From: Haplodiscus bocki
Lineage: Eukaryota
DNA: 64,000 nucleotides
NCBI GenBank assembly: GCA_965655095.1
Contig: OZ296651.1
Span: 57,288,001-57,352,000 of the forward strand
Direction: 5' to 3'
Shown: positions 1 through 64,000 of the stretch, in pieces
Layout of the letters: each line of letters starts with the position of its first letter
Position numbering within the stretch: the first letter of the stretch is position 1
Position numbers and translations under genes: made by a program
Notes under the pieces: model-generated
The model's database searches: none
What the model was told of the DNA's origin: nothing
What the model saw: the letters and a program-made list of their open reading frames with translations, nothing else

Positions 1-367
1 GGTAATAAAGCCTGCATTTCACGTCTTGGAAGTACAATACCATCGGCCATATCATATGGCGATGACCTCTGTAAGTCATCTGCCCCTGCTGAAAACGAAA
101 TTTAGTCAATTTCAAAAACATTATCATTACTCAGGAATATCTTCATATTTGTTCGAATCAATCAGACATCAACCAACACCATTCCTGCAGTAGATTAAAG
201 ATAAAATCATAAAGGTAAAGCATGGACGCTTGTCTTCTAAGTGACTCTTTCTCTCTGACTTCTCCGATATACCATGCATTTTTGCTGGGATCTGTCCTAG
301 CCGATCCCTGGTACAACAAATTTCATTTAGTGATAGATTCTGTTGCCACAGACTGTTGGGGAGGTAC

Positions 368-805
368 TGTCATAACCCTCTTGGAAAGAATCACTTCGGT
401 TCATGATCGATTAACAATTTCACCTTGTGGCTGAATTTCAACCTTTGAAGCAATTTTCGAACTTGAACTTTGGAGTGGAATTCGCATTCCAAATTCAAAG
501 TGCACTCACTCAAAAAATGCTTACAACCACATGAGCTCAAACACTGTTATTTATTCAACACAGGTATCTCTGTGGGCGTCAGGCCAAATATGAGATTGAT
601 CTAAAATACATACCCTTTCAGAATTTATCATCAGAAGTTGTTTGCAATAATTTGTTGGCCGAAAGAAGTATAAAAAATTTTAGGTGCGCTCTGCCTTATT
701 GAAAGTGTTGAGTTGTTCGACCTAGCATCCGTTATGAAACTTCAAGAGCCATCCCCATCAGATATAGAAAGAAATAGAAAAGAGAGGAAAACTAAAAACA
801 CCACA
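368..805 (+). repeat. LTR copy 1 (438 bp, TGT...ACA)
   Basis: Starts TGTCAT just after a G-rich tract and ends ACCACA immediately before the PBS. TATAAAA at 669-675. Confidence 0.8.
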
Positions 806-823
806 TGGTGACAGGAGTGGGAT
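806..823 (+). promoter_or_regulatory. Primer-binding site, tRNA-Leu type (TGGTGACAGGAGTGGGAT); also at 3248, 5710, 8172, 10639, 13106
   Basis: 18 nt starting TGG directly after the LTR-terminal CA. One mismatch to the reverse complement of the metazoan tRNA-Leu(CAG) 3' end (TGGTGTCAGGAGTGGGAT). Confidence 0.8.
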
Positions 824-2543
824 AACCGGACTTTTCGGTGGGTGTCATGACCAAACAAAAACCAATGCTGCGACTATAGCTGAACTGTCAGACTATACGG
901 AAGGTATTGGTGATTTCGTTACACAACTGCACACAGCAACAGAGGAAAAGTTCTTTATGGTCTCAAAGGAAGTTGCTGCGCTGAGTGCAATGCAAGCTGA
1001 AATGTTAGAGACGCAACACGAATTGGAAAATAATAGAAAAACAGTTCGAGGTATTCCACAGTAACTTTCATATTCTAGAGGACTGCACCAGATGCTTTTT
1101 TTCAAACCGACAACTGAATTTTAACTTTGATACAGTAGATTAAGTGTTATCAATCTTTTACTCGGATGTCAAAAGTTACCGCTCAGCCCTATATAATTTT
1201 CGATTAAAAATGATCAATTCAATTGCTTCATTATTGAGAAAACATATACCGATGTCATTAGCCCGAAGGAAGCTTTACTGGCACACTTATCATCAGTTAC
1301 TCGTTAGCAGGCGACAGCAAAGAGCCGCCTCTTAACCATACCGATGACCGACTCGATATCATATTACGATTCTCAGTTATTACAAGACGTTGTTTCGGTA
1401 GACTTTGGAGTCTTGATGAGCTTGTCTATACCAATGGCATCGCGCCAAACAGCTTCCACAGTTTACAAAGCCAAAGTTATCCGGATGCCCCAGCCGGAGC
1501 CAGAACTAGCTCTGGGTGGATAATTGAACAGCCCTATATATAATTATCTGAAGATACTATGGAAAGAGTTGTCTTGTCAGTCACAGCTGGACAATTGCAT
1601 CAGAGCTCGACATCTCGCATATGTCATGATGCGATTCCAACAGAGCTCGGACATAGTTCGTGCGTAGCGACTCTTTAGTTTGAAACATGCATCGACGCTC
1701 TAAGTGTTTGTGAAACTGAGTCGTACTTCCTTCCAGTACAAGAGCCAGCTGAAAAGTTAGGCTATGGGATATAGTTATTCACTTCATCATCAGCTGCTTT
1801 TTCATTTCGAGAAACAAATATAGATTGTAAACTGCTACTGATTTCAAATCATATGATGGGTTTCGTGTTTCTATCGTCACGCTAGGTTGCGGAAAACAAT
1901 TAATTTCACCTAACCTGTTAATGTGAAGCGATTTGAGCATTTGTTCAAATTTACTTGCGATCAAAATCAAGGTTCGATCTCCAGGTCCTCTGATCCATTT
2001 GATAACGGAACTGCCAAAAGTTTCATATATGCCTTTCTTTGATTCAAAATCATCCGCTGGAGTTGAACTCCTGCGGAATGTTGCGGACTCATTGAGTCAT
2101 GCATCAAGTAAACACGACCTGAATCAGATTGTTGATATTGCAAAACCAATTGCTGAACGTGTGTCTTTAATTAAACCTCGTTTCGAAAAAGAACTGAAAT
2201 CTTTAGTAGCTGGGAAATTGTCTCTAGCTGTATCACTTTGCAGTTTCATTGGATCCATGCTGCTCCATCTATTGTTTTTCTACTTATATCATCGTTTCCA
2301 TGCTGTTAGGAGACTAGTGCCTAAATTCCTCTGTTTTGGAGATGCAAACATTGAAGTAAAACCCGTTGTTACAGCTGAAATGGCGGACATTTTCGCACCA
2401 AATGACATGTTTGACCCTAAACGAAAATCAAAATTTTTGTTTTGGGCACTGATATCACGTTCAGTAATAAAGCCTGCATTTCACGTCTTGGAAGTACAAT
2501 ACCATCGGCCATATCATATGCCCCTACTGAAAAAGAAATTTAG
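819..2543 (+). pseudogene. env-like membrane glycoprotein relic, unit 1 (5'-truncated; frameshifts and stops)
   Basis: Stitched frames give GITGLFGGC, a helical/heptad region, a Cys-rich middle, a TM segment LSLAVSLCSFIGSMLLHLLFFYLY (2218-2289), a basic stop-transfer stretch and a tail. It lies just upstream of the PPT/3' LTR. Confidence 0.7.
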
Positions 2544-2799
2544 TCAATTTCAAAAACATTATCAATACTCAGAAATATCTTCATATTTGTTCGAATCAAT
2601 CACAGATCAACCAACACCATGCGTGCAGTAGATTAAAGATAAAATCATAAGGGTAAAGTATAGACTCTTGTCTTCTAAGTGACTCTCTTTCTCTCTGACT
2701 TCCCCAATATCCCATGCATTATTACTGGGATCTGTCCTAGCCGATCCCTTGTACTGCAAATTTCATTTACTGATAGATTCTGTGGCGACAGACTCTTTT

Positions 2800-2809
2800 G
2801 GGGAGGTAA
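2800..2809 (+). promoter_or_regulatory. Polypurine tract preceded by a T-run (TCTTTT GGGGAGGTAR); one before each LTR, e.g. 15125-15134
   Basis: Abuts the TG start of each LTR; more degenerate before LTR copies 1 and 6. Confidence 0.65.
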
Positions 2810-3247
2810 TGTCATGATCCTCTTGGAAAGAATCACTTCGGTTCTTGATCGATTAACAATTTCACCTTGTGGCTGAATTTCAATCATTGAAGCCATTTTC
2901 GAACTTGCACTTTGGAGTGGAATTCGCATTCCAAATTCAAAATGCACTCACTCAAAAAATGCTGACAACCACATGAGCTCAAACACTGTTATATATTCAA
3001 CACAGGTATCTCTGTGGGCGTCAGGCCAAATATGAGATTGATCTAAAATACATACCCTTTCAGAATTTATCATCAGAAGTTGTTTGCAATAAATTGATGG
3101 CCGAAAGAAGTATAATAAATTTTAGGTGCGCTCTGCCTTATTGAAAGTGTTGAGTTGTTCGACGTAGCCTCCGTTATAAAACTTCAAGAGCCATCCCCAT
3201 CAGATATAGATGGAAATAGAAACGAGAGGAAAACTAAAAACACCACA
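2810..3247 (+). repeat. LTR copy 2 (438 bp)
   Basis: TGTCATGA...ACCACA between PPT and PBS. Confidence 0.8.
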
Positions 3248-3260
3248 TGGTGACAGAAAT

Positions 3261-5008
3261 GGGATAACCGGAACTTTCAGTGGGTGTCATGACCAAACAA
3301 AAACCAATGTTGCGACTATAGCTGAACTCTCAGACTATGCGGAAGTTATTGGTGATTTCGTTACACAACTGCACACAGCAACAGAGGAAAAGTTCTTTAT
3401 GGTCTCAAAGGAAGTTGCTGCGCTGAGTGCAATGCAAGCTGAAATGTTAGAGACGCAACAAGAATTGGAAAATAATAGAAAAACAGTTCGAGGTATTCCA
3501 CAGTAACTTTCATATTCTAGAGGACTGCACCAGATGCATTTTTTCAAACCAACAACTGAATTTTAACTTTGATACTGTAGCTTCAGTGTTATCAATCTTT
3601 TACTCGGATGTCAAAAGTTACCGCTCAGCCCTATATAGTTTTCGGTTAAAAATGATCAATTCAATTGCTTCATTATTGAGCAAACATTTACCAGTGTCAT
3701 TAGCCCGAAGGAATCTTTACTGACACTCTTATCATCAGTTGCTTGTGAGCAGGCGACAGCAAAGAACCGCCTCTTAACCATACCGATGACCGACTCGATA
3801 TCATATTACGATTCTCAGTTATTACAAGACGTTGTTTCGTCAGACTTGAGAGTCTTGATGACCTTGTCTGTACCAGTGGCATCGCGCCAAACAGCTTTCA
3901 CAGTTTACAAAGCCAAAGTTATCCGGATGCCCCAGCCCGAGCCAGAACTAGCTCTGGGTGGATAATTGAACAGCCCTATATATAATTATCTGAAGATACT
4001 ATGGAATGAGTTGTCTTGTCACAGTCACAGCTGGACAATTGCATCAGAGCTCGAGATCTTGCATATGTCATGATGCGATTCCATCAGAGCTCGGACATAG
4101 TTCATGCGTAGCGACTCTTTAGTTTGAAACATGCTTCGACGCTCTAAGTGTTTGTGAAACTGAGTCGTTCTTCCTTCCAGTACAAGAGCCAGCTGAAAAG
4201 TTAGGCTATGGAATATGGTTATTCACTTCATCATCAGCTGCTTTTTCATTTCGAGAAACAAATATAGACTGTAAACTGCTACTGATTTCAAATCATATGA
4301 TGGGTTTCGTATTTCTATCGTCACGCTAGGTTGCGGAAAACAATTAATTTCACCTAACCTGTAAATGGGAAGCGATTTGAGCGTTTGTTCAAAACTACTT
4401 GCGATCAAAATCAAGGTTCGATCACCAGGTCCTCTGATCCATTTGATAACGGAACTGCCAAAAGTTTCATATATGCCTTTGTTTGATTCAAAATCATCCG
4501 CTGGAGTTGAACTCCTGCGGAATGTTGCGGAATCATTGAGTCATGCATCAAATAAACACGACCTGAGTCAGAATGTTGATATTGCAAAACCAATTGCTGA
4601 ATGTGTGTCTTTAATTAAACCTCGTTTCGAAAAAACTGAATTTTTTAGTACCTGAGAAATTGTCTCTAGCTATTACACTTTTCAGTTTCCTTCGATCCAT
4701 GCTGCTCCATCTGTTGTTTTTCTACTTATATAATCGTTTCCATGCTCTTAGGAGACCAGTGCCTAAATTCCTCGGTATTGGAGACGCAAACATTGAAATA
4801 AAACCCGTTGTTACAGCTGAAACGCCGGACGTTTTCGCAGCAAATGACATGTTTGACCCTAAACGAAAATCAAAATTTTGTTTTCGGCACTGATATCACG
4901 TTCAGTAATAAAGCCTGCATTTCAAGTCTCGGAAGTACAATACCATCGGCCATATCATATGGCGATGACTTCTGTAAGTCATCTGCCCCTACTGAAAACG
5001 AAATTTAG
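3261..5008 (+). pseudogene. env-like relic, unit 2
   Basis: Same stitched protein; fragments in ORFs 3210-3506, 4365-4655, 4660-4893, 4808-5008. Confidence 0.7.
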
Positions 5009-5274
5009 TCAATTTCAAAAACATTATCAATACTCAGAAATATCTTTATTTTTGTTCGAATCAATCACACATCAACCAACACCATTCGTGCAGTAGATTA
5101 AAGATAAAATCATAAAGGTAAAGCATAGACTCTTGTCTTCTAAGTGGCTCTCTTTCTCTCTGACTTCCCCAATATCCCATGCATTATTACTGGGATCTGT
5201 CCTAGCCGATCCCTTGTACAGCAAATTTCATTTACTGATAGATTCTGTGACGACAGACTCTTTTGGGGAGGTAG

Positions 5275-5709
5275 TGTCATGACCCTCTTGGAAAGAATCA
5301 CTTCGGTGCATGATCGATTAACAATTTCACCTTGTGGCTGAGTTTCAACCTTTTGAGCAATTTTGGAACTTGAAATTTGGAGTGGAATTCGCATTCCAAA
5401 TTCAAAATGCACTCACTCAAAAAACGATGACAACCACATGAGCTCAAACACTGTTATATATTCAACACAGGTATCTCTGTGGGCGTCAGGCCGAATATGA
5501 GATTGATCTAAAATACATACCCTTTCAGAATTTATCATCAGAAGTTGTTTGCAATAAATTGATGGCCGAAAGAAGTATAAATTTTAGGTGCGCTCTGCCT
5601 TATTGAAAGTGTTGAGTTGTTCGACGTAGCATCCGTTATGAAACTTCAAGAGCCATCCCCATAAGATATAGAAAGAAATAGAAAAGAGAGGAAAACTAAA
5701 AACACCACA
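5275..5709 (+). repeat. LTR copy 3 (435 bp, 3-bp deletion near the TATA)
   Basis: TGTCATGA...ACCACA. Confidence 0.8.
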
Positions 5710-5722
5710 TGGTGACAGGAGT

Positions 5723-7470
5723 GGGATAACCGGAATTTTCGGTGGGTGTCATGACCAAACAAAAACCAATGCTGCGACTATAGCTGAACTCTCAGACTAT
5801 ACGGAAGGTATTGGTGATTTTGTTACACAACTGCACACAGCAACAGAGGAAAAGTTCTTTATGGTCTCAAAGGAAGTTGCTGCGCTGAGTGCAATGCAAG
5901 CTGAAATGTTAGAGACGCAACAAGAAGTGGAAAATAATAGAAAAACAGTTCGAGGTATTCCACAGTAACTTTCATATTCTAGGGAACTGCACCAGATGCA
6001 TTTTTTCAAACCAACAACTGAATTTTAACTTTGATACTGTAGCTTCAGTGTTATCAATCTTTTACTCGGATGTCACAAGTTACCGCTCAGCCCTGTATAG
6101 TTTTCGATTAAAAATGATCAATTCAATTGCTTCATTATTGAGAAATCATTTACCAGTGTCATTAGCCCGAAGGAATCTTTACTGACACTCTTATCATCAG
6201 TTGCTCGTGAGCGGACGACAGCAAGGAACCGCCTCTTAACCATACCGATGACCGACTTGATATCATATTACGATTCTCAGTTATTACAAGACGTTGTTTC
6301 GGTAGACTTGGGAGTCTTGATGACCTTGTCTGTATCAGTGGCATCGCGCCAAACAGCTTTCACAGTTTACAAAGCCAAAGTTATCCGGATGCCCCAGCCC
6401 GAGCCAGAACTAGCTCTGGGTGGATAATTGAACAGCCCTATATATAATTATCTGAAGATACTATGGAATGAGTTGTCTTGTCACAGTCACAGCTGGACAA
6501 TTGCATCAGAGCTCCAGATCTTGCATATGTCATGATGCGATTCCATCAGAGCTCGGACATAGTTCATGCGTAGCGACTCTTTAGTTTGAAACATGCTTCG
6601 ACGCTCTAAGTGTTTGTGAAACTGAGTCGTTCTTCCTTCCAGTACAAGAGCCAGCTGAAAAGTTAGGCTATGGAATATGGTTATTCACTTCATCATCAGC
6701 TGCTTTTTCATTTCGAGAAACAAATATAGACTGTAAACTGCTACTGATTTCAAATCATATGATGGGTTTCGTATTTCTATCGTCACGCTAGGTTGCGGAA
6801 AACAATTAATTTCACCTAACCTGTAAATGGGAAGCGATTTGAGCGTTTGTTCAAAACTACTTGCGATCAAAATCAAGGTTCGATCACCAGGTCCTCTGAT
6901 CCATTTGATAACGGAACTGCCAAAAGTTTCATATATGCCTTTCTTTGATTCAAAATCATCCGCTGGAGTTGAACTCCTGCGGAATGTTGCGGAATCATTG
7001 AGTCATGCATCAAATAAACACGACCTGAGTCAGAATGTTGATATTGCAAAACCAATTGCTGAATGTGTGTCTTTAATTAAACCTCGTTTCGAAAAAACTG
7101 AATTTTTTAGTACCTGAGAAATTGTCTCTAGCTATTACACTTTTCAGTTTCCTTCGATCCATGCTGCTCCATCTGTTGTTTTTCTACTTATATAATCGTT
7201 TCCATGCTCTTAGGAGACCAGTGCCTAAATTCCTCGGTATTGGAGACGCAAACATTGAAATAAAACCCGTTGTTACAGCTGAAACGCCGGACGTTTTCGC
7301 AGCAAATGACATGTTTGACCCTAAACGAAAATCAAAATTTTGTTTTCGGCACTGATATCACGTTCAGTAATAAAGCCTGCATTTCAAGTCTCGGAAGTAC
7401 AATACCATCGGCCATATCATATGGCGATGACTTCTGTAAGTCATCTGCCCCTACTGAAAACGAAATTTAG
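5723..7470 (+). pseudogene. env-like relic, unit 3
   Basis: Near-identical to unit 2, with the same fragment ORFs. Confidence 0.7.
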
Positions 7471-7736
7471 TCAATTTCAAAAACAATATCAATACTCAGA
7501 AATATCTTTATTTTTGTTCGAATCAATCACACATCAACCAACACCATTCGTGCAGTAGATTAAAGATAAAATCATAAAGGTAAAGCATAGACTCTTGTCT
7601 TCTAAGTGGCTCTCTTTCTCTCTGACTTCCCCAATATCCCAGGCATTAATACTGGGATCTGTCCTAGGCAATCCCTTGTACAATAACTTTCATTTACCTA
7701 TAGATTCTGTGGCGACAGACTCTTTTGGGGAGGTAG

Positions 7737-8171
7737 TGTCATGACCCTCTTGGAAAGAATCACTTCGGTGCATGATCGATTAACAATTTCACCTTGTGGC
7801 TGAGTTTCAACCTTTTAAGCAATTTTGGAAATTGAAATTTGGAGTGGAATTCGCATTCCAAATTCAAAATGCACTCACTCAAAAAACGATGACAACCACA
7901 TGAGCTCAAACACTGTTATATATTCAACACAGGTATCTCTGTGGGCGTCAGGCAGAATGTGAGATTGATCTAAAATACATACCCTTTCAGAATTTATCAT
8001 CAGAAGTTGTTTGCAATAAATTGATGGCCGAAAGAAGTATAAATTTTAGGTGCGCTCTGCCTTATTGAAAGTGTTGAGTTGTTCGACGTAGCATCCGTTA
8101 TGAAACTTCAAGAGCCATCCCCATAAGATATAGAAAGAAATAGAAAAGAGAGGAAAACTAAAAACACCACA
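7737..8171 (+). repeat. LTR copy 4 (435 bp)
   Basis: TGTCATGA...ACCACA. Confidence 0.8.
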
Positions 8172-8184
8172 TGGTGACAGGAGT

Positions 8185-9934
8185 GGGATAACCGGAATTT
8201 TCGGTGGGTGTCATGACCAAACAAAAACCAATGCTGCGACTATAGCTGAACTCTCAGACTATACGGAAGGTATTGGTGATTTTGTTACACAACTGCACAC
8301 AGCAACAGAGGAAAAGTTCTTTATGGTCTCAAAGGAAGTTGCTGCGCTGAGTGCAATGCCAGCTGAAATGTTAGAGACGCAACAAGAAGTGGAAAATAAT
8401 AGAAAAACAGTTCGAGGTATTCCACAGTAACTTTCATATTCTAGGGGACTGCACCAGATGCATTTTTTCAAACCAACAACTGAATTTTAACTTTGATACT
8501 GTAGCTTCAGTGTTATCAATCTTTTACTCGGATGTCACAAGTTACCGCTCAGCCCTGTATAGTTTTCGATTAAAAATGATCAATTCAATTGCTTCATTAT
8601 TGAGAAATCATTTACCAGTGTCATTAGCCCGAAGGAATCTTTACTGACACTCTTATCATCAGTTGCTCGTGAGCGGACGACAGCAAGGAACCGCCTCTTA
8701 ACCATACCGATGACCGACTTAATATCATATTACGATTCTCAGATATTACAAGACGTTGTTTCGATAGACTTGGGAGTCTTGATGACCTTGTCTATACCAA
8801 TGGCATCGCGCCAAACAGCTTTCACAGTTTACAAAGCCAAAGTTATCCGGATGCCCCAGCCCGAGCCAGAACTAGCTCTGGGTGGATAATTGAACAGCCC
8901 TATATACAATTATCTGAAGATACTAAGGAAAGAGCTGTCTTGTCACAGTCACAGCTGGACAATTGCATCAGAGCTCGAGATCTCGCATATGTCATGATGC
9001 GATTCCAACAGAGCTCGGACATAGTTCATGCGTAGCGACTCGTTAGTTTGAAACATGCATCGACGCTCTAAATGTTTGTGAAACTGAGTCGTTCTTCCTT
9101 CCAGTACAAGAGCCAGCTGAAAAGTTAGGATATGGAATATGGTTATTCACTTAATCATCAGCTGCTTTTTCATTTCGAGAAACAAATAAAGATTCTAAAC
9201 TGCTACTGATTTCAAACCATTTGATGGGTTTCATATTTCTATCGTCACGCTACTTTGCGGAAAACAATTAGTTTCACCTAACCTGTAAATGTGAAGCGAT
9301 TTGAGCATTTGTTCAAAACTACTTGCGATCAAAAACAAGGTTCGATCTTCAGGTCTTCTGATCCATTTGATAACGGAACTGCCAAAAGTTTCGGATATGC
9401 CTTTCTTTGATTCAAAGTCATCCGCTGGAGTTGAACTCCTCTGGAATGTTGCGGAATCATTGAGGCATGCATCAAATAAACACGACCTGAGTCAGAATGT
9501 TGATATTGCAAAACCAATTGCTGAACGTGTGTCTTTAATTAAACATCGTTTCGAAAAAGAACTGAAATTTTTAGTACCATGGAAATTGTCTCTAGCTATA
9601 TCACTTTTCAGTTTCCTTGGATCCATGCTGCTCCATCTGTTGTTTTTCTACTTATATAATCGTTTCCATGCTGTTGGGAGACCAGTGCCTAAGTTCCTCC
9701 GTATTGGAGATGCAAACATTGAAATAAAACCCGTTGTTACAGCTGAAATGCCGGACATTTTCGCAGCAAATGACATGTTTGACCCTAAACGAAAATCAAA
9801 ATTTTGTTTTCGGCACTGATATCACGTTCAGTGATAAAGCCTGCCTTTCACGTCTTGGAAGTACAATACCATCGGCCATATCATATGGCGATGACTTCTG
9901 TAAGTCATCTGCCCCTGCTGAAAACGAAATTTAG
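8185..9934 (+). pseudogene. env-like relic, unit 4
   Basis: 172-aa TM-containing fragment 9301-9819 plus disrupted upstream frames. Confidence 0.7.
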
Positions 9935-10200
9935 TCAATTTCAAAAACATTATCAATACTCAGAAATATCTTCATATTTGTTCGAATCAATCGCACATCA
10001 ACCAACACCATTCGTGCAGTAGGTTAAAGATAAAATCATAAAGGTAAAGCATAGGCTCTTGTCTTCTAAGTGGCTCTCTTTCTCTCTGACTTCCCCAATA
10101 TCCCAGGCATTAATACTGGCATCTGTCCTAGCCAATCCCTTGTACAATAACTTTCATTTACCTATAGATTCTGTGGCGACAGACTCTTTTGGGGAGGTAG

Positions 10201-10638
10201 TGTCATGACCCTCTTGGAAATAATCACTTCGGTGCATGACCGATTAACAGTTCCACCTTGTGGCTGAGTTTCAACCTTTTAAGCAATTTTGGAACTTGAA
10301 ATTTGGAGTGGAATTCGCATTCCAAATTCAAAACGCCGTCACTCAAAAAATGTTGACAACCACATGGGCTCAACCAGTGTTATTTATTGAACACAGGTGT
10401 CTCTGTGGGCGTCATGCCAAATATGAGATTGATCTAAAATACATACCCTTTCAGAATTTATCATCAGAAGTTGTTTGCAATAATTTGATGGCCGAAAGAA
10501 TTATAATAAATTGTAGGTGCGGTCTGCCTTATTGAAGGTGTTGAGTTGTTCGACCTAGCATCCGTTTTGAAACTTCAAGAGCCGTCCCCATAAGATATAG
10601 AAAGAAATAGGAAAGAGAGGAAAACTAAAAACACCACA
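10201..10638 (+). repeat. LTR copy 5 (438 bp)
   Basis: TGTCATGA...ACCACA. Confidence 0.8.
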
Positions 10639-10651
10639 TGGTGACAGGAAT

Positions 10652-12401
10652 GGGATAACTGGAATTTTGGGTGGGTGTCATGACCAAACCAAAACCAATG
10701 CTGCGACTATAGCTGAACTCTCAGACTATGCGGAAGGTATTGGTGATTTCGTTACACAACTGCACACAGCAACAGAGGAAAAGTTCTTTATAGTCTCAAA
10801 GGAAGTTGCTGCGCTGAGTGCAATGCAAGCTGAAATGTTAGAGACGCAACACGAATTGGAAAATAATAGAAAAACAGTTCGAGGTATTCCACAGTAACTT
10901 TCATATTCTAGAGGACTGCACCAGATGCATTTTTTCAAACCAACAACTGAATTTCAACTTTGATACTGTAGCTTCAGTGTTGTCAATCTTTTACTCGGAT
11001 GTCACAAGTTACCGCTCAGCCCTATATAGTTTTCGATTAAAAATGATCAATTCAATTGCTTCATTATTGAGAAAACATTTACCAGTGTCATTAGCCCGAA
11101 GGAATCTTTACTGACACTCTTATCATCAGTTGCTCGTGAGCAGACGACAGCAAGGAACCTCCTCTTAACCATACCGATGACCGACTTGATATCGTATTAC
11201 GATTCTCAGTTATTACAAGACGTTGTTTCGGTAGACTTGGGAGTCTTGATGACGTTGTCTATACCAATGGCATCGCGCCAAACAGCTTTCACAGTTTACA
11301 AAGCCAAAGTTATCCGGATGCCCCAGCCCGAGTCAGAACTAGCTCTGGGTGGATAATTGAACAGCCCTATAAATAATTATCTGAAGATACTTTGGAAAGA
11401 GCTCTCTTGTCACAGTCACAGCTAGACAATTGCATCAGAGCTCGAGATCTCGCATATGTCTTGATGCGATTCCAAGAGAGCTCGGACATAGTTCATGCGT
11501 AGCGACTCTTTAGTTTGAAACATGCATCGACGCTCTAAGTGTTTGTGAAACTGAGTCGTTCTTCCTTCCAGTACAAGAGCCAGCTGAAAAGTTAGGCTAT
11601 GGAATATGGTTATTCACTTCATCATCAGCTGCTTTTTCATTTCGAGAAACAAATATAGATTCTAAACTGCTACTGATTTCAAATCATATGATGGGTTTCG
11701 TATTTCTATCGTCACGCTAGATTGCGGAAAACAATTAATTTCACCTAACCTGTAAATATGAAGCGATTTGAGCATTTGTTCAAAACTACTTGCGATCAAA
11801 AACAAGGTTCGATCTTCAGGTCTTCTGATCCATTTGATAACGGAACTGCCAAAAGTTTCGGATATGCCTTTCTTTGATTCAAAGTCATCCGCTGGAGTTG
11901 AACTCCTGTGGAATGTTGCGGAATCATTGAGGCATGCATCAAATAAACACGACCTGAGTCAGAATGTTGATATTGCAAAACCATTTGCTGAACGTGTGTC
12001 TTTAATTAAACATCGTTTCGAAAAAGAACTGAAATTTTTAGTACCATGGAAATTGTCTCTAGCTATATCACTTTTCAGTTTCCTTGGATCCATGCTGCTC
12101 CATCTGTTGTTTTTCTACTTATATAATCGTTTCCATGCTGTTGGGAGACCAGTGCCTAAGTTCCTCCGTATTGGAGATGCAAACATTGAAATAAAACCCG
12201 TTGTTACAGCTGAAATGCCGGACATCTTCGCAGCAAATGACATGTTTGACCCTAAACGAAAATCAAAATTTTGTTTTCGGCACTGATATCACGTTCAGTG
12301 ATAAAGCCTGCCTTTCACGTCTTGGAAGTACAATACCATCGGCCATATCATATGGCGATGACTTCTGTAAGTCATCTGCCCCTGCTGAAAACGAAATTTA
12401 G
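10652..12401 (+). pseudogene. env-like relic, unit 5
   Basis: Fragments 10667-10897, 11768-12286, 12201-12401. Confidence 0.7.
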
Positions 12402-12667
12402 TCAATTTCAAAAACATTATCAATACTCAGAAATATCTTCATATTTGTTCGAATCAATCGCACATCAACCAACACCATTCGTGCAGTAGGTTAAAGATAA
12501 AATCATAAAGGTAAAGCATAGGCTCTTGTCTTCTAAGTGGCTCTCTTTCTCTCTGACTTCCCCAATATCCCAGGCATTAATACTGGCATCTGTCCTAGCC
12601 AATCCCTTGTACAATAACTTTCATTTACCTATAGATTCTGTGGCGACAGACGCTTTTGGTGAGGTAG

Positions 12668-13105
12668 TGTCATGACCCTCTTGGGAATAATCACTTCGGT
12701 GCATGACCGATTAACAGTTCCACCTTGTGGCTGAGTTTCAACCTTTTAAGCAATTTTGGAACTTGAAATTTGGAGTGGAATTCGCATTCCAAATTCAAAA
12801 CGCCGTCACTCAAAAAATGCTGACAACCACATGGGCTCAACCAGTGTTTTTTATTGAACACAGGTATCTCTGTGGGCGTCATGCCAAATATGAGATTGAT
12901 CTAAAATACATACCCTTTCAGAATTTATCATCAGAAGTTGTTTGCAATAATTTGATGGCCGAAAGAATTATAATAAATTTTAGGTGCGCTCTGCCTTATT
13001 GAAGGTGTTGAGTTGTTCGACCTAGCATCCGTTTTGAAACTTCAAGAGCCGTCCCCATAAGATATAGAAAGAAATAGGAAAGAGAGGAAAACTAAAAACA
13101 CCACA
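12668..13105 (+). repeat. LTR copy 6 (438 bp)
   Basis: TGTCATGA...ACCACA. Confidence 0.8.
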
Positions 13106-13118
13106 TGGTGACAGGAAT

Positions 13119-14868
13119 GGGATAACTGGAATTTTGGGTGGGTGTCATGACCAAACCAAAACCAATGCTGCGACTATAGCTGAACTCTCAGACTATGCGG
13201 AAGGTATTGGTGATTTCGTTACACAACTGCACACAGCAACAGAGGAAAAGTTCTTTATAGTCTCAAAGGAAGTTGCTGCGCTGAGTGCAATGCAAGCTGA
13301 AATGTTAGAGACGCAACACGAATTGGAAAATAATAGAAAAACAGTTCGAGGTATTCCACAGTAACTTTCATATTCTAGAGGACTGCACCAGATGCATTTT
13401 TTCAAACCAACAACTGAATTTCAACTTTGATACTGTAGCTTCAGTGTTGTCAATCTTTTACTCGGATGTCACAAGTTACCGCTCAGCCCTATATAGTTTT
13501 CGATTAAAAATGATCAATTCAATTGCTTCATTATTGAGAAAACATTTACCAGTGTCATTAGCCCGAAGGAATCTTTACTGACACTCTTATCATCAGTTGC
13601 TCGTGAGCAGACGACAGCAAAGAACCGCCTCTTAACCATACCGATGACCGACTTGATATCATATTACGATTCTCAGTTATTACAAGACGTTGTTTCGGTA
13701 GACTTGGGAGTCTTGATGACGTTGTCTATACCAATGGCATCGCGCCAAACAGCTTTCACAGTTTACAAAGCCAAAGTTATCCGGATGCCCCAGCCCGAGT
13801 CAGAACTAGCTCTGGGTGGATAATTGAACAGCCCTATAAATAGTTATCTGAAGATACTATGGAAAGAGCTCTCTTGTCACAGTCACAGCTAGACAATTGC
13901 ACCAGAGCTCGAGATCTCGCATATGTCCTGATGCGATTCCAAGAGAGCTCGGACATAGTTCATGCGTAGCGACTCTTTAGTTTGAAACATGCATCGACGC
14001 TCTAAGTGTTTGTGAAACTGAGTCGTTCTTCCTTCCAGTACAAGAGCCAGCTGAAAAGTTAGGCTATGGAATATGGTTATTCACTTCATCATCAGCTGCT
14101 TTTTCATTTCGAGAAACAAATATAGATTCTAAACTGCTACTGATTTCAAATCATATGATGGGTTTCGTATTTCTATCGTCACGCTAGATTGCGGAAAACA
14201 ATTAATTTCACCTAACCTGTAAATCTGAAACGATTTGAGCATTTGTTCGAAACCACTTGCAATCAAAATCAGGGTTCGATCACCAGGTGCTCTGATCCAT
14301 TTGATAACGGAACTGCCAAAAGATTCAAATATGCCTTTCTTTGATTCAAAATCATCCGCTGGAGTTGAACTCCTGTGGAATGTTGCGGAATCATTGAGGC
14401 ATGCATCAAATAAACACGACCTGAGTCAGAATGTTGATATTGCAAAACCATTTGCTGAACGTGTGTCTTTAATTAAACATCGTTTCGAAAAAGAACTGAA
14501 ATTTTTAGTACCATTGAAATTGTCTCTAGCTATATCACTTTTCAGTTTCCTTGGATCCATGCTGCTCCATCTGTTGTTTTTCTACTTATATAATCGTTTC
14601 CATGCTGTTGGGAGACCAGTGCCTAAGTTCCTCCGTATTGGAGATGCAAACATTGAAATAAAACCCGTTGTTACAGCTGAAATGCCGGACATCTTCGCAG
14701 CAAATGACATGTTTGACCCTAAACGAAAATCAAAATTTTGTTTTCGGCACTGATATCACGTTCAGTGATAAAGCCTGCCTTTCACGTCTTGGAAGTACAA
14801 TACCATCGGCCATATCATATGGCGATGACTTCTGTAAGTCATCTGCCCCTGCTGAAAACGAAATTTAG
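13119..14868 (+). pseudogene. env-like relic, unit 6
   Basis: Fragments 13134-13364, 14235-14753, 14668-14868. Confidence 0.7.
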
Positions 14869-15134
14869 TCAATTTCAAAAACATTATCAATACTCAGAAA
14901 TATCTTCATATTTGTTCGAATCAATCGCACATCAACCAACACCATTCGTGCAGTAGGTTAAAGATAAAATCATAAAGGTAAAGCATAGGCTCTTGTCTTC
15001 TAAGTGGCTCTCTTTCTCTCTGACTTCCCCAATATCCCAGGCATTAATACTGGCATCTGTCCTAGCCAATCCCTTGTACAATAACTTTCATTTACCTATA
15101 GATTCTGTGGCGACAGACTCTTTTGGGGAGGTAG

Positions 15135-15569
15135 TGTCATGACCCTCTTGGAAATAATCACTTCGGTGCATGATCGATTAACAATTTCACCTTGTGGCTG
15201 AGTTTCAACCTTTTGAGCAATTTTGGAACTTGAAATTTGGAGTGGAATTCGCATTCCAAATTCAAAATGCACTCACTCAAAAAACGATGACAACCACATG
15301 AGCTCAAACACTGTTATATATTCAACACAGGTATCTCTGTGGGCGTCAGGCAGAATGTGAGATTGATCTAAAATACATACCCTTTCAGAATTTATCATCA
15401 GAAGTTGTTTGCAATAAATTGATGGCCGAAAGAAGTATAAATTTTAGGTGCGCTCTGCCTTATTGAAAGTGTTGAGTTGTTCGACCTAGCATCCGTTTTG
15501 AAACTTCAAGAGCCGTCCCCATAAGAGATAGAAAGAAATAGAAAAGAGAGGAAAACGAAAAACACCACG
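15135..15569 (+). repeat. Terminal (3') LTR copy 7 (435 bp; ends CCACG rather than CCACA)
   Basis: Homology to the unit stops exactly at the LTR end and no PBS follows, which independently marks the LTR boundary. Confidence 0.8.
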
Positions 15570-15962
15570 AAAAAAACTAACAGAAGTTCTTCTACCGGAA
15601 ACTTTCGAATTTGGAAAAATCTACCTAGTCAATCTCTCACTCTGGTTGATTCAGATTTCATGCAATTAGGACGACTGGATGTCGTACTCTTCAGTTCTGA
15701 TGTTTACGAAACAGTTGTCTTAGATGGCAAACTAAACAACAACCTTCACTGCAGAAACGCCAGTTTCGGATATGTATTATCAGGAACCGCCAAACACACG
15801 CCATCAATAGTCACATCGGTCAAACTCCTGCCAACAAACTTTGACTTAAAACCCTTTTAGATGCTCCAGGACTTTCCAACGCTACACAAATTCATGAGTT
15901 AAGTCAAAAGCATTTCACAGAGACAACCAGACGGCCATCCAACGGCAAGTTCGTGGCCTCCC
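15570..15962 (+). mobile_element. BEL/Pao LTR retrotransposon pol fragment (region at/after the DUF1758-type protease), decayed
   Basis: LTLVDSDFMQLGRLDVVLFSSDVYETVVLDGK...RNASFGYVLSG...FDLKPF*...QKHFTETTRRPSNGKFV resembles the BEL/Pao pattern LADPxF..PG.ID.LLG.D...T.FGW.LSG...FWE...HF..T..R..GR..V. Confidence 0.7.
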
Positions 15963-16859
15963 AAAAAAATCAGTAGCTGAAAGTGTCGGAACAAGTGACA
16001 CACGTGTGTTAAAGTCTGGGTGTTAGTTACCGCTGTGTGGTATTTCCTATGGTATAGTAGAATAACGATTCAAACTTAACATTAGAGATCCATCAAACAG
16101 TTGAAGATCTGCTGTTTTCTACATTACGTGAACATTGGGAACGCTCCGGTTATGAGAACTTTGACAGCTTTTCCAACATTCATGGGAAAGCAACAATACT
16201 AGAAAATCCTCAAGGCATTTTCCTCATTCTTATAGCACTAAGCTTTTGAGCTGTGCTTGGCTCATGTTTTAACAACCATTGATATCGAAAAGCTTCTACA
16301 TTTTAGTATAGGAGTTCTAGAATTTTAACGGAAAACATATGCGTATTCAAAAAAAACTTTCTGAATTTTTTCAAATGTCAACAGATTTCGAGACTTCTCT
16401 GACTACCATCTACGACACGTTTCGTCTATTGGGAAAGAAATATTTCGGAAGTTTCAATTTTGACTCGAGTCCGAAGTACTGAAATATTTTTTTTTCAAGT
16501 GAGCAGCTCTGCTATGTTTAGGCAAGAAAAATCTACATCAGTTTCAGTGGTCTCAAAAAGTACCTGATTTTTGTTGAGTTTGAAGTTTTTGAGTTTTTTA
16601 ACTAAGGTATATACCAATTGAAAACAAAAACTGCAACGATTAAATCGAAAGTTTTGAAATCGTAATTTGATCGTTAGAAGTCCGCCGCTGCCGCCTCCTC
16701 CAGCAACTTTCTCTGGGTCGAGCTCTAGTAGTCTGCTGTGCAGGTAATCGTAATTGGACAGCGCTCTCCCAATTCAAACCAAAAAGCTGTTTTGCCAGTT
16801 GTCGGCTCTGGTATGGAACGAAAGAAGACGACCGACCAAGCTGGTTTAAGGGCGGAGAG

Positions 16860-17015
16860 ATAAGTTTTCTAAACTCTCCCAACTTGCTTCATTGCGCATT
16901 ATAGTTTTCCATCTGTCTGCATTTGCGAATGTTATCGTCAACGAAACGCCCGAGAGGTGTGCATTATAGTGCTGCAGCTTTTCGCTATTATTGTGAGAGT
17001 AATACTATCGTATCA
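16860..17015 (-). pseudogene. Possible N-terminus of a Maverick adenain-type cysteine protease, decayed
   Basis: DSITLTIIAKSCST...LGRFVDDNIRK directly downstream of the major capsid gene resembles the GxFxxD motif. Catalytic His/Cys not seen. Confidence 0.35.
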
Positions 17016-17021
17016 ATCAAC

Positions 17022-18302
17022 CTACCAAGCATGAAGCAATGGGTTCATGGAATTGTTCCCAGTCGAATCAATGAAGACTCAAGTGAAATTTTCCACAATG
17101 AGAAGCAACTGATATATGTATTCGGGAGCTTTGGGAAAGCACAACCTTGGAGTATCAGGCCACAATCATTATGTTCGGGAAACAATGTCAAGCTTTTGTT
17201 AGCCTCTTCGGTCGAAAAGGAAGAAATGATATGATCTCAAAACCTTCTATTTTTTTCGAGCTACTTTTTGGTAGGCTGAATGGCCGTAACTCTGTTACAA
17301 TAAAGCCTGACGTTGCTCGTGTCTAGGAGTGTCCCGCCAAGAGAAGCGCTGTTTCCGCGCTCGATCTCGACACCCTGTAGATATAGTTTTTGATTAGTGA
17401 GTTCCTGATAGTTTAATGCTGTGCTGCCAAATGTGGATTTTCGACCGCGCACAATGTCAATTGACAGATTGGCGAGTTTCCAAACACATTCTCTTTTACA
17501 AAGTTGTTCGTCCGGCCGGAATAATGGAACTCTTGTTCGAGCTTGCGATGTAGGGCTAAATGATGGCACTTTTTACCACAGGCTTTTCGATTGATAGTAC
17601 CACACTGTCTGCAACAACAAATTCTCTCAGAGGTAATCTCGCTCAATGGCGGCTTGTAATCTGCCATCGGTTGCTTTCGCCTCATTGTTCCATGCATGCA
17701 AAGCAGGGTATTGTTGGGCGACGGAAAGAGACTCAAGTTAAGTGTCACTTCCAACTGCAAAACCTCACTATCGAATATCTTTATATGCAGTGCTCCATTT
17801 ATTTCTTTTCCTGCTCGAATTCCGCACAGAATTGGTTGAATGCTCTAGTGTTATCACCGGATTTAGTCAAGTTTTTTATCTTTAACAGTTTGCCCAATTT
17901 TTCTTACCCGCGGTGTCAGTCGTTAGATCAGTCTGAATTAAAGCTGAATTAACATAATTGTTGCTGTTTGAATTAACCCTGCGATTCAGACGCAATTCAG
18001 CCTGCGGAAACAAAGTGTGAAGTGGTGTTTTTTGAAGTGACTGCTTTTTAACAACTTCCAGGCGAGTTTTGGCTCTTTCTTCGTCGGCACCAACTTCGAC
18101 TCTCAAAAGACTGAGATACATATCAATCGAGTTTTTGCTTCTGTTTACACAAAAAAATTCAATTGCGAACCTTGGCGATCAACATGCACAAGACGTTTTT
18201 GCTTGTCGAACCCTTCATACGTTGGGGTTTTCGAACCCGAGAACGTTGGGGTTTTCAAAAAACTCCAAAACGCTGTAGGTAACTGGGCCGGCAATTTTCC
18301 AT
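17022..18302 (-). pseudogene. Maverick/Polinton (adintovirus-like) major capsid protein, decayed
   Basis: Stitched minus frames: AGPVTYSVLEFFENPNVL...LHTLFPQAELRLNRRVNSNSNNYVNSALIQTDLTTD...PYIASSNKSSIIPAG-NNFVKENVFGNSPICQLTLC...NVRLYCNRVTAI...STEEANKSLTLFPE...VFIDSTGN. About 1.28 kb, with an LHSLFSQ-like motif typical of Polinton MCPs. Confidence 0.7.
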
Positions 18303-18399
18303 TGCGCTTACTGACGACGTCGATGTGGCCAGATTTTTACAAATCTCGGTGATTGTGATTGTTGTCGCAATCAGCAGCATAAGAAGCACAGAGTTGATT

Positions 18400-18840
18400 T
18401 TAGGAGAGAATGTCAGACCGAATTCTCTCTGTGGGGTTTGTGAATTATGAATTTTGATGAATTTTGTCGTGTTTTTTTTCGGCTACAACCTCTACTTTGT
18501 CAAATTCCTGCCCCGCCCGCAAGTTTGTTGTTGTTCAAGTGCTTATTATTAAAGTGATGACGGAAAAATTCTGAAATCTTTTCAAGCTTGGGGGTGACTG
18601 TTTTCTGAGCATTGTGGGTGAGCATCTTGCGAGGGGATTTTTTTCCGGCCACAATCAAATTTTTTCTGGTATCCTTGCTTCATGGAGTTTCTTGCCAACT
18701 TGGTTGGCTACAATAATTATGTACTTGAGATTGACTGGAATGGCGACCCTTCCCATTCGAAGAGGAAGGTCAAATTGGCCACCTCTCGTCTCCAGTTTGC
18801 CGTGGTGGACCTCTAAATGTTTGAGCTGGCCAAAATTTCT
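18400..18840 (-). pseudogene. Maverick basic core (pVII/PZ-like) protein, decayed
   Basis: FRGPPRQTG...GRVAIPVNLKYIIIVANQVGKKL...VAGKKSPRK...KLAGGAG...RIRSDILS*. Small basic Gly-rich gene located between penton and MCP. Confidence 0.55.
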
Positions 18841-18944
18841 CAGAAGAATTACACGACAAAAACAGCAACTACTTCAATACCACACGTGTTTTAAAAATGG
18901 TTTTTTCTTTGGAATGATGTTGTTTTCATGCGAACCTACATGCT

Positions 18945-19260
18945 ATTTGGCATAGTTTAAATTGGATGCTCGGACGACTGCTTCTCAGAAATGGCTTCCC
19001 TCCTTTTTTAGTGGCTAGAGTCAGTGTCAGTGTGATTGACTGAATTTTCGATTTGTACTATGTTTTTACTGCAAATTTCCGATGGGTCAGTTGTTGCTGA
19101 CCATGATGGTTGTGGGAGAAGTAACTATCTGGAAGAAATGACGGCAGCAGTGCAGTTTTAAGTCACGTTTTAAACAAGATTGCTATACTGAAACATGGTA
19201 TTGCTCCCAGCATTCAAAACAACATGCCATTAACTGTATTTTCGCACTGTGATTTTTCCA
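18945..19260 (-). pseudogene. Maverick minor capsid (penton) C-terminal part, decayed
   Basis: AGSNTMFQYSNLV*N...KTALLPS...KIQSITLTL...GKPFLRSSRPSIQFK resembles the penton pattern ...F.Y.D.V.....GD...LLR...I..I.I.L....G...PF..G.....L.F. Confidence 0.55.
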
Positions 19261-19742
19261 GTTTGATGAGTATCAGCGCCATCAGGGAGATCTTTATCAG
19301 CGGAGATCATTATTTGGCGTTTCTATATCTCAATTTCCTTCTTTATAGTTTGTCACTCTGCGTGCAGATATGTGCGTTCTCTTCATTTGTAGTTGATTTT
19401 TCATTAAAAAAAAGTTTTCAGAGCCGGCATGATGATATGTAGAGATGAAGGGTCATTCATTAGTTCCAAACAGGGTCGGAAAGGAAGGGAAAACTCGGAA
19501 TACCAAACGTCCGTGGGATTTTGCGAGAAAAGTTGATGCCATAATTGCAAGTTCAATTGATTTCCTTTTGCATTTAATTGTTAGGAGACAGATGTGTTCC
19601 AGAAGCGGCCTATTGACTTTTGAACCCTCAACGTTTTGGAAATTATCGCTTTGTTCCTAATGAAAATTGGTTAAGAATATATAATTTCTGGTTTTCCTCC
19701 AATTTGGTTTATAAACTCATTGTTTAAAGATCTTTTGGACAG

Positions 19743-20116
19743 GTGATAAATTCTCTGAGAACGGATCATCAAACTTCTACAGTCTATCTTGTCCAGTTTG
19801 CAACGACACAGTGAGCGCTAAAATGGATGAAGAGAATGTTTTGAGCCAATTACCAACCAACAAATTGCTGCAAAATATAGTTGACCGGTACCGCGCGGCT
19901 TTGGAACAAGTGGGTGTTAATGGTGACTCAAATTCACTGAACGAAGCCAAGGTGCAGGACGACGTGAAACTTCCTGATTGCGACATGTGCGAAGACGAAG
20001 AAGAGGGTCCTCAGGTTGCCACCAAGTGGTGTTCTGATTGTACGGTTCTGTATTGCGACAAGTGCTTTGCTCAGTGTCATAGAATGAAGGGACCTTTTGC
20101 TACTCATACTATAAAG
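19743..20116 (+). CDS. TRIM exon: last RING CxxC (CPVC) + B-box 1
   Basis: acag| ...LSCPVC...LPTNKLLQNIVDRY...CDMC...CSDC...YCDKCFAQCH...FATH |gtaaat. Confidence 0.9.
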
Positions 20117-23100
20117 GTAAATAATCTTCACACCGAAGTTCCTTGAGGATATCACAAACTGTCGGACTCCAGTCATACCATTGGATTCGGGAGACAAGGG
20201 CGTCGTTCAGAACAATTTTTGTCAAAATCAAGCAATTAGTTAGAGGCCTATTCATTTGACTTCTTTCGAGACATTAGGCTTGGCTTAATGCCAATAGATT
20301 TTGTGTTGAAGGTTTGGAGTGGAGAAAAGTTCATTTTGTTTTTTTTTAGATGTCAAAGGCTATTTTTGCGTCCTGTCTTTACAGTAAGCTCGGAATTCTT
20401 AATGTTTTTGCACTAATCAATGGAAGATCTTTCGGTTTAGCGGTGTGATGTGATAGTTTTTGTCACAAAAGAACGTGAATTTATGTTTTTATCGATACAG
20501 ATTTGTGATATACCACTTGCCCAGTGCGTTTGTTAACTTGGACCCCGATTCCAAACGCATTCGCAGGATACGGTTGCTTGTTGCTTAGTTGCAGTGGTAA
20601 GGTTGCAATTGACCGGGCCCAAAGTTGTCAGCAGCCGCAAATTTTTCGTCGGCGAGTTTGCGCTGAAAACATTTAAAACCGAGGTTTTTTAACAGTGCAA
20701 GTGGTACGCTAACGGTGACTGGTTTTTGCTAACTTTTCAGATGGCAAATTGCTCGTTTCCAGCTCCATTTCATTTAAAAATAGTAAATTTATCGTACATC
20801 TCTACTGTTATCTCTCCATTATTTGTTCTCTACCTAGTCTCGCCGGATTTTGCCACGAGCTCTCTGCCATTGCATAAACATGTAGTCCTTGATGTAAATA
20901 ACTGGTCGAGTACCTTCGCCAGCCTTGCCCTAAGCACCTTAGCGCCCATGTTTACGCGAGTGGAGTCAAGCCTATTCCCAGGAAGACACGTCAAAATGAT
21001 TTCGTTTTTCTGTCCGTGACATCCCTCTGCGTTTCATCTCTTTACTTGTAAATTTCTCGGCACCTATCGGTCTGACTTATCCGATTTTTGTTTAAGCACT
21101 ACGACGGGTTCACTATTTATCATATTCCCAACTTTCGGACGCCGAATTTTCGGGCGAGTTAATAGTGACAAAAATTTCATTTTCCGGATTTTTTTAGCGG
21201 GCAAAGGGTATATTATTGACTCCTGTCTTGACAGGAAGCTTGGAAATGCTAGTTATTACTTTAATCGATGGATCACTTTTCAGTTTAGCGGCGTGCATTG
21301 ATAATTCTGGAGAACGTTTCTGGGCTTTTTCAGTCAAGAAAACGCGAAACTTTTTGAATTTTTTCCAAACAGATTTGACTTTCCCCATTGCCCACTTCGT
21401 TTCCTAACTTTGACGCTCATTTTCCACAAACGCATTTGTAGGATCCGTTTGCTTTTTGCTTAGCTACACTGGCAACGTCGTAATTGACCGGGGCAAAAAA
21501 GCAGAAATTTTCTAAATTTGAAAAAATTACCAAATTTGATGCAGTATTTTTTGAGAAAAAAACTTTTCATCCTCTTAAAAGGCATGTTAAACAAAATTGG
21601 AGGGAGAAAAATATGCTGGTGGTAGCCGTCTGTTCTTGTATGTAGATTCATTTAAATGGACGTGTTGGGTATTTTATGGAAGCCGGAGTTGTTCGTCTTT
21701 ATTGGTGCACCCAGTTTTTTTCCCAGACATTTACAGCGTCTAATTGTAAAATGTTTGTGAAGTTGCAATGTAGCAAGTAAAAGGTAGATTCAGTGGACTG
21801 TCTTTAATAAGTCGATTGTTTCTATCATTGCACGATTCGTTACGGCATTATAACCTTTATATAGTTTCAAGGAAGGTGGCTGATTCTAACGGTTGTTACA
21901 ATTTAAACCTTGAAAGTTATTGTTTTGCTTTCCTGAATTTTTTCTTTTACACTCCCAATTAATTTTCCGGCTATGAATCTGCACTAATAGGACACAAAAA
22001 TGCAAATTTTTGTAATTTAGTCGTTTTTTCGAAAAAATAAGGTTGTTTAAAAAGGTTTTGAAGTGAGAGTGTCATAAGTGGAGCGAAGTTTCTGTAGACC
22101 TCAACACTGGTAATTTCAGAGTCAATTTATCTGATTTTCCACTTGCAAGCAGATGGTTTTTCGTTGAAAGGTCAATAGATCTTTACCTATATTGTAAGTT
22201 TTTTTGACTGCCAGATGAATATTTGTGTACTTTCCAAAGGTTCTGTAGAAAAGCTTGCAAAAATCTTTTATTGTTTGCTTTGAAAAACAAAGAGATTTTT
22301 TTGAGGTTAGAAGGTTGTAAACCGAAAATTAGTAAGGAGGTTTCGTCGGGCAGTTTTCTGTTTAAGGAATGCAGAAATTTGGTTTGTCAATTCTCGAGAC
22401 ACATTTCTGAAAATCCATTTTTTCGATCTATTTCTTGCCAGAAGTTTTGTTGTCAGTGAATGGTGTTTTGAAAAACACGTTAATGGGCCCTATATTTTTC
22501 CATAGGACTACTATCCTAAGTGCAGATCTTAATAAATGCTTTTTAAAGCCGAAATGGTTTTTTGGTCCAGAGAATTTCGAAATCTGGCGACAAAAATTGA
22601 AAATCGCCTTTTTTCGCCTGTTAAACGCCGTTCATGGTAAGGCTTGATTGATGAGGTACGTTAATCGTTAGTTATGCCTCGTATAGGATGGAGATGAAAT
22701 TCGGGATCGTTTTCTCAGTTTTTTGTTTTTCATAAAGTGAAATGTTTTTCTTTTTTTGCCAAAAATTCATCTAGAATGCATTGTTTTTGACATATGTACG
22801 AGTTTTCGCGTGGCGCAGTCCTCATCTGTGAAGCTTCACATGCTCATCGTGATCCTAGGACAAAGGACTTCGAATCCATGTTTTATATTTTTTGTTGTGT
22901 CACCGTCATAACGAACGTAATTCAACGTCTGCGTTTTCAAACTTTGACGCCCGCATTAATCGGGCTTTTTTGTCCCATTTTCGGCCCTTTACATAGTTAG
23001 ATCGAGTAGGTTGTGAATGAGCTTATCTCCAATGTTGAGCTGCCAAAAAATTTTCGCTATCAAAAAATCAACGAAAATATTCAAAAAGTACAGCCTTTTT

Positions 23101-26100
23101 GGAGGATGGGCCGTTCGTTTTCCCAGCATTTTACTGCTTCTATGATCTCCCGAGATTGTTTAAAGGACAAAACAACAAGACGTACGGCTTCTGCCATTTT
23201 GACGAATTGTTTTCGATTGTTTCCGGCTGAAAATCAGAATTTTCTCAGTTTTCAACTGAATTAATGTAATGTTCCCATTGGTTGCTGCGTTCTGAAGAAT
23301 ATCAGCAATTGAAAATACAGAGAACTTTGGCTGCTGTCAATTTTTTGGTGGTCAATTGTAACCAAAAAATTTTTCAAAAACCGAAAAAAGAAGTTAGGGT
23401 GATGACGTTGTTGACTGATTGAACTCGGCAATCGTAATTTTGATAACTTTGGCGATGCTATTGGGGTGGGGGAATTGGGGCCTACGAAAGTTTCCAGGAG
23501 AGTTGTTATCAAACTCTTTTCATTGCAAAGACCTTAATGGAAACTTCTTGAAGAAAATCCAATAAAGTTGATTTTCCTTGAAAATTTGGAGTTTATCTGA
23601 TAATTCATCGGCATGGCATGGTTTTACTCTTTTAACGCCGTACCGGAAAAACCACGGACAGTTTTTACACGAGGCACGAAATTGTACGGAGTTACACTGC
23701 CCATTGGGGGGTTGCTGCACCGAACCTGCTTGTCAATATGGAGACGCCGGGTCCACACGAGCTGACATATTCTGCGTTCTTGACAAAGGTAATTTGTGTT
23801 GCAGTGCCCAGCACACTTGCAACTGACGAACTGCTCTCTCAGCCTTCGACTTCGGACAAGGTATGGCGTTAAATTGTAGGGCAGACCAGTTTTGGCCGCT
23901 GTATGCGAAGGAACGGCTAACGTTGACAGAAAATTTTTCCTGCGAGAGGCAACTGTACCCACCGTCTCACTCAGAGAACTGAAGTAGACGTTATCGCTCG
24001 AGATCGTGTCACTGGGAGACTTTTGGACAGACCTGAACTGGAATCGGGGATCATTTGCATGTTTTTTTAAGCTTACCTGAGGAGACCCGAAGTCATCTCT
24101 ATTCAAGCAAGGGTATGGTTCATCCAAGAAGGGAGATACAACAGGGCACCAGCACGTATAATGGCTGACAATAACGTCTGAGCTACATCATTTTGGCTGT
24201 TTCAGCAGAAAATAGACTTGCAGGGAAACTTTTCTCTGAAGATTTATTCGAAAGAAGCAGCAAATCGTTATCAGGGACCTCTTGTCAGCTGCGGCTGAAC
24301 TGAATTCCTTGCTATATGTCTTGACTATTCTGAGCACTCTGGGTTTAAAGGGCTACTGGGCATTGTAGTGCATGTAGCAACGGCGAGCTTAATCCGAGGC
24401 ATTTTTTATTTATGCTCGTCACGAGGAGGAAACATCCATACTTGGACGTATATGTCGGGTTGTTGAACGAAGAAAAGAACGGTGAAATAATTGACTTTTC
24501 AAGGAGGAGAAGCGCAACACCTGCTGTGTTTTTCGTTTCACTCAACCTTGGTACACCTGTCAGGACTTCGAAGATTCAATTTTTGGATTTTTTTTTGACC
24601 GGTTTCATGCCTTTTGTTTTGTCCCAATTTGGTCTACTTTATGGATGTAAAGCCAAAGTTTAATGCAAACTCTGGCAACAGTCTTGCTTGGCATGTTTAC
24701 ACCAGTGGTAGTGCTTGGGTACCCGTCCAGACCCCTGAAACTTGCTCTAGAACGGCCCCAATGAATCTCAATTCTCTTGCGTTGGACTTGTTGACGCCAC
24801 ATCTCAAGGATCGCCCACCAGATGCCTTCACGACGATCTGAAAGGCTAGAATGTTGCGAAATTTGAAGTCCGAAGATGTGAAATCAATTCACTGGAATGA
24901 CGGGTCTAATCTTCTCTTGACGTTTGGCGCTATTATTTGAACCCTACCTTAGACACACTCAGACCTTTACTCCAGCCTTCGTTTGATTACGTCATTCAGA
25001 CGTGTTGGCTTTATGATGATAGTTAGTTCTTTGATTGTATCTCGTTGTTTAGAAATATAATGTGATGCCTTCGAGTTCATTGCAGTTCATCTTCGAGTCC
25101 CGGGCTCTACGGTTATACCGTGGTACTAATTGATACCAAGTGGAAAACAAGATTTTATGGCCTTGCCAGTAACTCAGAGGTGAAATTTTAACCTGAGAAA
25201 TTGCAGAAAATAACTTATTTCCAAACCTCTATTGAGGGAAAAATGAAGTTCCTACAACTTTTGGGTGCCCAGGAGCACAAAAGAACAAACCCAAGTCCAG
25301 TACCTTTAACCAGGCAATGAAGTAAAGGAAGAATTCCATCAACTCAAGAAAAGCGCAAATAAGAACATCGACAAAGAGGAGTTGCGAAAAAATTAGAGAT
25401 CGCTAACGTTTGTTTAATGTGCAAATTATAGATTTATAATGAAGTTAAATTGATATGATTTTTTTGAAATTGAAAGCTATCCAGTGAATTTGATATCTAT
25501 TTGTGTCTACTTGTCAGAGAAAATCAAAAAGACATCTTCCATTCCGATGCTACCCCGTCCTGGAGTGTGCTACCCAACAACCTCCTATTCCTGTCACCGC
25601 TTGATTGGCATCACTTCGTGGGGATCTAACTTTGATGCCTCTTCTCAACATTCAAATTTTGTGTGCCCCATCTAGAGGTAACAGCTCGTGATGATACCGC
25701 ACGTGCGACCTATCGTTTAGAACATGCAGGCTTAGCTATGATGGAAGCGATGCAACATCTGCCAAGAACTTGGCTAGCGTGCCCGACCGAGGGCCAGCCA
25801 GCTGAGTACATGCTCTCCGCCTTTTTTGCTATCTACGATCCTGATGCCATTTTGATGTTTCATCTGACGATCTTGCAACCCTTTAAACTGGATCCCTTGA
25901 GCTATGCTGTAGGCTGGAATAAATCTTTCAGTGTCGAGTTTTTTTTGTGCGTAGTTCATCCTTACTGTAGTCGAAGATGACTTCGAGCCAACCCCGGATT
26001 GATGCCGTGGAAAGCTTTGTTGGCACCACATAAATTTCGACATAAACACAAAATTCGTGGAAACTTGATTGACAGCTCAAAACTCAATTGGATATGGCGT

Positions 26101-29100
26101 CAAACCAGCTGTAGTTCCCTACAGTTCTGTATGAGGAGGCTTGAGAAAGCCCTAAATAACTTCAGAAGCTTTCATTTTTCTAAAACAGTCAAATGTCAAG
26201 AAACTCCTATTTTGACTAATTTTGACTAAGTTTAAGTTTCGAGCCCTTTTCCCAAGTTTATTATCAAGAAATGTAACCACCTCCAACTACAGTTCTCGAT
26301 TGTTGCGCGGAACGCTTCGTGAGTGATTACTGAATTTCTCATTTATTCTTGAGTTTGACTCGCTTTAACTCATCTAACTTGTATTGTGATGTTATTAATA
26401 TTTACATGAATCAAAGTCAGAGTGTTTGCATGACGTTGATAATATGTCACTCACACTACGCTAGATGCAAGCTGGGTGCTCTGGTGCATAATCTTATTGT
26501 GGACGATTTGTGAATTTCACCTTTAATAACTTGGAGCTATATAAGCCACAGAGTTTTGTAAAGTTTTTACAGTTAAAATTCTGACTTTCATATGAAAAAT
26601 TTTCGCTTTCAGATGCAAAAACTGTTCTAGCAGCGCAGTGTGGCTTTATGTTGCCAATGATTGGGACCAAAAAATGTAGTAACAGTGTAAATCATGGTGA
26701 ATCTCATAATGTAAAAAATAACCGATTTATTTGAAAAATATTCTTGATTTCATTGACATGATGCAATTTGTTTTCAAAAATTTTTCATGTTTATTCAGAG
26801 AGTACTGAAATAAAACCACATATTGCGAATACCGAAACCGCTATTTAGAAAATGCAATCCCCCCGTTATCTTCAGTGTATAGTAAAATATAATTTAGTTC
26901 GTTCCAAGGACTCGTGAAGTTCAAAATTTTTGAAGAATCTGTCTAGTTTGGTACATGTCTACTTACTTTGATTTTGTATTCGTGGATTTTGAAATCGTCT
27001 GTTTTTGCAGGTGATATGAGGTGCTTCTTCGGCGCCATATTGGCGCCAGATTTTAATTTATCAGCTGTCAATAATAACTTCGGATGTCAATAATTATAAA
27101 GGTCAAACTTGGTAGCTCATTTTTGTTTTCGATGCTATTTTGTTATCTTTACCTCGGAAAGTTTACACACTGGACTCACTCCTTCCAAATATCTCGCGAT
27201 TGGTAGAATAATCATGTGATTATATCAACTTTGATCAGTTATTACTATGTAAAGTTTATAATTTTTGATAAAAAATGTCAGAACAAAATTCGAATGCAGA
27301 GTCGATTTTTCTTCATGGGATTTCTCCAGTTTGAAGCAAGAAAGACTTGGATTTTGATCAATAGAATCTAATCCGTGTCACTTGAGAATAAAAGAATTTG
27401 AATGTAGTTTTTCGATTGGATTAGCCTGTGGGCTCTTTTCCAAAAGTTTTCAGATACAGTCCTTCTTAAATCTTGACTGCTTGAGAATCGTTTGATCAGA
27501 CAGTCAACTATCACGGCCCGCTAACCTTGGATCATTTTCTTGTTCTTCAAGGGAACAGTTACAAGCTTCTGCTGTGTGATTTGATATCACACATTTCTGC
27601 AAAGTTTCGATATAATAGTTGACAATTTTTTGAAAAACCTGTGTATTCAGATCCTAAATAGTGGTAATCATGGAAACGAAATACAAAAGACTGCACCCAG
27701 GTGCTCCCCGTGGTCTTCAAAACATAACAAGCTATGAACAGCTCAAAGGTTGCGTTGCCCCTCTGTCGGGCGCGAAGCTTCGTTATCGATAAGTGGGGTG
27801 GTCCAAAATAATTCAGTAGAGTACACACTATGTTTTTATTGAATTAAAGTTGTATTCCCCGTTTTTTCGGAAATCACAAAATCGGACCGTTGTTACATTT
27901 TTATAGATATCATCAAAAATGTTCTGGTGAGCCTGAATCGATTCTGTTTCAAACAATACTTTCTGAGAATGCTTCTTGTTTTTGGCTGGCTTTGAGAAAC
28001 ACCCTGTTTAATAGTTTGCGATTTTCGGATGTTATTCGTTTTATCAAACAAAAATGTGCATCGCTGTTTGAGCTCCACCGTGTGCCAATTTTGTGGAATG
28101 GATGAAACATAAAATTACATGATCAGAAGGAAGGTTCTCGCTATACGAACTATCAAATGTTTTTTTTCAGCGCAGTTACTTAAATAAAGGCACTTTGATA
28201 ACAAGGTGTTGTCTTTGTATTCTAAGAATGTCGTACTAAAAAGGGTTTAACCATTTGACTTTTTGACCAAATAGTAAAGCAGTGGTTAAGCAAGATGCTG
28301 AATGACGTTACACTGTCTTTTGGCTGTTTTAGTCTCCTCCTCCGAGTGCTGCAAGAAATCATCTATCGTGCAATGATCTGAATTCCTCTGGCAGACAAAA
28401 AGGGCTTCCATCATTAGGTGCTATGTCATCAGACGTGTTAAAATGTGACATTCATGACGATGAGAAGATCAACATGTACTGCATTGCGTGTGACCAACTC
28501 ATCTGCGCGCTATGCAAACTGGTTGGCGAACACAAGGAACACGAGGTGAATGACCTAAACACGTGCTACAAGCTCAAACAAGACACCCTCGCGCGTAATT
28601 GCGACAAGCTCATTGAAACCTCACTCAGTCTCGCTGCTAGTATGGAGAAACTGAAGAATGCGCAGCATGATTTCACTGTAAATGTATTTAATGGACTTTA
28701 GAAGTAAAATTGCTTTCTTTCAGTTTTACGAGGCCGTTCGTATTTAGTTTGCATCTACTCATTGTTTTCAAAAGTAACATTTGACGGCTGAATGTTCCTT
28801 CCAATACTTCGAATTTTTGGTTTATGTCTTCAAAAGTGTATTTTATTTTGCATGTCGAAAATTTTGATATTTTCTTGTATATGATCTGTTATAGGATTCT
28901 CATTAGTTTTCAGAAGCGATAAACTTCTCGCTCTGGATATATTCTGAGTTGACCACGAAGTTTTTGCGTTTTTTTAGTTTCGTAGAGGAATTCTGCGAAG
29001 AATGATGCCCATCATCTTATATCTGAAAGTTCAATTTTTCGTTTCAGGAATCAAAAGTCTCGACTGAAGAACAGTTGAACGAATGTTTTGAAGATCTGGA

Positions 29101-32100
29101 GAAATTTTTAGCTAAAAGGAAAGAAGCACTCTTCAAACAATTGTCTGCTTATTACAACGTGAGGTTGAAAGATGTTGACGAAACCAGTGAAGCTGTGAAA
29201 AACAATCTAGATGCGGTCCACTCTCTTCTCTCTTTCACGAATGAAGCCATGAAGGAGACTGATCAGATTTCATTTCTTCAAGTCAGATTAACATTTTGAC
29301 CCAACGTTCTATTTAGTCGGAGCGCTTCCATAAAAGAAAAGTTTCCCACAATTTCCGTTCTTTCAACGAGAATAATTTTGTTGCGAACTAAGTTTGTTGA
29401 GAACAACAACGAGAACTAGGCGTTTTTGGGCACTCCGAAGTTAATTTTTTTTGGAAAATTGAAACCCCCCGTGGTTTATTGAAAACTATTCAGCAAAAAA
29501 GCATCGAAGGCTCCCATGTAGTACGAACATTTTGAGCCTTACGGGAGGTGCATATTTGGGTGGTTCCTGACTTGTTACATAATGATGGAGATAAAGCTGT
29601 AGTAATTCTTTGAACTTTTACATTTTGCAGTCCGAAAATAAACATCCGATAGTACTAAGAAAAGAAAACAATATTTTTTCATTTCAGTCTTCCAATTTGT
29701 TGTGCAAAAGAGTGTTGGATGCGTGCGAGCAAGGTGCTGCAATGGAGAAAAAGTGTGCGGCTTTTGAGCTGCTGGAAAATAGTGAAGATGAGAACAACGG
29801 AATTGACAATCGTAGACTGTATGTGGATTTTGCAAGAGAAAAATCAATCCTGAAAAACCTCAATTTTCTAAAACGTTAGTATTGTACTCGTGAAGGTTTT
29901 CATAAATAATGTCGAAAAGCGACATTTCATTCCTTGTAAGGTAGGTGTTAACTTTTACACAAACGTAATAATGGTGTCTTCAACCCGTCGTGTTTGTTCT
30001 TTGACTCTTTTACTACTCTTTTACTACAGCATTCCAAATATTTCATTGGTTAATTTTAGGATTTAGTATAGAAATGGGTCAACTAAAATTCGTCATATTT
30101 CTGCATTGCTTGTCGTGCCGAGACGTTGCATCAAATAGTCTGTTGTGAACAATGAGATGCCTTGGAAATACGAAGCATTTGGATTAACATTTTCAATTTG
30201 TTACCATTTTAGCGCCTGGAGCTGTAAAAGTAGAGCCATCTTTCTGTGTCTCCAAGCCGAACTCGTTGATTATCAGATGGAACAACAACACTCTCATTCC
30301 AGTGAGTGAGTACCACGTCATTTACCGTCCCCGTGGCGATGAGGACTGGATTTCGTGTCCGGGACTGGAAGTGCAAGGCATAGATGAGAGCAAAGAAGAA
30401 ATAGATGCAGAAGACGAGCAAAGGAACGATACAAGTTTTGTTGGAGGCAGGCACCGGATTTATATTGGAACACCTAAAATATTGTATGTAGAGTGAAGAT
30501 ATGCAAAGTGATATTTTTTGTCAGCGTCGTTGACCATTACAGCCAAGTGAAATATTGAGATTGAGCTATGGAAAGTGTTTGGGGTAGCTTTTCTTCCATA
30601 TATATTTTAAAATATTTTGCCAAATCGTGAACCAAATTTCCATTTCGAAGCTTGACGACTATTCTAGGATATCTAACCATAATTTTTCATGTTCAAATAT
30701 GTTCAATAATCTTTTTTAAAATCAAAACTCATTTTGTTTCCAATGTCTTAAGTAAAAAATCAGAATATTGTTTTCAGGACTTCGAAAATTTTTAATTTTT
30801 ACGGAGTACTTATAGTGTTACTCGGTTTGTTTTTTTTGACGGTTTTTCGTACGACATTTTGCGACCTTGTCCAAAATAAGGAATTTCGTGCAACGTTTCA
30901 AAATTTTTGTTTTTTTTTCAAAACGCACTAAAGGCGCGTGGCAGTAGCACAGGAGAGACCATACGGAACATCATAGTAGCGGTGAGAGCGTACAAATTAA
31001 AAAAAATCAAAATTTTCCGGAGTTGGGCGGCCATGTTTTTTTTATTCGCCTGGCAGCATTCATTTTAGACAGCATTGAACACGAAATATTTTCCAAGTTG
31101 TACCATAATTAATGAGTTAAAATGTAAGTGCCATCTAAATCCTGTGATTGTCCTTATTCTGAGGTCCTTGTGAGTTGTGTATTGATGAGTTGGAAGCTGA
31201 CACGGAGTATGAAGTCTGCGTGATTGCAGTTAACATGGCAGGACAGAGCCCAGACGAAAACAATTCTGTCTTTCTCAGAACTTCTTTACCAGGTAAGAAA
31301 TGTTTTATCTCCTGATTGGAGATCGGGTTTTAGCCAGCTACAAGTAGTACTCAAATTTTTCCGCTCACCCTTTTCGCATACTAAGATTGAATGATATTCA
31401 TCTGCTCGGCAGTGTTCATCGCAGAAAAAGCACTCTAAGTTCGATGCCCTAATATGTTTTCTTTCATCATAGGCACCGCGAACGGCGCACATCTGAACTG
31501 TTATATTTTGATTTTTTATTTCTTTCCGACTTCTTATCGAACCAGTTTTAAAGAGTAAATTAGCTGTCCCTTGGCTTTGAAGCATCTAATTTAATTGCAT
31601 TTCGAATCGCCAGTTTTTGTAGTATAGAGTTAGCTCTATTTATTCCTTCGAATGAGAGCACTTCATTATCAACAAAAGTCTCAATGGCATGGACACCACT
31701 GATTTCAATCTCATTTAAGTACTGTTCTTTTTTGCGTCTTTCCAGACTCGCGTATGCTGTGCCACGCTGTCATCACCCTCCACAAGTGGCAAGCGGCTTT
31801 CACACTCGCCAATTTCAATGGTCACGGGAAAATGTACATCAGACAGACGATGATCGTAGCTTAGCATAGTAAGGTCTCTTACAAGGTCGATGGATGTATT
31901 ATCTACGATGGATGTATACAAATTCACTTCCGAGTAGCTCAGAATAATTCACTTCACTTTCGTGTGGATGCTAAGTGATTAAATTTTTATGAAAAATTTG
32001 TCATATTTTTTCGCAGGATATTTTTTTCTGTATCCTGAAAAATAGCCGTCAGTTTACGTGAAATTGGCTGACCTTTTTTGTTGGCTAATTTCTTCTGGTC

Positions 32101-35100
32101 TGATGCTAGCATCCTTGATGGTTATTTTCACACTGCAATTTTAGATGGAAGGTTAGCTAGATAGCAGGCTGAAAAAGAGTTAAATGAAAATGGTAAATTC
32201 ATAAGTAACGAGGGTTTTTTTGAATATTATTCCATAAAATCCTAATGTCAGAGAAATAAATCTTATGAAGAATTCAAGCCGAGATATGGGCGACAGTAAA
32301 AGCATTTTTTGTGTCAGTTTAAGGGAACCAAACCCTTGTTTTGTTGTATCCTATTCTAGTTCCGAAAACTCCCATAGTTGACGAAGACGATTGTGTGGTT
32401 GAAAAAAACTCCATTCTGTTCAAATGGACTTCTGACCTGACTCTAGCTACGTCATCACAATCATCAGGCAACATATCCTCTAATACTGCAGCATCTAAAT
32501 CGAAAGCAGAGGAATGCATGGTATCATTCGTGGTAGAATACAAAAAAGAATCATCGTCGATCGATTCAGATTCTGCTGATTCGGAGCACTGGAATTGCAA
32601 GAGACACATGGAGTCTACAGAATTAACGTTGTGTGACCTAGCTTACAACACAGTGTATTTAATTAGAGTCAAAGCTGTATCCTCAACTGGGTCTAGTGAT
32701 TTCTCCGAAACAGTTGCGCTCACGACGTGGCCTTTACGTTAGTTTGTGACCTTTGAACTCAGATCCTTTTATTTTTAGGGTAAAAGTTTGATCCGTAAAT
32801 GACACGTTTTCACATTTAGTGCTTATTGCGTTCAAGGGTGAGGATCATCGCCTATCGTTTTAAGCGCCGCTTTAACTTCACTATCAATTGAAAAAGAAAT
32901 TAGTCATATGAAAGATTTGGTAAGTTTCAATAAACAACAAAGTCACGAAGTTACCTCTTATTTTGCCTCCAAATTTTGCCTACATAGTTATACTGACTAA
33001 ATTATTCATTTTGCAGTGACATAGTTTTTGAAGACCTTTGAAATCCGATAAACCATTTATATGCTTTCGATCCTCTATTCCTTGCTAGCTTATTGTTATC
33101 TTCCACATACCTACTGCATTTATTCGAAAAAAGCCTAAGCCATTGCGTTCTTTTTTTTTCAACGAAAACTGGCTTTCATTTTCTTTCTTGATAACTCTAG
33201 AGAAACGAAGTCCTAAAAATGTTTCATAGTACAAATGTTTACAGTTTTTGGGCCGTATTTTTGACATTGACGGAAGATGGCCTTTAAATAGCTAATTCTT
33301 CCAGTAGTGGTTTGCACAAAGTTTCAGAGATACTTAACATAGACGTACGGCGTTTATTCGAGGGTGTTTTTTTTAAAGTTAGCAATTGAGTGCGGCTTTT
33401 ATTCGAGGTGGGCTTTATTTTACGTATTTTGACAATATATTACAGCTGCGATTCTTGAGGAAATGAAAACTGTATAACTTTGTATATCTGTAATTGAAGT
33501 GTGCTCATTCAACGACTTTCAATCGGATTGCGACCGTTATATGATTATATGATTTTATAACTAGTGATGAGCCGAAAAGTTTGCTCAGCGACAGAATTGA
33601 AAATCTTTTTTCCCCGCAAAAAAATCTCTAGGTAATTTGCATATTAACAAGAGGCGCAGTCGCACTGCACTATTTTCCGTCAAAGGGGTGTAGAAATGAA
33701 TGACGAAACATAAAACAAGGGGTTTTCGATTGAGACCTTGTCGGAAGAATTCCAGCCTCTTTTCCTGTTTGTTTCTTTAGTTTGTAATTTTCTATTAATA
33801 TAAGTTTATGATAAAAAATAAACTATACTGGCACAAGCAGTGTTTTATCTCAGAAGAATTTATGAAAGAAATTCATAAGTTTGAATATTGGCAAAATAAC
33901 AGCAACAGTTGCACTTTTCGGCCTATCATGAATATTCTGTTGATTGTGCAAAAATCAAGGAATTTCAATTCGAAGACCCTTCTACAGATAGTAACTGTCG
34001 ATTAATACCTTGATGGAAGAAGTGAAGCCAATCGTTACGGAGAAATGAGAAATTGAATATGCGGATTTGTCAAAATATCATCATTTTTTGACGTTTTCAG
34101 ATTGTCACAATTCCCACAAAAAGATGAAGATCCATCAGTTTTCTGTTGAATAGTCCATTTCAAGCAGCGGCGTTGCTTCACCCCTTTTTGGAAGTACTCA
34201 CAGTCGTGGTTGTGGAGAAATATGAGTTCCAAAATGTACATGTAATTTTTGGAAACATTTTCGGCCGGTCACGAATCGGTGGCAAAGAAAAATCAGACGC
34301 ACTACGAGCTCCGTGCTAGGCTTCCGACAGGAGCTTTCCAAATTTAAAGGAAAGTCGGCCATCATTTTTAAAGGAAACCTCCGTGCTTCATGGATTTGAC
34401 ATAAACCTAAGCTTTTGAAAAGTGTTCGAGACCAATCGATTTCAATTTTTTTTCCTAGAAAACCGATCAATAAAATTCTGACTGAATCTAGAACACAGTG
34501 TGTGATACATTGAAGTGTCTTTATTGTAATGCCAAATCGGCCTCTTTTCCTGTCTTTCCTTCCAGATTATAGGACTAAGCATACACAAAACGTTCGAATG
34601 GCCAATAATTCGCGATCTGGAAGTTTGTTTCGTTAAATTTATAATAAGAAATCTGACCCAAAAATATTAGGTAATTTTTGCCGCCTCTTGCTAATAATAA
34701 TTTTGAATTTTGTAGTTTTTAGAAGTAACTGCCCCAATATAATGAAGATTGACTAAAATTTCAAAATAATAAAGAAACCTCGATTATCACGTTTTGTCGC
34801 CGAAGCGCCTTGCAAAAGAATGGAGTCTCCTTTGTAAACCAATGAAGTAACTCGGTCGTTTTCAAGCTAACTTGACTTTTTGACGCATGCTTCTGACATT
34901 AACGAACAAGAAATCAAATTAGCTGAAGTTAGCTCGATTTTCAAGTTTTGCTAAGAAAACCTATCGGAAACATCTGTTTTTTCTGACCCTAGTCGAATCG
35001 GAAGAGCAAATCGACTATGTTCTTTCCCTATTCATGTGCAAAATTTGGAGTGTTCTTGGACTTGTCATCCAGTTTACATGTTCACAAAAAGACTTCATGT

Positions 35101-38100
35101 TCACAAAAGAAGGGTTCGAGAAACCTCGATTCTCGAGATTTTTTCCGGAAGAAACTGATCGAAAAGCCTTGACACCCAAAGGAAAAGCTGTTATCTTTTA
35201 ATTGGGAGTCTGGTTGAAGCGATACAAACTTCAAGAAGGTTGAAGACTTAGGTCCCAAGATGAGGGATTCAAAATTGACAGTTTTTTCGGAAGACGAGCG
35301 TAAGCTCGTTTTCCAACACACTTTCGCTTGAAATGCGTACGATAAATCTTCTCTCGGTAACCAAAATGTAGATTAACATCTGATATTCTTCTATGCTTTA
35401 GCAACATTAAGGTTTTATCGAACTTGCTTCCCGTATAAGGAATTGAGATTTGAGTGGAAAAGTTGGAAAAAGCTCCATTTTCAAGATCTGTTCGCAGAAC
35501 TAAAATTAACTGCATGATAGATTTGAGTTCCTCGGTTAAGGTTTTCTGGAATTCAGGAGCTGCGTGACGGAGTAGAAGACTTGAATTTTAGAATAATTCG
35601 ATATACTAAAGAAGGACTCGATTTTCTATTTTACTTTCACCGAATAGCAGATCGAAAATTGTCGGACTGTAAGTGAAGGTGAGTATGTGACAGAAATCTC
35701 TTCGTTAAAACCGTGAAAAATTCGGGCTTTTTGGAGCCGAAGATGCAAAATTAAACCAACTATAATTTGACAACTATGATCAAAGTGTCCAGAGTTAGCT
35801 TCTTTTTCAATTTTCTCCCAGAAAAACATAGCAAAATTGCAGGATTGCAACTCAAGTTTAGTGTGTGATAAAAAACAGTCCTATCGTAAGCCTTGTCTAA
35901 AATTGAGGCATATCAGAGCCCTGCATGCAGAAATGAACGACTCATAATTTGACAATTTTTATCAAAGTTGTTGAAGTTTCTCGATTTTCGAATCTTTCTC
36001 AGAAAAACAATCAAAAATTCTCGGACCTGCACCAGAATTTGGTTTGTCATAGAAGAAGGTCTTTTCGTTAATCCTGTGCGAAATTCAGGTTATTTTGGAG
36101 CGCAGCTGGGACGAACAAGTGACTTTTAAAGTGATAAAGTCGTGTGCAGGTTGACAATTGTCTCGATTTTCAATTTTCTTTCGCATGGAAAACATCGGAA
36201 AATTGAAGGATAGCGCCGAAAATTTGGCATGTCATATAAAAAGGTCTATTCGTTAATCGTGTGCAAAATTCAGCCTTTGGGATTCCAGCTTAAGGAAAGA
36301 AGTGACTTACGATATGACGAAATCGTGACCAGGTTCACAATTGTCTCGATTTTCAATTCTTTCGCAGGAAAACCATCGAAAAATCAGACCACAACCAATT
36401 TTTAGTATGCGATAGAACAGAGGGACGTTATAAGCTTGTGACTTTTTTGGGCATTTTAGAGCCCCAAATTAGGCTTTGGTCTATTTGAAATGCTCCTGTT
36501 CAATATAGAGAAAGGGCTTTTCGTTCAAGGATTCGTCGTTTGCAAGCGAAAAATTTGTGCTGTTTTCTCTGTGGATCGTTGAAAGTGTCTTTTCATATGC
36601 AGTTGTTTGATAACCTTTATATGGATTTGTTGCGGTTAGCCTTTGCCTGGAATTTTTGTGAGATGGCAGAGGCTGTCGTGCACTTTTCTCGCCTAATGGC
36701 TGAACTTGCACACCGAAAATTAAGAGCTTTCTTCTGGCGTCTTCAGTCGAAACCATAATTCTTCTTGGCTTTTGGTCGGATTGTGCCTATCCAGTGCTCA
36801 GTCAGCTACCTGCTGCGTCCGAGTTTGTCTTTTTTGCATAGCTTTTCGCCTGGTGATTTTTTCAAACTGTGCCTAATTTCACCTTTTCTAGTCTTCCGAC
36901 AGTTTCGCTTGAAGGAGAGATTCTTGTCGCTTTATCAGTTCACGTCACTGATATTGCGTAACTTTCCATGCAATATTGATCATTCTGAATGCGACAGAAG
37001 AGTCTTTTTATGTTGTAGAAGATGTGATGTCAGCAGTAGTTTGCTGTGAAGTAGATGAGCGACAGATATGATGAGTTCAAGTCCGAGTTGGCTTGTTTTT
37101 TGCCAAGAGCAGTTCGACTGTTACACTTGCGACTAGCAGCTGTTATGTTTTTGGATCTTGAACCACTTTTTTCCAACCCGTTGAAAACACGTAACATATG
37201 TGTTTGATTTCATGTCGCGTTGCCTAATTTCTTGACACGGCCTAATATCAAGGTCATGTGCCTTTAACCCAGTGCCTACTACTCCTGTGGAGTTGCTTAG
37301 ACTTTGTTGCGTGAATTGCTGTTGAAAAAATTCAACATGTAATTCGAAAGTTGACGATTTTACTTTTACCCTTCGTTGAAAGTGTTTTCCATGAAGATGA
37401 TCAATTGGATAGCATCCGTCTGGCGCTTAATGGAATTTTTATTAGCTAATGGTCTTTTTGTTGGACAGGGTTAACTGTCTCATGATTTTTGACGAAATTC
37501 TTTGGCTTGTAATTTGAAAATCATTGACGTTTTTGTGGGTCCTTCAACAATTTTTTTTCAAGAGTTCTGGTCGGATTGTGCCCATCCAGTTTTGGTTGAA
37601 CTGGCCGCTCTCAGGAGTTTCCAGAGAAAAGCCTACATGTTTTATTTCCAATTGTCATCGCGAATTTATCTATTTTGTCTTTGAAATACCGGAGCTTTTC
37701 TAAATGAAGCCGCTCGTTTAGTGTATTTTCAATTACTAGTGGTCAGATTGGCTACCGTCATTGCTGATTCAACTAGCCGCTGTAGAAAAGATTCGGCAAG
37801 CGATCAGAAGACTTTGTAAAAACTTTTTTCGCGGAGTGACTTGATTGTTTTTTTCGAAAGGCTTAAGATGGTCTGAATTACCTCGCTAGTTAAATCGCTA
37901 AATCGCTTTTGTCAATGTATACTCGTTGGATTGGCTGCATCCAGTGATGCTTCAACTATCTATTGCTGTGAGTTTTCACAAGCTGCTGTTTTGGTTTCTT
38001 TCAAACTTTCCTCGCGAATTGTCTCAACTTGCGTTTGAAAATCGGAGGATAAATCACTCGTGTCGTTCGTAGGTGTTTGTCTTAACGACTACTGGTAGTA

Positions 38101-41100
38101 ATTAGTCTCCGGATTCAAAATTTCTGCAGTTGATTGAAAAACACACCACGTTGAAATTCTGCAGAAAATCAGTTATTTCTTCTGTCATAGTTTTCAAATG
38201 AATTTTCGTGACTTCTAGCTTGATTTTCAGAAAACTTACTGTGCATCTTTCAAAGTTGTTTTTCTCAAAGTGGATGGGTTGAATTGCTGCTATTCGGCAG
38301 TCATTGGAAAGCCCGCAAATTGAAGATTTTTTGATGGAGTCGGTATGTCCTGTTTCACTCTTCTCTCCCGAACCATCTTGATTTGTATTTTGAATTTCGG
38401 AAATATTTTACTTGCTGTTTTTTCTAAATGTTTTTTCTCGGAATTCACTAGTTAAACTCCTGACTTCCAGTGCATCTCCGGGAACTTGAAGTTCGGAGAA
38501 TCCGCGAGGAAGCAGGCATGTCACGTTTTGTACCCTACACATGAAGTTTTTCCACTTGTTTTCGTTAATCGGATTTTTTTCTTGCGTTATTTCTGGAAGT
38601 TGTTTTTTTTTCTTGAAGTTGTTGGTTTTTTTCTTGCGTTATTTCTGGAAGTTTTTTCCTGAAAACTACTTGTTGGATTGCGGCTTTTCAGGGCTCATTT
38701 AAACTCTTGCAAAATGGAGAGTGTGCGGGAATATCATGTTTCGTACTTCTCTGGCAAGTTATTCATTTGTATTTTGAAATTCGAAAATGCTTTACATCCG
38801 TCTTTTCTTGAAACTTTTTCTCAAAATACTTGTTCTCTGAAAGGCCGTCCTGTGGTCTTTTCAAAGAAAGCTCCCGATATGAGAATCTTTGAAGCAGGAG
38901 GATTGTCATGTTTTGTACTTCTTTTTACCGCGCATGAAACGGTTTGACTTGGTTTTTGTAGTTTGGAGAATCATAAATTGCGTCAGTTCCCAAAATGGTT
39001 TTTCTGAAGTCAACTGGTTGTATTGCTGTTATCCTATGCTCAGTCAACTATCTGCTTCCCCAAGTATTGGTGAAGTATGAGAGATGGTCTATTCGATTAG
39101 TTTTTCGAAGAACACATTATTGCACTTTTCCTCGCCGTTTTGAAAGCTCTCATTCAGTTTTGTCACTCTGTGCCGAATAAATTGATTTCACCGCTGTTGT
39201 TGCGCAGTTTTTGATGCTATTACCTTCATTTGGAATGCGGCAGCATCATCATTTTAAGAGGCCGAATTAATGATGGTTTCATCAACAGTAGTCTAGTGTA
39301 AATTATGTGTGACGGATATGCTCAGGTCACTTCCGACTTTGTTTGTTTTCTGGTTGTTTGGAAGTCTTTTAGTTGTACCAATTAGTGACTAGTTTTTGGT
39401 ATTGAATAGAATCGTCAACCACTGTTTTCCGATCCGTTCAAAACCCATTACATGTGCGTTCTCGCTGGTAAAGTATACGTTCCCGTTATCGTTGAATTTG
39501 TTCCAGCCACGTTGCTGTCTGTCATTTTTTTCCTCACGTGGCGCAAAAAAACGTTCATCTAGCGCTCACTCGATTTCTTGTGAACTAGCGTTCCTGCGGG
39601 TTTGCTGAGGTCGATTGCTTCGTAATTTTCTACCGAAAATTTTGGACGTCTGTTTAGATACGTAACAATGTCTTTACTTTTGTCTGTCGTTGAAAGTGTT
39701 TACCATGAAGGGTAGCGGTTGGAGTGCGTCCGTCCGACTCTAATTTGGATTCTTGTTAGCTAGTGGACAGGGGTGACTCTAATTTTGAAAATTTTTGTCT
39801 TGTAATTTGAAAATCATCGATGTTTTTTCCTGAGTCGTTCGTTAAAGTTGCTTTTGTGATGACTACTTTTTGGAATCGATCCATTCGGTGTTGATTGACG
39901 TACCCATTGTCGGGAGCTTCCAGAAAGCAACCTGTATGGTTTGTTTGGAACTTTCATCGGGAGATTTCTTCATAAGATAGTTTACTTTTCCTTCGTTATT
40001 GTTTTTGTAACGACTCCTGGTAATTGTTTTTCGGATTTCAAGTATCTAATGTTGACTGAGGGACAGACAATTTTGGGTATTTGCAGAAAAGCAGGGATGT
40101 CCCATTTCATACTTTCCAAGGGAAGTTTGTACTTGGAGATCGGGAAACTTTTCTTTTTACCCTTCACAATTTTTTACCACTGTTTGGATTGACGCCATGC
40201 AATGCTCATTTCAAAGGGCACTTTTTGGGGAAGCTGTGGAAAAACGCCGCCATTTCATAACTGTGAATTTTTTACTTATTCGATTTTCTGTTTTTTTTTA
40301 AGTTGCGTTTTAAGACGCAGAGACTACTGATTGCATTGCGGCAAACACTCTGTTGATTGAGAATCCTGCAATATCGGAAAGTTGTGTTTTTCAGTTCATT
40401 TTCTCGCCTGTTCTGTGTCGTACTACACTTTCTCTTAGTAGTAAAAATTTGTAGTGAAACCGGTTTTTGCCCCGTTTTTTGTCGTGTTCAAAACATGCAT
40501 TTTTTGCCGTCATCAAAAGTCTCTTCATCTAGTATAAACGGACAAGAATGGCCTCCACATGGCTGGCACTTGTCCGTTTTCGCGTTGTCTACTGTGCAAT
40601 CTCCGTAGATTTTGGACTGTGAAATGGGTAAACTGAAAAGACTTGATTGACTAATCAATTTTTTGAACATTGTTGCTGCTTTCGTTGTGCACTTGGAAAT
40701 TTCCTAAACATTGGCAGGAAAATGGATCCCTTAAATGACATGTTTGACATACCAACTTTTAGAGTATGAAACCCTGTGATAGGTACTTGTCTCAATTTTA
40801 ATTTTTCGAACATAGTCCCAGTGGACAGATGATGTAGTATTTCTGCAGATATCAATCAGTTCTCCGATCCTGGCTTCAGATAACACTCAGCATCCGTGAT
40901 CTCTGCAGACAAGTCAGAATGTGTTGTGAAGTTCCGCTTCACACCTGTGTTTACACATTCTTACTGAAATGGAGAGTGTGTAGTAAAACAGGCCTTAGTT
41001 TAGTTTCATTGCACTGATCAAAATTTCATTTTTTGACGTCATCAGAGGTTTAGTCATCTAGCGTAAACGGTCTCTTCTTGTCGAGTACTTGATCATTTTC

Positions 41101-44100
41101 GGGTTGTTTACTGTCGAAATTTCTTAAACTTTTGCTAGTAGAATGACGTAACCGGAGAAGACATGTGACTTATCAATGTTTTGAATGAGCCAATGCGGCA
41201 GGTACTAGTTCGTTTTAGCGTTGTTTAATGTGCACATTATCAGAGAGTCTTTTCATCTAGTGTCAACGGTGAACGATCTCTTTTTGGCTGGTACTTGTTC
41301 ATTGCCGCGTTGATGAATATGCAACTTTCCTAAATATTCGGGAGCAAAATGGCGTAACCTGAAAAGACATTATTGACGTACCAGCTTTTCGGGTATGGGA
41401 CTTTGTGCTAGGTACTTGTCTCAATTTGACCTTTTCTAACATACTCTTGGTTGAAAGCTTGTTTATTGTTTCCAAGAGTGTCAGTCACATCTCCGATCAT
41501 GGTTTCAGTTTCTTTCGAGATCCATGATCTCAACTGACATGTCAGAATGTGTTGCGAAATTCCGCTCTGCCTCTGTCAATTCACATTGACTGAAAGGAAG
41601 ATTATGTATGGCAACCAGCTGATGCCCAATTTTTTAAATCCTGAAAAGACCTGATTGTCATATATATATATATATTTATTATGAAACCCTGTGACAGTAA
41701 CTTGTCTTAATTTGACAATTTTTTTTCGAATTAATGCGATAATACGCAGTCTAATTAAGGGGTTGTGACTGGAGAAAAGTTGAATGGAATACCAAATACG
41801 TATTTGATGTTTGTATCAATATCGAATACTGCAAACAAGCCTCCTAAACCAGCTAAGTTTGCTTGCTTGTTTCTTGGAACAAAACTTGAATTTCAGATTT
41901 TGAAACCGTGACTAAAAATTGCGTTTCTAGTGCTACCGGAAGATCTCGAAGGTACAGTAGAGTTTGGATAATATGAAATTATCGGTACTAACTCGATCGC
42001 ATTTCAAGTTTTGATTTCTGCGAAATTTGACATGAAATAACTAAAACTGTTCCCATATGAGACACATCGACGCTTCTTCCCAAAATTGTGAAAATTGCGC
42101 CAGAAACTGATTGTTCGAGTTCTGCAGAAATAAGCTTTACTCAAAAAGCAGTAGATAAAAACGTTTGTTAAAAAGTAATTTTTGTTGAGTCCTATATTGG
42201 GTCGTAATATTAAGAAATTCTACTTCATATTGAGCTGAGTAATCTGTATTGAATATCTCAATTGAAACCAAGTTTTAAAAATCATCTTGTTTGAGCTCAT
42301 TAACTGTTGTGTTTGGAGCCCTTTCCGAATTTTTGGATGTCCAAAAACTAGTTTGCTCTAAAATCAAAAGTTTCAGCTCCTGAGACTCCTGTAATTTTGG
42401 AAGAACACTGCCGAGGTCAGGGCAACAAGTACCAACTGCAATGGACTTGTCCAGAAAACGGCCAGGGAGGTGAACGAGACCGGGTGGTTGACAGCTACAC
42501 AGTTGAATACAGACCCATGCAAAGAGGAAACGACTGGGTGGCCTACGAAGGTATCGGAGTTAGTCACTGTCATCTGAAAGATCTTCTCTACGACACAGAA
42601 TACTCAGTGAGAGTGAAAGCCCTGAACATTAGCGGTGAGAACCCAAGATGTTTTTATTATGTGTCTTTTATCTAAGATCGTTCAAAGCACTGTGAAGCAG
42701 GATCAGAACGATTGTCAAAAAATTAAGTTCTCATCAAGTTTAATAGGATAAAGTACATCTTTCATACTTTAAGACATCATCTAATGAAGAAAAAATACTT
42801 AGCTGAGTATTTTTCATAGTATTCAACTTTCTGAGCAGGTACTGCAAGCTCATGTAAATTGTATAATTTCAGTTGATATTATAACATAATAGAAAATGAG
42901 AAATTATTAAACAATAAGGATAATTGTATTTATCTTAGTGTCATACAAAATCAAAACAATCTTAGCAAAGATTTTAATTGCAACATGAAAAGACATCGGA
43001 AAAGCACCATGAGCTTGTGTGAGGATGCCCAATAATACCTAATAACGAAGACAATAATTCTATATATTAAATACGAGTCAAAGGTCACATTGGGAAACGC
43101 ATTTTTTTATTTAGTATCTTAATAGGCAAACTAAGGAATCGGTATCATTTTTCTTTTAGGTGAGAGCGACTACAGTGACTCGATCATCATCAAAACTGGA
43201 AGTCCGCCCATTAAGTTTTCGATGGATGTTGAAACTGCACATGTAAATCTCAAGATGACAAGTAATTCGTCAATTGTGTATGACAGAGCCGGTGCTAAAT
43301 CGAGAAATGCGGGACAGTTTTCATTCATTGGAGCGTCTTTCTCTGTTTTGGGAGACAAAAGCGTGCTGAGAGGCAAACATTATTGGGAAGCGAAGGTCAA
43401 GACAAAGGGATCAGACAGAATTGGTTTGTTCTTCACTCATACTTTCAAAAATTTCGAAAATTCCTGAAATATTTGAATTTTCTTGTTTTTTAATCGGCTC
43501 TTTTTTACCAGAATGGGTTTGTTTTTTTTGAGGGCGTAGATGGTGAACTCATCAGACTCTGCATTTCAATTTCAATTTTTAAAAAGGTTAATTTTGAGCT
43601 TCTAAAGGCCTCAAACAAGGGGAATAAATCCTCCTGCACGTTGTTTTAGAAAAAAATGGGCCTTTGGTGTACAGTATCTTCTTGTGATACCTACCCTTTT
43701 TGCGTATACCAAAATGTTTCGAAAAACCTCCAAACGAGAATTTTGAATGAAAGGTTTTCTCAGACAGTTTACATTGTACTGAAGAGTTTCTCCACGAAGT
43801 TTTTGGAACAGCGAGAGAGATGAAAAACGTGATTGAATCAATTTTTTGTCAGAGAGGTAGATTTTTTATAAAGAAAAAGTGCATCATATGTACATTCTGA
43901 GCCGTGTCTGCGGCGTCTATTTCTTAAGCTGGCAACGAGAGCTTCTTACGATTGATATTTTTGGACTGCACGGTATCAACTCGGTCGTATTAAAACCACT
44001 TTTTTGCTTTCTTGATATTTCGCGTACAAAAGACCTGGTAAAAATACCAACCAATGCAAATTTCGAATTCGCCGTTTGTCTTTTGGAGATAAACTTCTCA

Positions 44101-47100
44101 AAAAAAACCGCTGAAATGGAGAGTCAGTCAATTACGCTGAGCTTTTTTACGAACACTTTCCTTCCCGAAAACTGGAGATCGGATTGCAACCAGCCAGTGT
44201 TAATTCCACTACTTGTAGGACGGAGAATCTGCTGAAATCCAAGGATCTTGATTTTGATTCTTCATCAGGAAAATATCCTTACGTGAACCTCAAAGTTTAT
44301 TTAGCTGGTGATTTTCGTGAGCCTTTTGACCGCGTTGCAACATCAACTGTTGATTCCACCAACCTCTTCCAAAACCTTAAATTTTGCCCGAAACCAGGGA
44401 TATGCGCTTTTTTACTTGGAGCATATCTCAATATCAACATTGAAAAGCATCAAAAGTTTTCCGGTAAGTGCTGATTTCATTAACTATTTCCTTGAAAAAT
44501 TTTGATTGGATTACAACCATACGATATTGATTCTCTGCTTGGAAAATCAGCTGAAACACGGGTCAGAATTTCGATTCATTATCCGGAAATTATCTAATTG
44601 TATGTAAACATCCGGAAATTTTTCGGCAGTCATCTTATGATGTTTTTGCTGAAAAGTAATGACAGCTTTCCAACCAACCCAGTGTTGATTCGACTAAACG
44701 CAGTTGAGAAAATCTGCTGAAAGCTAGGGATCTCCATTCTCATAAATTTTGCGGAAGTTTTCTGTTGGAACTTCGCATTTCAGGGATTTTGTAAACCGAC
44801 TGATGGTTTCCAGAAAACTTTTCCTGAATTCTGTCGATCAGGCTACGGCCATCCAGGGTTCAATCGACTACCGGTAGCTCAAAACAGCTGTAAACCATTA
44901 TCTGACATTTGACGAAAATATCTCAACTTGAACCTCGAAGATCTATTTTAACTGAAAGAAGACTTGAAAAGCGATTGAAGCTCTTGTAGTTTTGCTAGCT
45001 TTTTTAGAAAGCAACGCTTTGACTGCGTGTGTAGGCTGGTAACATCAGCTTATCACGATCGATTCACGTTACTTTTTTGTGGCCATTGCCAACTCGCATT
45101 TATTACCTTTTCAAATCATTTTGTTCGTTACTTCGCTAATAGTAAACAGGTGATGGGAGCAAGTCTATATCGCTTGAATTAATTAAAATTTTCTCTTTCC
45201 GTCTTCTTGTCAATAATAGGGCGCAAAAAATGGAATTTAACGTTGGGACCGCTGAATTAGATAGTCTGTAAATTGGTACAGCTTTTTTCAGAGGCGTTTT
45301 TTTCTTTGATAACTTCTTTACTCTTAATTGGGTACAAATTATATTCTGCTAAATGAGCTACTCGTATTTGGCAATATCTACTGAAAGATTTTCAATTTAA
45401 TACACTATTCAGACTATATTCCAGTTGAAGCTTCGAAATTTTGTTCAGGAGAATGATATTTTCACAACTGATTTTCCTGATTGGTTTTGATTGTATTGCA
45501 ACTATTCGCTAGCAGACCAACTACATGCAATTCCGCCGAAGGTCAGGGTTCTCCAATGTCTTTTGGTATTCGGATTTTATTCCAGTCCAAATTTCGGTCA
45601 TTTTCTAACGGATTACTTTTTTCTCTAACAGAAAGATTTTCTCTAACAATTTGGTCAGTACTGCAATCATCCTTTTTCAATCTAACTACTTGCTGTTCCA
45701 GTAATCTAGTTCGTACCATTGATGCCAGTTTTCATTCCAACTGCTCAAGCAAGTTTTAAATGACTGGCTTCTGCATTCTTTTTTTCCCGATCCATTCATA
45801 ACTCACACATTCCTAGATTTTTACCAAAGAGAGGTGGAGTGTCCTAGTCTCGAACTTGGGACCACTGGTACTGCAGTTGCACAATTTACTGACTCGTCCT
45901 TTGCCGCTTGATAAACAGTATTTTAATTTAAAATATCAGACGAATGAAATTTCATAGCGTTTCTCACTTGTATGTCAATTAGAAGAATTAACTGAGTTTC
46001 TATACACCTGTTATCAGTAGTATTCTGAGCTTTATGGCCCCTTCATAGATCAATTACTTTTAGTCGATGTCCTCACTAATATTCCGTTGGTACTGTTGTT
46101 GGAAACCACAGCTTCGTCTCTGTGTAAATTATGCGAAAAAGTTTCAATTCTAATTTAGTTGTTTATGAATTTAGTTGTTTGTGAAGAGAATGCTGTTTTT
46201 AATGAATTTTGTAACATTATTTTCTTAATTTTGATCGACTTTTTTTTTAATTCGAGCATGCACAGCTCCGGAACTCTGCTAACAGCTACGCACCTCGATT
46301 TTCATAGATTATACGGATACGGACGTGTTTAAATTCAAACTTAAATTGATTTTTTTTTCAGAATAGCTTTTTCGAGAGCGAATTTGGAATAATATTGTCC
46401 TAATTGCAATCTACACTGTGTAACTCAAGTACTGGTGGCTTTCAAAGTGTGCCGAAAACCACGGATATCTAATTTTTCACAATATACGGAATTGCTTATG
46501 ATCAAATGCAAAAATTTAGGATTTTTTTTACCAGTGTGTCTTCGAAAAATGAATTTCTTGAACAATCTTCTTTCTTTTGAATCGAGCAGTTATTATTCAA
46601 GTACCTGTAACTCAAAAAATCTCAAATCCATTTATCTACATTTTAATACATTTTACGTTTACGAAAATTTTTTAATTTAAATTCAAAATAATAGTTTTGA
46701 AACAGAATAGCTTTTTGGATTGCAAATTGTGAATAGTTTTGTCCTAATTGCAATCTACACTTTGTAACTCAAGTACTGGCAGCTTTCAAATTGTGCTGAA
46801 AACTATGAACAATTTTTTCGTAACAATATACGGAAATTTTTCGATTCGAATTTGAGTTTTCAGATTTTTTGAACAGAGTGATGTCTTCTAAAGTTAATAT
46901 CTTATAGTTCTCTTAATCTCGATCTATCAATTTTACTTGAAGTACTTGCAGCGCGGAAAATCTGTTGAAATCTACGTATCTACATTTTCATACATGGTAC
47001 GGATACTGAACAATTTTAATTCAAACTTGAAAAGGTAGTTATTTTATAAACAGAATATCGTTTTGGAAAGTGAATTTCGATCTGTATTGTTTTAATTACT

Positions 47101-50100
47101 ACCTACCCAACTTAATTCAAGTAGTGACAGCGCTGAAGTTGTGATGGATGCCGCGGATCTGTAAATTGATATAGGATTCGGAGATATGTAGTTTAAATTT
47201 CGCAACTTAGATTACCTTTCAACAGATTTGTTTTTTTCAATTTAAACTTTATTTAGTGAATAGTATTGCCGAGATTCCACTAATCCATTTTCACTTTGCA
47301 ACCTTTACTGTATGACGGATACCTCCGCTTCATCTTGTGTCTGAAAAAGTTCCCAAAATAAACTTGAAATTTTTGATACGTTTTTCTAGCTGCATGATGT
47401 ATTCGAAAGTGATTTTTCTGAACACTATTGATTCCGTTGCAACTTTCCAATGTTTCTACGCCAACTCGCCGTCATTAAAGTCTGTCTACAATCAGGATTT
47501 GTTTTTCATTTTCAAGAGGAGAATATGTAAGTTTGATTTTGGAATAACTGATGCAAAAAATAACAATTCATGCTTCGGAAGTATTTTTTTGAGCACTTTC
47601 GATTGGATAAAGACTACTCCTTTCGATGTTGCCAGCTCTGCGAAGCTCCGTATCGGCTCTTTAAGTTGACAACGCCAGATTATTACGATCCACGTTGTTT
47701 TTTGTTCGGACATAGACACCTCGCATTAATTAGTGTGCTCGTTTCACTTGTTTCTGCCTTCGAAATTTTTTGCGTATTTGCTTCGGTAGAAACGTTCCTT
47801 TCAAGTTATAAAAATCCATTGAGAAATCCAAATTTCAAATGTTACAGTAACGGGAGTTTTGTTTGCCCCAATGCCCCCAAATCTCCTGTATTCTGGGTAA
47901 AACTGATGCAAAGCTCAATGTATTTTTGCTGGACGTTCTGTTTTTTTTTCAGAAACCTTACAAGTTTATTATCGCCTACTAAATTTTGGATGCGATCCGA
48001 AAATTGGTTTTTTGCCGAAGAACTTTGAACTTTTTTGATAGTTTGACTTTATTTGTGTAATCAGAAGTTTTTTCGTAATTGAGCTTCTAAATTGTGCGGA
48101 TGCTTATTGAGCAGACTCTTCTGGTTCCAGTGCGAATGTTTGTTAGGCGCGGAAGAGGCTTTTTGAAGGTTTTCAATCCTTTATCCTTGAAGATAAGTTT
48201 GAAGATAACCAACTATTTTCAGGGGCATCACAAAATGACCTCTGTCTCCTGCATACTCAATTTTTTTGCTGTCAATAAATCTTTCGATAGCTTTTTGCCA
48301 GAGAACTTTAAAACCGAGCAATTTGCAGTTTTTTGGCAGTTTTAAGGCTGCGCTTTTTAACAGTAAAAGTGCGCACCTATTACAGTAACTTGTGTTTTTT
48401 ATAACACCATCAAAATTGGCGAAATTCTACACTGTTTTCTACACTCACAACCCCAAGTGATTGGTACTGTAGATAACCCCGGTGGTCATAGGGTTCCGAA
48501 GTTACAGGTCGCGGTCTCGAAACCCGGTATAGGCTATCATTCTCAAGTTTTCTTATGGTACACTGCGTAGGACAAAACGGTTCCCATTCGAAAGTGAGTT
48601 AAGGCTTCAGTACAAGGTATCTATTTCGCATTTCATACCAAAAATCTAACTACTTGGTAAAGTTTTTGTACCTTTGGTGCAGATTTTTTTCGTGGTGCCC
48701 CCCTTATAGAATTACCGAATCGACAGGGAGCGGGTTCCAATCCCAGCATAAGCCATGATTTTTTCTAGCAGACTCATTTTCTTCCAACATTAAAATCCAC
48801 TTCGTCCTAAAATGGTTTTTGAGCTATGAGAGTGACGCCAACATGGGTGGTTCTCACTTTGTTCATATGTGGTCCGAAACAAGCCCATCTTTTTTAAATG
48901 CTCAACAAGGAGGTTTTAAAGTATCACATGCTACATTTCTGTTCCGGTTGGTAAATGCGAAAAAAAATGTTTTTTCACACATTCGGACTGAAGGAAATAT
49001 GTTTCTTGGAAATCGACCTGTGCTCAGTTTTTTTTCTGTCCAAAACGTGCATTTTTGACGTCATAGAGCTAGCCATTTTGTGTAAGCGGGCAAAAACGAA
49101 TTCTTTTGGCAGGTACTTGTTAATTTTTGCGTTGTGTAATGTGAAATTTTGTTTTTGTTGGAACTTTGGGCAGCAAATTTGCGTAAACTGAAAAAAAGGT
49201 GATTGATGTTTGACACATCCAATTTTCGAGTATGAAACATTGTGACAGGTTATTCTCTGGATTTGACTTCTTCGAGCAAACTTTCATTTGGCAGCTGGTG
49301 CAGTGATTCTAAAAGTTTTAATCCCATCTGTGATCATGGTTTCAAATGTCTTCAGCGATCAGTCAGAATGTGTTACGAAGTCTCTCAGCTCTTCTCTCAG
49401 CTTTTGGAGGAAGTTTGTCAGATTTCAATCCGTAGCCTAGATGAGGAGTCTGAAAAACAACATTCTTTATATAGTCATTACGAGGAGACTCTAATATTTA
49501 ACTTGTTTTTCTTGGTTGCGGTGAAGTTTGTTCTTCTTCACGTCATTTTGCCAGAGGAAACAAAACCTGAAAAACTCTGTTTTGAAGATCACTTATATCA
49601 AACCTTTGAGATTCTGAGTTTCGAGTAAATTTTGAGACCTTGCTTTCCTCCCTTTTCAATGAAGCTCTCAACCTGAGCCTAAGATTGAGTTCCTTAGTGC
49701 CTATCTTTTTAAGACTCCCGCAGCTCAGTGATGCAACTCTTTACGTTCGGCTTGACAGTTTTTACTTTTTTCTATTTCAAAGCTTGGGCTTTTCCGATTT
49801 TCTCCTCCGAGAAAATCTTTCGTTTCGTGTAGAGCTCGATTCCGCAATCGGTGATTCCGGAAGCGTTTGTTCTAACTGCTGAGCCGTCTACTCCTGAAAG
49901 ATTCCACATTACTTGTCTAATTAAACCTCATAGCTGCTATTAAAGGTGAATTGTAGAAATTTCTTTTCTTAATTCAGAAGTATTATTTCAACGTCCATCA
50001 ATGGGATTATTATGGCTTTTATTTGAAACATTTTTACGAACCGGAGAATTGGTTTAGTGAAAGGGACTGCATGTTTCGTTGATTTTATGGGAAATAATTC

Positions 50101-53100
50101 ATTAATGTTTTTACTTGCGTTTGTTAACACTGTTTCCATCACAGACCGGTAGTCCGATTGGTTTCATCCAGCACTGATTCGACTAATTGCTTGCAAGACC
50201 TTCTAAAGAATAGCGCGAATTGTCTTGAAGTTTTTATCGCAAAATGTTTCACCTTGTTTTCTGGCAAATTTTGATGTTTTACTTGCTTGATCGTTTGAAA
50301 TTGCTTTTTTCATGAGTATTGGTTGGACTCGGTTTGCCAGAGTTGATTCAACTGGTCGATATTTTGTGCTTCTGACGAGCAGCTGGTATGGTTTGCACAA
50401 TGATTTGAATTCAAAAAATCAGATGTTGTTTCTTGCGTTATTCATGAAAAAAATGTTCTTCCTTATGAATTGTGATTCGATTTTGTCAGTCGAGTCCTGA
50501 TTCCATTACTTGCTACATGGAGTTTGTGCAGAGCAGCTGGGTTTTTGTTTTTACACTTTTTATGCGAAGCGTCGTAACTCGTATTTGATAAAAACGGAGA
50601 ATTTCAGTTGCCTCTCTCCGTAAAAGTTTTTCTCATTGACTACAGGTCAGATTGAGTCTATCTAACGGCTGATTCAACTAGGTTCAATATTTGGTATCTG
50701 GAGTTTACGACTAGTCGCTAAAATGTTGGATATTGATGCTTTTTCGCGAAATATCGTGTCTTGTATTTGTGGAATGGAAGTTGTTTCTCGCGTTGTTCGT
50801 GAAAACTTTTACCATCAACTTCTTCTCAGATTCGGTCATTGCATTGTTGATTCAAATTGGTGTTGCCGGGAGTCTTTGATAAGAAGCCAGGATGTATTGT
50901 TTTCAGCTTTCACCGCGAAATATCTCAACTGGTGTTTGAAAAAATTGATGTTTTTGCTTGTGTCGTTAGAACTGTTTTTCTTGATGACTTAATGGCGACT
51001 ATTTGGATTGGGTCCGTCCAGCGCTAACTCAACGTGTTTGTGCGTTCTGTTTCTGAGGAGTAACAAGGATTTTCAATTGTGACCTTTTGTGTGGGCAGAA
51101 GTTTTTACTTGCGATAGTAATAGGAAGTTTTTCTTTAGTACCAGCTGTAGTAAGTCCCTCTGGTGATGGTTCAACTACTCGCTGCTGGGAGTTTTGGACG
51201 AGTAGTGATTATCGTGTTTTTCAAATTTCATCGGGAAATGTCCTAAATGATTTCGTTTCCTTCATTCGTCAAAGCTGTTTTTCTTTTTGCTGGGATTGGG
51301 ATTATGTACCTCCTTGGCTCATGAAACTTTTTGCTTGGAAAATCTACAAAGTAGCAAAGCAGTTGTTTTCACACTTATTACTTACAATCTGAACTTGCTT
51401 CATGAAAATTTTTAGATTTTTTGCTTCTTTTCTTGGTAAACACCTGTCCGATTGCGTCCATCCAATGATACTTCTCGTTGCTCTACGTAGTAACAGGGAT
51501 AATCTGCGCCAGCCTTTCATTGAAAAACCGTGGACTTGTTTGTCTTGTGAAGAACTTTTACCGAGAATTTTTTTCCGTTTTTCCTTTTGTTTTCATGGGA
51601 ACTAAGGATTGTTTTTACCTCAATGCTTAAATGCTTCTGGAATAATGGTAAGTAGGATTGCTTTTGAATAGCTGAACTTTCCATTCTCTGTTTTTCACTT
51701 CAGATGTTTTTCTGCGAATTTTGCTACATAAATAAGTTTAAGAATGGAGCGAACAGTTTTTGAAAGTCAGTGCGCAATAGTCTATTCCGTTTCGCATCAT
51801 AATCGCGCAAGTCTTTGCGAAGTGCAGCTTCGCTTCTGTCCTACAATCTGCATCAAGATCCGGGTTCACTGAAAAAGTTGCTATATTTTCTGGGGATACT
51901 TTAGTAAGACATCTATCTATGCAGTAACGTAATTTATCAAATACTGGAGTTTTTGGGTTGCCAGCTTTGCGAAGCTCCACGTTGCTTCTGTGTACACTCA
52001 CTCAATTTAGCCTTTGCAATCAACCTGATTTTTCGAATGTGTACAACTCCCAATTGCTGCCGCTGGAAGCACGTTTTCATTCGCTCTTTAGTTGAATTAG
52101 CAGCTAATTTATCGAGTGAACTGCTGTGCTATGGGGAAAGTTTTTACACTGAACATCTCTTGGAAAATTTTATACGAAACGAGGTTTTTTGGAAGCTTTT
52201 TTGTTTCTTTGGGGTAAGTAGACAGAGATATCTAATTTTGGTGAATTCCCCAAGTAAGTTTTTAGATACGAATTCAGCATAAATTATTACAAACGCCGCA
52301 AATGCAAAAAAAAATCATATGCTGTCAAGTAGAGAAAATGCAAATTTGCATTTCTTAATTTTTGAAAACCTAGGTGGCAGTAATATCTACACTTAATTTC
52401 TTCAAAATACCCAAAATTTCTTTTTTTTCGCTGAGAAAACCCATGAGAAAATTTTTTGCACCGCACCCAAATTTTAGTTGGTGCTAGATTAAGTCTACTC
52501 ATTAGTAGCGTGCAATAGTCAGGTGTTTTAGAGGTGTGTGTGCCAAGATGTGGGGCTTCTAAACTGACAAATACCGCCAAAATAGCGAAAATTACCTCGA
52601 TATTCATTGTTTTGCAAGAAATTTCTGTCGAAAAAACTGTTGAACAGCAGCCAAATTTTGGTGTGGTAGATTAGAATGTTGTCGCAGCGTTCATTCAAGA
52701 CCAGAGAATTCCGTCGAATAGTTAGAGATGTTGAGCTTTGCAGAAAAATTTTGGTTTGGAAGTGAAAGTGGAAAAACTTTTGCCTCTGAATTTACCAGTG
52801 TTGGGGTCTAAAGAGGCTCGGCGCTGCTCGCCTAAATATAGTAATTGTAGTGTAATACTAGCGATTAAAAATACTTAGATTTGCAATGAAATCAAATAGA
52901 AAACGTTCGGATTTGAAGACTCACGTTTCACAGTTGTGTGCGAAGAATGTGCTTTTGCCTCTACTAACATTTGCACTGAAATTTTCAACCTGCTCGCTAG
53001 TATTGGCGAAGTGCAATTTCGCCTCGGAGTTTGTATTAGTCTGGTGGAACTAGCAAAAGGGATGGTGCTATGCGTTGGTTAACCTAATCAGGAACCCCTG

Positions 53101-53968
53101 AAAAAAATCAGTTTTGAAAGTGGGATGACTATCAGAAAATGGAAGAGGAGAAATACGAGTATCTCTTCTCCGCCTTTATAGGTCCAATACTAATTGTGCA
53201 GAAGGTCCATTGAAACAAAATACTGCCTATTTCGACGTCTAATTTTTAATCTGTTTAATATTACGCGGTGACCTACAAATATTGGAGACTTCCCTCTTAT
53301 TGAGGGCCCACCTATTGTCCGAGAACTTTGTACTGGACCCCCTGGTATTTGTACCCTCTATAATTCATTTCGTTCACCAAAGTAAGTGAAACCTCGATCC
53401 TTCTTGTTTCAGTGCAAGTCACGCGGTAACTAAGTGAATCAAGTTTTCACCGAAGCTTTGTCAATTCTATTCTCGTAATATTCTACTCATTTATTTCAAA
53501 ATCATTCGTCAGCTAATGTGAAAATAGCTGGTTTTCTGAATTTTGGCATTGTTGTTTTCTTGGACCTTAATAAATGCAATATTTCTGAATTTTTCACAAT
53601 GTTTTTATGAATTATTAATTACAGGAATCGCTTACCAAAGCACTGCCCGAGACAGTTTGATCGGTGACTCCGAAAAGTCCTGGGCCGTCGGATTCCTTGC
53701 AAGTGAGGACGGAAAACTGTTTTGCTACCACAACAGAAGGAAGAAACGCCTGTCTGTAGAAATCATGCCATCAATGAAATCAGTCACTTTTGGAATCCTC
53801 CTTGACCTGGATGACGGCTACGTGGCGTTCTTCTTGACTGAACTCAATCAGCATCTGCACTCGTTCAAGGTCAACTTCTCCGAGCCAGTGTATCCGGCAT
53901 TTTCTGCGTGGCCAGCCGATATTCAAGTGAATTCTGGATTGCCAGTTCCAGATTCTTTGCTTCTATGA
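19743..53968 (+). CDS. Class C-I TRIM E3 ligase (MID1/MID2/TRIM9 family): RING end-Bbox1-Bbox2-coiled coil-COS-3xFN3-SPRY; 10 exons seen, 5' exon(s) missing; >=915 aa
   Basis: join(19743..20116,28333..28677,29048..29281,29688..29874,30213..30446,31164..31292,32360..32737,42377..42634,43160..43423,53625..53968) = 2747 nt. All splice phases are consistent and there are no internal stops. Confidence 0.9.
20345..21500. repeat. Two diverged ~290-bp direct repeats (about 20345-20625 and 21195-21500)
   Basis: Shared colinear blocks TCCTGTCTT.ACAG.AAGCT, GTTTAGCGG, CAAACGCATT, TGCTTAG, AATTGACCGGG. Confidence 0.6.
28333..28677 (+). CDS. TRIM exon: B-box 2 + start of coiled coil
   Basis: ttttag| ...[35 protein letters not shown] (MID1-like) |gtaaat. 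Confidence 0.92.
29048..29281 (+). CDS. TRIM exon: coiled coil
   Basis: tttcag| ESKV...MKETDQISFLQ |gtcaga; 234 nt, phase 0-0. Confidence 0.9.
29688..29874 (+). CDS. TRIM exon: COS box
   Basis: tttcag| ...VDFAREKSILKNLNFLK |gttagt. Confidence 0.85.
30213..30446 (+). CDS. TRIM exon: FN3 #1 N-half (3' boundary uncertain, probable GC donor)
   Basis: ttttag| PGAVKVEPSFC...LIIRW...YHVIYR...W, followed by an acidic insert. Confidence 0.75.
31164..31292 (+). CDS. TRIM exon: FN3 #1 C-half
   Basis: IDELEADTEYEVCVIAVNMAGQS = FN3 LxxxTxYxxxVxAxNxxGxS motif; strong donor AG|gtaaga. Confidence 0.85.
32360..32737 (+). CDS. TRIM exon: complete FN3 #2 (phase 1-1)
   Basis: ttctag| PKTPIVDEDDC...FKW...FVVEY...W...DLAYNTVYLIRVKAVSSTGSSDFSE |gttagt. 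Confidence 0.88.
34430..36420. repeat. Highly diverged ~180-bp tandem (satellite-like) repeat
   Basis: CTCGATTTTC...GAAAA..ATC..AAAATT...TCGTTAA...AAATTCAG recurs near 35619, 35805, 35980, 36162 and 36343, with weaker copies at 34436, 34933 and 35126. Confidence 0.6.
37355..41720. repeat. Cluster of duplicated modules (37360-37680 ~ 39670-39970; 40490-40990 ~ 41020-41620; related copy at 49040-49380)
   Basis: Shared strings TCGTTGAAAGTGTTT.CCATGAAG, CTTGTAATTTGAAAATCAT, TCATCTAG, GGTACTTGTCTCAATTT, GTCAGAATGTGTT. Confidence 0.6.
42377..42634 (+). CDS. TRIM exon: FN3 #3
   Basis: tttcag| PETPVILEEHC...LQW...YTVEYR...W...LLYDTEYSVRVKALNISG |gtgaga. Confidence 0.9.
43160..43423 (+). CDS. TRIM exon: FN3 #3 end + PRY/SPRY N-part
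   Basis: ttttag| ESDYSD...FSMDVETAHVNLK...VLGD...GKHYWE |gtttgt. Confidence 0.9.
46290..47160. repeat. About 2.5 tandem copies of a ~345-bp diverged unit
   Basis: CAGAATA at 46359, 46704 and 47051; TTGTCCTAATTGCAATCTACACT.TGTAACTCAAGTACTGG shared by the first two copies. Confidence 0.7.
48465..48765 (+). repeat. Two decayed tRNA-like/SINE-like heads
   Basis: B-box-like GCGGTCTCGAAACCCGGTATAGGC (~48510) and GCGGGTTCCAATCCCAGCATAAGC (~48730). Confidence 0.3.
53625..53968 (+). CDS. TRIM terminal exon: SPRY C-part
   Basis: acag| GIAY...IGDSEKSW...GILLDLDDGYVAFF...LHSF...PVYPAFS...SGLPVP..*. Confidence 0.92.
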
Positions 53969-54250
53969 TAAGACATGATATGATCATAGTGCATGACGCC
54001 AGTCTCCAAAAGTTGACAGTGAAACCAGCAATGCGCAAAAAATGAGTTTGGAAACGGCTGAATTGAACGGAAAAATTTGCGTCAATTAATTTCAAAAGAG
54101 CTTCATCGAAAGTTGAATATAAGCTCCCAGCACTTATCTTTAAACTACGAAAGATGTGGGTGGAAAATGCTTAATGGGTAGAAGTGAAAATCGCTTATAT
54201 TTCCTCAGTTGAATAGCTCAATAGTTCGTTTTTAAAAGCTTTAGAAATAG

Positions 54251-54256
54251 AATAAA
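54251..54256 (+). promoter_or_regulatory. Candidate poly(A) signal of the TRIM gene
   Basis: AATAAA about 280 nt after the stop, followed by GT-rich sequence. Confidence 0.35.
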
Positions 54257-56382
54257 GATAAGTTCTCTCTGTATTTGTTGTATAGAATCTATAAATTATT
54301 TTAGAGCAGCAGTATAAAAGAATTGTGTTGTTGACTAGTTTCCTGTGAGTATCGTATAGCCTTTATTTATCATGCGCGTTGCCAAAATGATTGCATTTGA
54401 ACATAGATTTTCTGGAATCCTTTCCAACAGAAAAGACAGTTCTTTTTCTGAATTTGATGCATATTTATCAGAGGGCCTTAAAAATTGTGCATATACGTAT
54501 CTCAAATTTTGATTCAGGTTTTCGGAATCGAAGTTTCATCCTTTGTGAAAAGCATCAGATACGGTACTGCAAGATTTTTTTGAATTTATGTGTTTAATTG
54601 CAATGAAACCTCTACTTAACCGTGCTTTTTAGACAATTGTGCTTCAGAAGATAATTTTTTGTGCATGTGTGGTGCCGATAAAAAAGCTTCCTGATTCTCA
54701 AATTTAATTTGTATGTCGTAAAATCTGCCTAGAGCTCTTTGAAAAAGGGGTCAACTGGGCGTCCCAAACAATGTCTTGTCTTTTTGAGGTGCTGTATTAT
54801 TATCTCAAATTTATTTTAGTCTTCCATCCACAGTTACAATGCAATTAAAAATTTTAGTACTTTGATGTCTTAGGTTGTGTTAATGCAACAGCGGTGTTTT
54901 CTGAAATTCGCTTCAATTCTGATGTTTTTCAATCACTTGATAAAATAACTGTTGCCAGATGTCAAATAAATAATTCTGAAGGAGCCAAACGCAATAAGTC
55001 TCGAACAAACTTCAAAAACAACATGAAACGACAGTTATTCCGTGGACTGAAACTTTTGAAGCCTATTGCTTTTGCTTCGCTAAAATTCTGAAATCTCAAA
55101 CGCTGCGCAGCTGTGCATGACGGAGAAAGCGGAAGAAGAATTATGTTCGGAGCGAAAAGGATAGCCTGTCTATGCTTACTTTTTGGATCTCACGGTTGTG
55201 AATGGCACTCATTCTACTAACATCTGCTCATCTGTTGAACGAACATCTCTATTTACTTTCGTTCACTTTCAAGTGAAATTGATGCAATTTTTGTCAATTT
55301 CATGCGCTTAACATTTTTTGCTTTCTCAAAATTATAGGCTATTTCCGCGAAATTGGCCAACGCTCTTCGATTATGCTACTTTCTTAGCTCTTAATGTATA
55401 GAATCTTTGATGCCTACGTTTTTTTGCGAATGTAGTCGAGGTAAAATCTTCAACTTTCATCGGGTGCGTTTTTGGCATTCAGAAGACCGCTGTGGCTCTT
55501 GTCTTCTCTAAGGGAGCTATTTTGCTTCTACTTAGATCCAAGGTCACTTATGAAATGTGTTGACGAATTATGATGATGCAATTGGATTCAAATGAATTAT
55601 TTCCTCAATTCCGCGCAAATTTCATAATTTCTACTCTTATCAAATTGTGATGGTGCATCCACATTATAATTTAATTAAATGCTTATCAAATGACAGAATA
55701 TAGTTTTATCTATTTGACAAGTTTTTATCTTGCAATTCTCTGGGTTACTTGCAGAAACTTTCAAAAGTGAGTAGAACGAGAGCATGCATAAATTTTCCTG
55801 GAAGCGTGGAACATTACCTAACAGAGCCCCTGCGAATTGTTCGACACTGAGGCCAAAAACATTCCTTATAATTCTTGAAACCGTGCAAGCAGCACTTACT
55901 TCTCTGACGTTCTCACTTTGTTCGTTTTGATCACCTCTATTGGCCCCATAACCAGTGCATGGTACATGATACATGAATACAAGTAAAATTACTTAAGCTA
56001 TTCAGAAAGTATACACGTCCTCATAACATACATGATTTTCTTCTCGTGTATACGAAAGCATGAAACGAAGATTTCGAACAGACTGGCAGACATGTTTAGC
56101 TCGAAATGTATCTTTTCTTTTCGGTGAAGTTTCAATTCAGCTGTACTGGACAGTTTTTCACCGAGAATTTTTTGAGTTTGCACTTCTCACCTGGCGAAAA
56201 TTTTGGAATATTGGGAGTGTCGAAATTTTAACGACTCCCCCTTACATATTTTGATCCTTGTGGGCACCAACAACGAAAGGGTTACTGCTTTATTTTTACA
56301 TCAGGGTGCGTTAAAAATACATCAGCAGGAAATACATGAATATGTCATACAGTAAAGAATATCTGATTTATGATAAAAACAT

Positions 56383-57894
56383 ATGCACCTCAACACACTC
56401 GGCAGAACTATTTTTTTCAGGATCACAATGTACTTCTGTATAATTGTTGTTTCAGTCATTTTGGAAGTTTTTTTCATTCCGTACACTAAAGTTGAAGAAA
56501 GTTTCAACATCCAAGCCATTCACGACATTCTTCACTTCGGAACCAATCTATCATCTTACGACCATTTCCTGTTTCCTGGAGTGGTGCCTCGAACATTTAT
56601 TGGACCTTTACTGGTTTCTATGTCAGCTTATCCTTTGCACCTTGCAAATGAGTATATGGAATATTCTGGTCTAAATTCGCTCTACATATCTAGATTATGC
56701 CTCGCGGCTATCAACTTGATTGCTTTATTTTTCTTCACAAGACAAGTGACTCATTTATTCTCAGCCCAAGTCTCCAAATATTTCTGCCTTCTTACGTTAT
56801 CACAGTTCCATTTTTTGTTTTACATTTCAAGACCTTTGCCCAACACGTTTGCAATGATTTTCGTGCTTATTACGTATTATTTCTTTCTAAAACAAAATTT
56901 GCCTGCTTTTATTTGGACATCTGCATTTGTGATTCTTGTTTTCAGATCTGAGCTTGCAATTTTGTTGGGTTTGTTTCTCTTGATGAAACTTATCTCGAAG
57001 AATATTTCTTTAACGACAGTTATAGTCCATGGGTTTTTGGCTCTAGTAGTCTGGGTTGCCTTAACAACGTGCATTGATTCCTTTTTCTGGCAAAAATGGA
57101 ACTGGCCTGAAGGAGGTGTCTTTTATTTCAACGTCGTGCTCAACAAAAGTGCAGAATGGGGAACTATGCCTTTTCATGCGTACTTCACGAAACTGTTGCC
57201 AAAAGCTTTGGGTCCTGCAGTTTTGCTAATGATCCCTTGTTCCATGTTTTTGGACACCCGGTTTCGAAGACTTGCGATTCCTTGTTTAGGTTTCGTTCTT
57301 GTGTATTCTGTACTCCCGCATAAAGAGCTGCGCTTTGTTATCTATGTTGTTCCAATGTTGAATCTTGTAGCAGCCCGTGCTTGGAGTTTCTGCAGTAACA
57401 ACTTTGCGAAAGGGTTCCGCTATAAAGTTATGTCGTTATCAATTCTTTGTATGGTCCTGGCAAACTGCAGTGCGAAGTGGATTATGTTGAAATGTTCCTA
57501 CGAGAATTATCCTGGTGGTGTAGCGCTGGAAAAATTCCACAAATATGTAGCCCCCAGCGCGGAAGTGAATCTCCATATGGATAACCTTGCGTGCCAAACA
57601 GGAGCTGTGAGATTCGGACAAGTTAACTCGAACTGGGTTTATAACAAAACTGAGAACCTGAAACCCGGCAGTCTTGAGACATTGCAGTTTACGCATCTTT
57701 TAGTAGATATGTCGACGGAATATCAAGTTTATAAAAGTACCCATACTGTGTTATTTACTGTCAGAGGGTACTCGAAGGTTGAAATTGTTCAAAAATGGCC
57801 TTTCATTGAGATTGTTACCAAACCGCAGATATTGGCTTTACAGCATAAAAATTATGATTACGGTTCTGGAAAGTTCATTTTAAAGAAAGCATGA
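56383..57894 (+). CDS. ALG12: Dol-P-Man:Man7GlcNAc2-PP-Dol alpha-1,6-mannosyltransferase (GT22), single exon
   Basis: 503-aa multi-TM ORF with PYTKVEESFNIQA.HD, YDH..FPGVVPRTFIGP, QFH..FY.SRPLPN, FRSEL, IDS.FW..WPEG.V.YFN...NKS..WG, YS.LPHKELRF, NYPGG, QTG..RF, YNKTE. The true start could be the Met at 56428. Confidence 0.96.
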   Translation: MHLNTLGRTIFFRITMYFCIIVVSVILEVFFIPYTKVEESFNIQAIHDILHFGTNLSSYDHFLFPGVVPRTFIGPLLVSMSAYPLHLANEYMEYSGLNSLYISRLCLAAINLIALFFFTRQVTHLFSAQVSKYFCLLTLSQFHFLFYISRPLPNTFAMIFVLITYYFFLKQNLPAFIWTSAFVILVFRSELAILLGLFLLMKLISKNISLTTVIVHGFLALVVWVALTTCIDSFFWQKWNWPEGGVFYFNVVLNKSAEWGTMPFHAYFTKLLPKALGPAVLLMIPCSMFLDTRFRRLAIPCLGFVLVYSVLPHKELRFVIYVVPMLNLVAARAWSFCSNNFAKGFRYKVMSLSILCMVLANCSAKWIMLKCSYENYPGGVALEKFHKYVAPSAEVNLHMDNLACQTGAVRFGQVNSNWVYNKTENLKPGSLETLQFTHLLVDMSTEYQVYKSTHTVLFTVRGYSKVEIVQKWPFIEIVTKPQILALQHKNYDYGSGKFILKKA

Positions 57895-60800
57895 GACGCA
57901 ACGATATGCTAAGTTTCAAACAAAACTGATATGGTACTCAAAATTGTCAGAAGAGGAAAGACGAATTCGTGAAGTCTATTTGGAAAGAAGACGGGCTGAA
58001 GGCCCAAATGATTGCTTCATCATAGCAGTAGCTTCAGAATCATGGTAGCCGAAAAAATAATTATACATTACATTGTATGATCGCATTTGTAGAAAGATTT
58101 GCCGAAAGACACGTATATTGGTAGGCAATGACCAAGTTTGATTATGTGCTGAGTCGGTCATATTTTGGGTGAAGCAACAAAGTTCATCGTTTTGGACCCA
58201 ACAAAATGAAACTACAAATAAATATATGAACCAGAATTTTTTCAATCATTATTTAAATGAACAAGATTTAGTTCATCTAATTAGATCAAAGTAGTTATTT
58301 TTTGAAGTTTTCTCACCGCTTATTAAAAATGCATTGAAAGCTCAAGTAGAAAACGAGTATGACCTGTAGACTAATGGATTGGAGGCATGTTGCAAAGACA
58401 ATTGATTTTTGACGAAATTTAAAATCAGCGAATACCTGTGGAAAAATTGATGAAACTCTCGGACACCGGAATCTTTTTACCACCGGATTATCTGAGAGTT
58501 TTTGGAAGATTCCTGAACAAACTTTTGAGCTCTGAACAGAAATTTTGGATTCTCGACATCTGACTTGGAACAATTGCCAATACCTATTGGATAAGGATTA
58601 ACTCAGTTCAACCAACATCCGAAGCGTCTCGAGTGACTGTGTTTAAAAGTGGTTCTTGCACAAATTTAATGACCAGATGCCAAACATCTTGCAGTACTTC
58701 TCTTTGAAAATTTTGGTTAAATTGAGTTTTTATTAGCAGAAAAGTATCAAAAACGAATTCTAATTCTTGTGAGGCCGAAACCTTGGTGCTGTGCCCTCGG
58801 CAATTTCCAAATCGTCCGTCTTCACAGGTGCGTGGGCAATATGCATGCCCTTGTTTCGCTCGGGGTTACGTGTCTGATGCGGGCAATTAGATATGAATAC
58901 TTAACGCCCATTAAGCCAGACAATTTTGCGAATTTCCGAAAAGTGGGAAACTGGCGCATTTGAAAGGTCTATTGATGGGCTTCGATTTTCATCTGGTGAT
59001 TTCCTGTTGCCGCGCGCTTGTATTAAAAAATAGAGTAATCTTGGGTTTTAATGCACAAGGATTGGGTACGTGATCGTTCAGACTTGCTTCATATGCGACA
59101 GTGGAAGTAGTATACAATTGTTGACAAAAAATCCTAAATTTTTTTACGGGCGGACATAAAAGTGCCGCTTCAAACCGTAATGCTGTTCGAGTCGGACAAC
59201 ATGACAACAGAATGAGCAAATTGTATCGTGCTATTGAATATGGGTTTGAATAAAACTGAATCGAAAGTTGAAAATTTGATGGGCTGCCTTAAAGCAACCG
59301 TAAGTTGAATTAGGGTTAGGTTTCGGACTCTGGGAATTAAATTTCATGTTTAGACTTATGGACTTTCGGTCTCGTCGAAGAGAGGATTAAAAATATCAGA
59401 AAACCCTCTCCCTGTTTGCGAAGTTTAAGTTTACGGGCGAATATACCGATCAGAGATTTTTAATCCTTTCATCCAAATTGGTCGAACAATGTTTCAGTGT
59501 CAGGGGATTCTCCTATGCCGCATTTCGCCAAAATTTGACTTCTTTTTTTTCAAGTGTATGTCTTCGAAGAAGCACGGCTTTTAGAAGTTAACCAGATTTT
59601 CGAAGTAATAATTTTTGAAGGAATTGTTTCATATTTTCCCCTCAAATTCGGACACAGTTTGACTCCTTCCGCAATGTTTTCCGTGGATGTTTTCTGGATG
59701 TAAATTTGGATAAATTCGGAAATTTATTGCTAAAATACTTTAATTTACTTCTGCATTCAAACAGTCGCTTGGAACAGTTTCTGGAAAAGTAAGATAATCT
59801 ATAGGGAAATCCATCTGAATCACCTGACATTTTTATGTAAAGTAAATATTTGCCGACCATTGTTGCTGTCCAAAGCTGTTCGTGCTGTCATTAGGAAGAC
59901 AAGCTTTGCCATAAACAGTGAAAAAACGCCAAACAGAGTCAAGATTTTTGGCTGGTGATTGTTCATTTCGCTTTCTGCGCGGTGCTAATTTTTTGAAGTG
60001 GTTAGAAAAGTGAACATTCTTTAATTCTCAACGTTCATGAATGACGAGGGAAATTTTGGAGACATAGTTACAACTACTTGTTTCTAATTGTCCTTTTTAC
60101 CAAACGAATGGCTGCTAACTGATACACTAGCGGGCAAAAATATTCAAGACCAAAATTCTTACTCAATTTCAATGTCAAGCACAATAATCTCAATATTTGA
60201 AGTTGGTTTCTGATGGTGCTTTTTGATTGAAAATCGAGTCATTATTTGAGATTTTTAACATTCAAATCTAGCGATATATAAGAAGTATCAAAAACTTGTG
60301 TGTGTTTCTATAGCAATGTATCCTAGAACATTTGACTTTTTGGAAAGTCAAAAGACAGTTTCAAAAAATAAATGCCTGAATAATAGCAGAACAAACTGCA
60401 AAAATACTCGATATAGCCTATATTAATACATGGAGACTGACTTGTCAGTTCAGTTTTTTCCACCGCTACTCCGGAGGTTATTGCTCGAAAATGTCTTGAC
60501 GCACAATTTCAAGCAAAAAGCACAAGTAAAAACTACTTCGAATTTTGAAAAAATTTCCAAAGTGAAAAATTACGGAATTTGGATTTGAACGGATAATGAA
60601 GTGACGGCTTCTTTTGTCGACTAGTGTAAGCTGTGGTGTTTTTTTAGTATACACCTGAGGAAAAGTAGGCGATTTTGGAGTTCAAATTTCAAAAGTTAAT
60701 TAATTTGCAGGAAAACATTTCGATAAACTTCAGATTTTTTTGAAGCCCGTTGTTTGAAAAATGGTATATTCAAAAGTAACGACAACCTTGACTTTGGCCA

Positions 60801-61199
60801 ACTTATCGAACAAACTTCACTACGGGGATAACTCACCGAAAACAGTTTCTCCGTATTAAGTGTCCTCTAAGACATTTGGTTCCAACAATTTTCCCAAAGG
60901 AACCTCCTACGAAGTTCATGCTTATGAAGTGAACTCGCGCTATCACCGTTCTTAATACGTGAAATTCGTAATTTAACCACTCCAAAGAGGCTTTCCAAAG
61001 AAGAAAAATCATCGGTTAAAGCCGGAAAAAAGAGCGTGACAGCGCTCAAATGAGCAATCTGAGATTGATCGACCAAGCAGGGTAGCTTTACATACTTTCT
61101 CGAATATCAAACAATTGATATTTGAAAAAAGTGAGAACATGGCAATTGAACATGAAATGAACTACTCTTAAATGCACAAACACCAATTTAGGGACAATC

Positions 61200-61960
61200 C
61201 AGGGTTATGGCATGGAAAGATGCGGAAGTTCAAATTGTTACCTAACCTGAGGAAAATTCTGCTATCGAACTATTATAGATAAATCTGCTTGTTTATTTTG
61301 ATCAAGACACGAAATACGATAAAGTACTTGAATTAGTCAAAAGTCAAAGCAGAAAATAACGCGTTTGCAAGTTTCATGGTGTGAGAGCTTCTACACATTT
61401 AGTACTGTCGAGAACATTTTATATTTGAACTACTAGTTGGTCAAAATTTTCAAAATACAAAAAACGAAAAAATGGTTAGCGTCGATCAGGGCGGGCGGAA
61501 GCAATGTTTTTTACTCAAACCGACCTTTAGTAAAGATTTAAAACATTTACAAGAGTACATGACTACGCAACGTAGTTTACAAGGGAACGGTAAAGCAGAA
61601 CGATTGTTAAGAACACTAAATATATGGCCAAGAATAAATAGAATTGTATTGTAATAAAACGAGGCAAATCTGAAATGTCTGAATTATTGTTTTCCCTCAG
61701 AATAACAAAAAATTGGAAATGGGAATCTCCGTATGAGCGCAAGTTTGAACTCGAGCCTAACAAGCAGTAAAATCATTTATAGTATGAAGAGTCCCATGTG
61801 CTTTTCTGATGGGAATGATCAGAGAATGGACACCATTTTCAAGGCTGCAAAATGCTTTTGGCAATATGAAACGTAGTTTGGGGAAAATACTCAAAAGTTT
61901 AGCCAAGGAAGTGGAGCAAAGTGATGAAATACTGTGCACGGGAAGTAGAAAAGGTGGATA
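61200..61960 (+). mobile_element. Decayed Ty3/Gypsy-type integrase fragment
   Basis: VSVDQG (second D), QGNGKAERLLRTL (E motif), LFSLRIT...SPYERKF..EPN (the xSPxE motif after the core). Confidence 0.6.
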
Positions 61961-64000
61961 CCCACCATATTTGAGCTGAGTTTTTGGTACAGGGAGTGAG
62001 GCCGACAGCAAACTGCACACAATTTAGGTAGTTCATGAGAGCGTCAGAGTGAGGCATAGAAACAAGTCAATTCACCAGCAATTGTCATACGACACGCTAT
62101 AGTCAGTCATCTGATGAAAAGGTGAAGTTCAATTGCAAGAAAGTGAGCAGCCAGCAGAGTCACCTTCAAGAGTTGCAAATGGCAGCTGATGAAATCAGCA
62201 GAAAAATTGTTAGAAGACCATTAAAATGTCGAATAATAGTGCCAAAAATAATCTTATGAAAAAAATTACATTGAAAATTTGAAAAAATATCGTGTGGGTG
62301 GAAAAGGAAAAAGGCCGTGCCTCAGCTATATAATCGTGAATGCTGCGTGCATTTCTGCTCGCTAACAAAATTGAGCCAACAAATTGTTCAATTCCAGCAT
62401 GATGACTGACTCCTAAGCAAAATTGGACTAATTAAAGCATTGGAAGGTTCTATAAACACATTGGTTGGTCCACTGAGCCTCCATTTCTTGGATACAATTT
62501 CCAGATCATCGATTTTACCCAAATGGTGGACGTAACATCAAGAGTAAGGACCTAACCAGTTGCTCCGACAACTAAAGTATCTCTACTCAGTTTTCCTCAC
62601 TTGTGGAATCCTCAACGGTATTGCGTTTACTGCAAACACAGATGTAGAACTTGGAACACTTAATCGGAATTCGTTCCTGTAACAATGATTTGTTACTTGA
62701 CAAGAGCACTTATCATACGGAAGCATACGAAATGATACAATTTTTTGATCCTAAGTTTTGCAGGGATCATTGATCGCTACGACATTCTGAAAAAATATTC
62801 AACGTAATTTTTGTAATCAAGCTCTTCTGGGAATTTCAGTTGCACATATTTAAGCAAGATCTTTTTCACGTTTTTGAGCAGACCGCTCTGATAAATGATC
62901 CGATAAAGATCCTTAACGCCCAATGGAGTCACTATATATACTGCCTGAGAAAGTTCCGAAAGATTTTATGAGTGCTTTTCCAAAAGATTTCGGAAGTAAG
63001 GGGTTATCAAGAAAAAAGTTTAGAACCGAACGAACAAAAAAATTGTTTTTGGACATATAGACGTTCTTTCTGCCTTTAGCACCTGTAAACCGAGAACTAA
63101 AACCAATGGGTGCCTGAAATTTTTGGTACCAGAGTAGCGTAGCTTGAGCAGTTGGTCATCTCAGAGTGAGAAGAGAACAAAAACCAATGCTACAATCGTG
63201 TACTGCAGGTGAAAGCGCCAGCTAACAGAATAATTGTTTGAGACAACAAGTTTGGCCCATCTAGAAACGAAAGTGGAAGTAGTTCAGATATCAGCTCAAT
63301 CCACCATGTTCAACCATTTCAACAACAACGTTACTGACGTGGATTTACAGTTAAAATTCCAAATCATGGTCAGCTAGATATGTAGAGCTATACAAGCAAT
63401 CTTCATAACATTCACTTCAAGAAAATACTAACTCTGAAATTTGTCGAGGAGTTAAATTTGTCTTCTATCTCTATAGGTCTGAGAAGAAACTTCATTTCAT
63501 AATTGGTGTTTTCGTCAAAAAATTTATTCGAAAGGACATTTTCAATTCAGTCGTTGGAGCTTTTTTCCTTTTCCGGAAACTGCTCTTACTTAAGACTTCG
63601 TGTGTTACAGAGTAGAGTCCTAGGTGACTTGTGTGATAGATATATGAGGCATCACCTCTAGGTAGCGGAATGGAATGTTCTTTCGGCCGAATCCTATTAA
63701 CATGTTTTCACAAATTCGTGAACATAATCTTGTTTTTTAAAATCAAAAATATTTTTTGCCAAAATCTTGTTTTCTTGTGATAACGGGGATCTTTTTTTCT
63801 CGAAAACTTATCGCTTTGCGACAAAACTCAAACAAGTTTTGTTTCAAAATACATAAATTGAATTTGGGAACGTTCGATTTTTTGGGGAAGCCCAAAAAAT
63901 TTCAGGAATCTTTTGGAAAATTTTTTTTAGTAAATTACCAATTATTTTCAGCTTTTGGTACCAGTTTTCTTCGTTTCCCTAAAAACTCCAGGGTATAAAA

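What the first reader, a model, noticed from the sequence alone, without database searches (positions are those of the whole stretch)
1..15569. Tandem array of an env-only LTR retroelement with shared LTRs
Seen: the ~2.46-kb repeat parses as LTR-PBS-(env relic)-PPT-LTR repeated at least 6.3 times, with neighbouring units sharing one LTR. The array stops precisely at an LTR end. All cis signals for reverse transcription are kept while gag and pol are absent. Known: shared-LTR tandem arrays are described for miniature non-autonomous elements (Cassandra and tandem-array terminal-repeat retrotransposons in miniature), whose interiors are normally non-coding. Inference: this is a defective passenger derivative of an env-bearing invertebrate Gypsy-like element, amplified by LTR-LTR unequal exchange or re-integration of 1-LTR circles into a macrosatellite.
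Basis: partly seen in the sequence, partly recalled or inferred. Interest (0 to 1): 0.88.

Follow-up and report, generated by a model that had tools for sequence, protein, structure and literature searches.

The report
Tandem array of env-only LTR retroelement
A dead, envelope-gene-only remnant of a virus-like LTR retroelement has been copied head to tail eight times, with neighbouring copies sharing one LTR; it is a clean example of a known way that mobile elements turn into tandem repeats, not a new kind of system.

Summary
Window 1-15569 is the right-hand three quarters of a 20.1-kb array. The same contig, fetched through one of the window's own ORFs, shows it starts 4.56 kb left of the window. 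The array has 9 LTR-like modules (435-438 bp, TGT...ACA) and 8 interiors (2004-2029 bp), and both outer edges fall on LTR termini. In five of eight interiors, the first 18 nt match 18/18 the 3' end plus CCA of a tRNA-Leu(UAA) gene from a metagenome contig, and the match stops at exactly 18. Homology to a family of 713-788-aa proteins starts inside that primer-binding site and runs about 1.75 kb. A model of one relative matches baculovirus F, chu-like virus glycoproteins and paramyxovirus F. The first ~165 residues of env, and all of gag and pol, are absent. Each copy carries 5-7 frameshifts and 4-6 stops, and most are shared, so env was dead before amplification. A purine run precedes each LTR. 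No target-site duplication and no dispersed copies were found. The lineage (Gypsy or BEL/Pao) is untestable because there is no pol. The best mechanism is one insertion expanded by LTR-LTR unequal exchange. New member of a known kind; modest interest.

The parts
1..15569 (+). Part of the shared-LTR tandem array that lies in the window (whole array: window -4559 to 15569, 9 LTRs and 8 interiors)
1..93 (+). Tail of the env relic of interior 2 (the rest lies left of the window)
358..367 (+). PPT-like purine run directly 5' of LTR 3
368..805 (+). LTR 3 (438 bp, TGT...ACA)
806..823 (+). PBS of interior 3, 18/18 to tRNA-Leu(UAA) 3' end plus CCA
810..2530 (+). env relic of interior 3 (N-terminally truncated F-type envelope gene, broken by frameshifts and stops)
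2800..2809 (+). PPT-like purine run 5' of LTR 4
2810..3247 (+). LTR 4 (438 bp)
3248..3265 (+). PBS of interior 4, 16/18
3252..4996 (+). env relic of interior 4 (broken)
5265..5274 (+). PPT-like purine run 5' of LTR 5
5275..5709 (+). LTR 5 (435 bp)
5710..5727 (+). PBS of interior 5, 18/18
5714..7458 (+). env relic of interior 5 (broken)
7727..7736 (+). PPT-like purine run 5' of LTR 6
7737..8171 (+). LTR 6 (435 bp)
8172..8189 (+). PBS of interior 6, 18/18
8176..9922 (+). env relic of interior 6 (broken)
10191..10200 (+). PPT-like purine run 5' of LTR 7
10201..10638 (+). LTR 7 (438 bp)
10639..10656 (+). PBS of interior 7, 17/18
10643..12389 (+). env relic of interior 7 (broken)
12658..12667 (+). 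PPT-like purine run 5' of LTR 8
12668..13105 (+). LTR 8 (438 bp)
13106..13123 (+). PBS of interior 8, 17/18
13110..14856 (+). env relic of interior 8 (broken)
15125..15134 (+). PPT-like purine run 5' of LTR 9
15135..15569 (+). LTR 9, the terminal LTR (435 bp); its last base differs from all internal copies
15570..15970 (+). Right flank: decayed fragment read by eye as the C-terminal part of a retroelement protease region. With the left flank (L001 about 600-1073, zinc knuckle and protease-like motif) it looks like an older LTR element into which the array is nested.
   Evidence: only a weak Pfam zinc-knuckle match; searches found nothing

Best explanation
This is a shared-LTR tandem array of a non-autonomous deletion derivative of an envelope-bearing LTR retroelement. 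Each unit reads LTR (about 437 bp), then an 18-nt primer-binding site for tRNA-Leu(UAA). The PBS is fused directly to an F-type envelope gene that lacks its first ~165 codons. About 280 nt of 3' non-coding sequence and a purine run follow, then the next LTR. gag, pol, the leader and the start of env are missing.

Most likely history:
1. (Inferred) A deleted cDNA arose during reverse transcription. The deletion starts at exactly the 18th nucleotide of the PBS, which is where plus-strand strong-stop DNA ends. The simplest origin is a plus-strand transfer that landed inside env instead of on the PBS complement.
2. (Flanks shown; nature of the host element inferred) One such copy sat in the gag-protease region of an older, already decaying retroelement.
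3. (Shown by shared lesions) Its env accumulated frameshifts and stops.
4. (Architecture shown; mechanism inferred) Unequal homologous exchange between the 5' and 3' LTRs, and later between whole units, expanded LTR-interior-LTR into 9 LTRs and 8 interiors.

Today it is an inert macrosatellite-like relic about 4 kb upstream of a TRIM-like host gene.
For: - Array and period.
- Left edge at the LTR start and right edge at the LTR end, so n+1 LTRs for n interiors.
- PBS. The 15 nt after TGG, reverse-complemented, are exactly the last 15 nt of two tRNA-Leu(taa) genes in metagenome locus L040. With CCA added, the match is 18/18 in five interiors, 17/18 in two and 16/18 in one. Complementarity stops at 18.
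- Purine run directly 5' of every internal LTR.
- env. 104 protein hits to the C-terminal piece and a family of more than 158 proteins, full length 713-788 aa. Every interior aligns collinearly on the + strand to residues about 164-169 through 690-710. hhalign of the first piece against the family profile gives probability 99.1%.
- Fold. A model of relative P0133 (pLDDT 71) hits chu-like virus glycoproteins and baculovirus F/Ld130 at E 1e-21 to 1e-14. It hits paramyxovirus and pneumovirus F in the PDB at E 3e-6 and weaker.
- Decay. There are 5-7 frameshifts and 4-6 stops per interior. With three different guide proteins, 3-4 frameshift classes and 2 stop classes are shared by all eight interiors.
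- Neighbour-similarity gradient.
- Literature. LTR recombination is the common route to shared-LTR tandems (PMC5932611). Aberrant plus-strand transfer gives deletions anchored at the PBS (PMC12657518).
Against: - No target-site duplication is visible at the array edges. The outermost base of the first LTR and of the last LTR each differ from all internal copies.
- The tRNA that matches the PBS comes from an unidentified organism, not shown to be the host.
- No full-length parent, solo LTR or dispersed copy with this LTR was seen. The window has none, and 90%-identity protein clusters hold only this locus.
- The lineage cannot be assigned without pol.
- The plus-strand-transfer origin of the deletion rests only on the position of the junction.
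- The retroelement nature of the flanks rests on motifs read by eye and one sub-threshold Pfam match.
Confidence: 0.8

Rival explanations
1. The array arose as a concatemer. Either a 1-LTR circle was copied by rolling-circle replication, or a read-through multimer transcript was reverse-transcribed. The concatemer was then inserted as a block.
For: This route is proposed for some tandem TEs (Fig. 1B of PMC5932611; discussion in PMC7215508). The missing target-site duplication would fit a non-integrase insertion.
Against: Both array edges fall on LTR termini, which a randomly opened concatemer would not give. Units were not identical at one time point: divergence is graded along the array, and LTR groups are non-positional, which suggests several rounds of exchange.
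Confidence: 0.1
2. This is a plain segmental tandem duplication of the 3' part of a provirus (env from codon ~165 to the provirus end). On this reading the 437-bp module is not behaving as an LTR.
For: The unit junction coincides with the array's right end. Any tandem duplication would show that.
Against: The array starts with the 437-bp module, not with env. There is one more module than interiors. The 18 nt after each internal module are a perfect tRNA-Leu PBS of canonical length. No N-terminal env coding is detectable in the module.
Confidence: 0.03
3. The copy number is an assembly artefact.
For: Long tandem repeats are error-prone in assemblies. The 27-kb contig is identical to the window, so it is not independent.
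Against: Units differ by 1-7% with unit-specific substitutions and indels. A second contig, which also carries the neighbouring host gene, encodes a junction ORF two residues different.
Confidence: 0.04
4. The array is kept by the host for a function, for example as a source of small RNAs against related enveloped retroelements, or as an env-derived protein.
For: Solo or captured viral glycoproteins are discussed as possible defence material in mosquitoes (PMC7642597). The array lies about 4 kb upstream of a TRIM-like gene.
Against: No copy has an open env. The longest ORF is 232 aa and differs between units. Lesions accumulate freely. No RNA family was found. There are no expression data.
Confidence: 0.05

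Closest known systems
Shared-LTR tandem LTR retrotransposons formed by recombination between LTRs (Drosophila survey, PMC5932611 Fig. 1A)
   Same: One LTR lies between neighbouring interiors, there are n+1 LTRs for n interiors, and expansion by unequal exchange is expected.
   Different: Here the interior is only a truncated env. There are eight interiors at one site, and the host is an unidentified invertebrate.
Cassandra and tandem-array TRIM elements of plants (PMC7215508)
   Same: Non-autonomous elements with PBS and PPT arranged as LTR-interior-LTR-interior arrays; 13 LTRs with 12 interiors have been reported.
   Different: Those interiors are short and non-coding, and Cassandra LTRs carry 5S-derived sequence. 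Here the interior is 2.0 kb of env relic, Rfam finds no 5S, and the host is an animal.
Envelope-bearing LTR retroelements of invertebrates: Ty3/gypsy errantiviruses with F-type env (PMC13524379), and Pao-family elements with a captured chuvirus-like glycoprotein ('Anakin', PMC7642597)
   Same: The env belongs to the same fold class. A tRNA-Leu PBS is reported for several insect errantivirus clades (PMC13524379).
   Different: gag and pol are absent here, so the lineage cannot be assigned. env lacks its signal peptide, F2 part and cleavage site.
Defective proviruses with deletions anchored at the PBS through aberrant plus-strand transfer (HIV-1 reservoir study, PMC12657518)
   Same: The LTR and PBS are intact, followed directly by a far-downstream part of the genome.
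   Different: There is no tRNA read-through insert. The junction sits at exactly PBS nucleotide 18. This is a germ-line copy in an invertebrate, and the mechanism is inferred from position only.

Membership tests
LTR retrotransposon (structural definition) | Direct long terminal repeats with TG...CA ends bounding the interior | tested here: met
   Nine modules of 435-438 bp with TGT...ACA ends, 90-99% identical, one on each side of every interior. The outermost base at each array edge is changed.
LTR retrotransposon (structural definition) | PBS complementary to a tRNA 3' end directly after the 5' LTR | tested here: met
   18/18 to tRNA-Leu(taa) plus CCA from locus L040 in five of eight interiors, with the match ending at 18. 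The host's own tRNA was not available.
LTR retrotransposon (structural definition) | Polypurine tract directly before the 3' LTR | tested here: met
   A purine run ends 3 nt before every internal LTR start. This is met in form only.
LTR retrotransposon (structural definition) | Target-site duplication of 4-6 bp at the two outer edges | tested here: not met
   The left and right flanks share no short direct repeat in any register tried.
Ty3/gypsy errantivirus (Metaviridae) | pol with PR-RT-RNaseH-IN order and RT grouping with Ty3/gypsy | not testable with these tools
   There is no pol in the element. Relatives' loci were not fetched (see referred steps).
BEL/Pao (Belpaoviridae) | pol with Pao-type protease and RT | not testable with these tools
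   There is no pol in the element. The flanking gag-protease-like fragment belongs to a different, older element and gave no Pfam family.
F-type class I viral fusion glycoprotein (baculovirus F / paramyxovirus F-like) | Fold similarity of the ectodomain | tested here: met
   Tested through the family, not the relic itself. The model of relative P0133 matches baculovirus F/Ld130 and chu-like virus glycoproteins at E 1e-21 to 1e-14, and solved paramyxovirus F at E 3e-6. The relic aligns to that relative over residues 164-697.
F-type class I viral fusion glycoprotein (baculovirus F / paramyxovirus F-like) | Basic cleavage site followed by a fusion peptide | tested here: not met
   Relatives have two invariant arginines and invariant glycines there. 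The relic starts downstream of them, at about residue 164-169.
F-type class I viral fusion glycoprotein (baculovirus F / paramyxovirus F-like) | Pfam Baculo_F (PF12259) above the gathering score | tested here: inconclusive
   The window pieces give none. Relative P0010 scores 22.8 bits against a cut-off of 24.1. One of 29 aligned relatives matches at E 0.003. Two relatives carry a precomputed PF12259 hit.
TRIM / Cassandra-type tandem arrays | Miniature element with a short non-coding interior; Cassandra LTRs carry 5S-derived sequence | tested here: not met
   The interior is about 2.03 kb and derived from env. Rfam finds no 5S or other family.

The most novel reading that the evidence does not exclude
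The array may not be inert. It could be transcribed and feed small RNAs, or an env-derived product, that act against related active enveloped retroelements of the same host. It would then be a locally amplified 'memory' of an envelope gene next to a TRIM-like gene.
Probability: 0.07. Interest if true: 0.6.

Novelty: new member of a known kind. Interest (0 to 1): 0.33.

Why it matters
The locus shows, in an animal and at base-pair resolution, how an LTR element becomes a tandem repeat. One insertion of a dead, env-only derivative grew to eight units with shared LTRs.

It also preserves a junction (LTR, exactly 18 nt of PBS, then mid-env) that reads like a fossil of a mis-landed plus-strand transfer during reverse transcription. 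Such events are mostly known from studies of human retroviruses.

It adds an F-type envelope family from a poorly sampled invertebrate to the growing list of envelope-bearing retroelements. It does not reveal a new mechanism or a functional gene.

Tried and rejected
- Pfam on seven ORF pieces of the unit found nothing at E<=1. A PDB sequence search with two pieces gave only noise.
- I tested whether the '437-bp LTR' is really the missing N-terminal part of env, which would make the unit a whole env gene with no LTR. tblastn with the relatives' N-termini gave only weak matches. hhalign of the LTR ORF against the family profile gave nothing. An HMM of the N-terminal part found nothing in the 875 bp outside the env homology. 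Rejected.
- I tested a plain segmental duplication. It is rejected by the left boundary.
- I tested whether the right flank is a diverged continuation of the interior. No similarity above shuffles.
- I searched for a target-site duplication in several registers. None found.
- Identity of the flanks: Pfam gave only a sub-threshold zinc knuckle. A protein search with the right flank found nothing. No pol remnants lie in 16-19.8 kb.
- There is no tRNA gene in the window and no Rfam family.
- Paper searches for the PBS string and for the ENA accession were useless. The errantivirus survey's PBS table is not held.
- An exact look-up of the ALG12-like ORF found nothing.
- The 11-nt repeat shared by the LTR start and a site in env is near chance: 20 of 500 shuffles reach it.
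Full report
**1. Observation**

A direct-repeat search and blastn of one unit against the window show a head-to-tail repeat. Start-to-start spacing is 2442-2467 bp, from window base 1 to 15568/15569. The window holds six full units and two partial ones, 91-98% identical. No further copy lies in 16-64 kb, and the window has no N. TRF reported nothing there only because its longest period is 500. Neighbouring units are the most alike, and informative sites group adjacent units.

**2. Full extent**

ORFs 4365-4655 and 6827-7117 of the window are exactly proteins P0001 and P0122 of the public collection. I looked up the first of these, one of the window's own ORFs. The look-up returned locus L001 from a 27,172-bp ENA contig. 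L001 is identical to the window at 14655 of 14655 overlapping bases, so it is the same locus and not a comparator.

L001 shows the array begins 4559 bp left of the window. The whole array is about 20.1 kb, with nine modules of 435-438 bp and eight interiors of 2004-2029 bp.

- The left edge of the array is the same point at which, inside the array, a purine run gives way to TGT.
- The right edge is the point at which, inside the array...ACA gives way to TGG.

There is therefore one more module than there are interiors, and both outer edges are module termini. That is the signature of LTR-interior-LTR-...-LTR. It rules out a plain segmental duplication, which would give a whole number of identical units.

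**3. The primer-binding site is real**

I took the 15 nt that follow TGG from the window, reverse-complemented them and scanned the metagenome collection. About 120 matches came back, as chance predicts. In locus L040, however, both matches are exactly the last 15 nt of two tRNA-Leu(taa) genes.

Adding CCA gives an 18-nt PBS. It is matched 18/18 in five interiors, 17/18 in two and 16/18 in one. In the perfect copies the complementarity stops at exactly 18. That is the canonical length copied from the primer tRNA.

The organism of L040 is unknown, so a match to the host's own tRNA remains to be shown. A survey of envelope-bearing Ty3/gypsy elements reports tRNA-Leu PBSs in several insect clades (PMC13524379).

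**4. The interior is an envelope relic**

Pfam and PDB sequence searches with the window's ORF pieces found nothing.

- A full scan of 1.84 billion representatives with the 172-aa C-terminal piece gave 104 hits. Full-length relatives are 713-783 aa.
- A second search from relative P0133 gave more than 158 relatives, many in multi-copy clusters. All are unnamed.
- Every interior aligns collinearly on the + strand to residues about 164-169 through about 690-710 of these proteins. With the closest guide, the alignment runs to 8 residues before that guide's end.
- hhalign of the first piece against a 29-sequence family profile (A2) gives probability 99.1%.
- A model of P0133 built on that alignment (pLDDT 71.4) matches glycoproteins of chu-related and other arthropod negative-strand viruses, and baculovirus F/Ld130 proteins, at E 1e-21 to 1e-14. 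It matches solved paramyxovirus and pneumovirus F proteins at E 3e-6 and weaker.
- Pfam Baculo_F is only borderline in a few relatives.

The interior is therefore derived from an F-type class I fusion glycoprotein gene. The relic keeps the long helical region, the beta-rich core and a C-terminal hydrophobic stretch (the last read directly from the ORF translations).

**5. What is missing and broken**

The first ~165 residues of env are absent. In relatives this part holds the signal peptide, the small subunit, two invariant arginines and the start of the fusion peptide. No trace of it is detectable in the remaining 875 bp of the unit. No gag or pol is present, and there is no leader. env homology begins 5 to 14 nt inside the 18-nt PBS, depending on the guide protein.

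A frameshift-aware alignment with three guide proteins, printing counts only, gave these results:

- Each interior carries 5-7 frameshifts and 4-6 in-frame stops.
- All eight interiors share 3-4 frameshift classes and 2 stop classes.
- Seven interiors share a further 2 frameshift classes and 1 stop class.
- The rest are private or shared by two or three neighbours.

env was therefore already dead before most of the amplification. I counted the breaks in the flanking older element only by eye and give no number for them.

**6. Surroundings**

The 1 kb left of the array (L001 about 600-1073) reads as a Cys-His zinc knuckle followed by an aspartic-protease-like motif. The 400 bp right of it (window 15570-15970) reads as the downstream part of such a protease region. 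Both are on the + strand.

Support is weak. Pfam gives only a sub-threshold zinc-knuckle match at E 0.014. It gives nothing for the right flank, and a protein search with the right flank found nothing. My reading is that the array is nested in an older, decayed LTR element. No pol remnants follow.

No target-site duplication is visible. The first base of the first LTR and the last base of the last LTR each differ from all internal copies. I cannot explain this.

To the right lie host exons of a TRIM-like gene (B-box, FN3, SPRY) and an intronless ALG12-like gene. The best named ALG12 homologues are bivalves and other invertebrates at only 41-47% identity. The host is therefore an invertebrate with no close annotated relative.

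**7. Copies elsewhere**

At 90% identity, the protein clusters of the unit's ORFs hold only members from the 27-kb contig, with one exception. A 98-aa junction ORF differing by two residues (P0257) lies on an 82,246-bp contig. An ALG12 protein with the same start as the window's, but a different end, also lies on an 82,246-bp contig.

The simplest reading is the same locus in another haplotype or assembly, not a dispersed copy. I did not fetch that contig, nor the contigs of the intact env relatives (see referred steps). There is thus no evidence that the env-only form ever spread, and no parent element has been identified.

**8. Mechanism**

- **Shown:** the architecture, the PBS, the purine run, the truncated and broken env, the shared lesions and the similarity gradient.
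- **Inferred, expansion:** recombination between LTRs is the established route to shared-LTR tandems (PMC5932611). Arrays of 13 LTRs and 12 interiors are known for Cassandra (PMC7215508). The non-positional LTR groups point to several rounds of exchange or conversion. LTRs 5, 6 and 9 are 97.9-99.1% alike, and LTRs 7 and 8 are 98.6% alike, whereas LTR 1 and LTR 9 are 95.4% alike.
- **Inferred, the deletion:** plus-strand strong-stop DNA ends at the 18th PBS nucleotide. Deletions anchored at the PBS through aberrant plus-strand transfer are documented (PMC12657518). The junction here sits at that nucleotide, with up to 5 nt shared between the PBS end and the env reading frame. This rests on position alone. 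I give it about 0.35-0.4.

**9. Comparison and novelty**

The array works like the shared-LTR tandems of Drosophila elements and like plant Cassandra or TA-TRIM arrays. It is not a TRIM or a Cassandra, because the interior is long and env-derived and there is no 5S. It cannot be filed under Ty3/gypsy or BEL/Pao because pol is absent. I rate it a new member of a known kind, of modest interest.

Noticed in passing
window 19811-20146, 32341-32742, 53543-53968 (+): Exon-like ORFs with B-box, fibronectin type III and SPRY domains. Together they look like a TRIM9-like host gene whose first coding exon lies about 4.2 kb downstream of the array.
   Followed up: partly
window 56383-57894 (+): Intronless 503-aa ALG12-like mannosyltransferase ORF. 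The best named homologues are only 41-47% identical (bivalves, amphioxus, echinoderms, Daphnia), so the host has no close annotated relative. A variant with the same start but a different C-terminal end lies on an 82,246-bp contig.
   Followed up: partly
L001 about 600-1073 and window 15570-15970: The two flanks of the array read as consecutive parts (zinc knuckle, protease-like motif, downstream protease region) of one older decayed retroelement in the same orientation. Only a sub-threshold Pfam zinc-knuckle match supports this.
   Followed up: partly
L001 1077 and window 15569: The outermost base of the first LTR and of the last LTR each differ from all seven or eight internal copies, and there is no target-site duplication. 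Unexplained.
   Followed up: partly
window 5273-5283 and 5746-5756 (same in other units): An 11-nt exact repeat is shared by the PPT/LTR-start boundary and a site in env 38 nt after the LTR end. 20 of 500 shuffles reach the score, so it is probably chance.
   Followed up: yes
array, LTRs 1-9: LTR relatedness does not follow position. The terminal LTR 9 is closest to LTRs 5 and 6 (97.9%), LTRs 7 and 8 form their own pair (98.6%), and LTR 1 is closest to LTR 5 (97.0%). This suggests repeated exchange or conversion.
   Followed up: partly
alignment A2, profile positions 155-250: The family profile shows weak but systematic sequence similarity to the N-terminus of influenza haemagglutinin HA2 (E 0.05-0.7). 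This fits a class I fusion subunit but is not significant on its own.
   Followed up: no
L040 4458-5744 and 12836-13148: A metagenome contig of unknown origin carries a dense tRNA gene cluster (Thr, Asn, Arg, Leu, Lys, Ile, Leu...). Two tRNA-Leu(taa) copies match the element's PBS, and a third copy has a different acceptor end.
   Followed up: partly
window 38575-38658 and other short arrays: Small tandem repeats of 16-25 bp period lie scattered in the host-gene part of the window.
   Followed up: no
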